From: Callorhinchus milii
Taxonomy: Eukaryota
Reading direction: 5' to 3'
NCBI RefSeq assembly: GCF_018977255.1
Contig: NW_024704760.1
Span: 2,852,001 to 2,916,000 of the forward strand
Length of the DNA stretch: 64,000 nt
This document shows positions 1 through 64,000 of this stretch, piece by piece. A program made the translations under genes and the position numbers. The notes under the pieces are model-generated. The model worked only from the letters and a program-made list of their open reading frames with translations, made no database searches and was not told the origin of the DNA. How positions within the stretch are numbered: position 1 is the first letter of the stretch; each line of letters starts with the position of its first letter.

Positions 1-468
1 GTGCCAAGTGATGATTTGTTTCCTCCTCGTTCAGTAACCCAGAGAGTTTAACATGAGACACAGGAACAAAGCCGCAGGAATGGTGATTCATAAACATAAT
101 ATAATCAGCTCTTGTGGTCAAAGACCAAAGACGTCGGCGATCAAAAGCAATCAGAGGTACAGAGAAAGCGGAGGGGCGCGTGTGGGTTGTGTCGGTGTGT
201 TCGCGCGCACGAGGAAGGCAATAATACGAACAATAATAATTATATAACAATCCTCGCATTTGATACAGCCCCTTGTCGCGTCGTTGAGGCGTCTCAAAGC
301 GCTTCACAGGATGCACTTGTCAAGCGAATCGACCGTGCGTTTCGCGGGCGAAACGCGGCAGCAAACTGCGCAGAGCGGTGTCAACAACAACAACGACGAC
401 GGCTTGCATTTTTACAGCGCTCCACCAGGCAGGGTAGCGGCCCAAAAGGAGAGGGGAAAGCCCGCGAG

Positions 469-505
<37 letters not shown>

Positions 506-3500
506 AGCGAGAGAGGGAGTCTTCATCCCTTCATCCCAACTCTTGTTCCCCGGGGGTGAAAGGTCTCTCTGTAGGGAGCTCCTGTTCCGCCCTCTCGCTT
601 GCGAATCGGTGGTAACGGATATTATAATGATCGTGGTGGCAGGGTTTTTTGCCGAGTGGTGAGCAGGAAGGCAGCTGTTGTTTACGGCAGCAAAGGCAGT
701 GTAAGGGACACGGACAGGGTAGTGTTGCCTATCGATTCTGCACGGTGCCTCGCATGTGTTTGTTTAAAAGGCGCGATTGTGCAGCCGGCTGTGTAGCTAA
801 CGACGCACCACCCTCGCTCTCTCTCTCTCTCTCTCGCTCTCGCTCTCGCTCTCTCTCTCGTTCTCTCGCACTCGCTCTCGCGCGCGCTCTCTCTCGCTCT
901 GTTTCTATTGTATCTCCCGGAACGTCAAGTTTGTGGCGGCATTTGAGCTGCAAGAATTGCTTATCGTTGCTTTAAATGTGACTCGTGTGGTGGGAGCTTT
1001 TCCCGATGTCTGGGACGGTGGGTGGGTGGGTGGATGGGTGGATGGGTGGGGGAAAGAACGGGACGACATCTTTCTTCCACCTGTGCGGGCGGGGGTTGGT
1101 GGGGGAGGGCTTTGAGAAACATCTTTGCAGAACAGGCACCGCCAACCCCCCCCCCCCCCACCCATTATCCTTCAGATGAGCTATTAAACCTGGGTCCCGT
1201 CTCCTGTTTAAGTGGATGTTAAAGGTCCTGTGTTTCTCCTTCCCTGTGTCCAGGCCAACAATTCCTTCCCCCCCCCCCACCCCGCCCCCGCCAGATAAAA
1301 CTGGTCGTTCTCTCTCTCCCTGGCCGTTTCTTGCTTGCGAAGCACACGCGGCCGCTACACTTTGCGGTGAATCCTGCGGAGCGCTTTGAGGCGTTTCGTG
1401 ACGAAACATCGAACGCGAGGTTTATTACTGCCAAAGTACAGTGACCGAGCATCTTGGAGACAAGCGGTTAGCGGTTACCGATGGGGACGAGCCCCATTTT
1501 CCTCCCCTCCAGTCACCGAGTCCCACGGCTTGCGGACTTGCTGGCGCGGGAGCCAGCGAACGAGCGGGAGGGAGGGAGGGAGAGCACGAGGCCTGATGGC
1601 CTGTCCCGTAAAGCCAGCGGAACACTCCCCTCCTGTCACAGCCCACAACAGCTGTAGGTCCTCACTGACTTGTCCGTAATCCCTTTGGCTGTAATCTCCA
1701 GCCGCAGCTCTGCAGCGAGCAAATTGCCCGGGTTCTACGCTGCGAGGCCTCACCACCTCGACCCTCGCTGGAGCTCCGCGCGCGCAAAGATCTCGGAGGA
1801 ACAATTCAGTGCGGACCTCAGGCCTCGAGTCCGTCGCGTTCAAGTTCCAGATCGTTCCGCGTTTGGGGAAAAACTCTTAAGTTCAATGGCGTGTTGCCTT
1901 TTGCAATACACAGCTGTGTAGGGGGGCAGTTGGGGGCAGTTATAATAATAATAATCCTTTCATTTGCTACAACGCCTTATCACGTCGTCGAGACGTCTCA
2001 AAGCGCTTCACAGGATATACTGTGAAGCGAATTGATTGCGTGTTTTCTGGGCGAAACGCGGCAGCCAATTGCGCACAGCGGTGTTCCGCAAACATTCGTG
2101 GATTGAGTGACCAAATGCCACTTGGCTGCGGGACTCTGTTACTGGAGTTCCACATATTTATGGATTCGATTTGCCTGCTTATGGAGTGCGCACTCTTTTC
2201 TCTCTCTTACTGTCTCGTTCCTTCCCTCCTCGCCCCCCCCCCCCACCACCACCACCCCCCACTTGTACCCCAAAAGGCCGCACCTTGCTTACCTAATCCT
2301 GGAAAGTATTAGGAACACGTTGGCAAGAACCAAGGTTTGGGGGGGGGACCCCAGAGTGTACGTATGAGGGTAGTGCTAGTTTAACTGGATAAAACACTCG
2401 ACAGGCCTCCAGCTGGCTGTGTCAGACTTTGGCTTTGAGAGTTAACAAGAGCTGGGTGGGAAGAATCTCAGTCCCCAGCGACTGTTCTGCTCTTCCATGT
2501 CCTGCCAATGAGCCAGCCTGTTTCGTGTCATCGACAACGCATCAATGTGTGCGGGGCTCAGTCATCTTAATTAAAAAAAAAACCCCAATAAATTTCCTCT
2601 TGTTGGTGTTGATGTTGAGAGTTTGTTGGTGAGGACTCCAGGATCGAGGGAAACTCCCTCCTCGTTCCAATAGCGTCGTGGGAAGTTTAACCTGCACCTG
2701 AACAGGGCACGGATGGGATCTCGGTTTGACGTCTCACTTGAAGGATGGCAATCCCTCTGCTTCCCATCTTCTGTCCCTGCCTTTGAGACATTTTTTTTTA
2801 AAATAACGGCCCCCCCCAAAAGTTCCTCTTCAGCCTTGCTTTCGGTCGACCTTCTGTCAACGAGTGATCAGAGCGCTCACCTCACAAGCGAGAGGACTCT
2901 TTGTTCGATTCCAGGGTGGAGCGAAACCGTAGGCAAATTTTCTTAGTCCAAACGCCACTGTTTACCCAGCAGTAAGCAGGCACCTGGTTGTTAGTTGATT
3001 GGCGGATCGCTTTCCGTGCGTAAAAAATAAATGAAGAGGCTGTTAATGACATTTGCGAATATGACGAGATGACGTTAATGACATTCTTGATTGGCAGAAC
3101 AAGTTGCTTCACGTCCGACTGCATTGCGTTAGAGAAGGTTTTGTGAGTCGTTCGAGTAAAGTTTGCACCTTCGCTGCCTCTGCTCAGGTCTGACACGTTG
3201 AGCTTGTGACGTGAGTGAGAGTGAGACAGTGCAGTCGGTGTAGTTTTATTCAAATACACTATCAGAAGAAAACGAGGTGAGTTAACATTGGTCGAAGCCA
3301 TCGACTGACTTATCTTGTCTCTCTGTCGGGATTGTTAATGGGGTGAGGAGTCTGTGCCCGTTTTCTGTGCTGGTGAAGGGGTTGGAAAGTCGGATTTTAT
3401 TTTGCTCCTCGTTTTGAGGCTAAAACGTCAGTTACTTTTACGTTGTCAACACTTTGCGGAGCACTGTGGGGAGCTGCTCGTGTTCAATGTGTCCCTCTCG

Positions 3501-5380
3501 TCTCTGGGTCCGAAGGTTTGTGGGTTCAAGCCCCTCGCCTGGGACTTTGAAACTTTTAAGGTCACTGCATCAGGCTAACGCTGTAGCCAGCGTGTGTGTG
3601 TGTGTGTGCGTGTGTGTGCGCGTGTGTAGTGTAGGGGGAGCACTGCATTGAAGTGGGTGCCGGCCTTCAGATGATTCATTGAACCAACATCTTACCCTTC
3701 TGTTCAAGTGGACGTTAAAAACCCAAAGATTATTCGCAAGAAGTAGGGCGTTGTCCCCACCCCTCTCCACACCCCTCTCCCCCACCCCTCATCCCCTGGT
3801 GTCCTGGCCAAGAATCCACCAGAGAAATTGCTCAGTGGCCTCGGGCTGTTTGCAGGACCTTGATGTGTGCAAATTGACTGCTGAATTTCCCTCGAAATAC
3901 ACTGTGACTAAACTTGACAGTAATTACTGTGAAGCGCGCCTGGAGGCATTTGGCTGGCGTGAGGGCAATTAAATCGGAACTAAATCTTAACTTGTTTCTC
4001 GGTGGCACGGCTCTGCGAGCACGAGTGTTGGGTTTGGCGCCTCGGTCCTTATTGCACGGCGGAGCAGGAGAGGATTCGAACTCAGGCACAACGCGGTATG
4101 TCCAGGGGCTCGGAGTCTGAGCTTGACACTCCAGTGCAGTGCTGGGGCGCTGGGGGGGCGTGGGGTAGGGCAAGGCGCTGAATTAATCAAGATGTTTGTC
4201 TCTCAAACGAGACGTTGAACCCAAGCCATCTCCACCCGCTGAACATTACATTACAGGGTTGATGTCCGTCAGCAATCATTTGCAGTGAGAGAGAGACAGT
4301 GTGACTTTTGCCGATAGTGTCAGGTTTTAAACAGCATAGACCATGTGAGTTGAAAGCCCCAATGAAGGGGCTTGAACCCCCTACACGGGCGGGCGGAGGG
4401 TGGGTGGGGAATTGGGGTGGGTGGGGGGTGGGTGGGGAGAGTGGGTAAATTATATAATATTAATGATAATCCTTGCGTTTGATGCAGCGCCTTATCGCGT
4501 CCTTGAGACGTCTCAAAGCGCTTCACAGGATACACTGTAAAGTGGAGTGACTGGTGTGTTTCGTGGGTGAAAAGCGGCAGCCAATTGCGCACAGCGACGT
4601 CCCCACACAAACTGTGGTGGATCGAGCGACCAAACGTTCCCTATAATGTACACAGATAATATGAGCCACGATCAACCGGGAGAAAGACTCTGTGTGTCTT
4701 TGAAATAGCGACAACGAGGAGGGGTGTGTGTGAGGGTCTGTGTGTGTGTGAGGGTCTGTGTGTGTGTGTGTATATTTCCTCATAAATATCGTGTGAGATC
4801 CTTCATCAATCAACACTGGCCCCAAACATAGATTGCGCTCTCTCTCTCTCTCTCTCTCGTTAGTCCCACTGTTCAGGACGGTTACTCACTCGCCAGCGAG
4901 GAGTCAGATGGTCACACATTGATCAGAGGAATCACAGTGTGCAATGGAATCCTTGTCACTTTCTGTCTCGGAGACAGTCAGAGCCATCGGTGACCCGACC
5001 GGCTTAGGACGGGACCACAAAGGACAGAGGGTTTTGTCCTAACAATAAGCTTGTGATGCCAGCTGCATCTCTTCTCTCTAATCACCAACAACTCCCACCG
5101 CCCCCCACCCCCCCACCCCCACCACCCACTCTCTCCCCTCTCATCCTCCACCTCCGCGCCCCTCCTTCCTCCAATTGTCCACCACTCTGTTGTCCACTGT
5201 AGTGGTGACTTTTAAACAGCGCGTGTGTGTGTGTGTATATACGTACGCAAACGCACGCAGACATCAGACCCCACGAAACAGCAGTGCTTGCTGGGCTGTG
5301 TTCCGGGTGAAATGTCATCCGTTCCGTTTCTGCCCCCCGCCCCTCTCTCCCCCCCCCCCCCACCCCACCCCCACCCATAT

Positions 5381-5700
5381 AACAACAACAACAACAAATT
5401 GCATTTACACAGCGCCTTTCATGTCAGGAGGACGTCCCAAGGCGCTGGACAGTCCAGGGTTTACACCCGAGCTGCGGGCTGGAGTCGAGAGAGGCAGGGG
5501 AGGTGGGCTTGGTGAAGGTGCGGTCGAAGGGGCCGGTCTTGATTGGGGTCTTGAAGGAGGCAAGGGAGCAGGGTGGGGGGGTCAGTGAGGTGAAGGGGAA
5601 CCGGGATGGAGGTCTGGAGGATGAGGGGTTAGGGTGGGGGGAACAGAAAGGCTAAAGACCTGACCTCCGATGGTGGAGCGGGCAGGCTAACAATCCCTCC
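5381..5700 (-). mobile_element. L2 LINE 3' fragment (similar fragments at about 8480-, 37860+, 38930+, 42140-, 43440+, 43950+)
   Basis: Reverse complement of the same 3' UTR and tail as 61389-62060. Confidence 0.75.
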
Positions 5701-8700
5701 GCACCCTCTCGCTCGGTTTTCGAATCTCCCGGGAGAAATCCTCGCCTCCCAAACGGGAACGGACCCGGAGAGCGGGTGGGGGGAGGGAGTGGGGTTGTGG
5801 GGGGCGGGGGGCGGGAGGTCGGGGGGGGCTGGGGAAATGGGAGACAGTGAGGTCTCCCACAGTGAGTGTCCTGTCCTCTTTAAAACTGCACCTGCAGGAA
5901 TGACAAAGGCCACTGATCTCCTCGCTGTGAGAAGCTTAGCTGCTAGTGAGATGCACAGCGGGGGTCCTCTGCTAAATCCCCCTCCGCCTCGCCTCGCCTC
6001 CACACAACAGTAAACTCGCGGACGCTTAGTGGAGCTTCTCTCCCTCCACGTCAGCCCACACGTCTGAACAACTGCTACCGTTGCCAGCCGTTACACAGGA
6101 CATCTGTTCCTCTTGTTTATCGCCTCTCGTTTCAGCCTCCGAATATCCTAGCGGGGCAGCCACCTCCAGCACAGTGTAAATAACAGCTGCAAGGACCCGC
6201 AGATCACCCTCGATGCCATCTGCCCGCCCGCCCGCCAGGCCTGCAGTCATAATACATGGAGTTCCCCGTAGCATAAGTGGTTAGAGCACTCTCCTCGCAA
6301 GCGAGAGGACCCGGGTTTGATTCCCGGGCAGGGCGAAACCTCAGGCAAATTTCCTTAACCCCTCTCCCCCCCCCCCCCCCCACACACACACGCCTCTGGT
6401 TATCCAGCAGTAAGTAGGAACCCGGTTGTTTGAGATTGGCGGGTCGCTTTCCGGGGGCGATAATTTCTCCCCAAAAGGAAGAGGCTGTTACTTGTAACGT
6501 TCTCGTTCCGCTGAGCTGTTTATCCGAGCTGTTTGGCAGTCGCCTGACCAGAAATCGGTCAGAATTATTGTCATAACTTCATTCCCAATATGACTTACAA
6601 GTTTACAACTTCCTTCTTTCTGCTCTCAACACCCCATCCTCCCTCCCTCTTTCTCTCTCTCTTTCACTCCCCCAGCAATGATTCACTCTGGGATCTGTAC
6701 GTGGATATGATCGAGTGGGTGTGATAGAGGAAGAAGAGCGAGTGAGTCAGTTACTGGGAAATTCACCCCACCCCCCCCCCCCCCTCCCGGGAATAGACTG
6801 GGTTTAGGGTTCAGGAGAAGGGCTGGGAGGGGAGGGCAGGTGGGGGGCAGACGGAGAGTGGGGATGGAGGGTGGTGGTGGTGGAGGTGGGGAGGAGATGA
6901 GACGAGAAGTGAAGCCGGGGTTGTTTGAGCTGTAGCGTGTTCAGTAATTGCTGCGCGACCATCGCAGCCCATTCAGGGGCAACAAAACCCAGAGATGCAC
7001 CATGGAGAACTGCAGTGGCACTTCCTACACTAGGAGGGTGAACCCTTGCCCCTGGGCAATAAAAGCCCTGACTGAACTCCGGTGACCCCTTGTGGAACCC
7101 CACAGGGACACTGAGATAGAGATTTAGGACGGACGCGGGGGGAGGGGGGGCGGTGGCGGGAGGGGGGAGACGGATTTCAATGCAGTGTTTGTTGTGGGTG
7201 GGGGGTGGGGGGGAAAGTGACGGATGTCGTATTGAAATCTGGGGAGAGATCGCAAGCATTCGTTGAGCTTATCTCGCAGGCTCCGTCCTGTGGCGCCCAT
7301 TTTACCTTTTGTTCCTCCCTCCCCAATCCGTCACCATCCCCGTTTTTTAGAACATCGAACCATTTTACGTAACGTTTTTCTTTTATGATCCGTATTTCTC
7401 TGGGGGGGGGGGGGAGACGGGCAGGAGGGGGTTAAAAGGGGGAAGAGGTGGACTGTCTCAGCCTGAGAGCGAGTGAGCGAAGCACACCCGAAGGCGCAGG
7501 GGTAGGAAGGAGCAAACTAGATTCCTCTCCCCCATCGCTGACCCTGGTTAGAAACGTTCTCCTTTTTTGGGTGAGTGTGGAGGGGGTTGGTATTGGCATC
7601 ATTGGGGTGGGGGGATGGACAGGGATGGTGCCGGGGGTGGGGGAGTGGATGAGAGGTGGATTGGGAGGCGGGATAAGGGATCTACTAATCGACTTAACAA
7701 CCAGATTCCTACTTAGTCATAAGTAACCAGAGATGTGTGGAGTAAGGAAACGTGCCTAAGGTTTCGCCCGGACCCGGGAACCGAACCCGGGTCCTCTCGC
7801 TCGTGAGGCGAGGGCTCTAACCACTGAGCTGCAGGACTCCACAGGGGACGGACGGGGCATTGGGAGGGGTGGAGGGGTAACACCTTTGGGGGTTCATCCC
7901 TCGGTGATGCAGCCGCTCATTGTAGACCTAGAATGTGATGCGTCGACTGCGCAGTTCTCGCTGACACCTCGTGTCTTTACAAGAGAAGCGATTATTGTTT
8001 CAAAAGCAGTCCCCCCCCCCCCCAACTCCCACCTCCCCCGCGCCCCGAGTTTGGGGTTTCGCTGGCTGCAGTGGGGTCGGGTTCGTGGCGCTGTTTATTC
8101 CCCCTGTCACTTCGTTTCCAAGTTGCTTTTATTTTTAGGGCTGACTTTTTCTTGAACGGACCATTTGTTTTTCTTTCTCCGCTGACGATATATTCCGCTC
8201 TCTCGTCCCCTCGCCCCTCCTCCCTCCCCACTTCCTTTTTCAGGCCACAAGTAACACAGGAGATTTGTAGGCATCGTCACGCAGCACAAACCCTGTTGTG
8301 GAGAGACTGCAGGAACCACCTGTCTCTGGCAGCCTGGCTCAGTTGGGAGCTCAGTCTCTTAGCTCTGAGTCAGAAGGTTGTGGGTTCAATAATAATAATC
8401 CTATAATGATCCTTGCATTTTATACAGCGCCTTATCACGTCTTCGAGACGCCTCAAAGCGTTTCACAGAATAACAACCAACAACAATTACATTCGTACAG
8501 CGCCTTTCACGTCGGGAAGACGTCCCAAGGCGCTGGACAGTCAGTGTTTCGGACCTGAGCCGGGGGGTCGGGATCGGGGAGGGCAGGGGGTGGGGTTGTG
8601 GGGGAAAGAGGGTAACCAAGATCAATGTAGTATTTGTATCAAATACTATACTGGAAAGTGAATTGACTGTAGATGTTGTGGGCGAAACGCGGCAGCCAAT

Positions 8701-11244
8701 TGCGCACGGGGGTGTATCCGTTAGTAATAATCCCTCAAAAAAAAAAGGTGTTCACTCGATCCACGACTGTTTGTGGGATGCTGCTGAGCGCACATGGCTT
8801 CCGCCTTGCGCCCACAAAACATGCGGTCAATTCACTTTACAGTAATATTCCGTGAAGTGCTTTGAGACGTGATAAGGTGCAGTGTCAATTGCAAGGATTA
8901 TTATTCTTGTATCACCAGCAGCGACATGTGTTCTGGACACGTAAATGGTTGTTTTTGATAACGCACAAGCACGAGTAATGGGCCATTGTGGATTGTTCTT
9001 AACCACGATTACAGCAGGTTCTACCTTTCCCTCGCCCCTGTTAACGGTCGCTTCACTCCACTGCTTTCTGTGAGAGAGCTCAGCCTCTCCGAGAGACTGG
9101 TATCCCACGGGTAAAAACTTTGACGTGTGTGGGAATTTACTCTTGCCAAATGATCTCGTTCCTCTCTCTCTCTCTCTCTCGCTTTGTTACACCTGACCTG
9201 ACCCAGGAGGTGAAGACTTTGTGATTGATTTCTCTCCCAGAACCGGAACCAAACCGTAGTTTCCATCTCCCAGGGTCCAGGTGGATTGGCAGATTGCTTT
9301 CCGGGAGTAAGAATTCCTTCAAAGTAAATAAATATTATAATCATTTGGTTGCTCAATCCACGACTGTTTGTGGGGACGCTGCTGTGCGCAAATGACTGCC
9401 GCGTTTCACCCGTAAAATACACAGTCGATTCACTTTACAGTATTATCCTGTGAAGCTCTTTGAGGCGTCTCAACGACCTGATGAGGCCCTATTATCAAAT
9501 CCAAGGATGATTATTATTAATATTTCCTTCCTCCGCCTTTTATGGTCGTCCAATAAAATAAATGTTCTTGATTGAATTTTTCTTGATTTATGGCATGAAC
9601 CAAGAAATAGTCAAGAAAAAATGACAACACGTTATCGATCGAACACAAACTTGCGTAAACTTGTGCGAGTATTTGGGTGGGGGGGAAGGGGAGCTTCTTG
9701 ACGGTCTCGTGGGCCGCATCTGGCCCGCGGGCCACAGGTTGGCCACTGACAAAGGCGCTAACCCACTAATTAATGCGAATGTTTTCGATTCAGTCCTAGT
9801 TTAGAAGCCGGCTCTTAAAGAGCCTTAGGATGGAACCTGGATTCTGGGTCAAGACCTGATAGACTTTTGAGTACTTTCCAAAAACTCTGCACCAATCTGA
9901 ATTTTCAGAGCATTGGTTGGTGTTAAGGCTGAGACCATGGGGGAATTTCAGGGGTTGGTGGCTGTACAGGTTTAATGGTCTCTTTCTAGGTTCTGCACCC
10001 ACAGTGTAATTGGCTGGTAAATGCTTTGAGGTGTTTCCACGTGGTTTGGTGCAGTAAAACATCCAACCTCTTTTCTTTCTGTCTTTCCTCTCGTCTCATT
10101 TTTGCTGAGGGAGTGGGGGTGGGAGGGCGGTTGAAGGAGGGAAATTCCACCCATGTATTCATTTGGAAACAATTTTTTTCACAGCCTGTTTCGCAATAAA
10201 TCAATAAAAGCCGATTAAAAATAGACAAACGTACACAATCTTATTTAACTAGAGCATATCCACATTCACCGAAAACTCAACAAACCCACTCTGTGTTGAT
10301 TCACAGCTTCCTTTGCTTCCAACAACAAAGATATTCTCCCGTCTATAAATGGACACCCAGTGATATAGAGGCAGGAGAGTGGAGGAGATCAATGCTGATG
10401 CTGCAAAGTTAGAGGACTGAGTAATGACTAGCAAAGTTTTGGCTATATATTGTGCACAGCAGTGTCCCACAAACAGTCGTGGATTGAAGTGACCAATTTA
10501 TCATTTTGTTAAGAAAGCTTTTCCCTGGAAAACAGAGACATGTGGAGTAAGGAAACTTGACCAACGTTTCACTCTGCCCGGGAATCAAAACCAGGTCCTC
10601 TTGCTTGCGAGGCGAGTGCTCTAACCACTGAGCTACAGGACTCCACACCTTGATAATGATAAGAGATTCCACAGAAGAGATCTCATAAAGATACAACCTG
10701 CTTTGATCTCACAGTCTAGGCTGACAACACAGGCGTGAGGAAGCACTGCTCTGTCACGGGTGTCTTTACACACGAGTTAATCAACAACTGTTACGGGTCA
10801 TCAGGAAGATCGAGGCCTTCAGATTAATCGGTCATTCACATCACGGCTGTTTGCCATGCAGTACTGTTTGCCTGCAAAGCACACAGTCACTACACTTGGC
10901 AACGGTCACCCGTGAAATACTTTGAACGCACCTCATTAACGCAATGAGGTGCGTTAAAAACGCAGGTTCTTTCTTTGCTGTGAGATACGGCAACACGATT
11001 GAACATAATGTTCTATTTGTTTGACTGAGGTATGGTGCCTAATTCTGGCAGCCACCCCAATATCCTGTTGGCTCATTGAAAGTACTCTCATATGAAGGCA
11101 AGTGGCATATCATCACCGCACCTAACTACTGCTCCATTTGCTTCCTCCTGAACTCATTAGTCTTATTGATCCAGGTATAGCCATCACCATGGCTGCTGAG
11201 GTGGGGCTCGCTCTCACTGAGTGGATGTCTTGCTCCGGCTAAGA

Positions 11245-11610
11245 GACCTGTAGTGTAGTGGTTAGAGCACTCGCCTCGCAAGCGCGAGGACCTGGGTTTG
11301 ATTCCCTGGCAGGGTGAAACCTTAGGCAGTTTTCTTTACTCCACACCCTCTGTTTACCGAACAGTAAGTAGGAACCCGGTTGTTAGTCGGTAGGTGGATC
11401 GCTTTTTCGGGGGTAATAATCCCTCCAAAAATCAATAAGTAATAATAATTTGGGTCACTCAATCCACGACTGTTTGTAGCACACTGCTGTGCACAATTAG
11501 CCGCTGCGGTTCATCCCAAAATATAGTCAATTCGCTTTGAAGTATATCCTGTGAAACACTTTGAGACGTCTCGCTGAAGTCGCTATATCAAATACAAGAA
11601 TTATTCATTG
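11245..11610 (+). mobile_element. Full-length tRNA-derived SINE with CORE-like body and L2-type (ATT)n tail
   Basis: Pol III A box (tagtgtagtgg) and B box (ggtttgattcc), body ccttaggcagtt..ctctgtttacc..agtaagtaggaacc, tail tttgagacgtctc..aaatacaagaattatt. Confidence 0.8.
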
Positions 11611-12585
11611 TATTATCGTCAGCATCGCTTTAAAGGCTTCCAGGCACGAAATCCATTGGATCCATTGAATACAACGAGGCAGAAAACGTGGTGCGAGAGA
11701 GCGCGAGAGAGAGAACATTTGAGCAAAACAAGCTACGGATGTGTCCAATACCACAAGATCCATCAATTGGCGTGTTGCATTCTAAAAATACCGCTGGCAG
11801 AGTGAGAAGACAGCAGCTCATAGTTTGGGTTTCAGGAGGTTAATTGGGGCCAGTATGTTAATGTCTCTCTTAATCCAGTCCAGGGAACATAAACCCTTGG
11901 TTGTTCTGTGCCCCCCACAAACATTCCTGCCCTTAACCACATCTGAGGCCTGAAATTCCCCCGGGTGTGGGGGTGCTGGCAAGGTCATTTGCATCGTAGG
12001 GTAAGATGGCTGAGAATTATGGAGAATTCTTCACTTTGTTCCACGTTTGAGGCCCGAATCTCGGAATTTTGCGCCCGTTCTGTGGGACGTCGAGGGCTTA
12101 ACGGGAGCCGGGTTGGAAACAAAGGAAGGGCCTGAAAACAAACCCGCTGCCCTTTTGAGCCAGGTTATTAATCAGTCAATTTTTAGGAGGTAAAAGTTGA
12201 AATTGAGCCCCTTCTGACTGATGACGGTACCCTCACGCGTCGATAGATAAGGCAGTAGTTAACACGTCTAGAGTTTTTAACCAAAGTGTGGATGACTGGA
12301 CCCACCAAGATTCCGAAGAAACCCTCTGACCCCGACACATACCACACACACACACACCCACACGCTTGCCAGTTGCTCAATCGACTGAGCTCACCGTGGT
12401 TTGCTTGAAGGACTTGAAAGTGGGTTAAGTTTGGAATGTCTGAGGAGGTCTGTGCTGAGGAGATTAATGCCATCTTCCTAAGACGAAGCTCGATACACAC
12501 ATGACAGAGGAGGGAAACAGAAAGGTGTATAAAGGAGGGATGGTGATGGAGACTCGTGCAGTGAGTGGCCTGTTTCCATGTTATT

Positions 12586-12954
12586 CAGGGTGTCTACAAA
12601 GTCCTGTTACCCACCCCCACCCACCAACACTTCTGTTTTTTCCTTCACTGGACTGACCAGCGACTGAAACGTGGGTAGAATGATGGCAATTGTATTCAGA
12701 AGTACTTATTTGTATTCAGTACAAGTGTTTCACTATACTTAGACGTCCAGAGGATTGGTGTGGGTGCGTGGGTGTGATCTTGAGTGCCATCATTTTCATG
12801 GCAGATGATGATCCGTCATTATCCGTCATCCGTAAACATGGATGGACGGAGTGAGGAGGCCAAATGCGTCTGCCCACTTGTTTCAGCTCTTCCGTCGTCA
12901 TGGGTCGCTGTTTTGCATCAAGGGAGGGGTAAGAGGACTTTGTGGTACACCTTG
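12586..12954. mobile_element. Second copy of the same Tc1/mariner-type MITE
   Basis: TIRs cagggtgtctacaaagtcctg and aggactttgtggtacaccttg; shared interior tagacgtc..gccatcattttc..ggagtgagga..acttgtttca. Confidence 0.65.
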
Positions 12955-13375
12955 TTACAGTCGAGGTAAACCCTGTGCGTCTCTTTGTTTCCTGCTCCCC
13001 CAGACTGGGAGCCGCTGACGTTTATTCACCAGGCGCTGGGAAGGAGCTGAAGTGTTTTCTCGAGCACCAGAAGGACATGGTGTCCCCACGCCTCAGGCCG
13101 TGTGTTAAGCCAGACCGCAGTCTCGACGCCTGAGCTATGGAGCCCGGGACATTGTACAGAACTCAAACTCAGCAGGACCTTGGCTTGACGGATCATTTGT
13201 TGACTTGTAGAATGACATTGGGGAAAGGATTCCACTCTAGCACTTTGTGATTTGGGAATCTCCACGAGTCCTCTATTTCCTCCCCCCGACCCCGTCCCGT
13301 TATTTGCTGCGTTTCCCCCTCCCTCCCCGCTCCCCCCTCTTCCCCCCCCACCCCCCACACACACACGCACATGCG

Positions 13376-16300
13376 ATGGAGAAATCCCAGCGGACATCCC
13401 AGCTGCTCCTGTTGAATTCGCTGACCTGCGGCCTGGAAATCTGCGTGGCGGCCGGCATCACCTACGTGCCTCCCCTCCTCCTGGAAGCTGGGGTGGAAGA
13501 GAAATTCATGACCATGGTCTTGGGTGAGTCCCTGATGTTTCGTAACTCTGGCACTTTTCAGCTTGCGTCGGTCTGGCTCAGTCTGTAGCTCACTCTTGCT
13601 CCCCCCATCCTGGTCAGAATGTCGTGGGTTTGTGGGTTTAAATCCCAGGTGGGGGCACTTAACATTCGCTTGACGAAAAAAGACCGAGGTCCACCCAGTT
13701 CCCCTTCCACTGTCCTGGGAGTCTAAAACTCCCCTCACTTTTGAAGCAGTCGTGCTCCTCCCTACTCCTGTGACCTCCTAATGCCAGACCAACCCGTCCG
13801 CTCCCTCCATTTGGCGGGCACCGGCCTGTGCCATGTCTCCCGCCCTGCCCTGCCCGCCCCATCATCGGCGGCCGCTATCTAATCTCACCCCCTTAAAAAC
13901 TCTTCAGTAGAATATGAGGACCTGCCATGATCTAATAATCCTGGGCTTGGGCAGCTCCTGTTGAAACTGTGGCTTCCAGAGCTGAAGGGAAGGTCGAGAC
14001 ATGAGTGTACACTAGAAAGCATTACCCACTCCACCTGACCTTTGCAAATCGACAACATGTCGGAACAATTTACACTCTATAATTACGGCAATTAAAGAAG
14101 AAAGGAAATCGCTGAGTGAGCCTCGCACAAAAAACATAGCTTTGACTCGAGCGACCATCTGCTCTGTAGGATTTCCCTTCTCCTCCCTCTCACTTCCCTT
14201 CTCCTTTCAGAGAGAGTGTTACCGGATCTCCAGCACTCACCTGAGCAGGTAAATGGGACATGGGGGTTAACATCTCCTCCGACAGACAACAACGCAGGGC
14301 TCTCTCTCTCTTTCCTCATTCCCCCCCCACCCTCCCACTCGACAGACAATTGCGCACAGCGGTGTCCCCACAAACAGTCTTTTTTTTATTATTATTGATT
14401 ATTTTGAAGGGATTATTACCTCCGGAAAGGGATCCTCCAATTGACTAAAAAGCGGATTCCTACTTACTGCTAGGTAAACAGAGGTGTGTGGAGTAAGGAA
14501 ACTTGCCTAATGTTTCGCCCCCTGCCTGGGAATCGAACCAGGGTTCTCTCGCTTGCGAGGCGATCGCTCTAACCAATATATTTTGGCTGTGATGTCACCT
14601 GCCCACCCTCAGACACAAAGATTAGCCACTGGGGGGTGGGGGGGGTTGAGGAATCTGAGGTAGCTGTAACCTCTCTTGTGTTTGTGTGGAGACTCGGTTC
14701 CTTTCATTAGAGAAAGGGAGTGGGGCTGGGTGGAAGGAGGAGGAGGAAAAAATTGGCAGAGGAGAAGGAAACTTAGAAGCATGTCCCCGAGGTTGTTAGC
14801 TGGATGTTTCCCTTGGGAACCAATCTCAGCCTGGGTGGGCCAGTCACCAGACAAGCAACCAGGACACGTCAGTCTGAATCCCCAGCCTTCAGCCAAGGAA
14901 CCAACTCACAGCGTCAACCATTAGTAATTGTCGGGTAGGACACTGGGAGAAAGAAACTCTGGAGAGACTATGTGAGGTCAAAGTCCCTACGTTAGGGTTT
15001 GACTCAGAGCGTGAATGCTAACCGCTGAGCCAGGCTGTTTGAAAAAAACGTGACCCTCAATGTCCTTCAACTTCTGTCCTCTCTTCTTCTGCAGGAATCG
15101 GGCCAGTCCTGGGACTTATATTTGTTCCCCTGATTGGCTCAAAGAGTGACCATTGGACGAGTAAATATGGCCGCCGACGCCCCTTCATTTGGGCGCTGTG
15201 CCTCGGCGTGCTCCTGAGTCTCTTTGTCATCCCTCACGCCAGCAGACTCGCGGCCGTCTTCAGCCTCAAAGGCCACCGCATCGACGTGGCCTTCCTCATC
15301 ATCGGTATCTGCCTGCTGGACTTCTGCGGCCAGGTCTGCTTCACGCCCCTGGAGGCTCTCCTGTCGGACATGTTCCACGACACGGAAGACTGCAGACGGG
15401 CCTTCTCTATGTACTCCTTCATGATCAGCCTGGGCGGCTGCATCGGCTACCTGCTCACGGCCATAGACTGGGAGAGGACATCGCTGTCACTGTACCTGGG
15501 AGGGCAGGAGGAGTGCCTCTTCACGCTGCTGGCCGTCATATTTATCGTGTGCGTCCTGGCCACCTGCTTCGTGGCCGAGGAGATCTACAGTGTCAAGCCC
15601 GAGGCCCTGGTCGAGGTGGCTCCCAAGGAGGTCATCAAGCCCCTGGCCTTGTACTGCTGCTCCGTGGGGCCCCCCTCCTGGCGGGCCAGGCACTCGCTGA
15701 CCGTCCTGAGGAACTGTTGCACTTTGATCCCCAGGCTGTACCCTCTCTACGGTCGCATCCCCAAGGTCATCCGGCACCTGGTGGTGGCCGAGTTCTACAG
15801 CTGGATGGCGCTCATGACCTTCATGATGTTCTACACTGACTTCATTGGGGAGGGGCTGTACCACGGGGTGCCCAACGCTGAGCCCGGCAGCGAAGCCAGG
15901 GTGCGATACGACGAAGGTACGTTTGGGGTGGGGTGGTGGGTGTTGGGGAGGGGTTGCATGGGGAGGTGTGGGTGGAGGGTGGGGTGGAGGTGGGAGTGGA
16001 GGGGATCTGAGCTCATGTTATCTCCAGGAATTGAGGGGTGGTTACGGTGTTAGTAATTAATAATTAACCCGTGGACTTGCTATAGCGCCTTATTAAGTCG
16101 TCGAGACGTCTCAAAGCGCTGCACACAGGACCTTATCTGTGTTGCCGTTGTGTGTTTCCGCGCAACAAACCCTGGCTTCGCTGCCGGGCTCAGCGTTGGG
16201 CAAACGGGGCAAAACATGAATGGCCACCATCAAATTATCGTTCAGGCCTCATTGAAGCCCATTCCTTACGTAGCTGGTATCTCTGCTGGTATCTCTTGGT

Positions 16301-17680
16301 GAACGGTTTCCATGCCTTATTTAAGCACTTTGAGACACCCTCCTGATGCGAAAGGCGCCACGTAAATGTAAGTCTGCGTTGGATTGCATCGTAGGAACAT
16401 CATAGGGAAAAAGGCCAAGATCCATCTCGTTCACCTTTTAACCATCCTATTAGTGCCCGTATCCCTGTCTTTGTGCGTGCGCGTGTGGGTTACATAATCC
16501 CACAAAATCGTGTCCTGTGTAAGTAACCCTGCGTGTGAACTGATGTCTTTGTGTCTGCGATTACTTTTACGAGCCTCGCCTGAACGATTCTCTCTCTCTC
16601 CGGTTTCTCCACCCACCGCAGGTGTCCGCATGGGCAGCCTGGGGCTTTTCCTCCAGTGCGCCTTCTCCATCTTCTGCTCCGCCATCATGGACCGGCTGGT
16701 GAAGAGGTTCGGGAGCAAAACCGTCTACCTCGCCAGCGTTGCCTTCTTCACCTTCTCCGCGGTCGTCATGTGCCTTTCCCGGAGCGTGGTGCTGGTGACC
16801 ATCATGTCTGCACTCACGGGTTTCACCTACTCCACGCTCCAGATCCTACCTTACACCTTAAACTCCCTTTACCACAAAGAGAAACAGGTGGGTGTGCGAC
16901 GGGGTGGGGGCGGGGGGGTGGGGGGGGGGGGGTGAAGGGGGAGGATCAGCGATCAGAGTAATCGCAATAATAATAATATATAATAATAATAATCCTTGCA
17001 TTTGATGTAGGGCCTTATCACGTCTTCGAGACGTCTCAAAGCGCTTCACAGGATATACCGTAAAGTGTAGCGACTGTATTTTGTGGGCGAAATGTAACTA
17101 TTTTGTGGGCGGCTAAGGTAAGTAGGAAAGGGGGCTAATTAAATGCAAGTTGTTGTTGTTGTTGGCCCCTTCACCCCTTCTCCCCCTCTGTTCCTTTCCC
17201 CAGGTATTCTTTTCCAAGCACAAGTTCACGGAGCTGGACGAGGCCAGCTGCCAGGTGGACAAGAAGGCTCCGTCACCCAACGGTCTCGTGAGTCACAAAC
17301 CGTACGCCGGGCAGAACGGGAGCCTGCTGTCCTCCTCCGGAGCCCCCCCCGCCTCGCCCTCTCCCTCGCTCTCTCTGGCGGGCAAGGCCGGCCCCCCACT
17401 CGCCGGCTCCCTGCAGTGCGAGGTGCCCGTGGGCACCAGCGGTTGCGGGGAGGGCGAGCAGGCGGTCGCCGTGAGGGGCATCTGCCTGGACCTGGCCATC
17501 CTGGACAGCGCCTTCCTCCTTTCTCAGGTCATTCCCTCGCTCCTGATGGGAACCATCGTTCAGTTCACGCAGTCGGTCAACGCCTACATGGTCTCGGCGG
17601 CCGGTTTCGGGGCCGTGGCAATCTATTTCGCCACCAACGTCGTTTTCGACAAAAGCGACCTGGAGAAGTATTCGGTGTGA
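13376..17680 (+). CDS. SLC45A3: Solute carrier family 45 member 3 (prostein), MFS sugar/H+ symporter-type, ~570 aa, 4 coding exons
   Basis: Exons 13376-13523, 15095-15916, 16622-16887 and 17204-17680, all GT-AG with consistent phase. Translation includes QLLLLNSLTCGLEICVAAGITYVPPLLLEAGVEEKFMTMVLG|IGPVLG...SDHWTSKYGRRRPFIW, LLDFCGQVCFTPLEALLSD, YDEGVRMGSLGLFLQ, RGICLDLAILDSAFLLSQV and a C-terminal VVFDKSDLEKYSV, matching vertebrate SLC45A3. Confidence 0.96.
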
Positions 17681-20505
17681 TCCGGGGACGAGGGACGCGG
17701 TGTGCTTTTCCGGTGGGTTTTTTTTTTTGGGGGGTGGCGGGCGTGGGAGGGAGGGAGGAGGTTGGTGAATGTTGGAGGTGAGATGGTAATGGGATCCTTC
17801 GTTTTATGGACCCACCCTCCTCTCCCCCCCCATCTCTCTCTCTGGGTTGGGCTCATCCAATGGTACTGTACGTTTGTCTGCTCGTTGCCCGGTGGTGAAA
17901 GAGATGGGGTTAAGCATATGGAATCTGCCACTTATTGGGAGTGGGGGTGGGGGTGTGGGGGTGGAGTGGGGGGTGGGGGCAACGGGGAGAATGAGAACTC
18001 TTCTGCTTTTGCTTCTCACACTGATCCGCACATTTCTGCTTGACGTGCGATCCATCTGTTACTCTGTGATTTTCTCACTCACCAAAGGGCACTTGCCCAT
18101 GTGCCTTACCTCGCCATCTGTCACACTTTTACCCGCCTCCCAGGGGCACCATCTTGGCGGGTATCTTTCTACTTCGAGCCCTTGGCTGGTCACTCACAGC
18201 GCAAGGTTACACAGGGAGACTTGTGTGACTCTCATTCAACTCTCATTCAACTTCCAATTAATTGCCGGCCTAGACCTGCCTGAGAGACTGTTGGCTGATG
18301 TCCAGTGGGATAGGCCCTGGATTCTCCAGGCTGCCGAGTGGGATGTGACGAGTTGTGGGGTTTCGGGGGAATAAAGGAAAGAAAAAGAAAAATTCACCCT
18401 TTTTTTTGGGTACATATCCAATCCCAACTATCTGACCACTTTAGGTCAAGGAACTTCCTTCCTTCCTTCGTTTCTCCACGTTCCAGGTCACCTGTGATTG
18501 ACGCGTGGATGTGAATCAGAGACTTCACCTCCCTCCCACCCACCCACCCACTTGCCCCCTCTCCCCCACCTCCGCTCTCTCTACAAGTCTTAAATCTCGC
18601 TCTAATCTCTTCCATTGCCGCCATAATGTCCATAATCACTCACCTCGATAAGAACGTCTTGGGAGTCTCCCAACTGATTTGCTAAATTATAGAAATGTAT
18701 AATTCATCTGGGGAAAATGGTATATTATTTTTTTTGGGGGGGTGGGGGGGTGGGTGGGGGTTCGAATTTTTTCCAACAATTTTTTTTTGCCTTAAATTTA
18801 TATTTTTGTTAAAATCGCTGACTTTTGCAACTGTTTTAAAAAAAAGTCTATAAATACTGTATTTATACCACAGAGAGTTGTTATTTTGTACAGGGGACAG
18901 TTTTTATTCAGTCTATAGAGGAACAGCGAGGAGTCCAGCTCAATGGAAGCTGCTGTATTCTTCACTAACTGTTCTCTTGGGTTTTTATTAGTGAAAATAG
19001 TGGCATTACTGACGTGAAGGCCTGAAGGATTTTCAGATCCTTGTTTTTTGCCCCATTTTCTCTCTCTCTCTCCCTCTCTCTCTCTCTCTCCCTCTCTCTC
19101 TCTCTCTCCCTTTTCTGATATCTGATTTTCAGGAGTAATAATCCCTTCAAAAAAAAATAAATAATAATACTAATGTGGTCACTCAGTCCATGACTGTTTG
19201 TTATCCGCTGCTGCGTGCAAATTGGCAGCCACGTTTCGCCCACAAAACGTACAGTCAATTCACTTTACAGTATATTCTGTGAAGCGCTCAAATGCAAGGA
19301 TTATTATTATTATCTCCCTTTTCCGATCTATCCCTCTGTCGCTCGCTCTCTCCACCCATTCTGTCTCTCTCCGCACCTTGTGTCCAGGTAAAACCAATGC
19401 TCACCTTATATTGGAATTTCAGGTTGCAATCAACCTGCCAGGGATAATAAGTAAATCTCAGGAATACTTGAATATTTCCTGCCTGGAAACGTGAGATTGC
19501 AGCGATTCAAGGTGTGAAAATGACACAGCTGTGATTTTTAAAAAAATCTGCATATCTCCCTCTCTCTAGCTCTCTTTGTCTGTGCGTCTCTCTCTTTCTC
19601 TCTCTCTTTCTCTCACACTGTGTCTCTATCTCTGTCTCTCCCTTTTCCGTCTCTCACTCTGTCTTCTCCCATAAGTCATTCAAGCCAAACCCGGTTCCCG
19701 TGGTATTAATTGTGATCACATCCCCTGTTAAATTCCGATCATGTAAACATCAGTGGATCCATTTCCCTTGAGGTTGGGAGATCAAGGAGGCAACACAATG
19801 GGGAGGGGGAGTGGGGGGTTGGGGTGATGGTCGGGGAGGGAACCAGTTTGTACTTCTCTTGAGTTGCCGATGTGTCCTCTCACTCTCACGCTCTTAATTT
19901 CTCCTGAATTAATCTCTTGGGCTTTCTGGTACGTTTGGCAATGAGTGACCACGATGAAATGGGCTTTGCTTTATTTCCTTCCCCCTTTCTCCCCCCTCCC
20001 CCAATCTTTCGCCTTGAAGCAAAGCCCAACCTTGTGGTTGTAACGTCGATTTAACCTTCCTTGTTGGCCCACGGCCGTTGTTAAAATCTCTTTAACAATG
20101 TATTTTTTTAATATATACTGTATATTTATATTTGCTTGAAATTGAAACGTCGTGAAATGGGCACTTTTACGGAGGTGGGTGGGGGGAGGGGGCGGTGGGG
20201 GGAGTGGGAGTGTGGAGGTTTAGGAGGGGCTGTCTTGACTCAGCTGCTCTCCAAATTGAACTCAACTGGAATTGAAAGTATTTTTCTTTGCTATTTATTT
20301 TTACAAATGGTTGTAGGTACGAACCGAGACAGGCGATCACGCTGAAATCCAAACATTGGGGTGTTTGTCTGTGTTTTCCTTCCTGAGGTCGATGAATTAG
20401 TTGAAGCATTTTTTGTGTGCGTGTGTATGTGTGCCTGGTAGTCGAATGGTTAATTTTTTTAAAAAATCAGACCCCCCCCCCCCCCCCACCAACCCCCAAT
20501 ATATA

Positions 20506-20689
20506 CAGTAACCTCCTGGTAACTCGACCCCAGTCTTCACTCGTCACCACCGCTTAAGCCATCGAGCCCGTCAGTATCCTGACACCATTTATTTATGTGT
20601 TTATACATACACCTAACTCATCACTCCGCCCGCACAACTTGTTACTGAGCCCATTTTCCTTAGAGCGACGAGTTATCAGGAATTTACCA
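20506..20689. mobile_element. Old pogo/Tigger-like MITE in the putative SLC45A3 3' UTR
   Basis: TA|CAGTAACCTCCTGGTAACTCG ... CGAGTTATCAGGAATTTACCA|TA imperfect TIRs. Confidence 0.55.
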
Positions 20690-21802
20690 TATAAATATAT
20701 TATATATATATATATATTTGTACATCAATAAATGTAGGGTTGTTCTACCGGGTATGTAAAGTAGCATCGAATATGTAGCTCTCTCCGAGCCGCCAAAAGG
20801 AGAAGGAAACGGTGATTTGAGTCCCTGGACACATTTTCTCCGGGATTTAAGTATCTTTTGACGTGAAGTTGGTGGCGCGGGATCAGTCTAGCTCAGGAGA
20901 ACCCCTGCCCCAACCCCAGCCCAAATCCGGAACTCACTCCTAATGAGCATGCTTCATCGCGCTGTCTGTTTTTGTAACTCGAGGGTTAACTGGCTCTAAA
21001 GTTCTCTGTTCTTTGTCATGTTCCAGCTAGGTTTTGGGTGGCCTCTCTCTTTATTTGCCAAAACCACCTCTCTGTCCCGTATACTCCTCCGTTAGCCCTA
21101 GAAGCCAAAGCCCCAATGGGGGAGAGTTGTCCTAGTTGGACAAGCAGTGGGAAAGCTAGTCAGACAGAGCTATCGATGGCGTGCTATGCGGGTTTAGCTG
21201 GTGAGACTCCTCAGCAGTTACCCCAACGCGCACTCTAGGGCTCATCCCAAGCCTTGGCACTTGCCAACCTGGGGCTAGTATTTTCCGGAATTAGGTAGGA
21301 GGGATGTGCCCCTCCGGGGAGGGAGAGAGAGTGCGCATTCCGTTCCAACAATCTATCTCTGGAATTTCCACGTGTCGGGTGGGATACCAGGAATTCTCAG
21401 GTTGGTTTGGAGACTCTTTAGGCACGGTGATGGGTTTCCGCCTGCGTCAGACACCCAGCTGACCACCCCCCCCCACCCCCCCCCAAAAAAATGACTGTGT
21501 GTTCAGTGCCTGACTCAGGATCTCTGTGGGTGGGAGGGAGTGGGGGTAGGGGGGGTGGGGGTGGGTTTGGTGGTGGAGGAATGGGGAGAGGGGTGGGGGA
21601 AGGGGTCTGACCTGCACCCCACTCCCCTGCAGCGCGATGCATCGGTCCTCTGACCTGCTGCGTTGCTGCACATTAACGTGCAATTTAACGCAAGTAACAA
21701 AATTGTAAAACTGCTTCACGGTGTTTGGTTGGAGACGAAGCTGTGACTGGATAAGATGTTTGTGGGTTTTCTCTCTCCTAAAGGAAAAAAAAGAATTGTA
21801 CA

Positions 21803-21933
21803 ATAAACTCTGCGGTATTTATTTATCCCAGCAATAAGATGTACATATCAAAACTAATGTAAAAAAAAAAGGAAGTTTTTAATAAAGACGCCACATTCTT
21901 GAATCTTGTATAATTTATCCGATTGCAATAAAC
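21803..21933 (+). terminator. Candidate SLC45A3 poly(A) signal cluster, implying a ~4 kb 3' UTR
   Basis: Several AATAAA (about 21802, 21881 and 21927) after an AT-rich UTR-like stretch; another lies near 20727. Confidence 0.4.
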
Positions 21934-22149
21934 GTCCATGTAACATGCTGAAAATCCGACTCTCTTCTGCCCCCGTGTCTCTTCGTGTCTCGTTTAATCT
22001 TGTTGGTCTCACATAAAAACGATCTTATCCCCATAGAGAAAACTTCCAACTGCGGATGTGGGAAGAGAGACTTCGTGCTTGGCATCCGAAATGCCACCCA
22101 GAGAGAAAGAGAGAGAGAGAGAGAGAGACACCATATGTCTGTGATTGTA

Positions 22150-22614
22150 CAGGGTTTCCACAAAACCCTGTTTCCCCCCCACCCCCCCTCCGGTTTTATT
22201 TCTCTACAGTGCACTGACCAACAACTGAAACGTTGTGGAAGAATGGAGATAATTGTAGTTATCGTAATTGTATTCAGTTACAAGCGTTTAACTGTATTTA
22301 GACGTCTAGAGGATCCGAGTGAGTGAGTGTGTGAGTATAAGTGTGCGTGAGTGTGTGTGAGTGTAAGTATCTGTGTGAGCGCCATCATTTTCGTGGCAGA
22401 TAATGCTCCGTCGCCAGGTTCACTGCCGCATTTTCCGTATCAGAGCCTTGGGACGTCCTCCCGACGTGAAAGGCGCTATACAAATGTAATCTTGTTGTTG
22501 TTGGATGGAGTGAGGAAGTGAAGTGCATCACCGACAACTTGTTTCATCTCCTCCATTAAGTCTCATACGGCTGTTTTATAACAGGGGCGTAAAGAGGACA
22601 TTGTGGACACCCTG
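22150..22614. mobile_element. Tc1/mariner-type MITE with TA target duplication, interrupted by an L2 tail (about 22440-22502)
   Basis: TA|CAGGGTTTCCACAAAACCC ... GGACATTGTGGACACCCTG|TA; the interior is homologous to 12586-12954. Confidence 0.7.
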
Positions 22615-24007
22615 TACACCTCTCCAAACTCCTAGTATCGGATTTGGGATGGGGGAGTGGGGGGGGGGGGGTGGGCGGGGTGGGGGGAACTTGCGCAGAG
22701 GGAAGCTTGACACTTCCTAAGTCTCATTGAGGCGCTGGATGGTGCAGTCGATCTTCGATGATGTTGAAGAGTCCAGCAGACCCGGGTTGGGAAATGGGCC
22801 TCACTTTGGCTCGACTGGTAACGGGCTTGTCTGTGGGTTGGGAAGGTTGTGGGTTCAAGGCCTTGGTCGTGGCACTCAAACGCCAACAGCTCTGTGTTGT
22901 CAAGCGATGCCGTCCTCCAGACGAGGCTGTGGTGCACCCTCATCTACTTCCTCCTTGTTTGACGATCCTCCAGAGAAACTGACCATTCAGCCTCGGGTTT
23001 GTGCTGAAATTGGCCAACGCATCTCCCCGTAAAGGCTCAGGTTCGGTTCACAGCAATTTGCTGTGGAGGCACTCCAGCGACATAGGCGATGTATCAATTT
23101 CGAACGCTCTAGCTTTGGCGCAGTGCCTTTCGCTCCGGGAGGATGTCTCAAAGCGCTTTACAGGGAATACTGTGGGTTTTGTGGCTGAGTGGAATGCAGG
23201 GTTTCTTACTGCCTGCGAGGGACAGATAACTGTGTTCAACCACATGATGTATCGAGGGAAGTGAAGATGTTTTTGTGATTCTTACTTACTGCGGATGGAA
23301 CAAGTCGGGCTTATTGGGAATTTAACATTTACTGAAATCACCAGAGACGTGGTGATCTCTTAAGGTTTGCGTGTACCATCTTAACATGATCGAACAATGA
23401 TGGGAACTTAATGTCCCCCTCCTCCTCTCCTCCTCTCCTCCCCCCCCCACTCCCTCCCCTCCCCTCCCACCCCCCCCATATCCTCTCAGTCAGTGTGCCC
23501 TCAAGTGTACATTTAATGCAAGGCAGAAATGAAGTTGGGAAACTGGTAATAAATGAACTGATTGATTGAAAGCCAAACCAGCGATGTTTATATCTGCAAA
23601 CCTGGACGGAAGAAGCAGGAAGGCAGGTAAACACAGGAGCTACAAGCTCCCCCTCCCAGCCCCCCACCAACCCCCCCACCTTCTTTAAACAGTAAAGAGA
23701 TGGGTTATTATAATTATAATTATAATTCTACATCAAGACTTGAACGCACCTAGTCGAAGATGAAGCTACAATGCAGTGCTGAGGGTGTGTTGCATTATTG
23801 GAGGTGCTGTTAGGACGAGACGTTAAACCGTCTGCCTGTTCAGGTGGACGTTAAAGACCCCGCGGTGCTATTTCTCTCTCTCTCCCGGTGTCCCCCAAAT
23901 AAAATTGGTCACTCACTCCATGGCTGTTTGTGGGACGTTGCTGTGTGCAATTGTGTGGCTGCGTTTGCCTATACAATACACAGCAAAATCTATAATTAAC
24001 GCCCTAA

Positions 24008-25469
24008 CAGTTGGGACCCTGCATTTAATATGACTCATGCAAAGTATGAGTTAGGTCAAACCCGCGTAGAATATAAACCCTTGGACGGGACTCGGGCAGA
24101 TGTGTGACTTAGGGGACGGTGTGATTTATACAGATCCGATTTATGCCGGTTTTACCGTGTAGAAGAGTGCGGGAGGGCGGTGACTCACAGGGAGTATAAA
24201 GCCTGGGGTGTAAACCAGTTGGGCCGAACGGACTTGCTGTGTGGCATTCCATGGTGAATCTATGTTGGTTTTGTTGCCTGAAGCCGCTGAGTTCTCGTAT
24301 AGGGGCAAGACCTGAGAAAATGGGAGAACCATCTCCGACTTGCAACCACTGACTTCGCAAAGAGCAGGAAGGTCAAGCCGGCCTCTGCACTGAACTGCAA
24401 AGAGATGCATATTGACCCTCCCCAAGCCACTGAGTTACAAGGGTGGGTGGGGGCTGGGGGGGGAATTCCTGCCTACACCAAGGTATTTTGGATTAAGGAT
24501 CGCAATAATCCCTCCATAAATAATGGCAATAATAATTTTGGTCACTCGATCGACGACTTTCTGGGACACTGCTGTGCACAATTGGCTCCCGTGTTTCGCC
24601 CACGCAAAATATACAGTCACTACACCGTATAGGGTATGATGTGAAGCACTTTGAGACGTCTCAACGACGTGAGAAGGCGCAATATCGAATGCGAGGATTA
24701 TTATTAAGGAGAGGTGCGGAGGGGGAATTTAAGGCAGGATAATAGGGGGGGGTGGGGGGGTGGGAAACAGATGCCCTTTCAGCAGTCACGTGTCCTCGTG
24801 GTTAGGGGGTGGGATGGGAGTAGGGGAGGAGGGAGGGAGGGGGAGATGGGCTCGTCTGAAGATCACAGGAATATTCCTGACAGCCCTGACTGCGTCTCTC
24901 CTTCTCATGTTGCAAGCCTTCATTGGATCGTGTGAGATCATTGGTTGCTGGGGCAGGGGACGGAGTGAGTGAAGGAGAAAAGGGCAGAAATAAAGGACAG
25001 GAAGTGGAATGCGGTGTGTAATCCGAGTTTGTTATTTAACCTAGACGCTGGAGGTGGTATTTCTGAGCCCCGTATTTAGAGGCCGGCTTGACCTTGCTGC
25101 TCTTTGCGAAGTCAGTGGTTGCAAGTCGGAGATGGTTCTCCCATTTTCTCAGGTCTTGCCCCTATACGAGAACTCAGCAGCTTCAGGCAACAAAACCAAC
25201 ATAGATTCACCATGGAATGCCACACGGCAAGTCCGTTCGGCCCAACTGGTTTACACCCCAGGCTTTATACTCCCTGTGAGTCACCGCCCTCTCCTTACGC
25301 CCTCCCGCACTCTTCTACACGGTAAAACCGGCATAAATCGGATCTGTATAAATCACACCGTCCCCTAAGTCACACATCTGCCCGAGTCCCGTCCAAGGGT
25401 TTATATTCTACGCGGGTTTGACCTAACTCATACTTTGCATGAGTCATATTAAATGCAGGGTCCCAACTG
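24008..25469. repeat. Local inverted duplication with arms 24008-24386 and 25078-25469 and a 691-bp spacer
   Basis: The arms are reverse complements with about 3 substitutions and one 13-bp indel by eye; mirrored ORFs appear in the track (24141- and 25054+). Confidence 0.92.
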
Positions 25470-26776
25470 ATACGATTTATGTGGGGATTATTGTATTCCC
25501 TTCTCCCTCCCTCCCTCCCTCCCTCCCTGGTGTGTGTGTGTGTGTGTGTCGATTGTCCACAGTGATTGTCCATATTTGTTTGGCTCAAACCTATCCTAAT
25601 GGGAAATACCAGCTGGGGCGGTAGGGGGCGCTCTCGGCTTGCTGTTGAGCTCCTCTGATCCACTGTGTCCCCCCCCCCCCAACCCCGGTATGTCCGCTTA
25701 CGCCCGTTTGCATGTTTGGGCTTATTGACAGGTAGAAAGAAAGGCAGACTGTTTCCTTGAGAGCAAACCCCCACCCAAAATTCGCCTCTTTTACGAACAA
25801 CAACAACAACAAGATTCCATTTATTGAGCGCCTTTCACGTCCCAAGGCGCTGGGTAAATAAACAGGTGAACCCTTTGCACCTTTCGTGTCGTCAGAAGCT
25901 CTCAAAGGATCTGGCTGTCAAGCGGAGTGACTGTGCGTTCTGCGGGCGAAAAACCGTGGTGGTGTACGAGCGATGGAATTTTATCTCCTTGAGGGGGAGG
26001 GAGGAATTGTTAGCGGGGGTGGTGGGGGGGGGGGCGGGGAACAACGACAACAACTTGTGTTTCATATAGCACCCCTCACGCAGGGGTGGTGTCCCGGAGC
26101 GCTTGAAACTCCCTTCTCTTTTCCGAGCCGTGTCAGAGGAGAGGTCCATTTAGGTCAGTTCCCTCCCTCCCAGCTCCGAGCCTCACGTTTGCTATTCATC
26201 AGGTCACCCGTCCGAAATAAAACGCTCGTCAAACCCCCACAAGCGAGAGAATCACTTCCGGACGCTCTCTTGTGTTTTTTTTTAAAAAAAATTCTCATCT
26301 CAGGAGCCGGGTTTCCAAATGTCAAGAGCCCAGAAGAGTTACATCACATCACTCTGTGTGTGTGTGTGTGTGTGTGCGTGGGTGGGTGTGTGGGTGTGGG
26401 TGGGTGTGAGTTTGTGTGTCGGGAGGGGAGGCGGTTGGAATAGACAAGCGAAGAGCTGCCAAGTTTATTTATTTACGCCCTTGACTCACCCACCCTCCCC
26501 TCTCCCCACCCTGCCTTTGCCATCGGGACCCGACCCCACCCTGACATATCGGACGTCTTAAAGGTGTTGTATTTAATGTACTGTGTGTGTGAGTGAGTGA
26601 GCGACTGAGCGAGCCAGGGCGCGCGCGCGTGTGTGTGAGAGGTTTTTTTCTGTGTGTCAGCAGTACTTCAACCTGGTCTCTGAAAATAAAGAGCATCACT
26701 GGGCAAACTGAAATCTAGAAGCACGGGTTTATTTTTAGTTGATGCCTCACCCACGTGTCGGTTTAAGTTGATTAGA

Positions 26777-29269
26777 ATGTTCCACCAGGCAACTCACAAC
26801 TGGACCTGTGCAGTTGTTCTCCTCGGCCTTCTGATTGGGATAGGCTTCCCGGCTCCGATTGCACCCAGAGCCAGCGAGCGATGGGAAACCTTGCTCTCCA
26901 GGTCCATGCACCCTGTGTCTGGTCGGAGGCTTGACCTGGACTGGGACAGGGAGTATTACACTGGCATCAAGCGAGTCAGGAGGCTTTATTGCAACGTGGG
27001 CATCGGGTTTCACCTGCAAATCACGTCCGACGGACAGATTAACGGGATGCACCAGGAGAACCAGTACAGTAGGTAGTTCTCTTGACGGTCAAAATTCTTG
27101 CTTCTCTTGGCTTTGCCGGACAGATGCTTGCTCTGCATGCCGTGAAGGGGAGAGAGAGTGTGTGTGTGTGTGTGTGTGTGTGGGTTGGGGGGGTTGTAAA
27201 TATGCAGGATTCAATGAGACATTTTTGCCCCCTCCTCACCCTATAAGGTTTAGCGAGGCGAGGTGGGCGAAACGCAATGTTCATTGAAACAACCGACGCT
27301 CACTGTGCTGACCCATGTTCATCGTACGCTTTGAGGTGCTGATACCGCCCCCACCCCTTCCCACTTTCCCTCGTGTGAGCTCGTTCCCATCTTGAGCTGT
27401 CCTCAACCTTCCAGCCACCCCCCCCCCACCCCATTCCCACCAGCTCCCCCCCGCCCCGCTCACACACACACACACACACACACACCCTACGCTCAGCGAA
27501 TTGTCACCTTGGGTCATGTTTCCCATGTAAAATTCGGAGAACTATAGAATAATATAGTGGGATACAGTGTATATCCCCCTCCTCTTGGCTCCTACCTCCA
27601 GCTCGGGCGCTACGCCAGAACCTTATAGGAAATAATATCTTGGGATACAGTCATTTGGGACACGGCATGTCAAGCGACTGCTGGGATGGTGGAAAGTGAA
27701 CTGGATGCACCTTGGTCTGTTTTCTCCGAGCAAATTCGTACGTAGAAGCGGAGAGTTTATTTTCCAACCGGCAGGTTTTGCTTTAGATCGGGAGATACAG
27801 GAGGATAGGGACTGGGAGTGTTTGTTTGTTCGGCTGCCAAAATGCGATCGAGTTTCCCGAGCAGCTGATTGAAGTTTCGCACAGCAAAACGAAACCCAGT
27901 CTTGGTTTAATGCAGGCCAGAGTTGAGAGACCATTGAGACGCATCTGTTTCCATATCTTTCCAGACGTGAACGGTGCTGTCTATTGAAAATAATAATAAT
28001 AATAATAATAATGGTAATAATAATTTGGTCACTTCAATCCGCGACTGTTTGTGGGGACGCTGCCGTGCGCAATTGGCGTCCACGAAATATACAGTCAATT
28101 CACATCACGGTGCATTCTGCGAAGCGCTTTGAGACGTCTCAACCACGTGACAATGCGCTGCATCAATTGCAATGATTATCATTACTATTATTGTATTGTA
28201 TTTACAACACGGTCCGGTTCGAACTGTTTTCGCACAGCTCCGTGCTTTAATCGGCCGCTTTTCTTGGCGAAGAAACCGATGAAATTCCATTGAATTCCAA
28301 CGGAAATCAACCGAAACCTTGGACAAGCGGTTGGCTTTCAGCTGGAGGTTATTCTGTCTTGGCTGAGGCACAAGTTTAGATCAGCTGATTATAGCAGGAA
28401 CCAGGAAAAGCAGTTCGTATTGGTTTTAATTAGACCGCCTGGATGCCAGGGCAAAATTAGCCAGCAGACTGACCAGTGTCAGGTTGCAGTGTCAGCAGTG
28501 TTTCATAACATGGGAAACTTGGGGACGGGGGACCAGGGGGAACGGGACTTATTTGCAAAGGACTTTGTTTCGCCCAGAAAATATGCAGTCACTGCACCCT
28601 GCGGTATATGCTGTGAAGCGCTTTCAGGTGTCTCAATGAGGCGCTTGATCAAATGCAAAGCTTATTATTATTATTATTATTATCATTATTAAATGAGTTT
28701 TTGTTTTCCCTCTACAGAGCTGGTGTGTGTGTGTGTGTGTGTGTGTTTGGGCCTGTTTTTACCCACTTGATAGATATCTTATATTAATAATCCTTGCATT
28801 TGATGCAGCGCCTTATCACGTCCTCAAAGGCGTCTCAAAGCGCTTCACGGGACACACTGTAAAGTGGAGTGGCTGTGTATCTTGTAAGTGAAACGCAGAA
28901 TCCAGTTTGCACGCAGCAATGTCCCACAAACAGCCATGGAGTGAGTGACCAATTTCATTTGGGGAATTGTTGGGCAGGACACCGGGAGAGAGAGAAGCTC
29001 CTCTCTCTTTGCGAATAGCGCCGTGGGATCTTCAACGTCCCCCTGAACAGGCAGACGGGGAGTGAGGTTTTAGCGTCTCAACCGAAGGACGGATACTTTG
29101 TTCAAATGCAATTTTTTTTAAGAGCTTTGCAAAAAATCGGGTGGAGGTTTCGATGCTTTTGTTCCTTCGCCAGTCTTTAAGACGGGTTATTTTATTTTAA
29201 ATTATTATTATTTTTAGCTCCAGGCATCCCACCTACAAAAGGAAATCCTAGAGATAGATTGTTGGAATG

Positions 29270-29300
<31 letters not shown>

Positions 29301-30039
29301 GGTGGGACGCATTCTGCTTACCTAATGCCGGAAAGTATTAGGCGCGGGTTCCACAAGAGCCAAGGCTCGGGTGGGGGAGACCCCAGAGTGTGCGTTGGGT
29401 GAAGAAGCGGTGGGGGGTGCCCGGGGGGTGAACAACGACTGAGAATAACACAGACTAGTTAGCGATGAATCTCTCTTGCTGTTTAGGCCTGTTGATGATA
29501 TCTACAGTGGAGCTGGGAGTTGTCAGTCTGTATGGAGTGAAGACCCGGGTCTTCATTGCGATGAATAAAAAAGGACGTTTGTATTCAACGGTGAGTGTTC
29601 CACTTTATAACTGTGTTTAAATGAATTGGTTCTTTGAAAGCTCTGCCACTGGTAAACACTGTCCAGCGAGCTTCCTTCTACATACACCCTCACACCCCAC
29701 CACCAACGCCCCCACCTCCCCCTCCCATCCAACACCCAAAGGGGGACTTACCTCCCCCACACCCACACAGAGAATGTCCCACCCAAGTATGACACGAAAC
29801 AAATAATTATGGAGCGTGTTTATCCAAGCTTTTAAATAAAGAAAAATATATTTCTCCTGCAGACAAACTTCAACCACGAGTGTAAATTCAAGGAGAGATT
29901 CTTGCCCAACAGTTACAACGCGTATGAGTCGAAGGCGTACGTGGGAATGTACATCGCGCTGAGCAAACACGGCAGAGCCAAGAGGGGAAGCAAGGTCTCG
30001 CCCGTCCATAAGGTCGCTCACTTTTTGCCGAGGATGTGA
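26777..30039 (+). CDS. Fibroblast growth factor, FGF4/FGF6-like, secreted, ~190 aa, 3 exons
   Basis: Exons 26777-27068, 29487-29590 (the canonical 104-nt FGF exon 2) and 29863-30039. Signal peptide [12 protein letters not shown], then [39 protein letters not shown]...AMNKKGRLY and [18 protein letters not shown]...[17 protein letters not shown]...HFLPRM*. The family is clear; FGF4 vs FGF6 orthology is not. Confidence 0.93.
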
Positions 30040-30103
30040 CACGAGGAAAACGCAGACACGAGTGGGGCAGACTGGCGTTCTTCTGTGCCGTAAATTTCTA
30101 TGG

Positions 30104-30257
30104 NNNNNNNNNNNNNNNNNNNNNNNNNNNNNNNNNNNNNNNNNNNNNNNNNNNNNNNNNNNNNNNNNNNNNNNNNNNNNNNNNNNNNNNNNNNNNNNNN
30201 NNNNNNNNNNNNNNNNNNNNNNNNNNNNNNNNNNNNNNNNNNNNNNNNNNNNNNNNN
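30104..30257. other. Assembly gap (154 N) in the FGF 3' region
   Basis: Run of N flanked on the right by GA-rich repeat. Confidence 0.99.
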
Positions 30258-31279
30258 AGAGAGAGAACAGAGCGATAGAGAGACAGAGAGGAAGGGGGAG
30301 AGCTAGAGAGAGAGGGAGGGAGTGACAGATACTTCACAAGTTTGGAATTTGGCCAGCGGAGTACTGATTGCAGAAGAATATATATATTATACAGAATATT
30401 TATCGTCTAATAACTTATTAATTTATGTGGGAAATGCAAAGAAAAAAAAACACAACACAAAACCTAACCTAACCTGGTGCGACATGTAAATAGACAGAAC
30501 TTTTTATAGTTATTTTCACAATTACTTCGGTCAATTCAACAATTGCTGCTGTTTTTTTTTAAAATGAAAAAAAACTTTTACCTGTTTTAACCAGATTGCT
30601 ATGAACCGATCGATGGTTTAGGCGCATGGACCTCTTGCAGTTGGCATTTCGTGCCCAGGAAGGCGGTCAGTGGAAACATTTGGAAACTTTTTTTTGAAAC
30701 CTTTGGGAAGTGAATTAGAAGAGAGTTCATCAGAGGGAGATATAAAGGTCCATCTCCGTCTCCGTCTCCGTCTCCGGGGGGGGGGGGGGGGGGGGGGGGG
30801 GGGAAGTCTCAGTATCTCAGTGAGATGAAACCAGAAGAAGGGGGGAGCAGAATCGGTAGGAAATGTGGAAAGAGGTAGGTGGGTCACTGAGAAAGATGGA
30901 GGAAATTGTGAGAGGGAAGAGAGGCGGAGGAGGGGACCGCACAATGCGGGAAAGAATGCGGTCAGGGAGACAGGAGGAGAATGGGGGAAGAGTTGGAAGA
31001 TGCAACAAAGATGTCAGACAGATAGGAATCCAACCCCCTTTTGAGGTTAGCCAGGACGGGAGTTTATTTTAAGTCTCCCTCCCCCACCACTCCCCCATCC
31101 ACTCCATTGAAGGCAGGAGCTGCTATTGCCAAAGGCATAGCATAATAATAATATTAATAATCCTGGCCTATGATTGTAAATTACAACAGTTTGCATCTCT
31201 ACAGCGACCTTCCAGTAGGGCAGAGTCTCAGAGTACCAATTTAAAGCATTTTACAATACTTTCGGACGCAGCGAGACAG

Positions 31280-31490
31280 TAGAACAAGAGGACGTGGGTT
31301 TAGAGTTGCAAAGGGGGCAATTTTATTTAGGGCAGACACCAGGAAGCTTTTCTTTACCCAGAGGAGATAATTAACGACGGGAACAGGTTGCCGGGCGGGG
31401 TGGTTGAGGCCAGGACACTGGGACAATGTTTTTTTTAAAAAAAAAATATGAAACACAGCTTGAAGCTGTGATAGGAGAAGGGATAATCCG
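31280..31490 (+). mobile_element. CR1-clade LINE 3' fragment
   Basis: Degenerate RTRG..DTRKLFFTQR..INDxNRLPGGVVEA ORF2 end. Short related tails (gaaggcgaactggatggaccttggtc) lie at about 27680, 35985 and 36510, and on the minus strand at about 13670, 33930 and 47040. Confidence 0.65.
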
Positions 31491-31619
31491 GAGGGATGAG
31501 ATCACACGTGTCAAAGGGGATCTTTGCCTGAATAGATCTTGTGACTTCATCAAATTCTTTTCTGGCGGTTTCTGGGAGAAATGCGAAATATGCAAACTTG
31601 AAAAAATATGTGATGCTTT

Positions 31620-31652
31620 TCTCCCCCCTCCTCTCCCCCACCCCGCTCCTCC

Positions 31653-31687
<35 letters not shown>

Positions 31688-32098
31688 CTCCTCCTCCCCC
31701 CACACTCTCCCCAGCCCCCTCCCCCCTCCTCTCCCCCACCCCGCTCCTCCTCCCCCCACACTCTCCCCAGCCCCCTCCCCTCCTCTCCCCCACCCCGCTC
31801 CTCCTCCCCCCACACTCTCCCCAGCCCCTCCCCCCTCCTCTCCCCCACCCGCTCCTCCTCCCCCCACACTCTCCCCAGCCCCTCCCCCCTCCTCTCCCCC
31901 ACCCCGCTCCTCCTCCCCCCACACTCTCCCCAGCCCCTCCCCCCTCCTCTCCCCCACCCCGCTCCTCCTCCCCCCACACTCTCCCCAGCCCCCTCCCCCC
32001 TCCTCTCCCCCAACCCGCTCCTCCTCCCCCCACACTCTCCCCAGCCCCCTCCCCTCTCCTCTCCCTTTCCCCCCTACTCCTCCCCCCCCCACCCCCAC
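31620..32098. repeat. C-rich minisatellite, ~55-bp unit, about 8 copies
   Basis: Repeating ccccgctcctcctccccccacactctccccagcccctcccccctcctctccccca. Confidence 0.9.
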
Positions 32099-34412
32099 AT
32101 TAAGTGTGGCCTTTAACCCCACACTCATGTTAATAATACTGAGATACCTCAACAACATCAACAACTTGCATTTAAATACATAGCGCCCTTCACACGGAGT
32201 AGCGTCTCGGAGCGCTTAATGATGGCGGAGTCCGACCTCGCCTTTTGAGCGAACGAAACGTGCGTAGACTGTAGCGTCCAGTGGCGTGAACTCACACTTG
32301 GTGCCAAACTCTGTAGAAGCCTCTGGGAGCCTTTCCTTCCGTTTGTATCGCTGTGTATGTGCCGTGCACAAAACCGGATCACTCGAAACGTGAAACAAAC
32401 GCAAAACGATTATTATTTATTAAAAGTTATTTTAGCAAAAACTCCAAAAAAACAAACGCCTGATGGTTTTATGACTCCCTTTGCGGTCGATCGATTAAGC
32501 GGCGACGGGAACAAATTTATGGGGGCGTTCCCCTTAACCAGACGCTCGCGCTAATTAACACATGGAGCGAGTGAACAAACTACCACAAATTTTAACCCAG
32601 GGGATCATTGAAACATCTCAAACTGCTTGTTACCCCCTTCCCTCCCCGCCCCTCCGTTTCCCCCCCATCCCACAATGAACACCAATGGTGGGGGGGAGAA
32701 ATAAATACAAAAGGCTTCGGAATTAAATCCATGATTTCTCCAGTTCATCACTGACCCCGGGGGGGGAGTGGGGGGGGGGACGCGCGGGGAGGAATCCGAT
32801 TGCGTATTCTGTTCGGACACCGACCACACACATCACTGTGGATATAAGAAGATGACTTAACGACGCAGTCATTCTACACTGGTGGCCAGACCTGCTGACA
32901 GCGATACAGGGGAATAGGCACTGTCTGAATTAAAAATACAAATTTCTGTCTGGACTCCGGTCGAGTCTGTCTGAAATTCCCTTTAATGTTTTGTACCGTT
33001 GCCAAACAGCGTGGTTAGCAGGAAAGTCCTGGTGTCCCTCGTGATCATGAGATCGCGTCATGTTGCAAAGTGGGCTGAGGCCTGACATTTTGTGTTTGTT
33101 TGGTTTTTCTTGCACTCCTTGATTTTGACACAGCGCGTTGTCACAACGTCGAGACGCCTCTAAGCGCTTCACAGGATCGTACTGCCAAACGTAGTGACTG
33201 TGTATTTGTAGGTGAACACAGTGGCCAATTTGCAGTCAATAGCCCCACAAACAGCCATGAAGTGAGTGAGCAATGTTATCTGGGGGGAGTGGTTGACCGG
33301 GACACTAGAAGAGAGAAACTCCCTTCTCTATTCGATTAGTGAGATCTTTAATGTCCACCTGAAGAGGCACAGACGAGACCTCAGTGTAATGTCTCATCCG
33401 AACCTCCATCAGCCCCAAATCAGAGCGTCAGAAACTTGACGATCCAACTTCAACCAAATTGAACTTATGGGACAGTACTGTGCAGAATTGGCACAAAATA
33501 TACAGTCAATTCACTTTACAGTATATTCTGCAAAGCTTTTTGAGATGTCTCAATGACAATAATAAGGCGCCATATCAAATGCAAATGCAAGGATTATTCT
33601 AATGGATGGAAGGATGAAAGGACAATGTTCTTGACCGCTCTGCTACTCAGCCCAGGAATGTCTGGAACTCTCTTTGGCCTGGTGAGATCTTTCTCTATTA
33701 GTAGAATCTTAAACCCTTCTTGAAATGGATTTGGGAGCTCGCCACGTCCTGCTGCCTCCTCTGAGGTATTATTTTTCATGAGCATTTTATTGGTTTGGCT
33801 TCTCATAGATCCAGAAAATCATTCTCTTGAGCAAGAGAATTTCCATTTCCTTAAATTGTAACCGGCAAAGTCAAAAGTCAAGGGTTAGAAGCAGAGCTCC
33901 TTAAGAACATGAGGGCATAAGAATTTGCTCGGCAAAAGAGGAACAAGGTCCATCTAGTTTGCCTTCCACCATCTTGGCAGGCACTTGACATGTCGTGTGA
34001 CAAACTATATCCTCTTTAACCATTCCAGGGTCAACGGGAGAGACAAGAAGGAAGATTTTTTACGCCACATTTTCTCTGCAATTCTTTATTTGCGGATATT
34101 GTAATTGAGCACACAGCGACACAGCTTTGATATATATATATATATATGTATTCCTAGCATGTGGACATTCTATGTCAGTCATGTAACCTGGGGGTATTGC
34201 TATGAACATTCCTATGTCCCTGCATAGCCCACTCTTCACATTGCCGGGTATTCCAGGATTATTACATCACTTCATAGTTGACCCATGCACTCTCCACCGA
34301 GTGCAGCATTGATCTGTCAATCTGTCAATCTGCAAAGCGCAGCCTTAACGGCAGAAATAACTCGCAGGAATTCAGTCGGAATCCAATGCTCAGCCTGAGA
34401 TTGGGAACGGAA

Positions 34413-34445
<33 letters not shown>

Positions 34446-36687
34446 AAGAACTTGCAATGAATCTAAATGGTTTAAGTAATTGTTGTAAAGTGTTGTGAGT
34501 ATTTTTGTAGTTTTATCGGCCACAAAATACACAGTCAATGCACTTTTACGATATATCCTGTGAAGCACTTGAGACTTTTCAACGCCATGATAAGGCGCTA
34601 TAATAATAATAATAATCCTTGCATTTGATTTAGTGCCTTATCATGTCATTGAGACATCTTAAAGCGCTTCACAGTATATATTGTAAAGTGGATTGACTGT
34701 ATTTTGTGGGTGAAACGCTATATCAAATTAATATATATTAATTCAGCAAGTTACTCTGAAGCAATAAATTTAGAATGAAACCAAGCAGCCAACCTGTGCC
34801 AGACACTTCCCACAAACAGCGAAGATTAAACTGTGATCCCAACCACCTGTTCGGGTGAACGTTAAAGATTCCACGGCACTATTGGAAAAGTGGAGGGAGT
34901 TTCCTTCTCCTGGTGTCCTGGCCGACAATCCCCCCAGAAACATTGGCCGTCCGCTTCTCGGTCTGTTTAATGGGATATTGCTGCGCACAAATTGGCCATC
35001 GAGTTTGCCTACAAGTGCGCAGTCACTACACTTGAGAGCAATTTCCGCTTTGAGACCTTTTTGACGCCGTGGACGTTTGCTCCGTCAAACACAAGGGTTA
35101 TTTCTGGTTGTGTTCATGCAGTTTGACCTGTTGTCCAACAGAGGGATCCAAGAGATTGGTTGAGTTGGAGTTTGAACATTTTTTAGCCCCGTCCAACTTG
35201 AGAGGTTCATGAGATGAAACCAACCAACACAAGGTGGGTCTCAGATGAAGAAGGTCCCTTCGGCCCATCCGATCTCATCGCTCCAGAACACCCACCGTAC
35301 TGACCCGCCATCACTGTACCGAGCTGCTTTTTAAACGAGTCTCAGTGTCTCAGTGTCAACCATTTACCCCATCAATCTATTCCAGTCATTGGTTACCCTC
35401 TGCGGAAAGAAAATAACTTCCTGCTGTCAGTCCTGAAATCTACTCCTCCAAACCTGTGCCACCATTATGCAGCTGTATTGAATGTCTGAGGTCCCCCAGG
35501 GGATCAGGCACAGTGAGCAAGCTTGTTTCCTTTGTTATGCATTTGCAAGACACAAAGAACCCTTTCCTGCATCTTAGTAAATTGCTTCATTGTTCATATA
35601 TGGCTGAGATCCAGTGGTACATCCTAATACCAGCATTCTCGGTAGAAGTTGAATATGAACTGTTCGCTAAGAACTTTCACTAAGTTGTCATAGACAGACA
35701 CAAACAGCCAATGAAGTGAGTGACTGGTTTTATTTGGAAGGTTGTTGGTTAGGGCAGCAGGAGAGAGAAACTCCTTTCTCTTTGCGAATAGCGCCACAGG
35801 ATCTCTATGATGCCCACCTGAACTCGGTTTAACATCTCATCCCTGAACAGTTCTGCTCAACATAATGTGACGGATGACACCTCTGGCAATGCAACACAAC
35901 CCCAGTACTGAACTGGGAGTTGCCTTAGACAATGAGCTCGATATCCTGACATATGGCTTAAACCCAAAGCAAAGCGACCACCGGGATGGTAGAAGGCAAA
36001 CTAGACGGACCTTGGTCTTTTCTCGTCCAGCAAATGTGAGAGCGCTCCTGGTTGAGCCAGGCTGACACCGTGATTCTAAGCAGCCCTCAATACAAGTCTC
36101 AGGTTACTTATCGAACATGGAAAACAATGGGAGCCTCGTATGATATTTGAATCAATTCCTCATTCCTGAACCTGTCAGTGTTGTTTCTATCACCGCTCAA
36201 TCAAACCAGCTTGCAACATAAGAAGACCTTTCGACATAACCCTTGCTTATTGCACAATGGTGTCACAAGCTATGAGACATCTTCCCGTTCTGAAAGGCGA
36301 TACATTAATGGAAACTGTATTTTGTAATAATAATAATCCTTGCCTTTGATATAGCACCTTATCACATCTTTGAGACGTCTCAAAGCGCTTCACAGAATAT
36401 ACTATAAAGTGGATTGACTGTAACTTAATTGACTACTAACTGGGCCAGGCTGACATATATATCTCGTGATACAGTATATAGTTTGGGACAAGACGTGTCA
36501 AGCAACTGCCAGGATGGTGGAAGGCGAACTGGATGGACCTTGGTCTTCTCTCGCCCGGCAAATTCTTTTGTTTTTATGGCACAAGGGCTTTCCAAATTTC
36601 CAAACAAAAACTGGTTGCGATATAGGAAGTTCTTTCAAGATGGCCCTTGTTTTTTTCTTACACATCGCCAGAGTGAACACATTGCGA

Positions 36688-36718
<31 letters not shown>

Positions 36719-39633
36719 TCCGGGGGCGCGGAGAGGGGAGGATCAATCTATAAAACACAAGTAGCATCCTGACAATGCAATGCTCGGCAGTTAGGAGTAT
36801 TGCACAGCATCCTCAGTACAGCTCGGTTTGACATCTCATCTCCAACTGGACATGGAACTCAGAGGTGAGAGCGCTACTAACTGCGCCAGGCTGACAAAGA
36901 ATATTGATTATAATAATAATCCTTGCATTTGATATAGTGCCCGATCACGCCTTCGAGACGCCTCAAAGCGCTTCACAGGATACGCTGTCAAGTGTAACTG
37001 GATATTTTGTGGGCGAAACACGGCAGCCAATTGCACACAGCGACGTTCCACAAAACAGCGGCAGATTTTTTTTTTATTTTTATGGGATCAATTTAAAGAC
37101 AATCACGCGGATAACTGTCCAGTTACATCCGGTCTGTTCTGTTTTAAAGCGTTCTCTTCGGGGAATGGTTCATTTCGTTTCTCATTCCATTGGGTTACCA
37201 ACCTCACAGCTCTGAATTGTGTTCGATTTAAAAAAAAAAGTACAGTCAATCCTCTTTACAATACACCCTGTCAAGGGCTTTGAGACGTCTCAATGACATG
37301 ATAAGGCGCTATATCAAAAATGCAAGGAAGGAAGGAACCTTAGATTTTAACAGCGCTTCACATGTAGAAACCTCCCGAAGAGCTTTACAGTAGTTAATGT
37401 CGAGTGTGCGGTGACTGTTCTTCTGCAAGTGCAAAAATTCTATGAAAATATATTTTCGTGGCAGCATATGAGATGATTAATTGCTGATAGCGAGTCACGT
37501 AACCAAAAGGCACATCAAGCAAATGACCTAAGTGAGTGACCTTGACTGAATGCACAAGGTTAACTTAACTACGTCAAACACTCATATGGGCTGTTACTCT
37601 TCCCACGTTATAGCTCCACATTCACCTGTAAACTGAAAATACATTTCTTCAAGACCGTATCGTGTCTGGCTTTCATTTCTGTTCTTTTACAGAATTTTTT
37701 TTTGGTTTTAATTGAGATTTTGACATGAACAATTCTGTGGTTATGATGAAAGGTTTCCTTTGCTGCCATGTTGTTTCCATTGGGTTACAAGCCTTAACCG
37801 CTCTGAATGGTGTTCAATTATTGTTATTATCTAGTATTATTAATTAAAAAACACGCTCATGGGGCTCCGGCTTTCCTCACGTCCCCCGCCTTGCCCACCC
37901 CACCTTCGGTCTCTCCCACCCTCTGGAAATCCATCCCACAGTCCCTTCTACCTCTCCCCCTCCCTTGATCCCAACCACAAGCTCAGGTCCAGATCCCTGA
38001 CTGTCCAGCGCCTTGGTCTGACGTGAAAAGTGCTGTGTAAATGTAACTTCTTGTTGGTGTAGTTTCGCCCACAAAACATATCCTGCAAAACGCTTTGAGG
38101 CTCTCTCCCAACGCGAAAAGTGCTACAATAAAACTCACATAAGTCTAACTAAGTCCTACATCTGCCCAAGTCCCATTCAAGAGTTTATATTCTATCCAAG
38201 TTTGGCATAACTCGGACTTTGCATAAGTCGTATTAAATGTAGTGTCCCAATACTGAAACGACTTGTGTGCATATCAAATGAAAGGATTATTTATCATTGA
38301 ATCAAGAAAAACTTACTCGCTGACTCGAGCTGCCCACACTAATCACGCTCAGTCCCTGTAACGTTTACATCATTTTCCTTCCTATTATTGTCTGATTTCC
38401 TTTTGGACGTTGATTACACACTGAGATTCAACACTTATTTGCGGTGACACATTGCACAGTGCATGTCACAACCATCGGTGTCAGTAAAAAATAATTTCCT
38501 AACTTCCCCTTTTTCCTGCAACCAAATTAAATATCAGTCACAATCTTTGTCAGATTACCATTTGCCGGCTTACATTATTCTTACGATAAAACAGAACAGA
38601 CCTCGATTTTAGTGCTTTTTAACCCTCACGGCAGCTTTATTTCCAGAGAACTTTCTTGTAACCGGGCTGGTCATTTCGATTTAAGACTGCACCAAGTCAT
38701 TAGGGAACCGCCGGGGTAACTGCTGGAGCTTTACCAGCTAAAACCACATCCCTTACCATTGAGAGCGCTGACTGCCACGCTTTCCCGCTGCTTGTTCAGC
38801 TCGCCGTTAGGGCTTTGGCTTCGAGGGTTAACAGGAGCTGAGTGGGAGGGTTCCCCGTCCCCAGTGACTGATCTGCCCGTAAAGCTTCTTATTCCGTGAG
38901 GTTCAGATCGAATTGAGTTTGTGTTGCTCGCTCCACCCCGCAGGCCCTCCGCCTCGCCCCCTCCCTCGCCTCCTTCAAGACCCATCTCAAGACCCTCCTC
39001 TTCAATTTTGAATCTCCATGCTTCCCCCCCACCACCCGCCCCCCCGCCCTCCAACCTCCCCGCCCCCAGACCCCAGCTCGGGTCCGAAACTCTGTCTGTC
39101 CAGCGTCTTGTTGTGGTTGTCTTTTCCTCCTAAATTCAGACTCAGGGAATGACAACCGGACACAGTGCTGTTGGCATTCAGTTCGCCTTTCAGTCAATTT
39201 GTTTGCCTACAAACGCACAGTCACTGCGCTTCACAGTAAAATCCCGTGAAGCCCTTCGAGACATCTCAACGATGTGATGAAGTGCTGCATCAATGAAAGG
39301 TTATTATTATTATAATTTATCGAAATGGGTATTTTTCACATTTTAAGGATTTCATTCTCCCACCACCAACACCGCACCCCCCCCCCCCCCCCCCCTCCCC
39401 CACCTCCCCCGTATTGTCTCATTTGCGCAGTTTGAACCTGGAACCTCAAAATTACAGGTCAAAAATCAAAGGTGTTAATGTCACGTGGTATTTTGCTCCT
39501 AAGGATTAAAATGTGTTTTTACACGGAGGAAAGCATTCACCTGATATTAAAAATCAATTGCAAAGTCTTGGGGATGGATTACAGGTGCTTGATTTCTCCA
39601 GCGATAACACATTTAACGTCAGCGTCTACTTTG

Positions 39634-39640
39634 TATAAAA
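39634..39640 (+). promoter_or_regulatory. TATA box of chitinase 1
   Basis: TATAAAA about 55 nt upstream of the ATG at 39692. Confidence 0.6.
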
Positions 39641-39691
39641 CGCAGTGGAACTCCCTCGTTCAGGCTACAGATACGACTGCACTGCACGGCA

Positions 39692-42600
39692 ATGGCTGGG
39701 CTCTGGACTGGTGTGTTGTCTATGATTTTTAATATAATGGATTTCCATTCTTCGCATTGCTTATCGGAAGAATTGGTCGCTAAATAATGTGTGAACGTCT
39801 TAGCAGCTTGGAATTGTTGAGTATTTTCAGTAGGGCCTGTGTCGAGAGTGCAATAATATGTCGGCAATGTGGGTGTGCTTTGATATTAATCTTTTGCTTA
39901 TTTCTATTGCAGTGGGATTGGCGCTTTTGCTTCAGCTGCAGCTGGGTAAGTGATAGCTTCTGCGGATTTGGCCCTTATGTAGTTAGCTCTGTTTTTTTTA
40001 TCCTGCCCTCTCTCCTTCACCATATCCACCAAGCCATGAGATGCATTACTGAAAGCCTGTCTGTCAATAATTTCCTGAGGTTACTCATTAGATTGAGAGC
40101 CAGAAGGCAGAGAGGGTAGGGAAGGAATGAGACATCGAGGAGAGGGAACTAATTGCAAAACTGCGCCAAATAAAAAAGAGGTTTGATCGCGTTTTTCGAA
40201 TATAATCCAATAAAAGAAAAGCACAGTTTATTTCTAACCTAATGAAAAAAACAATACTTTTCCCCCTTCACCTTGCTAATTTCATCACGGGGGGTGGGGG
40301 TGGGTGGGGGCACTCTTTGTGCTTCATATGTTTTGCCTTTAAAGCGCTCTGGGACGCTACTCTGCGTGAGGGGCGCGATTTAAATGCAAGTTGTTGTTGT
40401 TCCAGCCTCTTCCTTCAAACTGGTTTGTTACTACACCAACTGGGCTCAGTACAGACCGGCTGCCGGTAAATTCTTCCCCGAGAATGTGGACCCCTGCCTG
40501 TGCACCCACTTGATCTACGCCTTTGGCAGTATGACCGCTAACCACGAACTTACCACCTACGAATGGAATGATGACATTATGTATCCGAGATTCCAAGCAC
40601 TTAAGAACAGGTTACTTCTGCGCTTAAATTTTGCGACAACGACGGCAACATTTCTCAGTGTGTACAATGTAAATAGATCTGTCAGCGATTGCACTGGTTA
40701 CGAGCTGTTTTTGGAGCGTATAAATAGCAATTCAATTGAGAATGAATCGAATGAAAACAGTCAGTTCATATTTGATGTATTTGCTTCCAACAGTAATAAG
40801 GACCTGAAGACATTGTTGGCTATAGGAGGCTGGAACTTCGGGACTCAAAGGTAAGAGCTGAAATATTTTATTCTTGTTAACGAATATTTGATTGCCGTTG
40901 GCAGCTCCTTCCCACACTGGGCAAACCAACAACATTTCCCATACATACATGGAAGACTCAGCTATTTGGTTTGGATGCTCCCAAGCACGTTGATGGGTTT
41001 CAAAATAAACCAATAAATAATAATATATTGGTCACTCACTCCCACAATTGTTTGCAGGACACTGTTGTGCACAGTTGGCTGCCCGTCTTTCACCCACAAA
41101 ATACACGGTCAATCCACTTTACAGTATATTCTGTGAAGCGCTTTGAGACGTCTCGAAGATGTGATAAGGAGCTTTATCAAATGCAAGGATTATTATTATT
41201 ATTATTATTATTATTATGATTGTATTTGTCAAGGTGCCTGTAATAAGGAATTCTGAATCTGCTCCCCAGGTTCACCAGCATGGTTTCCAGCGCAGCCAAT
41301 CGCAAGACTTTCATCGACTCGTCCATCAGGTTCCTGAGGAAACATGGCTTTGATGGACTGGATCTGGATTGGGAATATCCCGGTTCCAGAGGAAGTCCTC
41401 CAGAGGATAAACAGCGTTTCACCGTCCTCGTCAAGGTAACTGCATCCCCACGCCTGTCAAACACATCCCCCAGTGTGGCTATCACGCTCTATTGTGAAGT
41501 CCTGTAGCGTAGTAGCTGGAGCACTCGCCTTGCAAGCGTAAGGATCCAGGTTCGATTTCTGTGCGGGACAAAACCTTAGGCAAGTTTCCTTACTCCGCAG
41601 GCTCTCTGTTTACCTAGCAATAAGTAGGGACCTTGTTGCTAGTCGATTGGCAAATCGTCTTCCGGGAGAAATAATCCCTTCAAAATATAAAATGTGGTCA
41701 ATCAATCTACGACTGTTTGTGGGACGCTACTATGCACAATCGACTGCTGAGTTTGCCCACAAAGTACACCGTTAAGCCGCTTTGCAGTATATTGTGTGAA
41801 GCGCTTTGAGACGTCTCACCGATGTGATAAGGCCCTATATCAAACGCAAGGATTGTTATTATTATATTAATTCTGGACATCGCTGTGGGAAACTAGTTGG
41901 CTAACGTACCACCATTAACCTCTCACACCAATACTTTATCAGGAAATTTTGGAAGCGTTTGAAAACGAAGGACAAGCGACAGGAAGAGCTCGTCTGTTGG
42001 TCACAGCTGCGGTGTCCGCTGGCAAAGGAACCATCGATGCCGGCTACGAAATGGGTCTCCTCGGCAAGTAGGTTACATGATTTAAGTAAACATCTTCTCT
42101 CCTTCAAATCCCACATTAACTAGTTCGCCAATGAATGAACTTCATTTGTAGAGCGGCCTTTCATGTCTGGAGGATGTCCCAAGGCCCTGGACAGTCAGGG
42201 ATTTGGTTTCCGAGCAGTGGTTGGGATCGGGAGGTATAGAGGGCAGGAAGGGTAGGGGTAGGGGAGTGACCGAAGGAAGCGATTGAAGAGGAGGGTCTTG
42301 AGACGTGCCTTGAAGGAGTCGATTGGCAGATCGTTGAGATGGAGTTCCAAAGGGTGGGTGGTGGGGGGGTTGGGTGGTGATCACCCAACATGGTTGAGAC
42401 ATCTCAAATGCAAGGAAAGTGATGTGGTTCAGGAAATGAGATGGAGTCTAAGCTGTCGCTGCTTATTTGTGTTTCCAAAGATACTTCGATTTCATCAGCG
42501 TGATGACGTATGATTTCCATGGTGCCTGGGAAACCAAAACCGGACACAACAGCCCGCTGTACCGCGGCTCGACTGATCAAGGCGACATGATATACTTTAA

Positions 42601-44765
42601 CACTGTGCGTATTGACCATTAAACTCAAGGCGATTACTGTTTGGTTTCAGACCCAACCCCAGCCTCTTCTCCCCAATGCTAATCACCAAGCCGAATGTGC
42701 TTCCTTTCCAGGACTTTGCTATGAAATACTGGAGAGATGATGGGGTCCCGGCCGAAAAGCTGCTGGTGGGATTCGCTACGTACGGACGCACCTTGAGACT
42801 CTCCACGTCGAACTCTGGGGTGGGAGCTCCAGCAAGTGGACCTGCACCAGCTGGAACCTACACCAGAGAGGCTGGGTTCTGGGCTTACTATGAGGTGACT
42901 ATAAGTTTGTCACTGCATAGCAATGTATCCAGCAGGATATGGATTCCTGTAGCGTAATGGTTAGAACGCTCGCCTCGCAAGCGAGAGAACCCGGGTTCGA
43001 TTCCCGGGCAAGCCGAAACCTTAGGCAAGTTTCCTTACTCCAGACACTTACGTGTTTAACCGGATAACATTGGTAGCAAAGAAAATGCTGACAACGTTTC
43101 TTATTCCATGAACAGATCTGCGACTTCTTGAAGGGGGCACAAACCTCATGGATTGAGGATCAGAAGGTGCCTTATGCCTACAAAGGAGATCAGTGGGTTG
43201 GGTATGACAATACGAAAAGCTTCGAAGGCAAGGTAAGAATCGAAGAACTATTTTTATTTTGTAGGGCGTACTTTAATTTGAGTTTCATATCACGCAGTAC
43301 AGTATCAAATATTCAGTCAATTCGCTTTGCGGTATATTCTGTGAAGCGCTTTGAGACGTCTCGATGATGTGATAAAGTGCTATTTCAAATGCAAGGATTA
43401 TTATTATTGATTATAACAGTAGATAAATCAGCCTCCCTGCCCTCCACCTCTCTTGATGCCACCCCGAGCTTGGGTCCAAATCTCTGACTGTCCAGCGCTT
43501 TGGGACATCCTCCCGCCGTGAAAGGCGCTGTGTAAATGTAATTTGTTGTTGTTGTTGTTTCATGCACTGCACCACTTTTGGTGCACTTTTACTCCCACAG
43601 GTCGCCTGGCTCAAACAGAACAGCTTCGGAGGAGCCTTTGTGTGGACTCTCGATCTGGACGATTTCACTGATTCTTTCTGCAGCCAGGGTCGCTATCCTC
43701 TGATCTCCAAACTGAACTCTCTGCTTGGAATTTCTCAAGGTAACTTGGTTGTTCCTGGTCTTTTTTTTGTACACACAACACACACACACAGTGCAATTAT
43801 ATATTCCAAATCCATTTTTACTAACATTGCTCCAAGGGATTTTGTATCTAATATGAGGAATGGTATAAATTTGACACAGTTTATTAAACATGAATATACT
43901 ATTTTCAATGCAATACAAAATTATATTTGTATTGCGCCTTTGGCGGGGTGGGCCTTTTGCCACTCTGCCCCTACCCGCAGTCCCTCTGCCTCGTCCCCTC
44001 CCTTGCCTCCTTCAAGCACCATCTCAAGACACTCCTCTTCGACCGTGCTTTCGATCACTCTCCCCAATCCCGACCCCCAGCTCGGGTCCGAAACTCTGAC
44101 TGTCCTGCGCCATGGGATGTCCTCCTGACGTGAAAGGCGCCATATACGCACACGCACACACACACACACACACGTAATTTTGCTGTTGTTTTTGTCGATT
44201 GAGGTGTTAAAGTCAAACCCACAAAACCATAACATTAAATTGCTTCTCCGTGAAACCTCGACCCGTCCTCAAGCTCTGCCGACGACACACAACACGTTTC
44301 TTTTGACTTAAAAGTCATCTCGGCGTTTCAGGACTCTTTTTGATGTGTTTTTTTTTTGCAAAGGTGACATAGTGGTTTCACTTAACGATTCGCCCACGAA
44401 CTATACAATCAATTCACTTTACAGTGTATCTCGTGAAGCGCTTTGAGACGTCTCGAAGACGTGATAGGGCGCTGCATCAAACGCAAGGATTATTATTGTT
44501 GTTGTTATTTACGATTTTTAATAACTCTTCCCTTGCAGATTGCACCCCTGGACCAAACCCCAGCCCGGGTCCAACCACTACCACAACCCCTGGTGGGGGT
44601 GGTCCTGGGGACGGAAGCTTCTGCGATGGAAAGCCTGACGGGGTGTACGCTCACCCAGACGCCAGCAATAAGTTCTACGAATGTGCCGGAGGGAAGACCT
44701 TCGAAAAGACCTGCCCCAACGGATTAGTCTTCGACGAGTCCTGCAAATGCTGCAATTGGCCTTAG
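39692..44765 (+). CDS. CHIA: GH18 chitinase 1 (CHIA/AMCase-like) with Pro/Thr/Gly linker and one C-terminal CBM14, ~464 aa, 11 exons
   Basis: Exons 39692-39710, 39913-39945, 40406-40610, 40794-40850, 41270-41435, 41943-42067, 42481-42604, 42712-42894, 43116-43232, 43601-43739 and 44539-44765. Motifs: signal peptide [43 protein letters not shown], intact catalytic [25 protein letters not shown]14 FCDGKPDG...FYEC...[17 protein letters not shown]. The symbol is a family-level call. Confidence 0.93.
41500..41870 (+). mobile_element. Full-length tRNA-derived SINE, same family, in chitinase 1 intron 5
   Basis: Same head, body and tail as 11245-11610. Other copies at about 2870+, 6258+, 7690-, 9230+, 10440-, 14345- and 42945+, plus dozens of tail-only fragments. 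Confidence 0.8.
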
Positions 44766-44849
44766 AGGCTACAAGTCGCCAACCCTCCACCCCACCTCTC
44801 GAGTACAAATATTTGTGTAGACTAAGCGGATGCCAGTTAGATTAGAGCA

Positions 44850-44855
44850 AATAAA
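44850..44855 (+). terminator. Polyadenylation signal of chitinase 1
   Basis: AATAAA 85 nt after the stop codon, followed by T/GT-rich sequence. Confidence 0.7.
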
Positions 44856-45539
44856 AGCAATGAAACGTGCACAAAGTTGAACTCAGTGAGTTTTATTGAG
44901 TCGTGGGGTCCGTTCCGCTACCGGTTTGGTCAGTATGATGTGAATTGTGATACAAGGGAAACCCATATACATCATCAAACACTCAGACTCACACAGAGAT
45001 AAGAACAATGCACAATTTGGACCAACCTACTTGTTCGTGCTGTGCATCGCAAGGTTGAGGACATAACAATCCTCCCATTTAATAATCCTTGCATTCGATG
45101 TAGCGCCTTATCACGTGCCTATGTATGCCTACACAAAGCTCTCTTTGCATTAAAGTGGGTCTATCCTTTAATCCACACATATCAAATCCTTTTAGATTTG
45201 CATGTCATGTGTTGCATGCAAAGCTTTGGAACTCTCTCCCCCCCAATCCCTCCTCCCTGCCTCCACCTGCTCGTCTTTCAGATCATGGCTGAAGATCTTC
45301 CTCTTCAGTCACTAATTTGCACACAGCAATGGAACCGTAAACAGTCATGACCAAATTTTATCTGGGGGGCTTGTTGCTCAGGAGAAATTCCTTCCTCTTT
45401 CTGATTATATTTTTAAACAACAACAAATTACATTTGTATAGCGCCTTTCATGACAGGAGGACATCCCAAGGGATCTGCACCTAAAGGGCCTTTCACATCG
45501 GGAGAATGTGCTGAGGTGCATAAATATAATTAGGACACT

Positions 45540-45992
45540 TCACAGCCAATCACGACTTCAGATAGCGCAGGAGGCATTTCACAACCAACTAGCACCACAG
45601 TTTAAGATCCATAATTTTGCCTCAAGAAGCCTGATGTGAACCCAAATGATCCTATCACCTTCTATCAATGCTCCAATGGAATTATGTGTGTCTAGCAGTG
45701 TCCCAGTGGGATAGTCTTACAATCCCAATGGTGATTGCTGTGACTGGCCAAAGGTCTACGATACAGACTTTTGCCACAACAATCCAGATGGTAATCATCC
45801 AAATGTTAATGAACCCTCCAGCCTCTATCGTTGCTCCACTGCAGTAACTCACACAATGCAGTGATATAGTCTTGTGCTGTCCTGTGATTATCTATACACA
45901 CCACAGGGGTCAAATAGTATAACAAGCGTTTACATACAACTGTCCTCCGGATAAATATAAAACCATCAGTTACTGCCGAGCCTGGGATAACT
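45540..45992 (+). pseudogene. Decayed multi-CBM14 chitinase terminal exon (S/T/P linker plus 2-3 chitin-binding modules with stops and frameshifts)
   Basis: Manual translation from 45540: SQPITTSDSAGGISQPTSTTV*DP*FCLKKPDVNPNDPITFYQCSNGIMCV*QCPSGIV(+1 shift)YNPNGDCCDWPKVYDTDFCHNNPDGNHPNVNEPSSLYRCSTAVTHTMQ*...SCDY, then in another frame AFTYNCPPDKYKTISYCRAW. This follows the CBM14 pattern of both flanking chitinases. Confidence 0.8.
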
Positions 45993-47996
45993 GAGCAAAT
46001 AATAATAATAAAAATAATCATCCTTGCAATTGACATAATGCCTTATCACGTCAGTTACAGGTCTGAAAGCGCTTCACAGCATTTTATTGCAAAGAGTAGC
46101 TAGCGACTGGGTATTTATAGGCAAACGCAGATAATAGTGAGAAAAACATTTGGAAAATTGTAATGAAAGCTTAGTCTCAACAGCTATACAACAAACAATT
46201 ATTCTTGTTGGAAATTAAAATGAATGCACGTGACACGAAGATATAGTTGGTATTGGCTGTTTCTGCACAATATGGCAGCATCTTACACTTTCAGACAAAA
46301 TGATGTCGTAGACTGTGATTAGGTGAAATTTTAGGCTCAGATGTTACTGAGTGTGCACTCAGGGCCATTATATGACTAGGTGGGTGAGCGAATAAACGAG
46401 TGAGAGAGCAAATGAATGGAAGGGGATATCTGGGAAGGCCAAACCACACATCTGCTCAAATCGTGGCAGGAAACCGGTAACACATCACAATGTTTGTGTC
46501 AATGGCACTGTTTACTCCAAAGCGCACACGGGTTGCAATCGTGCCTAAGCTGTAGCCAATAATATTGCAAAGGGAGAGGGACGTGTCTGGGTCGGTCCAG
46601 TTAGATTGCGTTTGCCTGAAGGAGATAAGAGTGGTCAATGTTCATGGCAAGGTGACTGTACTCCCTATGAAGCACAAAACTCAGCAATCAACATATGGTT
46701 CTGAGCATCAGTGAATAATAATAATAATAATCCTTGCATTTGATTGAGCGCCTTATCACGTCGTAGAGACGTCTCAAAGCGCTCCACGCTGTAAAGTGGA
46801 GTGACTGTGTATTTTGTGGGCAAAATATCAAGCCATGATAGCATACGGTGGCCAAAAAGCAATGAAAGCAGGTTGCCTCCGAGCTGACTTCCCGCGAGTC
46901 GGGATTTGCTTAGTAAGAACCCCCTGTTGGAAATTGGCGCATATCAGGTCCCGTTATCTGAAGAGAGAATACAATCCACTAATGGTGTGTAACCCTTGAT
47001 CAGAACTCTGGGATTTGTGTCCCGCTGTGACAGTCTCTCCAGGAGGAAAAAGGCCAGGGTCCACTCGTTGAAGGGACTTGGCAAAGTGTCCTGTTTGAAC
47101 TGGCAAAACTCCCGGTGGAATGTCAAGATGCACCCGGGAGGGTGACATTGGATTAGCATTGCCTAACTGCTAAAGCCATGTTTTCAAAGATAAGGAAAAA
47201 AAGTTATAATTCCACAGGATTGATTGTGGTGAAACCTTTTAAATGTCCACCCATCACCCAAAATCAACCGGAAATCAGCAAGTTTCCCGCAAGTCTAACC
47301 TGTTATTTATGCAGGAAATGGAACCAGATATTCTGAGCACAAAGCTTATTGTGGAAATCTACCCAATTTTCCCCAAAGGGTTGGGGTGAGTATAAACTGA
47401 TGCAATCTATGTTGAACCACTCGGACTTAAGGCAACGTAACTAATTTCGGTCAACACTATTGACCTTTGTGGAGAGAAATAAAAGCTGCAGGGAATCTTT
47501 AACATAAAAGTGAAAGGTGCTGATTGCTTTGCTTCTTTCTATGGGTTTTTGACATCACCCACCATCTCCAGCTGTGCGGGTGGACAAGCAGGAACTGGAG
47601 CTTGTCAGACCACAAGGAGACACAGCAGACCAGCCCTAGGTGACGCTTCCTCTGATATTCACTCTGGTTCTGTTGGTAATGTTCCTTTGCTCCAACTGTC
47701 TCCCTCTCGCCACCAGGGACGCTCGAGATTGCCAGCTCTCTCACTCATGTGGCGAATGATGGATGTAAACTTCGAACTTTAAACAGAGAAACGATTTCTC
47801 CAACGATTCGCCGGTCTCCAACATGTGGTCATAATGGTGAGTTCATTCCAATCCAATCTCTGCTTCAAACTTTATCTGCCCATGGTTGGGCATCAGGTGT
47901 AGATGTTTCCTGTGCTCCATTACACTTGGCACCAAATTTCGACAGTGCTACCTGTGCGAAGGTGCATGAAAGTCTTCGTTCACTGCAATCAACAAT

Positions 47997-50900
47997 ATGA
48001 CAAAGCTGCTTCTCTGGGGTGGTGAGTGCAATGTTAACCCTGACTCTTTACAGACTGCATGATTCCCCCCAAAAAATTAAATGACAGTTTTTGCGCACAA
48101 AATACCCAGCGCGATAATCAAACTACGTACCTATAACTAAAGTGTTTTTGTTAAAAAAATTCAGGAATAGTTCTGAGCATCTATAAACATCAAAATGCCA
48201 TTTAAGATTCATGTTTTTCCTGTTCATTTTTCAGTGGGATTGATCCTGTGCTTCCAATTGTACAATGGTAAGCTGTGATACACTCTAACCTTTCAGTCCT
48301 TAAATTTCTTATGGTGAATAATTCTATGTTTCACCACTGATGCATTTACTTGTTTCAGATGATCGAGCATTTTAAAATTGGGATCTAATTTGCAGCGTTT
48401 CTTAACAGGTTTCTTAATTAGAAATGCGCATTTATTGCATTTCTGAGCCACTAATATCTGAATTTCTAAACCCCCAAATTCCAGACATTCGATAACGAAT
48501 TCTTCAGCAATTCTTCAATGTTTCAGAGAGTCAGCGACTGCACATTCCTTGTTCAGAAATCAATTAAGAATGAATGCAAACCAGATCCATTGCCTCCTCT
48601 TACAACGTACGAAAAATAGTACCTTTCACCTAGGAGAAAATCTCAAAAAGCTTTTGGAATAAAAACCGAAGTCGCTGGGAACACTCAACTAATTTGTAAC
48701 CCATTCTAAACCAGTATTAGGCAAAGACTACAAACTGGTTTGTTACTTCACAAACTGGGCCCACAGGAGAGGAGACTGTAAATTCTTACCGAAAGATATT
48801 GACCCCAAGTTGTGCACACATCTCGTGTTTGCTTTTGCCACCATCGGGGAGGATCACCAAATAGTTGCCCAGGAGAAGGACGAGGAAGAGCGTTTAGTTG
48901 CGTTCAATAACCTTAAGAAAAGGTAACCATCACCTGTCGCTTAACACATCTTGTTGCATCTCTGTTTACCTAACAGCAAGCAGGAACCCGGTTGTTAGTC
49001 GCATGTTCGCTTCAGAATAAATTCTATTTGCCGATATTCTCAATGGGTGACTGTTCGGCTAAAACGACTGTAAAAATGTAGAACTCGAGCAAATGGGAAC
49101 TCGAGGAGACCATTTTTGTTTTCCGAAAAATAAAATCTTTTGAAATATTTAACGCTCAAAAATTGGGTCTTTTTTTTTTGAAAAAAAATAAAAATGAGGA
49201 TATTTTCTCGCCTTTTCGCAGGAATTCGAACCTGAAGACTCTCTTAGCCGTTGGCGGCTGGACATTCGGAACTGAAAAGTAAGATTCTTATGAATGGTAA
49301 ACAACTAATTATTCTACAAACTCGTGTTACAGTGAGTCTGAATTTGGGAGGCGGTGGTGGTGGGGGGAATGTACCTAAAGTATAACATAAAGTCTCATTT
49401 CCAAAGAGGTTGGATGAAAAAGGCCCTTTGGTCCATTTGTTCTCATTGTACCACGATAATCAAAGTAAAGCTTCGTATAACACCATCAAATGTTCCCTGA
49501 CTTACAGAATCATAGAGCACAGAAGGAGCCATTCGGCCCATCGTGCCTGTACCGTCTCTTTGAGAGCGCTACCAACTAGCCCCACTCCCCCTGCTTTTAC
49601 CCCATTGCTCTGCAAATTTTGCCACCACCTTTCCTGGTAACCAATTGCAGCTGTTCGCTACCTGGTGTAGAGAACCGTGTCCTGAAAAAAAAAAGGCAAA
49701 ATGACGCAGTTTTGTCATATTGCGATTTGTTCCTTATTTCAATTCATGTTTCTGTCAGGTTCACTGCCTTGGCTTCTATGCCAGACAATCGCCAAATATT
49801 CATCAATTCATCCATTAAATTCCTGAGGAAATACAAATTTAATGGATTAGATCTGGACTGGGAATACCCGGGGTCGAGAGGAAGCCCACCGGAAGACAAG
49901 CAGCATTTCACCCTGCTGGTTCAGGTGTGTCACATATAACCTTCGACTCCGCTCTATTCATCAGCGAAATCAGATTGTGTCGATTACACTCGCACCAAGG
50001 AATATCCAACCTCAAGGAATGGTTCACGTTCAATTGCACTGCCGTTGGATCCAGAGTCGTGAACAGATTCACCCACACAGAACGTACCCATTGAGACAGT
50101 ACCTGTTACTATTCCTTTTATGGGGAAAGGAGGGTAAAATGCAGGGATTCCTTCGAAGCCCAGGAACACTGGGTGTACATAGACTGGAAGGAGAAAAAAA
50201 AGCCCAAGACCCATCAGGTTTACTCAACCCTCTCTTTCCCATGCCACCTCCCTCACAATGTGCACCTCCACATCTCTCCTCTGAAAGGTGCTATGCATTC
50301 GTAATTCGTTGTCGTTGCTGCTGCGGGGACGCTATATACATGCAAGTTGTTGTTGTTGCTGATTCAATGCTGTACTTGTGTATACACAGGAATTGCTGGA
50401 GGAATTTAAGAGCGAAGCTCTCAGACGTAATAAGCCAAGGTTGCTGCTCACGGCTGCAGTGGCCGCTGGGATAAGGACGATCGAAGCCGGCTACGAAATA
50501 GACAAGATTTCCAAGTGAGTGGGAACCCCGTAAGGTACGTCTCCACACATCGGAACAAACACCACGACAGCCCGAACAGGAGCGGACACAGAATGTTTGA
50601 AAGAACGCCCCCTGTCCTCTAGAAATATTCACGACAGCGGTGCCAAGGTTTGGAAGGAAGCGAGTATGTTTCGCCCACAAGACGTACAAGTCAATTCATC
50701 TGACAGTATATCCTCTGAAGCGCTTTGAGACGTCTAGAAGACGTGATAAAGCGCTGCATCGAATGCGAGGATTATTACAATTATTACCGGAATTAATGTA
50801 AATAATGACAATTCTTCCAGTTGATACAACGTGAAAACGTTTCAAAAGCGCTTCACGGGGAATCGCTGTCAAGTGCAGAGACCGTTCCTTAATATCGCAA

Positions 50901-53820
50901 GTAGCAGCACGATGCCTAAATGCCTCGGCCCTATTTCGCTTCACGCTCGACTACAATTAACACAGCACCTGGTTTATTTTTTTTTTAAACTCTGCACAGG
51001 CACCTCGATTTTATCAACGTGATGACGTACGATTTCCACGGTCCCTGGGACAAACTGACAGGACACAACAGCCCCCTGCACGCGGGCTCCACTGATCAAA
51101 ACGATGACGTGTACTTTAACGTGGTACGTACGAAAAGGGCCACTTACTTTCAGAGACTTTCCATTCGGAGTTTTTCCGAGCGTGAGAAAAGCTCGGCCCC
51201 ATCGGTGACGAGGTTTAATTAAACCTTTACCCTCCAGGAGTACGCCATGAACCACTGGATAAAACACGGGGCTCCCGCCGAGAAACTGTTGGTTGGCTTC
51301 GCCACATACGGTCGCGCCTTCACGCTCTGCACGACTGATAACAGACCCGGGGCATCAGCATGTGGGCCAGCAAAGCCAGGCCGATGCACTGAGGTCCCTG
51401 GATTCCTGGCCTATTACGAGGTGTGTTTTGAAAGGCTTAACCATTGAGGGTATTTGCGTGTTCCGAACCCTTGCCACCACGCACTCCGCACCACTCTACC
51501 ATTTCGCCCACACAATACACAAGTCAATTCGCTGGACGGTTTATTCTGTGCAGCGCTTAGAGACGTCTCAGCCACATGATAAGGCGCTGTATCAAGTGCA
51601 AGGATTAGTATTGTTATTACTATTATTATTACTACTCACCAGCCAGCGATTGGGACTCTTGGTTGGCTGCGTGGGTTGATCTTATGGGAGAAGCAGGTGA
51701 AATACCTTTGAGACTCTTGGCAGCCAACCTACTTCCCTGGTGAGCAGTAATGCTGTCCTCAACAGCTTTGTGCAACGAGTGCCTTTCCGCGTTAGGGTAC
51801 GAGCTTCTCCCTTAAAATAGGGGCAAAAATGTTATTTTTTTGTTAGAAAAAAATGTGCACCTTTTTCTCTCCACCCCCCACCCCCCTCACCCCTTCCCCC
51901 CTTCCCTCCCCATCAACAGGTTTGTGACTTTTTGAAAGACGCCGAGAGAAAATGGATCGAGGATCAAAATGCTCCGTACGCTTACAAGGAGAACGAGTGG
52001 GTCGGGTATGATGATGCCACAAGCTACAAGAAGAAAGTACGTGTGGAACTCCATTCCAAAGTCCCTTCACCTCGCCCCCCACCCCCACACCCATTCTTGC
52101 CTGCGCCTTCAGGTCACCCTCCTACCCCTTTTTGCATATATACCCAATTGTGCAGCCCAACACAGCTTACAAAGGAGTCACTACACTTGACCAGAACACA
52201 TGTAAAATACTTTACAAGATCCCCGAAACAGAAGTGCTGTAAAAATACAGATTTTCTTCTTTCTTAAAATTAGTTAACAACTTCATGACTGTTTGTGGGT
52301 CAATGCTGTGCGCAAGTTGGCTGCTGCCTCTGCCTTGAAATACACAGCCACTGCACTTTACAATAAATTCTACAAAGCAATTTGAGACATCCTCCCGATG
52401 TGAAAGGCACTAAATCAAATGTAAGGATCATCATATAAAAGTTTGATTGCTCATTTTATGTCTCCATTTAATGCACTGAATTGAAATTGAATTGAAACAT
52501 TGAACCCGATATCCTAAACTTGAATACTGTTAATTAAGCCTGAAGGAACTTGGAGCAAAGTTGTCTCTATGTGTGTAATAGCGTTGGAAAAAATACTTAA
52601 GGTTTTCAATCAAAGTTTACCTCACAAACTGTTTTCGTGTAAGGTTCAAAAGAAATGTTTGGTGTTTAGTTTTGGTGGGTTGCGTTGGCTGATTTAAACG
52701 AGAGGAGAAAAAAAATATAGAAAGAAAAAAGTATTTTGAATGACTTTGATCCCCTCAGGTCGAGTGGTTGAAAAACAATAACTTTGGAGGTGCAATGGTG
52801 TGGTCGATAGACACGGATGATTTCAAAGGAACTTTCTGTGAGCAGGGAGCATCGCCCCTAATAAACACCCTGAAGTCTCTGCTCTCTGATTCTGCAAAAA
52901 ATACAACAGGTAAAAAGCATTCAGTACAAAGCGCTGCCGGGAATTCTCTCGTTCAGTGCAAAGAACATCAAACAAACCAACAGTATTTCTTAGAACAAAT
53001 AATCACTGGAGCTTTGAGTAGAATTTCCAGCTCGTGGGGAATTAATTTGCTGTACGCGACGATAGTTAAAAGTAATCGTGTCTGCGAGACTGCGGCTCTT
53101 TCATGTGAAGCCTCGTCCACAAAATACGCAGTCACTCCACGTTGCGGTCTGCTCCGTGAAGCGGTTTGACGCGTCTCAATGAGGTGACGAGGTGCTCCAT
53201 CAAGCGCAAGGGTTGTTAAGTCGGAATGTTCTTTTGTTTTTTTTCCCCCCACCTCTTCAGCCGGGTCCACCTCACCCCTGGCCACAACTCAAGCCCCACC
53301 GGGCTCGGAGTCGGTCGACCTCTGCCCCGACCTGAAATTTTGCCGCGGCAAGAGGGACGGCGTCTACCCAGTGCCGTGCGCGGTGGCCAGCTTCTACCAG
53401 TGCGGCAACGCGAGCACCAACATCCAGAGGTGTTACAGGGGCACCGTCTACAACGCCACCGAAAACAAATGCCTCTGGCCTCCGAGGTTCTCTCCGACGA
53501 TCAACCTAGTTGAGAACAACTTCTGCAAAGGGCAAGCGGACGGCAAGTACCCGATGCCAGTCCCCACCTACCTCCAATGCTCCAGCGGCAGAATGCGCGT
53601 CATGGAGTGTCCCACCGACCTGCTCTACCATTCGACCACCGGAAACTGCGAGAGTGCGAACGCCCCTGCAGATTACGACTCCAGATATTGCAAGCACGCT
53701 CGCGACGGCACCTATCCCATCCGAGGCAGGCCCACCAAGTATTACCAGTGTGAAAATAAGAAGACCGCAATACAGCAATGCCCCCGGGGGAAAATCTACA
53801 ACAATTTCCGCAAGTTCTAG
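47997..53820 (+). CDS. GH18 chitinase 2 (CHIA-like) with three tandem CBM14-like modules, ~582 aa, 11 exons
   Basis: Exons 47997-48021, 48235-48267, 48715 (or 48721)-48922, 49222-49278, 49759-49924, 50390-50514, 51000-51123, 51238-51420, 51920-52036, 52759-52909 and 53261-53820. Core exon sizes 57/166/125/124/183/117 match chitinase 1. Signal peptide [17 protein letters not shown]; catalytic [12 protein letters not shown] retains DxDxE; the last exon encodes three F/YC..DG.YP..YQC..C..Y repeats. Confidence 0.92.
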
Positions 53821-56365
53821 GACTTGTCAAGTCGTGCAGCAAAGTACTCTACATCACCGGAAACCTGGTCAGAGGTTGCGATTAAATTAAGATCTAAACC
53901 ATCGCTTTCTGGAACTGCTGATCAATGTCAAGCATTTCAAAGCAATATATAAACTCTAAACTAAATATCAGCTCTTATATATTCCAATAGAGGCAATCTG
54001 GACACACACACGCACGCACTAGAGCATCAAGTTGACCTACATTCATATTAAAATGCTTTTGATCAAAACTTTCGCGCTTTTTAAAAAAAATATGAATACT
54101 GAGAATAAGTGTTTGAGTGCATTTTTACGGAGCTGCTTTGGGTTTGTTGAACCAAGTAAAAATAAAAAAACGGCCATTTAACGGTAAACACGAGATACCA
54201 CAGTGCAGGATTCTGAGCTCCCCAGTCTTCTCTTTAAGAGCAATCGCGTTCTGCACAAAAGCAAAGACAAAAGGATTTTGGTTATCAATGCACGTTACTT
54301 CAGTGTTTGTGACATAACTGGTTTCACAAAGAATAAACTGGAGCTTGAATTGGACGATGTTCTGGTTGTTGGGATAAGCAGCAACGACAACTTGCATTTA
54401 TATAGCACCCCTCAAGCAGGGCAGTGTTCCACAGCACAACACAGTAAGGAGGCTTAATTATTGTATTGGGGAAAACGCTTAATTCAATATGCTTTAATGT
54501 CAAGTCAATAGACCCCTTGGGCGAAATACTTAATTCACCTTAAAACACCCGCCAAAGTTGCAGTCTAACATGGTTCGAAATGACAAAGTCTATTATTGCG
54601 GACAGATTTTTAACCAGGTTAAGGAACAACCACATTACAGTCTTTTAGCATAGAAACCAAGTGCACGATGACATGCCACATTATTCATAATAAATGTAGC
54701 CAATGATTAAATTCACTCCTCTGTGTATGTGTGGGTGGGTGTGTGTATTGGGGGAGGAAGGGTGAAAAATAAGAGGGGAAGGGAGGAAAAAACACTAACC
54801 TTGCCAAATTCGCATTTGCCCTTAAGCAGAGGGGGGGGATTTGTACATTCAAAACTTGTACAGTCAAACAAAATAGACGTACAGCATCAACAGCTGTGTT
54901 GCATCAATCTTTCAGACAGACAGACAGTCCATAAATTGTCTCTCCACCCACTCAGGGGCTGGGAACCACAGCTTCCCGATCAGAACAGAGATCAATATTG
55001 TATCAATAAAGAATATATATATATATAAATAAGGAATATATATATATATAAAAAATCGAGTAAGTAATCGACAAGTGGACATGAGTTAAAAAGCATTTAA
55101 TTTCTGTCCGTACCCAATGTATTACTTCTCAACTTCATACTTTTTAACATTAAAATTCATGTTTAATGACTCAAATTGCACAGACACACATCATTTGTTA
55201 TTCGCTTGCAAGCTGGTCTGGTAATGGTTTCGAACAAACATTCGACCAAAATACAATTTAAACGCATCAAAGGTGTTGCAATATTTTTAACTGTGAATTC
55301 CAAAAGTAGAATGCAAATACTGCTAAGAAAAATATAGCGAGTAGGCATTCACCTCCAGCAGGAATTAGACTTTTCTACGGTGACGCTTTGAGTTCTTGAA
55401 CCACTTAATACATGAGAATAAGTGTGGGACTTAAAATAAAAGTGAAAACAATTCGTTTTTTTCCCCCCGTTAATATTGTATCGATACAATACAATTTGCA
55501 GATAACACAGTCAACCTCCTAGCAAGATCAACACTTCAGCAGACAAAGAAAAGTTGGTCTGAAGAGGGAAAATGCTGGTGTCTTTATGGGGTAATCTTAA
55601 TAGGTCGCTATTAAGTCTGTCCAGTGTTCTCCCAGTGACCACTGATCCTTTCCAAGTTTGATTTAGCTGGAATTAAGATCCAATATTTCTAGTGTTCTGA
55701 ATAGTTTGAATTCTTTTCAGAAGCACAATCAATTTTCTTGAGTCTGTGCTTTTTGTTTTAATATGTGTGTAAAAAAAAAGATTCTTTTCTGCACTTTCTT
55801 CAAACCTGCAGAACACAAATGACATTATCAGTGGATACGGTTACACCAATCACGCTACCTTCTGCGGTCCAAACCTTCACCACTGCCGTTTCCAATCAGA
55901 CAGTGAGTGTGTTAAAGAGTGAATAAAGTTTCAATGTCAAAGGTATGGGTGCCATCGGTAGTATTGCAACTAACACCACTACAAAACCACAAACCCAAAT
56001 TCGACAGGGTTTTTCTTTTAAACAACAAAGTGCAACGTAAAAATTATTCGACATACTATGATACACACTGAGCTCTCCTACAGTAATAGTCAAATGCGTC
56101 TTTGTTTATTTAACAATTTCAAAACTCTCAACCTTTCCCAATAATCGCCACAGGTATAATTTGTTCCCCACCAAAAAAAAAATTGCAGGATAATAATAAT
56201 AATAATAATTATGAATTATAACAGACAATTTGAAAATAGTCAGATTTTCTAAGAAAGATTAGAGTTTAACACTCTTGGTGTTGATTTATTTGTGATCGCT
56301 TTTGAAGCTTCTACACAGAGGTCTCACAAGTTCGAGGAAACAAGGTACAGTACACACACGTACCA

Positions 56366-59300
56366 TTAAAATCGGTAATTTCTGTCTTTGTCCGGCTTTA
56401 TTCCACAATATTTTTCTTGAGTGTAATCTTGTCCTTGACTAGTCTTTGGTGGATACTTATCCCAGGACTCGTTACTTCTGGAGGAATACCTGGGTGAATC
56501 ACAGGGTCTGTCTTTCCCACAGCTGTCCCTTTGTTCTCGGTTTCTCTCTGGGTAATAATCCCTGTGTGGAGAGTGATCTCTTTGATGACTGTGCTGTCTC
56601 CCTCGATCGTAATCGGGTTCTCTCTCTCGGTAATAACGCTCGTGGGAACCCGGACTTCTAGAACGATCTCTCCGACTCCCGCTCCTCTCGCCCGATCTCC
56701 GCTTTTCTCTTTTCCTTGAAAGCTCCTTCTCCCTTTTTTTATGTATTAAAAAAAATATAAGATTGTTTACTTAATGTCAGCCAAGAGCTTGAAATCTTTG
56801 AAGGACGAACAGAATAATAATAATATTAATAATTCTTGCATTTGACATAGCGCCTTATCACATCGTTGAGACGTCTCAAAGCGCTTCACAGGGTATACCA
56901 TAAAGTGGACTGACCGTGTATTTTGTGGGTGAACACAGTACAATTTACACGCTCCTTAGCTTACATTGCACACGTCTGATTCATATTGCTTCAGATCACA
57001 AGTAACCCATCATTTCTATGGCATATTTGACGTGAATTACTGCCAGCTTAAAGCCAGTATAAATGTATTGTATTCTCGCTCATGAGACCAGTGACTTCTA
57101 AGAACTTAGCACCATCGTCAGGCAATCCGCAGTACTACAAATATCTGTAAAGCCATTTAATAACGGGAGAGAACATAGTTAAAATAATAATAATCCTTGC
57201 ACTTGATGTAGCGCCTGATCACGGCATTGAGACGTCTCAAAGCGCTTCACTGGATACACTGTAAAGTGAACTGACTGTATTTTGTGGGCAAAAAAAATTT
57301 GATTCCAAGAATATTTAGTGTCTCTGCAAGTAAAATAATAATAATCCTTGCATTTGATGTAGTGCCTTAACACGTCTTTGAGACGTTTCAAGTATAACCA
57401 ATCAATTGGAGCAATTTTAAACCAGGAAAGCCGTTGATTTGAAGCCTTTGCCTGTCAAGTTGTGATCTGGGAGCTTGCAGCATCTACAAACATCTAAACC
57501 ATTGCTACAAGTTTATATTTGATCCAGTTGGGTGGGTATCTTTTGAGCGAGCCTTTGGACAAGAAATAAAAGATATATTACCACGATCCCGAGGCGTGTG
57601 GTTTGGGTTTGGGTTCTTCATTGTGAGGCTTCTCTGGAGTGCAGTTTGGTGAATCCCTGTATCCATCCTGTGCAATTGCTTTTGATTGCTTAACTAAGGA
57701 AACCAGTTTAATTAGAGTCCCATAATCATTTGAATGGCCATCTGGAACAGAAGAGGGAAACGTCAAACCCGTATGCTCACTAAGTTTCTAAGTTGCTTAA
57801 TAAAATGGCAGAACATAGTTTGCTGTGTGCAAACTACCTGTACATGAGATACAATTAATAGCGATCAAAGTTCTAGAAGACATTGAAGTGCCTTTTAATG
57901 ATCGGATAAAAAGTGGTATTTTATGGTAAATGTAACAACCTTTAAATATTTCAAAGACCATTGCGCTCCTAGTTGGAATTAATTCAATCCAGTTGTCTGT
58001 TAGAGTTTGTTAGTTTAGCTAGTAAAACTTTACGGCCTTTATTATTACATTTCATGCGAAAATGCACCACTGTTGATGTTTTATTAGAATGTGCACAGGG
58101 CGGAATGGCAAGCTAAAGAAATGGCTTCACCTCGTTACCTTTGCTCACCACAGACCCGTCACTCGGTGGAAAATTCTGTGTTCTGTTTATTTCGGTAACA
58201 AACTCCATTGTATTGGGCGATTTCTCTGGAAAATGCATTTCCCTGTGGAAGAAATGCATCCAATAAGCTTCAGACTTCAAATATATATATATCTACATTA
58301 TATATACACACACACACACACACAGCCATGAATATTAAAAAACAGGATGCACAAGCATGATCAGATATTTTGGCAGTGCAGCAAGTTAAAGCATCGACGT
58401 AACAATGCTATCATACCTCCTTTCGGAAATAATATATTCCTTAAAATAAAGGGAAAAAATTCCAGTGGTGTGAGGAAACAAATCACATAACGAGTTACTC
58501 TGAAGCCCAGCGACTGCTATGAAGACAGCCAAGGTAGCTCGGAAGTAATTCAACAACAATTTGCATTTATATAACGCCCTTCACGTGGAGTAGCGTCCTG
58601 GAGCGCTTCCAAGACCTTAATCCTCTGTAAATAGATTCAACGAGGAGTAAATGGATGGTTCAATTCTGCCTGCATAATGCACTTAGGTCTTCAATTGTAT
58701 ATTTCAAACATACGGCTACAACAACAACAACAACAAATTACATTTGCATACGGCCTTTCACGGAGGTATTTACCTCGAGTCGCAGAAGCCCATTCAGTGC
58801 AAACCTATTCTTAGGACAGTGTGGTCATAAAGATAACAAACCGAATTCTCACCTTCTTGGTATTCTGTAATCCAGAGTATAAGCACAGTAACCCTGCTGT
58901 GGATTCGTGCTACTGTCTAAAACAGTCTGTCCTGTGCTGACTGGTGTTAGGAAGGTGGGAAGGTTGCCATGAGGAGTATTTAAAGTCTGACTGTGTCTGA
59001 TAAGACCAGGAGGTAGAAGGTTCCCGGCTGGTAATCCCAATGGAATTAAGTGACGCAACATAACGTTGGGGGGAGGAGGACAGGGAGGATGACAGGCTTC
59101 ACTGATGAGTTTCACAACCGGCTGTTGGAAAGGCGAAGGCGTTTCCTCTTCAAAGTCGGGATCTGTCGAATAAAAATAAACAATACCTGCATTTAATAAC
59201 GCATCTATACACATCGAAACAATGAGTTAACTGAAGCGCAGTGAGTGCTTCGAAGGGTGACGAGGTAGCTAGGAGCAATTTGAGAACATACTGAGGAGAG

Positions 59301-62300
59301 ATTAAGCGCACCTTCAGTGGCTTCTTCCAAAGCGTCGGGCAGAGATTCGTTGTCACTTTTCTCGGGATCATCTTTATCATAATCCTCCTGCCCTTCCTCG
59401 TCGGGTAAGTGCAACTTGGAATTTTCCATTGCTGCAAGCAAGGACACAAACCAAAAATATTCCCATTTATTTGAAACGAAGAACTGATGGGTACATCGCA
59501 AGCAAAGTTGAACCACATAGCTGGTTTATGCACTCTAAGACTCGATCTTAAAAAGGGTACATTATTTGCAAGGTGAATCGTAATTTCGAGCAAGTTGAAA
59601 AACAAAATCTCACATACCATAATTTTGTTTTAAAAACACTAAAAGATTCAGAGCCTGATAGACCACAATCCCACAGACTTTATTTTGGAAAGGAAGAGAA
59701 ACGAACAAGCAGGACTTACATTAGCAAATGGATTTGAATTAGTCGAATTTGCTGAACAGAAAGTACAGGTGTTTGACCTTACGCCAAAAGCTGGTAACTC
59801 GTAGTCTAGTCAACTTACGTTCTCCTAAAGCCACCTGTTGGGCAGAATTTTTATTCAATATGCCCAGTCAACAAACTTACCATTTATGAACTGCATTTCA
59901 AAGTACTGTCGATTTGACATGGTGAAACAACGAACATCAGGAATTCTTCCATGGATCTCTTTCTTTGGAAGCATTTCTAACAGTCTATTGAGATCCCAGT
60001 CTGATGACAAACACACCTTAACAAATCTGCGTAAGACAACACAACAGTTTACTTTTTGCCACCAAAACAGTAACAACAACAACTTGAATTTATACCGTGG
60101 TCTCTCAGGCAGGGTAGCGTCCCAGAGAGCGCTTACTATGATCATTCAAGCGCAGCCACGGACTGGCTTCGGAAATTCTTCGTCTTACATAGGATCAGGA
60201 GTAGGCCATTCAGCCCCTCGAGCCTGTTCCGCCAATCTATTAGATAATAGTTGATCTGTACCTCAACTCTAATTACTTCTATAATATCTTCACATGGAGA
60301 TCCTGGTGTACAGTAGCTCACCCTTTTGACTGTCCGCCTTTTTGAACTTCATAAAATTTGATTCGATCGACGTTACATATTCCAGCTGTACGAATGGCCG
60401 CCATGATGTCGTCATTTGTTGTCCACTGCGGGAAAGCAACACAGCCCGAATCAGCAAAGGCAGATGGTCATTTCTGTTGTGTTACTATTTCATTCAATCA
60501 CTCAGGCTTGGAGCTCAATTCTAACGTGATCCTTCTTTCCTTTGGACACTTTCGATGCAACACTGCTGCGCGCAAGTGGCTGCCTCCCAGAATATACTGT
60601 AAAGTGGGGTAACTGTTTTATTTTGTGAGCGAAATGTGGCAGCCAATTGCGCACAGCAGTATCCCCACAAACAGTCGTGGATCGAGTGACCTGAAATTTT
60701 TTTTTCAGATGGATTATTACCCCTGGAAAGCGATCCGCCAATCGCTCACGATATTTATAGCAAATATTGTTGTCGTGCTACCAATTCGCCATATCAGACA
60801 CACGTAACGATGCTATTGATTCAATATATTTTTATAAATAGTATGATACGATCAAAAATACTCACCCACGTCAGATTTCCGATGAGCAGAACCTTCTCTT
60901 CGGAACATGGAATTTCGATCCTCTGTGGAAGAGCAGGTTTACTGACAACGACAGGCTTTGTCTGTATGGTGATGTTGAAGGATTTGGGCGCTGGCACGAA
61001 ATCAAAGGGTGTCTCTTTAGGAACCAGCCCATTATTCAAAGGCACTCCTATTATATCATTTATCAGATCGTCGTACAAATCCTTCTGTTCCTCACTTTCA
61101 ATTTCCAGCTGCTAGAAAATAAAAGACACGGGAATGAAACGTTATCGCAACTTACCCCTGAAATGCACTGAGTGGAAATAATAATAATAATAATGGATAT
61201 ATTTACATTGACATTTGGACCTGTCGATTGTTGGTGTCAGTCATAGATACTGGATGTCACAACCCGGACTATCAGTTCGCCGGCAGATAATAATACAGTA
61301 ACAGCAGATAAAAAGACCTAATCTTTGCAATTTATGTAGCGTCTTATTACGTCATTGAGACGTCTCAAAGTGCTTCACAGAATATACTCCGTAACATCGC
61401 TCGACTCCACCACTACCTCACCCCTCAGGCCGCTGAAACTCTTGTTCATGTCGTCATCACCTCCATCCAGGCTCGACTATGCAACCGCCCTGCGTGTCGG
61501 CCTTCCCAACTCCTCCCTCCACAGCTGCAGATAATCCAGAACTCTGCCGCCCGTGTCCTCTCCCGCACCAAACTCCGTGACCCCATCTCCCCCACTCTCG
61601 CCCGACTCCATCGGCTCCCTATCCTTCAGAGGATCCAGTTCAAGATCTGGTCCTCACATACAAAGCCCTCCATGGCCTCGCCCCACCCTATCTCTGTGAC
61701 CTCCTAACCCCCTACCAACCCGCCCGCTCCCTCCGCTCAGCCAGCTCCGGCTGCTCCACATCCCCCGACCCACCCGCCCCATCACTGGCGGGAGAGCCTT
61801 CAGCCACTCTGCCCCCAACCACTGGAATTATATACCCCAGTCACTCCGCCTCGCCCCCTCCTTAGCCTCCTTCAAGTCCCGCCTCAAGACCCTCCTCTTC
61901 GACCATGCCATCTGCCACCCCCCTTCCCCTCCTCTCCCTTCTCCCCCACCCCCGCCCCCAACCCCAGCTCGGGTCTGAAACGCTGTACACAGTCGAGTGC
62001 CTTAGGACGTCCTCCCGACGTGAAAGGCACTATACAAATGTAATCTTCTTGTTGTTGTTGTATTGTAAAGCAGATTGACTTGTGTATTTTGTGGGCGAAA
62101 CGCGGAAGCCAATTGCACAGCAATAACCCACAAACAGCTGTAGAAATCACCAGCTTCAAGATCTAGTAAAAAATCTGTTTTTTTTCTTTTTTAGATGCTG
62201 ATTGAATTGCTGCAGATATCTAGCGTGTCTTCGTATTCACGGTTACGGTATTATTATCCACTGGTTAACTGATTGTCTGGGTTGTGACAACCAGTATCTA

Positions 62301-62871
62301 TGACTGGCACCAACAATGGACAGGTGGAAAGTCAACGTAAACACATCCATGCAATAAATCTGGATAAAGGTACCTTATCAGATATACGTTAAGATTCACA
62401 ACCATAGGCATCGGATTTTAATCAATAAACAATCCACTTGCGGCTCAGGAAATGTAAATAAACAGCATTTGGAAGCCACAGGATGCATCCTGTCCCCTCC
62501 AGTCGCCAACTACAACTTACACTTATATAGCAGCCAGTTTCCGCACAGCAATGTCCCGCAAACAGAGGTGGGGCGAGTGAAACGATTTTATTTGGAGGTT
62601 TGGCCAGGACACCGGGAGAGAGAGAAAAACTCCCTTCTCTTTTCGAATAGCGCATTGGGATCTTTTAACGTCCGCGTGAACAGGCGCAGGTGGGACTTCG
62701 GCTTTAATGTCTCATGCGAAGGACGGCACCTTCGACAATGCAGCGCTCCCCCAGCGCTGCTTTGGAGTGTCAGCTTAGACTGTGCGATTGCAAGTCCTGA
62801 CGTGGGAGCTCGGATGCGTAACCTTCTGACTCAAGAGACCAGAGTGCTACAGACTGAGCCAGACTGACACA

Positions 62872-62907
<36 letters not shown>

Positions 62908-63749
62908 GACTGAGCCACACACACACACACAGCGACTGAGACAGACTGACACACTCACACACACACACACACACACAGTGACTGAGCCACACACACACAC
63001 ACAGCAACTGAGACAGACTGACACACTCACACACACAGTGACTGAGCCACACATACACACACACACAGTGACTGAGCCACACACACACACAGCAACTGAG
63101 ACAGACTGACACACTCACACACACACACAGTGACTGAGCCACACACACACACACAGCGACTGAGACAGACTGACACACTCACACACAGTGACTGAGCCAC
63201 ACACACACTCACACACAGTGACTGAGCCACACACACACTCACACACAGTGACTGAGCCACACACACACTCACACACAGTGACTGAGCCACACACACACTC
63301 ACACACAGTGACTGAGCCACACACACACTCACACACAGTGACTGAGCCACACACACACACAGCGACAGAGACAGACTGACACACTCACACACACACACAC
63401 AGTGACTGAGCCACACACACACACACACACAGTGACTGAGCCACACACACAGTGACTGAGCCACACACACACACAGACACCGTCACAATCAGCCCCCAGG
63501 GTGGGGTGGGGTGGGGTGGGGGGAGGGGGGGAGGGAGGGGCCTATTCGTCCATCACAGCCGCTCCCACCCACCACCAGGCCCCGGACTGAGCCGCGGGGC
63601 CCCGCGCTCCCTCCCTCCCTCCCTCTCGCTCTCTCTCCCTCCGAGTCCGCTCCCCGCCCCCCGTCCCCCCGCCGCTCAGTTACCTGCCTGGAGCCGCCCT
63701 CCCCCGCACTCTCGGCGTCCAGCAGCTCCTCTCCCAATTCACCCGCCAT
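56366..63749 (-). CDS. Divergent CPSF6/CPSF7-like cleavage factor Im large subunit (RRM + acidic/Pro-rich middle + RS/RD/RE tail), ~540 aa, 9 coding exons
   Basis: Minus-strand exons 63749-63684 (in-frame ATGs also at 63767 and 63782), 61111-60866, 60425-60322, 60026-59881, 59431-59312, 59162-58853, 58242-58139, 57741-57582 and 56732-56366, all GT-AG and phase-consistent. Peptides [13 protein letters not shown]|[11 protein letters not shown]...IKFYE...GQSKG|FVKV...[12 protein letters not shown]...[13 protein letters not shown] and [16 protein letters not shown] align with CPSF6/7. An intron starts 2 nt after the stop and a 3' UTR exon starts at 55805. Confidence 0.88.
61195..62350. mobile_element. 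Palindromic MITE-like element (~110-bp inverted arms) split by later insertions
   Basis: 61195-61305 is an imperfect reverse complement of 62240-62350 (e.g. cagtcatagatactgg..gtcacaaccc). Confidence 0.7.
61389..62060 (+). mobile_element. L2-clade LINE, 5'-truncated 3' fragment with degenerate ORF2 C-terminus and (TTG)n tail
   Basis: Frameshifted translation [70 protein letters not shown]; stem-loop tail ending aaatgtaatcttcttgttgttg. Confidence 0.88.
62500..62865 (-). mobile_element. Deu-domain-type SINE (other copies at about 3490+, 23740+, 28790-, 33110-, 34850+, 35700-)
   Basis: Reverse complement reads tggctcagtctgtagcactc..gacactccaaagcagcgctggg..gccgtcc..cctgttcacgcggacgttaaaagatccc..gtgtcctggcc, resembling SacSINE1/AmnSINE1-type Deu elements. 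Confidence 0.7.
62853..63480. repeat. Compound (CA)n / gtgactgagcc minisatellite, ~30-bp unit
   Basis: Repeated acagtgactgagccacacacacactc units with interspersed gcgactgagacagactgac units. Confidence 0.9.
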
Positions 63750-63830
63750 CTTCAACAGCACCGCCATCTTGGCACATCCCATGGTGCTTAGCGGCCACTG
63801 CGGGGGGGGGGGGGGGGGCGCAATGGGTTT
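63540..63830 (-). promoter_or_regulatory. CpG-rich first-exon region of the CPSF6/7-like gene with tandem YY1-type AAGATGGCGG motifs
   Basis: GC/CpG-rich. CCGCCATCTT occurs at about 63743 and 63761 and overlaps the start codons, as is typical of housekeeping RNA-processing genes. Confidence 0.55.
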
Positions 63831-64000
63831 GTAGCCCAATGCCCACCAGTGCCCAAATAGCCCAAAATAGCCCCCAAAATAGCCCAACCCACCCCGCCCC
63901 CAAATAGCCAACCCACCCGACCCGCCCCCAAATAGCCCAAACACCAGTCCCCCAAATAGCCCAAAACACCCGCCCCAAATAGCCCAACCCACCCCACCCC

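What the first reader, a model, noticed from the sequence alone, without database searches (positions are those of the whole stretch)
45540..45992. Hidden fossil multi-CBM14 exon between the two chitinases
Seen: about 0.8 kb after the chitinase 1 stop, sequence missed by the ORF track translates through stops and a frameshift to an S/T/P linker and tandem CBM14 modules (FC..PD..FYQCSNG..QCPSGIV/YNPNGDCCDWP-KVYDTD-FCHNNPDG..LYRC, plus a third CPPDKY..YC remnant). Its spacer PKVYDTDFC mirrors PADYDSRYC in chitinase 2. Inference: either the ancestral gene had alternative terminal exons (one CBM vs several) that were split between the duplicates, or a third multi-CBM gene was deleted except for its tail. 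Either way this suggests a modular chitin-binding system in a vertebrate.
Basis: partly seen in the sequence, partly recalled or inferred. Interest (0 to 1): 0.8.

Follow-up and report, generated by a model that had tools for sequence, protein, structure and literature searches.

The report
Dead chitin-binding gene relic in chimaera
Between two chitin-digesting enzyme genes of the elephant shark lies the broken remnant of a gene with several chitin-gripping modules; it is real but dead, and living genes of this build are common in fishes, so it is a minor evolutionary relic.

Summary
The relic is real. Between two intact GH18 chitinase genes of Callorhinchus milii lie an S/T/P-rich stretch, one full CBM14 module and the front two-thirds of a second (45546-45864). 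They carry 4 stops and 1 frameshift and score 45-52 bits against at most 10 in 40 shuffles and 38 background tiles. The relic is single-copy, and a second sequencing run shows the same lesions.

The modules are not recognisable copies of chitinase 2's tail. Shark-built profiles give true chitinase 2 modules 72-93 bits and the relic 12-27. The closest matches are stand-alone multi-CBM14 proteins of bichir, lamprey and a shark. Best reading: the remains of a separate, lost multi-CBM14 gene (about 60%); a former alternative last exon is not excluded.

Multi-CBM14 proteins are already annotated across fishes, including an intact seven-module gene in this genome. Side finding: the three-CBM14 chitinase 2 type is conserved in sharks and rays and groups with OVGP1.

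The parts
39692..44765 (+). Chitinase 1: 11 coding exons, 464 aa, GH18 with DxDxE intact and one six-cysteine CBM14. Exon 10 is 43601-43739 (ends in phase 1); the last exon is 44539-44765.
   Evidence: Exon model built and translated without internal stops; CBM_14 E 1.6e-13; motif
44850..44855 (+). AATAAA about 85 bases after the chitinase 1 stop; likely its own polyadenylation signal, upstream of the relic
   Evidence: function inferred
45418..45480 (.). Piece of a genome-wide interspersed repeat just before the relic (right end approximate). In run X11 a contig continues about 754 letters unlike the reference to the left of here.
   Evidence: Very high depth and loose ends at 45416-45450; table 8 record 14. 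Side of the extension inferred from how minus-strand records are numbered.
45546..45602 (+). S/T/P-rich 19-codon stretch, probably a decayed linker. Phase-1-compatible AG acceptors precede 45562 (weak) and 45601 (95th percentile), so part of it may be intron.
45600..45753 (+). Relic CBM14 module 1, full length: 3 stops, a +1 frameshift near 45717, a 3-codon gap against intact modules; 5 of 6 cysteines and the final Trp-Pro kept
45754..45864 (+). Relic CBM14 module 2, front two-thirds; TGA stands where the third cysteine should be; 65.9% DNA identity to module 1 over 88 bases
45923..45991 (+).
   Evidence: 17 of 100 shuffles reach its score; no Pfam match
45998..46090 (.). Interspersed repeat with an (AAT)n end, lying after module 2 (right end approximate)
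   Evidence: Dozens of blastn hits across the window; depth
46453..46548 (+). Probable further CBM14 half-module ending in a stop placed like a natural C-terminus; moderate support
   Evidence: 0 of 300 shuffles; 0 of 60, maximum 23.4 against 25.4; single copy
47997..53820 (+). Chitinase 2: 11 coding exons, 582 aa, GH18 with DxDxE plus three CBM14 modules in one last exon (53261-53820)
   Evidence: UniRef V9KD90; RefSeq XP_007897731

Best explanation
A pseudogene relic with no present function. It is what remains of a separate gene in the chitinase cluster that encoded a secreted protein with an S/T/P linker and at least two, probably three or more, tandem CBM14 modules (shown: the modules and their decay; inferred: a separate gene, secretion). 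It was most likely of the GH18-less 'cbd-1-like' type annotated in lamprey, bichir and teleosts, or a chitinase whose catalytic exons were deleted. While alive it probably bound or cross-linked chitin fibres, for example in the gut's chitin membrane (inferred from CBM14 function and PMC6109156). Its modules arose by internal duplication and stayed under selection long after chitinases 1 and 2 split. The gene then lost its 5' end and gathered stops, a frameshift, small deletions and repeat insertions.
For: Real, decayed CBM14 modules on the cluster's strand. The lesions are unchanged in run X11: no gaps, and none of the 4 listed substitutions falls in a stop. The best BLAST matches among 251 proteins are stand-alone multi-CBM14 proteins (bichir 89.7 bits, lamprey 78.2, Heptranchias 75.5), and no chitinase 2-type protein is in the top 25. 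The best such protein by phmmer ranks 9th. Shark-only chitinase 2 module profiles give true chimaera members 92.7, 72.2 and 76.9 bits (57.7 for a half module), relic module 1 18-23 and relic module 2 12-27; the bony-fish plus agnathan multi-module profile gives module 1 55.4. Sistership of module 1 with the chitinase 1 module is rejected (p-AU 0.012). The two relic modules resemble each other more than any outside module at DNA level (score 85 against at most 75.5), with identity 24, 22 and 17 of 34 at codon positions 1, 2 and 3. One bichir gene model joins a multi-CBM14 array to a GH18 behind it, which suggests such genes sit beside chitinases. Several teleost GH18-less proteins begin with chitinase-like signal peptides (seen by eye).
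Against: No upstream exon or GH18 remnant was found in 44766-47996. The roughly 670 bases between the chitinase 1 polyA signal and the relic are too few for a promoter plus two small exons unless DNA was deleted. No shark orthologue was found (0 of 10 candidates passed; weak search). AU tests do not reject kinship with chitinase 2 modules (p 0.159, 0.293, 0.177). DNA likeness to chitinase 2 module 2 is as strong as to the mucin-like gene (z 8.4 against 6.0), and relic module 2 scores alike on chitinase 2 module 3 (38.8) and on the other multi-module classes (39.7, 42.2). Many-repeat proteins have more chances to top a BLAST list. The module trees have only 55 columns.
Confidence: 0.6

Rival explanations
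1. A former alternative last exon of chitinase 1, unrelated to chitinase 2's tail. The gene could once end in one CBM14 (exon 11) or in several (this exon), and the long form was lost in the chimaera line.
For: Same strand and 0.8 kb downstream; phase-1-compatible acceptors before 45562 and 45601 match the phase of exon 10; no deleted 5' exons are needed. The chitinase 1 GH18 domain groups weakly with teleost chitinases, some with many-module tails (97/93; 80/87).
Against: Chitinase 1 has a normal stop and polyA signal before the relic. Among the 36 cluster members listed for 10 cartilaginous-fish chitinases, I saw no second CBM-bearing tail in the ends I inspected (not all 36 were inspected). 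Phase-1 acceptors are also used by the stand-alone gene on C2, so phase does not discriminate. The placement of chitinase 1 is unresolved (AU p 0.38 and 0.14 for other placements).
Confidence: 0.17
2. A paralogue of chitinase 2 exon 11: either the reader's 'alternative exons split between duplicates' or a partial duplicate of chitinase 2's tail, since decayed.
For: tblastn aligns relic modules 1 and 2 in register with chitinase 2 modules 2 and 3 (sum E 3.5e-6); 72% DNA identity over 50 bases; several modules in one exon, as in chitinase 2; AU tests do not reject.
Against: Calibrated profiles score the relic like an unrelated module. It lacks the marks of the chitinase 2 modules (extra cysteine pair in module 1, shortened module 2 core, longer spacers) and ends module 1 in CCxWP. 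It does not nest in their clades, which have 96-100 support.
Confidence: 0.15
3. A retrocopy or transposed piece of a multi-CBM14 gene from elsewhere, such as the mucin-like gene on contig C2, that landed here.
For: No intron between modules, whereas the C2 gene has one module per repeated exon; module 1 begins like the C2 repeats, with 101 of 156 aligned bases identical.
Against: Landing in the same orientation between the only two CHIA-like genes found in a 991-Mb genome is unlikely by chance. The relic lacks the C2 spacers and stays outside the C2 repeat clade (99/92).
Confidence: 0.06
4. Chance resemblance, an assembly error, or a dispersed repeat.
For: The Pfam score of the first piece is below the curated cut-off, and the second piece alone has no Pfam match.
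Against: 0 of 40 shuffles, 0 of 38 tiles and 0 of 100 shuffles per module reach the real scores; single copy; same lesions in another run.
Confidence: 0.02

Closest known systems
Vertebrate stand-alone multi-CBM14 proteins annotated as 'chitin-binding domain protein cbd-1-like' or 'chondroitin proteoglycan 2-like' (bichir XP_039605054.1, lamprey XP_078477955.1, Heptranchias XP_067824917.1)
   Same: Tandem CBM14 modules with short spacers and S/T/P linkers; best sequence matches at 34-42% identity
   Different: The relic is broken, has no detectable signal-peptide exon, and orthology to any one of them is not shown
Cartilaginous-fish three-CBM14 chitinase (chitinase 2, V9KD90, and orthologues in Heptranchias, Mustelus, Heterodontus, Pristis, Chiloscyllium, Hypanus)
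   Same: Same cluster and strand; several modules in one exon after an S/T/P linker
   Different: The relic's modules score as non-members on calibrated profiles; no GH18 exons are attached
Single six-cysteine CBM14 of CHIT1/CHIA-type chitinases (PDB 6so0; chitinase 1 exon 11)
   Same: Module 1 follows the same register and ends in CCxWP
   Different: More than one module; sistership with the chitinase 1 module is rejected (p-AU 0.012)
C. milii mucin-2-like seven-CBM14 protein (XP_007899433.1) on contig C2
   Same: Same genome; GH18-less multi-CBM14 build; similar module start
   Different: Intact, unlinked, one module per repeated exon; separate clade in the module tree
Teleost GH18 chitinases with many CBM14 modules (Siganus KAM3617867.1, 16 modules)
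   Same: Show that chitinase plus long CBM14 arrays already exist in vertebrates
   Different: Intact, with a GH18 domain; no orthology to the relic shown

Membership tests
CBM14 / peritrophin-A (PF01607) | Profile match | tested here: met
   Only Pfam hit for the first piece, E 0.024 but under the cut-off; 50.4 and 35.4 bits on a vertebrate-module profile, 0 of 100 shuffles each
CBM14 / peritrophin-A (PF01607) | Cysteine spacing and aromatic residues (FC..FYxC-x9-C..YN..C.WP) | tested here: met
   Module 1 keeps 5 of 6 cysteines and the Trp; module 2 keeps its first two cysteines and the third is a stop
CBM14 / peritrophin-A (PF01607) | Folds and binds chitin | not testable with these tools
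   No intact reading frame; no fold was run
Pseudogene relic | Disabling lesions that are not assembly errors | tested here: met
   4 stops in 88 codons and 1 frameshift; contig 14 of run X11 covers 45418-46027 without gaps or changes at the stops
Pseudogene relic | Not transcribed or spliced | tested here: inconclusive
   No informative RNA run was available (see Tried and rejected)
Chitinase 2-type (three-CBM14) tail | Modules recognised by shark-built module profiles | tested here: not met
   12-27 bits against 72-93 for true members
Chitinase 2-type (three-CBM14) tail | Grouping with module clades 1-3 in a tree | tested here: inconclusive
   Not nested; AU p 0.16-0.29 does not reject
GH18 chitinase gene | GH18 exons upstream of the CBM exon | tested here: not met
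   No GH18 profile hit in the six frames of 44766-47996; the 8 GH18 matches and 13 C19 matches all belong to chitinases 1 and 2
Stand-alone multi-CBM14 ('cbd-1-like') gene | Two or more tandem CBM14 modules without GH18 | tested here: met
Stand-alone multi-CBM14 ('cbd-1-like') gene | Own promoter and signal-peptide exons | tested here: inconclusive
   6 DNA probes from chitinases 1 and 2 found nothing above shuffles (10-82 of 100 reached the score); exons of 19-33 bases would be hard to see after decay
Alternative last exon of chitinase 1 | Splice junction from exon 10 into the relic | tested here: inconclusive
   Phase-compatible acceptors exist; no informative RNA run
Dispersed repeat | Many copies in the genome | tested here: not met
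   1 match each for 45540-45995 and 46100-46700; depth 12-16 in run X11

The most novel reading that the evidence does not exclude
The relic was a switchable alternative last exon of chitinase 1. An ancestral fish chitinase could choose, by 3' splicing, between one and three or four chitin-binding modules and so tune its grip on chitin; the long form is dead in the elephant shark but may survive in other chimaeras or sharks. This would also give a route by which fish GH18-less multi-CBM14 ('vertebrate peritrophin-like') genes bud off from chitinase genes.
Probability: 0.15. Interest if true: 0.6.

Novelty: new member of a known kind. Interest (0 to 1): 0.3.

Why it matters
The relic itself matters little: it records one gene loss in a chimaera's chitinase cluster. 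It points to two better subjects. First, fishes from hagfish to teleosts have annotated but apparently little-studied secreted multi-CBM14 proteins, which are natural candidates for the scaffold proteins of the fish gut chitin membrane (PMC6109156) or the chitin gel of the ampullae of Lorenzini (bioRxiv 10.1101/687301). Second, cartilaginous fishes share a three-CBM14 chitinase that groups with mammalian OVGP1 and has an altered catalytic motif in sharks and rays but not in the chimaera. My paper searches (0 papers; no listed title on this) found no description of either, but the library lacks most subscription journals.

Tried and rejected
RNA evidence: no listed holder is on record as RNA. 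The three guessed-RNA runs laid (X1, X3, X4; 3 of 10 guessed-RNA runs) had no depth on the relic and almost none on chitinase 1's own exons, so they say nothing about splicing. The 54 members listed could not be tied to genomic positions, because no genome of another cartilaginous fish was available.

Homologue search with the relic's two pieces: 0 of 10 candidates passed (weak search). Search with the chitinase 2 tail for longer proteins: 1 of 120 candidates, itself. ESM Atlas: no usable hit for a relic piece or for a neighbouring-gene exon. Five window ORFs from flanking genes gave no Pfam match, so synteny with the mammalian CHIA-OVGP1 region was not tested. Earlier scan findings: none.

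Rejected: the third 'CPPDKY' module; CBM14 remnants in chitinase 2 intron 10, chitinase 1 intron 10 and upstream of the relic; GH18 or exon 1/2 remnants; a dispersed repeat. The bichir GH18 behind the multi-CBM array could not be placed (long branch), so the synteny argument stays weak. The idea that gastric CHIA was lost here is unproven, because chitinase 1 plus that clade is not rejected (p-AU 0.139). A stop-count simulation suggests about 0.2-0.5 or more substitutions per site since death but is loose and ignores indels; no absolute date is given. The GH18 tblastn used a chitinase 1 model that was out of frame after exon 7; it was redone correctly. No structure prediction was run, and no paper supplements were read.

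Full report
SETTING. The window is G000:C19:2852001-2916000 of a 991.5-Mb genome. Its second chitinase matches UniRef V9KD90 of Callorhinchus milii, the elephant shark, at 99% identity. I built two 11-exon genes on the + strand. Chitinase 1 (39692-44765, 464 aa) has one CBM14; chitinase 2 (47997-53820, 582 aa) has three CBM14 modules in its last exon. Both keep DxDxE. All 8 GH18 matches of a family search and all 13 C19 matches of a shark CHIA search fall in these two genes; those searches give lower bounds.

OBSERVATION. One frame runs 45546-45716 through TAA 45603, TAA 45612 and TAG 45693; one extra base near 45717 shifts the frame, which continues to TGA 45862. CBM_14 is the only Pfam hit for the first piece (E 0.024, under the cut-off), and the second piece alone has none. 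The best PDB sequence hit is the chitotriosidase chitin-binding domain (E 0.0045). With the same best-of-all-frameshifts procedure for real and control DNA, the region scores 44.9 and 52.1 bits on two profiles; 40 shuffles reach at most 10.0 and 6.4, and 38 window tiles 5.6 and 6.5. A lamprey protein finds both pieces genome-wide at E 0.004 and 0.007, ranks 12 and 13 of 16 matches. The stretch is single-copy and is flanked by interspersed repeats. A contig of run X11 (kind not on record; it covers all 30 bins evenly, like DNA) spans 45418-46027 with no gaps, and its four listed substitutions miss every stop, so the lesions are not assembly errors.

A half-module at 46453-46548 ends in a stop where intact modules end. 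It scores 9.6 bits with 0 of 300 shuffles reaching it and 25.4 against a maximum of 23.4 in 60 shuffles and 17.3 in 29 tiles, and it is single-copy. I rate it probable, not certain. The gene may therefore have spanned about 1 kb with three or more modules.

WHAT IT IS RELATED TO. Chitinase 2 is not a chimaera oddity: six clusters of 579-587-aa orthologues from sharks and rays top a search that returned 102 proteins, and they form one clade with it (100/99). That allowed a calibrated test. Profiles built from 11 shark and ray sequences score the true chimaera modules 92.7, 72.2 and 76.9 bits (57.7 for a half module), non-matching modules 13-48, and the relic 12-27. The best BLAST matches among 251 proteins are stand-alone multi-CBM14 proteins of bichir (89.7 bits, 41.5%), lamprey and Heptranchias; no chitinase 2-type protein is in the top 25. 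In module trees of 55 columns the relic sits in an unresolved group outside the chitinase 2 clades. Sistership with the chitinase 1 module is rejected (p-AU 0.012), but kinship with chitinase 2 modules is not (p 0.159, 0.293, 0.177). Against my reading, DNA likeness to chitinase 2 module 2 (z 8.4) is as strong as to the mucin-like gene (z 6.0), and module 2 does not discriminate between classes. The two relic modules are closer to each other than to any outside module at DNA level, which points to internal duplication.

HOW IT CAME TO BE. Shown: decayed tandem CBM14 modules on the cluster's strand, without GH18 or signal-peptide remnants nearby. Inferred, about 60%: the tail of a separate secreted multi-CBM14 gene. 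Such genes are annotated across fishes; one bichir model joins such an array to a GH18 behind it, though that GH18 could not be placed. The gap after chitinase 1's AATAAA (44850) is short for a whole 5' end, but the X11 contig continues about 754 letters unlike the reference just left of 45418, so DNA may be missing here in the reference (inferred from one table row). An alternative last exon of chitinase 1 (17%) is supported by position and by phase-1 acceptors before 45562 and 45601, but the stand-alone gene on C2 uses the same phase, and RNA could not decide. A paralogue of chitinase 2 exon 11 (15%) needs a likeness that the calibrated test does not show. The simple form of it, decay since the duplication, is unlikely because that duplication predates the chimaera-shark split while module 1 has a short branch (0.29). 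Likely former function: multivalent chitin binding outside the cell. This rests on established CBM14 function and on gut chitin membranes in hagfish and tilapia (PMC6109156, passages) and chitin in chondrichthyan ampullae (bioRxiv 10.1101/687301, passages); neither passage set mentions this gene.

COMPARISON WITH WHAT IS KNOWN. Multi-CBM14 builds in vertebrates are already in public annotation: hagfish, lamprey, Heptranchias, skate, bichir, several teleosts, and Siganus chitinases with 16 or more modules. This genome has an intact seven-module mucin-like gene on C2. The salmon chitinase paper describes its ten CHIA-annotated proteins as signal peptide, GH18 and a C-terminal CBM14 (PMC10234404, passages). 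Searches for a description of the chimaera cluster or of multi-module fish chitinases returned 0 papers or no fitting title in the listings; most subscription journals are not covered and no supplements were read. The labels clade A, B and C are mine, and the six-cysteine layout of the CHIT1 domain is recalled.

VERDICT. It is a dead fragment of a known kind of gene, and the claim that it reveals a special vertebrate chitin-binding system is overtaken by intact relatives. Interest 0.3. The more promising leads are the living multi-CBM14 proteins and the three-module chitinase: it groups with OVGP1 (98/96 and 96/99, with long-branch risk), and 21 of 21 shark and ray rows carry DxHxE where the chimaera keeps DxDxE.

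Noticed in passing
window 47997-53820 (chitinase 2) and orthologues P0002-P0007, P0025, P0271-P0284: A three-CBM14 chitinase conserved across cartilaginous fishes. All 21 shark and ray rows have DxHxE and YEFHG in place of DxDxE and YDFHG; the chimaera keeps the canonical motifs. The shark and ray proteins may have lost or changed activity.
   Followed up: partly
window 47997-52909 (chitinase 2 GH18): The chitinase 2 clade groups with mammalian OVGP1 in two trees (98/96, 96/99). It could be the fish sister of oviductin; long-branch attraction and synteny were not tested.
   Followed up: partly
G000:C2:3390260-3403330 (L012-L015, minus strand): Intact mucin-like gene with seven CBM14 modules, five of them near-identical exons repeated about every 1.05 kb; relatives in Heptranchias and a skate.
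   Followed up: partly
window 45418-46027: Run X11 shows 4 substitutions across the relic against about 3 in roughly 4 kb of flanking contigs, and about 754 extra letters upstream; possibly a divergent haplotype, an indel or a collapse in the reference.
   Followed up: partly
window 39692-53820: Only two CHIA-like genes were found in this assembly, whereas sharks show three types. The species lacks a stomach (PMC13389413, passages) and stomachless zebrafish lost CHIA (PMC10234404), but the identity of chitinase 1 is unresolved.
   Followed up: partly
window 53677-53820: The third CBM14 of chitinase 2 is truncated; the chimaera lacks the two final cysteines that most shark and ray orthologues keep.
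   Followed up: no
window 56369-61111 (minus strand): Exon-like open frames of a neighbouring gene (acidic and RS-rich stretches); no Pfam or Atlas match, not identified.
   Followed up: partly
proteins P0108, P0115, P0119, P0139 (teleosts): GH18-less multi-CBM14 proteins start with signal peptides resembling those of teleost chitinases, suggesting birth from chitinase genes by loss of catalytic exons (seen by eye).
   Followed up: no

Follow-up and report, generated by a model that had tools for sequence, protein, structure and literature searches.

The downstream of two tandem chitinase genes in the window, the whole 64,000-nucleotide stretch of Callorhinchus milii DNA that we analysed, encodes a cartilaginous-fish GH18 protein with a tail of three CBM14 modules. 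Its residues lead us to suggest, with a probability of roughly 40%, that the subfamily to which it belongs anchors to, and remodels or scaffolds, the animal's own chitin rather than digesting prey with triple avidity. We prefer anchoring to endogenous chitin over a triple grip on prey chitin because only one module carries the binding residue and because the catalytic site is changed in sharks and rays. As judged from sequence, the protein would likely be an active enzyme for endogenous chitin in the chimaera, and sharks and rays likely have a weakened or lectin-like form of it. The gene, referred to here as gene B, has the following features (positions are those of the window):

47997-53820, + strand: gene B, an 11-exon GT-AG model with a 582 aa product
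47997-48021 and 48235-48267, + strand: exons 1-2 of the GT-AG model, as in XP_007897731.2, with the ATG and a hydrophobic N-terminus, likely a signal peptide from its sequence
48715-48922, 49222-49278, 49759-49924 and 50390-50514, + strand: first four of exons 3-10, GH18 region
51000-51123, 51238-51420, 51920-52036 and 52759-52909, + strand: last four of exons 3-10, GH18 region
within exons 3-10 (48715..52909), + strand: GH18 domain, residues 26-366 (Pfam PF00704, 346 bits)
49841..49864, + strand: catalytic motif NGLDLDWE (N136-E143), with D139/D141/E143 intact and the first Asp replaced by Asn
53261..53820, + strand: exon 11, with a Ser/Thr/Pro linker, three CBM14 modules and the stop codon (53818-53820)
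53338-53481 (53323..53481 with the extra Cys418), + strand: CBM14 module 1, 35.9 bits, E 8e-9
53521-53655, + strand: CBM14 module 2, 36.2 bits, E 6e-9
53686-53817, + strand: CBM14 module 3, 34.0 bits, E 3e-8

The product of this model agrees with XP_007897731.2 (Callorhinchus milii) at 582 of 582 residues and differs from V9KD90 by two. The gene models are already public under the database name 'acidic mammalian chitinase(-like)'; judged by our alignments, the label 'acidic mammalian chitinase' is unsupported by the residues of the subfamily. The last exon holds an open frame of 185 codons (53263-53817), and its joint to the preceding exon, 52909 to 53261 (GT..AG, phase 1), is spliced in a contig of run X1, as the sequence-only reading had expected; X1 was taken as RNA by guess, no run being on record as RNA. 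Contigs of X1 include eight of the ten gene B introns among their listed joints, this one among them, and the other two are those of exons 1-2. An unspliced contig of run X5 covers 52399-54408. Runs X9 and X10 yielded next to no words of the gene B last exon yet contained spliced gene A, although contigs cannot show absence. Two coding variants were seen, 53345 G>A (R425H) in X1, X2, X5 and V9KD90, and 53798 A>T (Y576F) in X2, X3 and P0004. The full-length structure model is weak (pLDDT 49); from this low-confidence model, the fold match to human CHIT1 (6jjr) had a Z of 21.5 and an rmsd of 4.5 over 264 aligned residues, and the matches of the fold search were all taken up by the GH18 domain.

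All three tail modules score above the Pfam CBM_14 (PF01607) cut-off of 22.1 bits, in agreement with the three repeats first read from the letters of exon 53261-53820. Two finer points of that reading were also borne out: no gene B module ends in CxCC, whereas the single module of gene A ends in CKCCNWP, and module 1 carries an extra Cys pair, C418/C436 (the C418 codon begins at 53323), which is invariant in 11 of 11 orthologues. The best PDB sequence match to the tail is the human CHIT1 chitin-binding domain. According to the available excerpt of PMC4844120, its disulfides are C420-C440, C450-C463 and C460-C462, and Tyr428/Tyr438 form a second candidate binding surface; binding is abolished without W465 and N466 (excerpts of PMC4844120 and PMC5459812). 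Modules 1 and 2 share the core Cys pattern of this domain, with the equivalents of C420/C440 and C450/C463 invariant across the 11 aligned proteins, but both are without the C460-C462 pair. Module 1 combines the four core Cys, the extra pair and a Trp, W469 (53476-53478), that is equivalent to W465, and its six Cys and Trp are the same in 11/11. Module 2 also has four core Cys and is without the CxC pair, and its W465 site is non-aromatic (S, N, K or T in 11/11). In the profile alignment, module 3 follows the CHIT1 domain up to CKC and ends at the C462-equivalent; it has three Cys in the chimaera, and none of the 11 proteins has an equivalent of C463 or W465 there. Only one of the three modules therefore has the Trp (11/11), while aromatics similar to Tyr428/Tyr438 persist in modules 2 and 3. 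The shortening of module 3 and the missing W465 equivalent of module 2 go beyond what had been read from the sequence before.

Identity among elasmobranchs reaches 82% in module 3 despite the missing W465 site, which suggests that a constraint of another kind acts on it; the corresponding values are 84% for the catalytic domain, 67% for module 1, 64% for module 2 and 52% for the linker. Its C-terminus reads CKC in elasmobranchs and RKF in the chimaera, and the Cys count of the tail is odd in both (13 in the chimaera and 15 in 10/10 elasmobranchs). The canonical partner of C570 (codon 53779-53781) is absent, and because chimaera module 3 lost both Cys of the C460-C462-type pair together, C570 appears to be unpaired in both lineages. 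Assembly error was rejected as a cause of the shortness of module 3, since neither X1 nor the unspliced contig of X5 shows a difference at the stop codon and the proteins of 10 aligned orthologues all end at the same column. The three modules are 29-41% identical to one another and 57-61% identical to their counterparts in Heptranchias; this rules out an assembly error or recent repeat expansion as the source of the repeats and indicates that the triplication is older than the split between chimaeras and sharks. That split dates to about 420 My. Folding the tail from its sequence alone gave nothing usable (pLDDT 33). In the weak full-length model, the predicted strands of modules 1 and 2 would be compatible with the distorted beta-sandwich (3+2 strands) of CBM14, and those of module 3 number three (block pLDDT 48-79). 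An Atlas search returned CBM_14 clusters only, under 0.9.

Among the best 120 of 2814 matches to gene B were 10 elasmobranch proteins with 98-100% query cover and 57-66% identity, and each of these shows three CBM_14 stretches. A word-limited profile search with the tail found 13 proteins, all of them chondrichthyan. Once cluster members are included, the set covers orthologues from 21 named species of sharks and rays. The full three-module tail is present in 18 of them; the models from Carcharodon, Hemiscyllium and Stegostoma have one module or none, through real loss or model error. A single clade (100/100) unites the chimaera GH18 domain with those of the 10 elasmobranchs, and the chimaera branches outside the latter.

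The catalytic domain separates the two lineages. In the chimaera protein, D139/D141/E143 and Y215/D216 (equivalent to D136/D138/E140 and Y212/D213) are intact, whereas the orthologues of every one of the 21 named elasmobranch species show D138H and D213E (DxHxE and MxYE), changes that map to D138 and D213 by alignment to human AMCase and place a His at the position of chimaera D141. Since the window protein has a full catalytic triad, the argument from this His applies to the orthologues. In a set of 227 GH18 domains that is biased to top matches and includes isoforms, Asn in place of the first motif Asp occurred in 56, and DxHxE in 11, every one elasmobranch. The window protein retains the catalytic Glu, as does each of the 36 other records spanning the motif. 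Two cleft aromatics, the equivalents of Y34 and W71, are lost in 6/6 rows of the clade and present in most other rows. These residues guide the chain at the distal subsites. We found nothing on cleft residues in PMC5271402. The clade has also gained four Cys in the catalytic domain, at positions 41, 277, 288 and 296. The acid-pH residues R145, H208 and H269, as named in the available excerpts of PMC11182645 and PMC10761930, correspond to R148, N211 and R272 in the chimaera; H208 and H269 are missing from the clade. D138 orients E140 and primes or orients the N-acetyl group (excerpts of PMC11182645 and PMC3115046).

Phylogenetic analysis placed the gene B clade as sister to CHIA-like rows (Rangifer, quail and Polypterus), with support of 95/91 in a tree of 54 rows and 88/85 in one of 37; insect group III and mollusc rows lie outside the vertebrate clade in the 54-row tree. 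A grouping of the gene B clade with gene A was not rejected (p-AU 0.18). Because we picked the reference rows from the 227 domains and excised them from fused gene models, we treat gene B as no more than a candidate CHIA orthologue. The best PDB sequence match of the Heptranchias orthologue was AMCase (E 3e-139). Gene B thus resembles CHIA/AMCase, which has GH18 and one CBM14, in its GH18 domain, its sister position in both trees and its database name. It differs in its three CBM14 modules, the missing H208/H269, the lost Y34/W71 equivalents and the four extra Cys, and its elasmobranch orthologues differ further in D138H/D213E.

Upstream of gene B lie a canonical paralogue and a relic:

39913..44765, + strand: gene A, canonical tandem paralogue, first exon not located
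45562..45870, + strand: decayed terminal exon, interrupted by stops and a frameshift, in which a phase-1 acceptor, a linker and two CBM14-like modules can be made out

Gene A has DGLDLDWE (DxxDxDxE) and one CBM14 (52.8 bits), and is spliced in contigs of X1, X9 and X10. A genome search for PF00704 gave at least eight matches, all in genes A and B. The relic exon is colinear with modules 2-3 of gene B (tblastn E 2.4e-6; 0 of 200 shuffles as good) and had no Pfam match. Its contig cover was zero in three runs, which is not evidence either way, and no GH18 exon was matched between it and gene B. Either gene A may once have used it as an alternative last exon, since lost, or it may be what is left of a third gene. 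It lies about 800 bp past the gene A stop, and it has a module end that reads CCDWP.

Between an SLC45A3-like gene and the chitinases is an FGF gene (26690-27073 and 29836-30036, + strand, Pfam FGF), which we take to be FGF4/6-like by motif. Exons at 59888-60425 (- strand) match the N-terminal part of the catshark model P0125 at 58-64% identity, a fusion of an RRM-type gene, presumably CPSF6/7-like, to the gene B orthologue; the fusion and these exons suggest that the two genes are adjacent in both species. Sortilin-family exons (L017:1812-5466, - strand) lie about 28 kb past the gene B stop. Synteny with these neighbours (SLC45A3-like, FGF and sortilin) could not tell CHIA and CHIT1 apart; human chitinase loci lie at 1p13 as well as at 1q32 (PMC1945033).

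Vertebrate chitinases have been described as one GH18 with one CBM14, both in human (PMC4844120) and in 10/10 CHIA-annotated salmon proteins (PMC10234404), as far as the available excerpts of these papers go. The sequence-only reading took GH18 enzymes with several CBM14 modules as typical of arthropods and other invertebrates, but gene B does not stand alone among fishes. A HMMER scan with the tail profile found 670 proteins at E<=0.001, of which 150 were listed and 149 were new; five of these 149 have a GH18 domain, among the matches listed. Three of the five are gene models from teleosts in which the GH18 is followed by 4, 16 and about 33 CBM14 modules:

Channa argus: XP_067381966.1, GH18 with multiple CBM14
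Siganus canaliculatus: KAM3617867.1 and KAM3617136.1, GH18 with multiple CBM14

Of the remaining two, one is a fused model from Esox and the other an unnamed protein whose CBMs are N-terminal. The teleost proteins (P0126 and P0133 of Siganus; P0262/P0277 of Channa) form their own clade (100/100) and nest among teleost chitinases, and a common origin with the shark genes was rejected (joint clade, p-AU 0.008). Several CBM14 modules on a GH18 are thus not unique to gene B among fish gene models, though the teleost proteins are no orthologues of it and we came across no publication on them. They are like gene B in having a GH18 followed by several CBM14 modules and an altered catalytic motif. Unlike gene B, they are known from gene models alone, their catalytic Glu is replaced by Arg or Leu, and their repeats are near-identical, keep CxCC and are joined by long Thr-rich linkers. 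Poly-CBM14 proteins without GH18 occur in Polypterus, hagfish, lamprey and sturgeon, among 10 of the 150 listed matches that were looked up. Vertebrate poly-CBM14 proteins include P0127, P0145 and P0283 (Polypterus), P0128 (Myxine), P0129 (Lampetra) and P0155 (Acipenser); the W465 site is aromatic in most of them (P0128 was not scored), and P0283 joins 22 CBM14 modules to a degenerate GH18.

Endogenous chitin had already been named from the sequence as a possible target, and the genome itself lends this weight:

G000:C3:73023014-73025060 (L025, L026), + strand: chitin synthase exons, with CSPGCF, GEDR and QRRRW
G000:C2:3390263-3403332 (L014-L015), - strand: CBM14/Thr-rich mucin-like gene with at least eight CBM14 modules

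The presence of a chitin synthase makes endogenous chitin a real option. The other two matches of the synthase search resemble hyaluronan synthases, with GDDR and, in L028, QQTRW. In the mucin-like gene, five exons spaced about 1.05 kb from one another are near-identical, and long Thr-rich repeats come after two of the modules; it resembles an insect peritrophic-matrix mucin. Chitin and chitin synthase have been reported in chondrichthyan ampullae (excerpt of 10.1101/687301). Chitinous gut membranes are described for ray-finned fish in PMC6109156, in whose available text 'shark' and 'cartilaginous' do not occur, and non-gastric fish chitinases have been proposed to remodel such membranes (excerpt of PMC10234404).

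If the own-chitin reading is right, the gene B product would be secreted and would bind chitin through W469 of module 1, with the gut lining or a similar matrix as its target. Modules 2 and 3, without the canonical site, could serve as spacer or partner-binding units, and the unpaired Cys570 may form an inter-chain disulfide. The chimaera enzyme would be active but not acid-adapted and only weakly processive, trimming the animal's own chitin. In sharks and rays, D138H and D213E would slow or remove hydrolysis and leave a chitin-binding, chi-lectin-like protein. Such a protein would share a degraded GH18 motif with the chi-lectins CHI3L1, CHI3L2, Ym1 and OVGP1 if the elasmobranch His form is inactive. 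Mammalian chi-lectins are not known to carry a CBM14. They are also without the catalytic Glu (PMC1945033), whereas the elasmobranch form keeps the Glu and has the middle Asp changed. The independent pairing of many CBM14 modules with a Glu-less GH18 in teleosts counts in favor of the own-chitin reading; the missing full tail in 3/21 species models counts against it.

The next explanation, which we consider rather unlikely, is a digestive chitinase for crystalline prey chitin in which three modules raise avidity, close to the high-avidity enzyme suggested by the sequence-only reading. The enzyme half of that suggestion is plausible for the chimaera, given a spliced gene with D139/D141/E143 and Y215/D216 intact, and the tail is basic (pI 9.2). 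Shelled prey form part of the chimaera diet. The sister relationship of the clade to CHIA, a digestive lineage (95/91, 88/85), favors digestion over the own-chitin reading, against which the possibility that CBM14 binds via other faces such as the Tyr428/Tyr438-like surface (PMC4844120) also counts. Digestion is further favored by the insect group II chitinase OfChtII, in which added CBM14 modules raise binding and activity (excerpt of PMC11402056). Although OfChtII is likewise a GH18 enzyme with several CBM14 modules (PMC11402056, same excerpt), its type has 3-5 catalytic domains, and group II lies outside our tree sampling. High avidity, however, is weakened by a binding Trp in one module of three, by the loss of two cleft aromatics and by the His at D138 in 21 elasmobranch species, where D138H/D213E persist despite very different diets; a canonical chitinase, gene A, also sits next door. 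A search for pepsinogen propeptides gave three unclassified matches and has no bearing on a stomach.

Alternatively, the active site may have been re-tuned (D138H, D213E, R145N/K and four extra Cys) toward a different substrate or transglycosylation with no loss of activity, which we regard as improbable. The clade keeps the catalytic Glu and the equivalents of Y212, W31, W99, W218 and W360, and its catalytic domain is 84% identical among elasmobranchs, but chi-lectins keep their clefts too and the H/E changes are absent from the chimaera. Narbonin carries a His at the D138 site. It is inactive though its Glu is kept (excerpt of PMC3662789), which weighs against retained activity, whereas D142N in ChiB raises transglycosylation (excerpt of PMC5505975) and CBM14 is able to bind hyaluronan and N-glycans (excerpt of PMC6109156). 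Least probable, by analogy with Ciona VCBP-C, which tethers bacteria to gut chitin by a CBM14 (excerpt of PMC6109156), is a mucosal immune lectin or enzyme that would bind fungal or parasite chitin or tether microbes to a chitin barrier: mammalian chi-lectins did arise by catalytic loss (PMC1945033), but Pfam shows no microbe-binding domain in the gene B protein.

In the literature on fish and shark chitinases, fish chitin and multi-CBM proteins, we found no description of the subfamily, most subscription journals lying outside this coverage; cloning papers reportedly exist on blue shark and skate stomach chitinases. Gene B remains a domain-count and active-site variant within a well-known family. 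The subfamily nevertheless offers a named candidate for the proteins that organise endogenous chitin in the fish gut and shark ampullae, and the comparison of its chimaera form (Asp) with its elasmobranch form (His) lends itself to testing how a chitinase turns into a lectin. A bolder version, about which we are doubtful, is that it constitutes a chondrichthyan dedicated chitin-matrix protein that predates the chimaera-shark split, became a pseudoenzyme in sharks and rays via D138H/D213E, a route not described so far, and is cross-linked by its free C-terminal Cys. If this were true, then such a matrix protein, together with the independent multi-CBM14 pseudo-chitinases of teleosts and the CBM14 mucins of vertebrates, would mean that chitinase genes served fishes on more than one occasion to build anew a peritrophic-matrix toolkit like that of insects.

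Follow-up and report, generated by a model that had tools for sequence, protein, structure and literature searches.

Among regulators of 3' UTR length, CFIm, a complex that takes part in deciding where mRNAs end, has been studied best. Descriptions of it name just two large subunits (PMC7614891), and a CPSF6-like gene in a window of 64,000 nucleotides from the chimaera Callorhinchus milii raises the question of whether cartilaginous fishes possess a third one, where it came from and what it might do.

Structure, transcripts and orthologs of a third gene

The sequence-only reading had proposed an intact nine-exon frame of CPSF6-like architecture, and the gene model bears this out. Nine coding exons, all on the minus strand (99, 243, 104, 146, 120, 310, 104, 160 and 367 nt), encode a 550 residue protein with a single stop; all eight introns are GT-AG and their phases agree. 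The protein is identical over its 550 residues to RefSeq XP_007897729.1, annotated as "CPSF6-like" in C. milii. Exon 1 (63684..63782) contains in-frame ATGs at 63782, 63767 and 63749. The likely start is Met6 at 63767, because its ATG is kept in 15/15 orthologs and the upstream one in 4/15 rows; Met6 is also the start in newer RefSeq models. The start region contains two motifs that we take to be YY1-like, as had been proposed, but the CpG island proposed with them is not found by ratio (observed/expected 0.50 at 70% GC, below the 0.73 of the gene body).

Exon 2 (60866..61108) encodes a conserved acidic-hydrophobic N-terminal motif, with a helix predicted at residues 39–51, and the RNP2 segment LLIGNLTW; its tandem CAG acceptor gives an isoform with one additional Gln. 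Exon 3 (60322..60425, 104 nt) covers RRM helix 1, strand 2 and a rebuilt beta2/beta3 loop, EVQKGGQ, and exon 4 (59881..60026, 146 nt) covers RNP1, the second half of the RRM and helix 3. In exon 5 (59312..59431, 120 nt), the counterpart by position of the Gly/Arg/Pro-rich exon 5 of CPSF6, an extended helix 3 ends and an acidic linker follows. The acidic exon announced by the sequence-only reading is present in this gene, but its strongly acidic run is not conserved (0/31 columns invariant). Only a remnant of the proline-rich region is left in exon 6 (58853..59162, 310 nt). Exon 7 (58139..58242, 104 nt versus 116 in CPSF6/7) holds an eroded first RSLD helix, and exon 8 (57582..57741, 160 nt versus 154) a conserved remnant of RSLD helix 2 and a proline-broken helix 3. 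Exon 9 (56366..56732) encodes a conserved RS core, a diluted and doubled RS/RE tail, and the stop. The intron expected just past the stop is there: only 2 nt separate the stop from its donor, its acceptor lies at 55805, and both sites are in the sequence. The 3' UTR exon (54493..55805) has a putative far end, with a candidate poly(A) signal ATTAAA at 54498 and others at 55762, 55167 and 55101; its length is taken from the remaining 1,941 letters of one spliced contig, a weak hint.

Four introns are removed in public contigs from three studies, which join exons 2 to 6, and the loose end of a spliced contig matches exon 7, so that the gene is not the untranscribed copy that might have been feared. 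Junctions 1-2, 7-8 and 8-9 and the UTR intron are based on the sequence and on RefSeq models. Parts of the gene occur in 10 runs (9 samples) whose tissues are coded. The RNA label of these runs is a guess, yet the introns are joined out, and spliced molecules therefore exist. The lone variant across the compared exon 2–6 stretch is synonymous (n = 1). In skate fin, a bait is recorded under Cpsf6-1 in an H3K4me3 HiChIP table (PMC10115646), which weakly hints at an active somatic promoter.

Profile-profile comparison with canonical CPSF6/7 gave a match over 385 columns (E 2.6e-45), so the family resemblance is not due to chance. The best phmmer matches were 3Q2S, 3P5T and 3N9U; Pfam found no family above cut-off in any of the nine single exons, and RRM_1 passed it in 4 of the 15 members of the clade. 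All three loci share the same phases and the 104/146-nt exons, and intron positions are common with CPSF6 and CPSF7. The gene is not the sole CPSF6 or CPSF7 ortholog, since canonical genes occupy the MDM2-CPSF6 (contig C5) and CPSF7-BEST1 (contig C17) neighbourhoods on two other contigs. Exon 6 of CPSF6 shows an apparent frameshift in this assembly. A processed retrocopy is rejected because every intron is at its ancestral position, and a tandem duplicate or haplotype artefact by the location on another contig, the RRM identity of 44% and the orthologs in 15 species.

Full-length orthologs were found in 15 named cartilaginous fish species, including chimaeras, sharks and rays. They form one clade (support 100/100) on a very long stem (1.0–1.7 changes per site versus 0.05–0.9 inside the crown), and catsharks carry extra divergent copies. 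No third gene from a bony vertebrate appeared among the best 120 listed of each of two word-seeded searches, nor among the best 150 of 264 matches of a representative search. What chimaeras, sharks and rays share here is a third gene of the CPSF6/CPSF7 family, intact and spliced. The retained extra paralog foreseen from the sequence is thus real, with canonical CPSF6 and CPSF7 elsewhere in the genome and intact orthologs in 15 species, and the description as fast-evolving was apt: divergence within cartilaginous fishes is about 5–10 times that of CPSF7. Its sharing by holocephalans, sharks and rays, and its location in a genome-duplication block, go beyond what had been noticed. No published description was found when a CPSF6/CPSF7 paralog in sharks was sought in the literature. 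A search for a CPSF6 ohnolog in cartilaginous fish returned only a mention of MDM2-CPM-CPSF6 synteny; CPSF6 was absent from the matches listed in a broader search, from the whale shark paper text and from the elephant shark supplement.

Probable origin in a genome-duplication block

The third gene lies on contig C19, next to MDM4-like, MYOG, SLC45A3, SORT1 and FGF4/6-like genes. Paralogs of these neighbours occupy the contigs of the other two family members, with MDM2 on C5 facing MDM4-like on C19, MYF5-MYF6 on C5, MYOD on C17 and MYOG on C19, FGF4/6-like genes on all three, and SORT1 on both C19 and C5. Skate tables place Cpsf6-1 and Sort1-2 on LER24 (2beta), Cpsf6-2 and Sort1-1 on LER19 (2alpha) (PMC10115646). 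These paralogous neighbours and the skate karyotype table assign the gene to the 2-beta homeolog of the chromosome that carries CPSF6. An ohnolog left by genome duplication is therefore the most likely identity, and likely the CPSF6 copy from the second vertebrate genome doubling.

The sister of the third gene varied with the tree, being CPSF6 at 51% in one and the CPSF7 side at 79% and 81/84 in others. An AU test without cyclostome rows rejected none of four placements (p 0.70 for CPSF6 sistership with the core, 0.18 with the RRM); two of the tree analyses, this test among them, left out 7 of 40 rows to save time or because of gaps. On these alignments, the sister group is not fixed by trees alone. 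RRM-only and mixture-model trees favour the CPSF7 side, and some RRM residues are CPSF7-like, as would be expected if the gene, instead of being the 2R homeolog of CPSF6, had come from CPSF7 or from a duplication specific to chondrichthyans and had then moved into the block. We consider such an origin quite improbable, as the lean toward CPSF7 is not significant and unites the two fastest branches, the exon 5/6 intron is kept as in CPSF6 and absent from C. milii CPSF7, and the neighbours have paralogs beside CPSF6 or on its contig. Identity and origin, taken together, are held with high confidence.

The RRM loop and the C-terminal regions

The RRM of the third gene was modelled with confidence within a mostly disordered model, and its top Foldseek matches, the entries that phmmer had also ranked first, were chains of CFIm68 bound to CFIm25 (rmsd 1.4 Å). 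The IGNLTWW segment is invariant in 15/15 orthologs; W90 and W91 contact CFIm25. In the beta2/beta3 loop, Asn117 is replaced by Val in 28/28 clade records and Asn120 by Gly, Ser or Thr; elsewhere in the family, Asn117 is present in 242/252 members and Asn120 in 252/252. The rewritten loop retains its length, Glu116, Gly121 and Gln, and the canonical 116–122 loop is absent from all 28 records. The 16 diverged RNP2 and loop letters agree with those first pointed out. Deletion of residues 116–122 abolishes CFIm25 binding, so NUDT21 binding may be lost in the third gene, and with such a changed loop the protein may no longer join CFIm. NUDT21 is single-copy and identical to human at 65 of 66 residues in the exon tested; it has therefore not been altered to fit the new loop.

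Downstream of the RRM, the proline-rich middle is gone, with 7–14% Pro in the six members measured (6/6), versus 41% in CPSF6 and 28% in CPSF7. PF25524, the N-terminal helical region of the RSLD, matched 4/4 canonical controls and 0/15 third-gene members, and gave no match at the locus in a genome search. No helices were predicted for the C-terminal three-helix module, whereas a same-depth control with canonical CPSF6 gave three (pLDDT 81–95). A homologous remnant of the RSLD region is alignable by profile-profile comparison, with prolines in helix 3 in 15/15 third-gene rows versus 0/23 canonical rows. RS/RE/RD dipeptides amount to 1.3–2.8 per 10 residues versus 5.9–6.3 in canonical members; the RE/RD repeats are diluted about threefold and the RS core is conserved. 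Both the erosion of the first RSLD helix and the dilution of the tail suspected at the outset were seen. In absolute numbers, RS/SR dipeptides (6–12 versus 9–12 in CPSF6/7) are near canonical, in a tail that is either basic or neutral, so contact with Fip1 may persist. ESM Atlas features on this tail had a best score of 0.78, with no TM over 0.5. Conservation peaks (0.79–0.86) in the N-motif, RRM, helix 3, RSLD helix 2 and RS core, and falls to 0.43–0.57 in the linkers; 10/20 columns are invariant in the N-motif and 9/19 in the RS core.

Possible functions and comparison with known genes

The function that we tentatively prefer, at somewhat less than an even chance, is that of a decoy or weak CFIm large subunit, encoded by what is likely the 2R copy of CPSF6, that would favour proximal poly(A) sites. 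The rebuilt partner-binding loop and altered activating tail suggest that it dampens, rather than drives, long 3' UTRs. Its RRM would dock on the NUDT21 dimer via the unchanged NLTWW loop and the same-length, rewritten beta2/beta3 loop, the affinity for NUDT21 being probably altered. Recruitment of Fip1/CPSF would be poor, given the thinned RE/RD tail and the lack of the helical module. In cells that express it, the third protein would take NUDT21 from CPSF6, and UGUA-dependent transcripts would shift to proximal poly(A) sites. CFIm68 without half of its RS domain keeps CFIm25 binding and does not restore distal sites (10.1101/177980). For some mRNAs, overexpressing CFIm59 fails to reproduce the effect of losing CFIm68 (PMC9458458), which calls for caution with decoy models.

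An unlikely but serious contender is that the protein has left CFIm and no longer binds NUDT21; a new RNA-processing partner would then be served by its conserved N-terminal helix, its RS core and the RRM with its extended helix 3. Replacement of two near-invariant loop asparagines across the clade would be understandable in that case, as would the invariant N-motif columns, the unchanged NUDT21 and the long stem over a shorter crown, which fits rapid remodelling and then renewed constraint; against it, the Trp-Trp loop and the loop length are kept, and the closest structures are CFIm25-bound RRMs. Slightly less probable is a dedicated inhibitory CFIm subunit, a rapidly rewired CPSF6 ohnolog that would bind NUDT21 via a non-canonical loop without recruiting CPSF, yield short 3' UTRs, and have been lost by bony vertebrates; the rewiring would then predate the shark-chimaera split.

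Still more doubtful is a working, specialised activator like CFIm59, which would bind NUDT21 and Fip1 and promote a set of poly(A) sites of its own, perhaps in a single tissue, for example the germline. All three family regions are recognisable and the RS core is partly invariant, and CFIm59 and CFIm68 differ in site preferences (PMC9458458); but the gene has lost the three-helix module and the proline-rich region, which are otherwise maintained from invertebrates to mammals, and the skate fin bait weakly hints at somatic promoter activity. A relaxed, slowly decaying duplicate without distinct function would suit the divergence relative to CPSF7 in the same lineages, the mostly disordered model and the extra catshark copies, but is very improbable, as full-length frames stay open in 15 species on both sides of a split about 420 million years old (date from PMC6238376), conservation is domain-shaped and transcripts are spliced.

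A true decoy would represent an evolved means of global 3' UTR shortening. That such a subunit was kept for more than 400 million years makes a larger CFIm repertoire likely in the ancestor of jawed vertebrates. The third gene is also a natural separation-of-function variant, in which the RRM fold stays and change has affected each of the loop, the proline-rich region, the three-helix module and the tail; part swaps with CPSF6 could reveal the role of the three-helix module and the loop sequence that NUDT21 requires.

CPSF6 (CFIm68; PDB 3Q2S, 3P5T) likewise has nine coding exons of equal phases, the 104/146-nt RRM exons and an intron right after the stop, and its RRM shares 44% identity and IGNLTWWT with the third gene (rmsd 1.4 Å). 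It differs by its loop (ENRANGQ versus EVxKGGQ), by its RNP2 Tyr, which is Leu/Met in most third-gene members, by its proline-rich middle, and by a tail half as long with three times the repeat density. CPSF7 (CFIm59; PDB 3N9U), the other large subunit of CFIm, has an RRM 42% identical to that of the third gene and is described as the weaker activator (PMC7614891). Unlike the third gene, it has retained the asparagines of the loop, all three helices and a tail dense in RE/RD; its RRM identity between chimaera and shark is 94–98%, versus 56–82%, and its chromosome block differs. Lastly, PMC10115646 counts 19 ohnologs that chondrichthyans retained and bony fishes lost. CPSF is nowhere mentioned in its text, and the third gene could be one of those 19 or an addition to them. 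It resembles the pattern described there by its beta-segment location and faster evolution, and differs in that the retained copy belongs to a core RNA-processing complex as one of its subunits.

Gene structure and splicing

The third gene of the CPSF6/CPSF7 family lies on the minus strand, with nine coding exons from 63782 to 56366 (99, 243, 104, 146, 120, 310, 104, 160 and 367 nt). Each of the eight introns has GT-AG ends, and the phases chain correctly, giving a frame of 550 residues with one stop; in sequence, a UTR intron has its donor 2 nt past the stop and its acceptor at 55805 (minus strand). The intact nine-exon frame with 104- and 146-nt exons and an intron just past the stop, as proposed in the sequence-only reading, was thus borne out. 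The CpG start proposed there was not: although rich in GC, the region around the start has a CpG ratio of 0.50 and does not by this measure qualify as a CpG island. In the databases the identical protein is listed as a predicted 'CPSF6-like' product of Callorhinchus milii, and the gene had therefore already been machine-annotated.

Three in-frame ATGs are present, and Met6 is kept in 15 of 15 orthologs. With the upstream in-frame ATG (63767-63782, minus strand) the protein begins MGC-, a start seen in 4 of 15 rows (chimaera, horn shark, a skate and an electric ray). This N-terminus resembles lipid-anchor starts except that their usual Ser/Thr is missing, and the choice of start may stem from annotation. 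On the same strand, a tandem CAG-CAG acceptor at exon 2 (61108-61111) yields isoforms one Gln apart, and exon 9 has an unusual acceptor (56733-56740) with a run of A ahead of it.

Part of the window was contained in ten public runs (nine samples, three studies), whose RNA label is a guess, none of the ten being recorded as RNA, and whose tissues are given as codes. Splicing was checked against exons 2-6 in four of them. The 149-nt intron was cleanly absent from the contigs of all four runs, and the 449-, 295- and 440-nt introns were each spliced out in two. A single contig of 2,877 nt covers exons 2-6 without mismatch, and a loose contig end in the runs compared matches exon 7.

Distribution and origin

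The exon 4 peptide matches three loci of the C. milii genome: its own on contig C19, and two others on C5 and C17, reconstructed as canonical CPSF6 and CPSF7, respectively. The gene is thus a third paralog beside separate canonical loci, as had been suggested. Both canonical genes share the 104- and 146-nt exons and the intron phases; the coding exons number nine in CPSF6, as in the third gene, and eight in CPSF7. NUDT21 has one locus. In this assembly a frameshift of one base interrupts coding exon 6 of CPSF6 (locus L010, G000:C5, 36180575-36181078); the rest of the gene being highly conserved, an assembly error is likely.

Fourteen more clusters match the third protein over 69-100% of its length at 33-52% identity. 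Thirteen carry shark or ray names, and the remaining one holds two named skate members, so the gene occurs in 15 named species, chimaera included. The next matches were ordinary CPSF6, with far lower scores; a clade profile recovered the same 15 clusters, after which the score dropped from 589 to 178 bits. When 1.84 billion representatives were searched unseeded, only chondrichthyan records scored above the canonical family, and among 292 retrieved proteins 28 scored clearly as clade members, all named ones being cartilaginous fish. Judging from the best 120-150 matches listed per protein search, the gene has probably been lost in bony vertebrates. In each of the two catshark species a pair of copies shares a chromosome (P0016/P0255 and P0017/P0018), with an expanded ten-residue Ser/Arg repeat after helix 2 of the RSLD, the C-terminal module of three helices and RS tail; the loop of the second copy is altered further.

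The clade is firm (support 100/100, stem of 1.0-1.7 changes per site), but its sister is not fixed: the core alignment puts CPSF6 there at 51%, while the RRM alone favours the CPSF7 side at 79% and a mixture model does so at 81/84. None of four placements was rejected by the AU test, which, like the core and RRM trees, used 33 of 40 rows. Synteny speaks more clearly. On C19 the third gene adjoins SLC45A3, a NUCKS1-like gene, an FGF4/6-like gene, chitinases, SORT1 and PSMA5, with an MDM4-like gene 0.54 Mb away and myogenin on the same contig. On C5, MDM2 sits about 45 kb from CPSF6, and the contig also has a bestrophin, MYF5/MYF6, a second SORT1 and a paralog of FGF4/6; CPSF7 is accompanied on C17 by two bestrophins, MYOD and a further FGF4/6 paralog. 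Beyond Pfam and PDB matches, these names come from reading translations. The C17 bestrophins (G000:C17:4079099-4099247) adjoin each other beside CPSF7, as a tandem or an assembly duplication. MDM-like SWIB fragments also lie on small contigs (L029, L030 and L031, on C1291, C1081 and C193); one is almost the same as the C19 copy, and the other two contain an internal stop.

The FGF4/6-like gene is intact, with three exons (26777-27070, 29487-29590 and 29863-30039, plus strand). Its last exon shares 63% identity with the C5 and C17 paralogs and 54% with that on C1; the gene therefore seems to be one more FGF4/6 ohnolog retained in the same block. Two tandem family-18 chitinase genes follow (40384-44765 and 48700-53820, plus strand), the second ending in three chitin-binding CBM14 modules and running towards the CPSF6-like gene, tail to tail. 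In a catshark gene model the third gene is fused with the neighbouring chitinase; the linkage is therefore common to catshark and chimaera.

For little skate, Cpsf6-1 is placed about 0.26 Mb from Sort1-2 on chromosome LER24, and Cpsf6-2 with Sort1-1 on LER19 (PMC10115646), and Table 3 of that paper gives LER24 as the 2beta and LER19 as the 2alpha segment of one homeologous pair; beta segments show greater gene loss and faster evolution, and 19 ohnologs were retained in chondrichthyans and lost in bony fishes (PMC10115646). The paper's text, as distinct from its list of 19, does not mention CPSF. We infer that the third gene is the beta homeolog of CPSF6.

Protein anatomy and constraint

The protein belongs to the CPSF6/7 family by descent. 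Apart from a confident RRM whose third helix is extended, its predicted model shows little, and the best structural matches are CFIm68 chains in CFIm25 complexes (rmsd 1.4 A). When the beta2/beta3 loop is deleted, both CFIm25 binding and poly(A) regulation are lost (10.1101/177980; PMC6511849). In the clade this loop keeps its length and reads V-x-K/R-G/S/T-G-Q in 28 of 28 records, isoforms and near-copies included; among 258 other family proteins, 252 with a readable loop, Asn117 is found in 242 of 252 and Asn120 in all 252. The middle region contains 7-14% proline, versus 41% in CPSF6. A strongly acidic run, earlier read as an acidic exon, is present in C. milii but particular to that species.

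The eroded RSLD helix and diluted RS tail noticed from the sequence were both confirmed. Identity to CPSF6 is 16% in RSLD helix 1 and 20% in helix 3, where prolines occur in 15/15 third-gene rows versus 0/23 canonical rows. PF25524, the Pfam model of the N-terminal helical region of the RSLD, was missed in 15/15 members and detected in 4/4 controls, and the RSLD family model passed its cut-off in the genome at C5 and C17 only. From equal-depth alignments, three helices (pLDDT 81-95) were predicted for canonical CPSF6 and none there for the third protein. The tail is of double length with about a third of the canonical RS/RE/RD density, and encloses a conserved RS core. Three features that define a functional CFIm large subunit are thus missing from the protein, and it is therefore treated as a variant outside both subfamilies.

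Fast evolution held as well: chimaera-shark distances in the core alignment are 0.49-0.82, versus 0.06-0.08 for CPSF7. Conservation follows the domains (N-motif 0.86, RRM 0.79, helix 3 0.80, RSLD helix 2 0.80, RS core 0.86; exon 1 and linkers 0.43-0.57). That the stem is long and the crown slower suggests remodelling early on and renewed constraint later.

Possible role in poly(A) site choice

CFIm25 binds UGUA and CFIm68 recruits CPSF via Fip1, CFIm59 being a weaker activator (PMC7614891). With half its RS domain, CFIm68 still enters CFIm and does not restore distal sites (10.1101/177980). By analogy, our tentative first choice is that the third protein may be a decoy or weak CFIm subunit, which would compete for NUDT21 and favour proximal poly(A) sites. 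The main rival, possible but doubtful, has the protein working elsewhere after the rewritten loop put an end to NUDT21 binding; that NUDT21 is almost unchanged in the exon examined speaks for it. A specialised activator is improbable, and keeps some weight because RS dipeptides are, in absolute number, close to normal and because CFIm59, when overexpressed, fails in some cases to reproduce the effect of CFIm68 loss (PMC9458458). That the gene is decaying is very unlikely.

No description of the gene was found in the literature searched, most subscription papers and some supplements being beyond its reach. That chondrichthyans retain ohnologs is already familiar, so that the find surprises less; it is less ordinary for a core RNA-processing complex to have a remodelled subunit. 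The decoy or weak-subunit reading is preferred because the third protein resembles a natural version of the half-RS-domain CFIm68 mutant.
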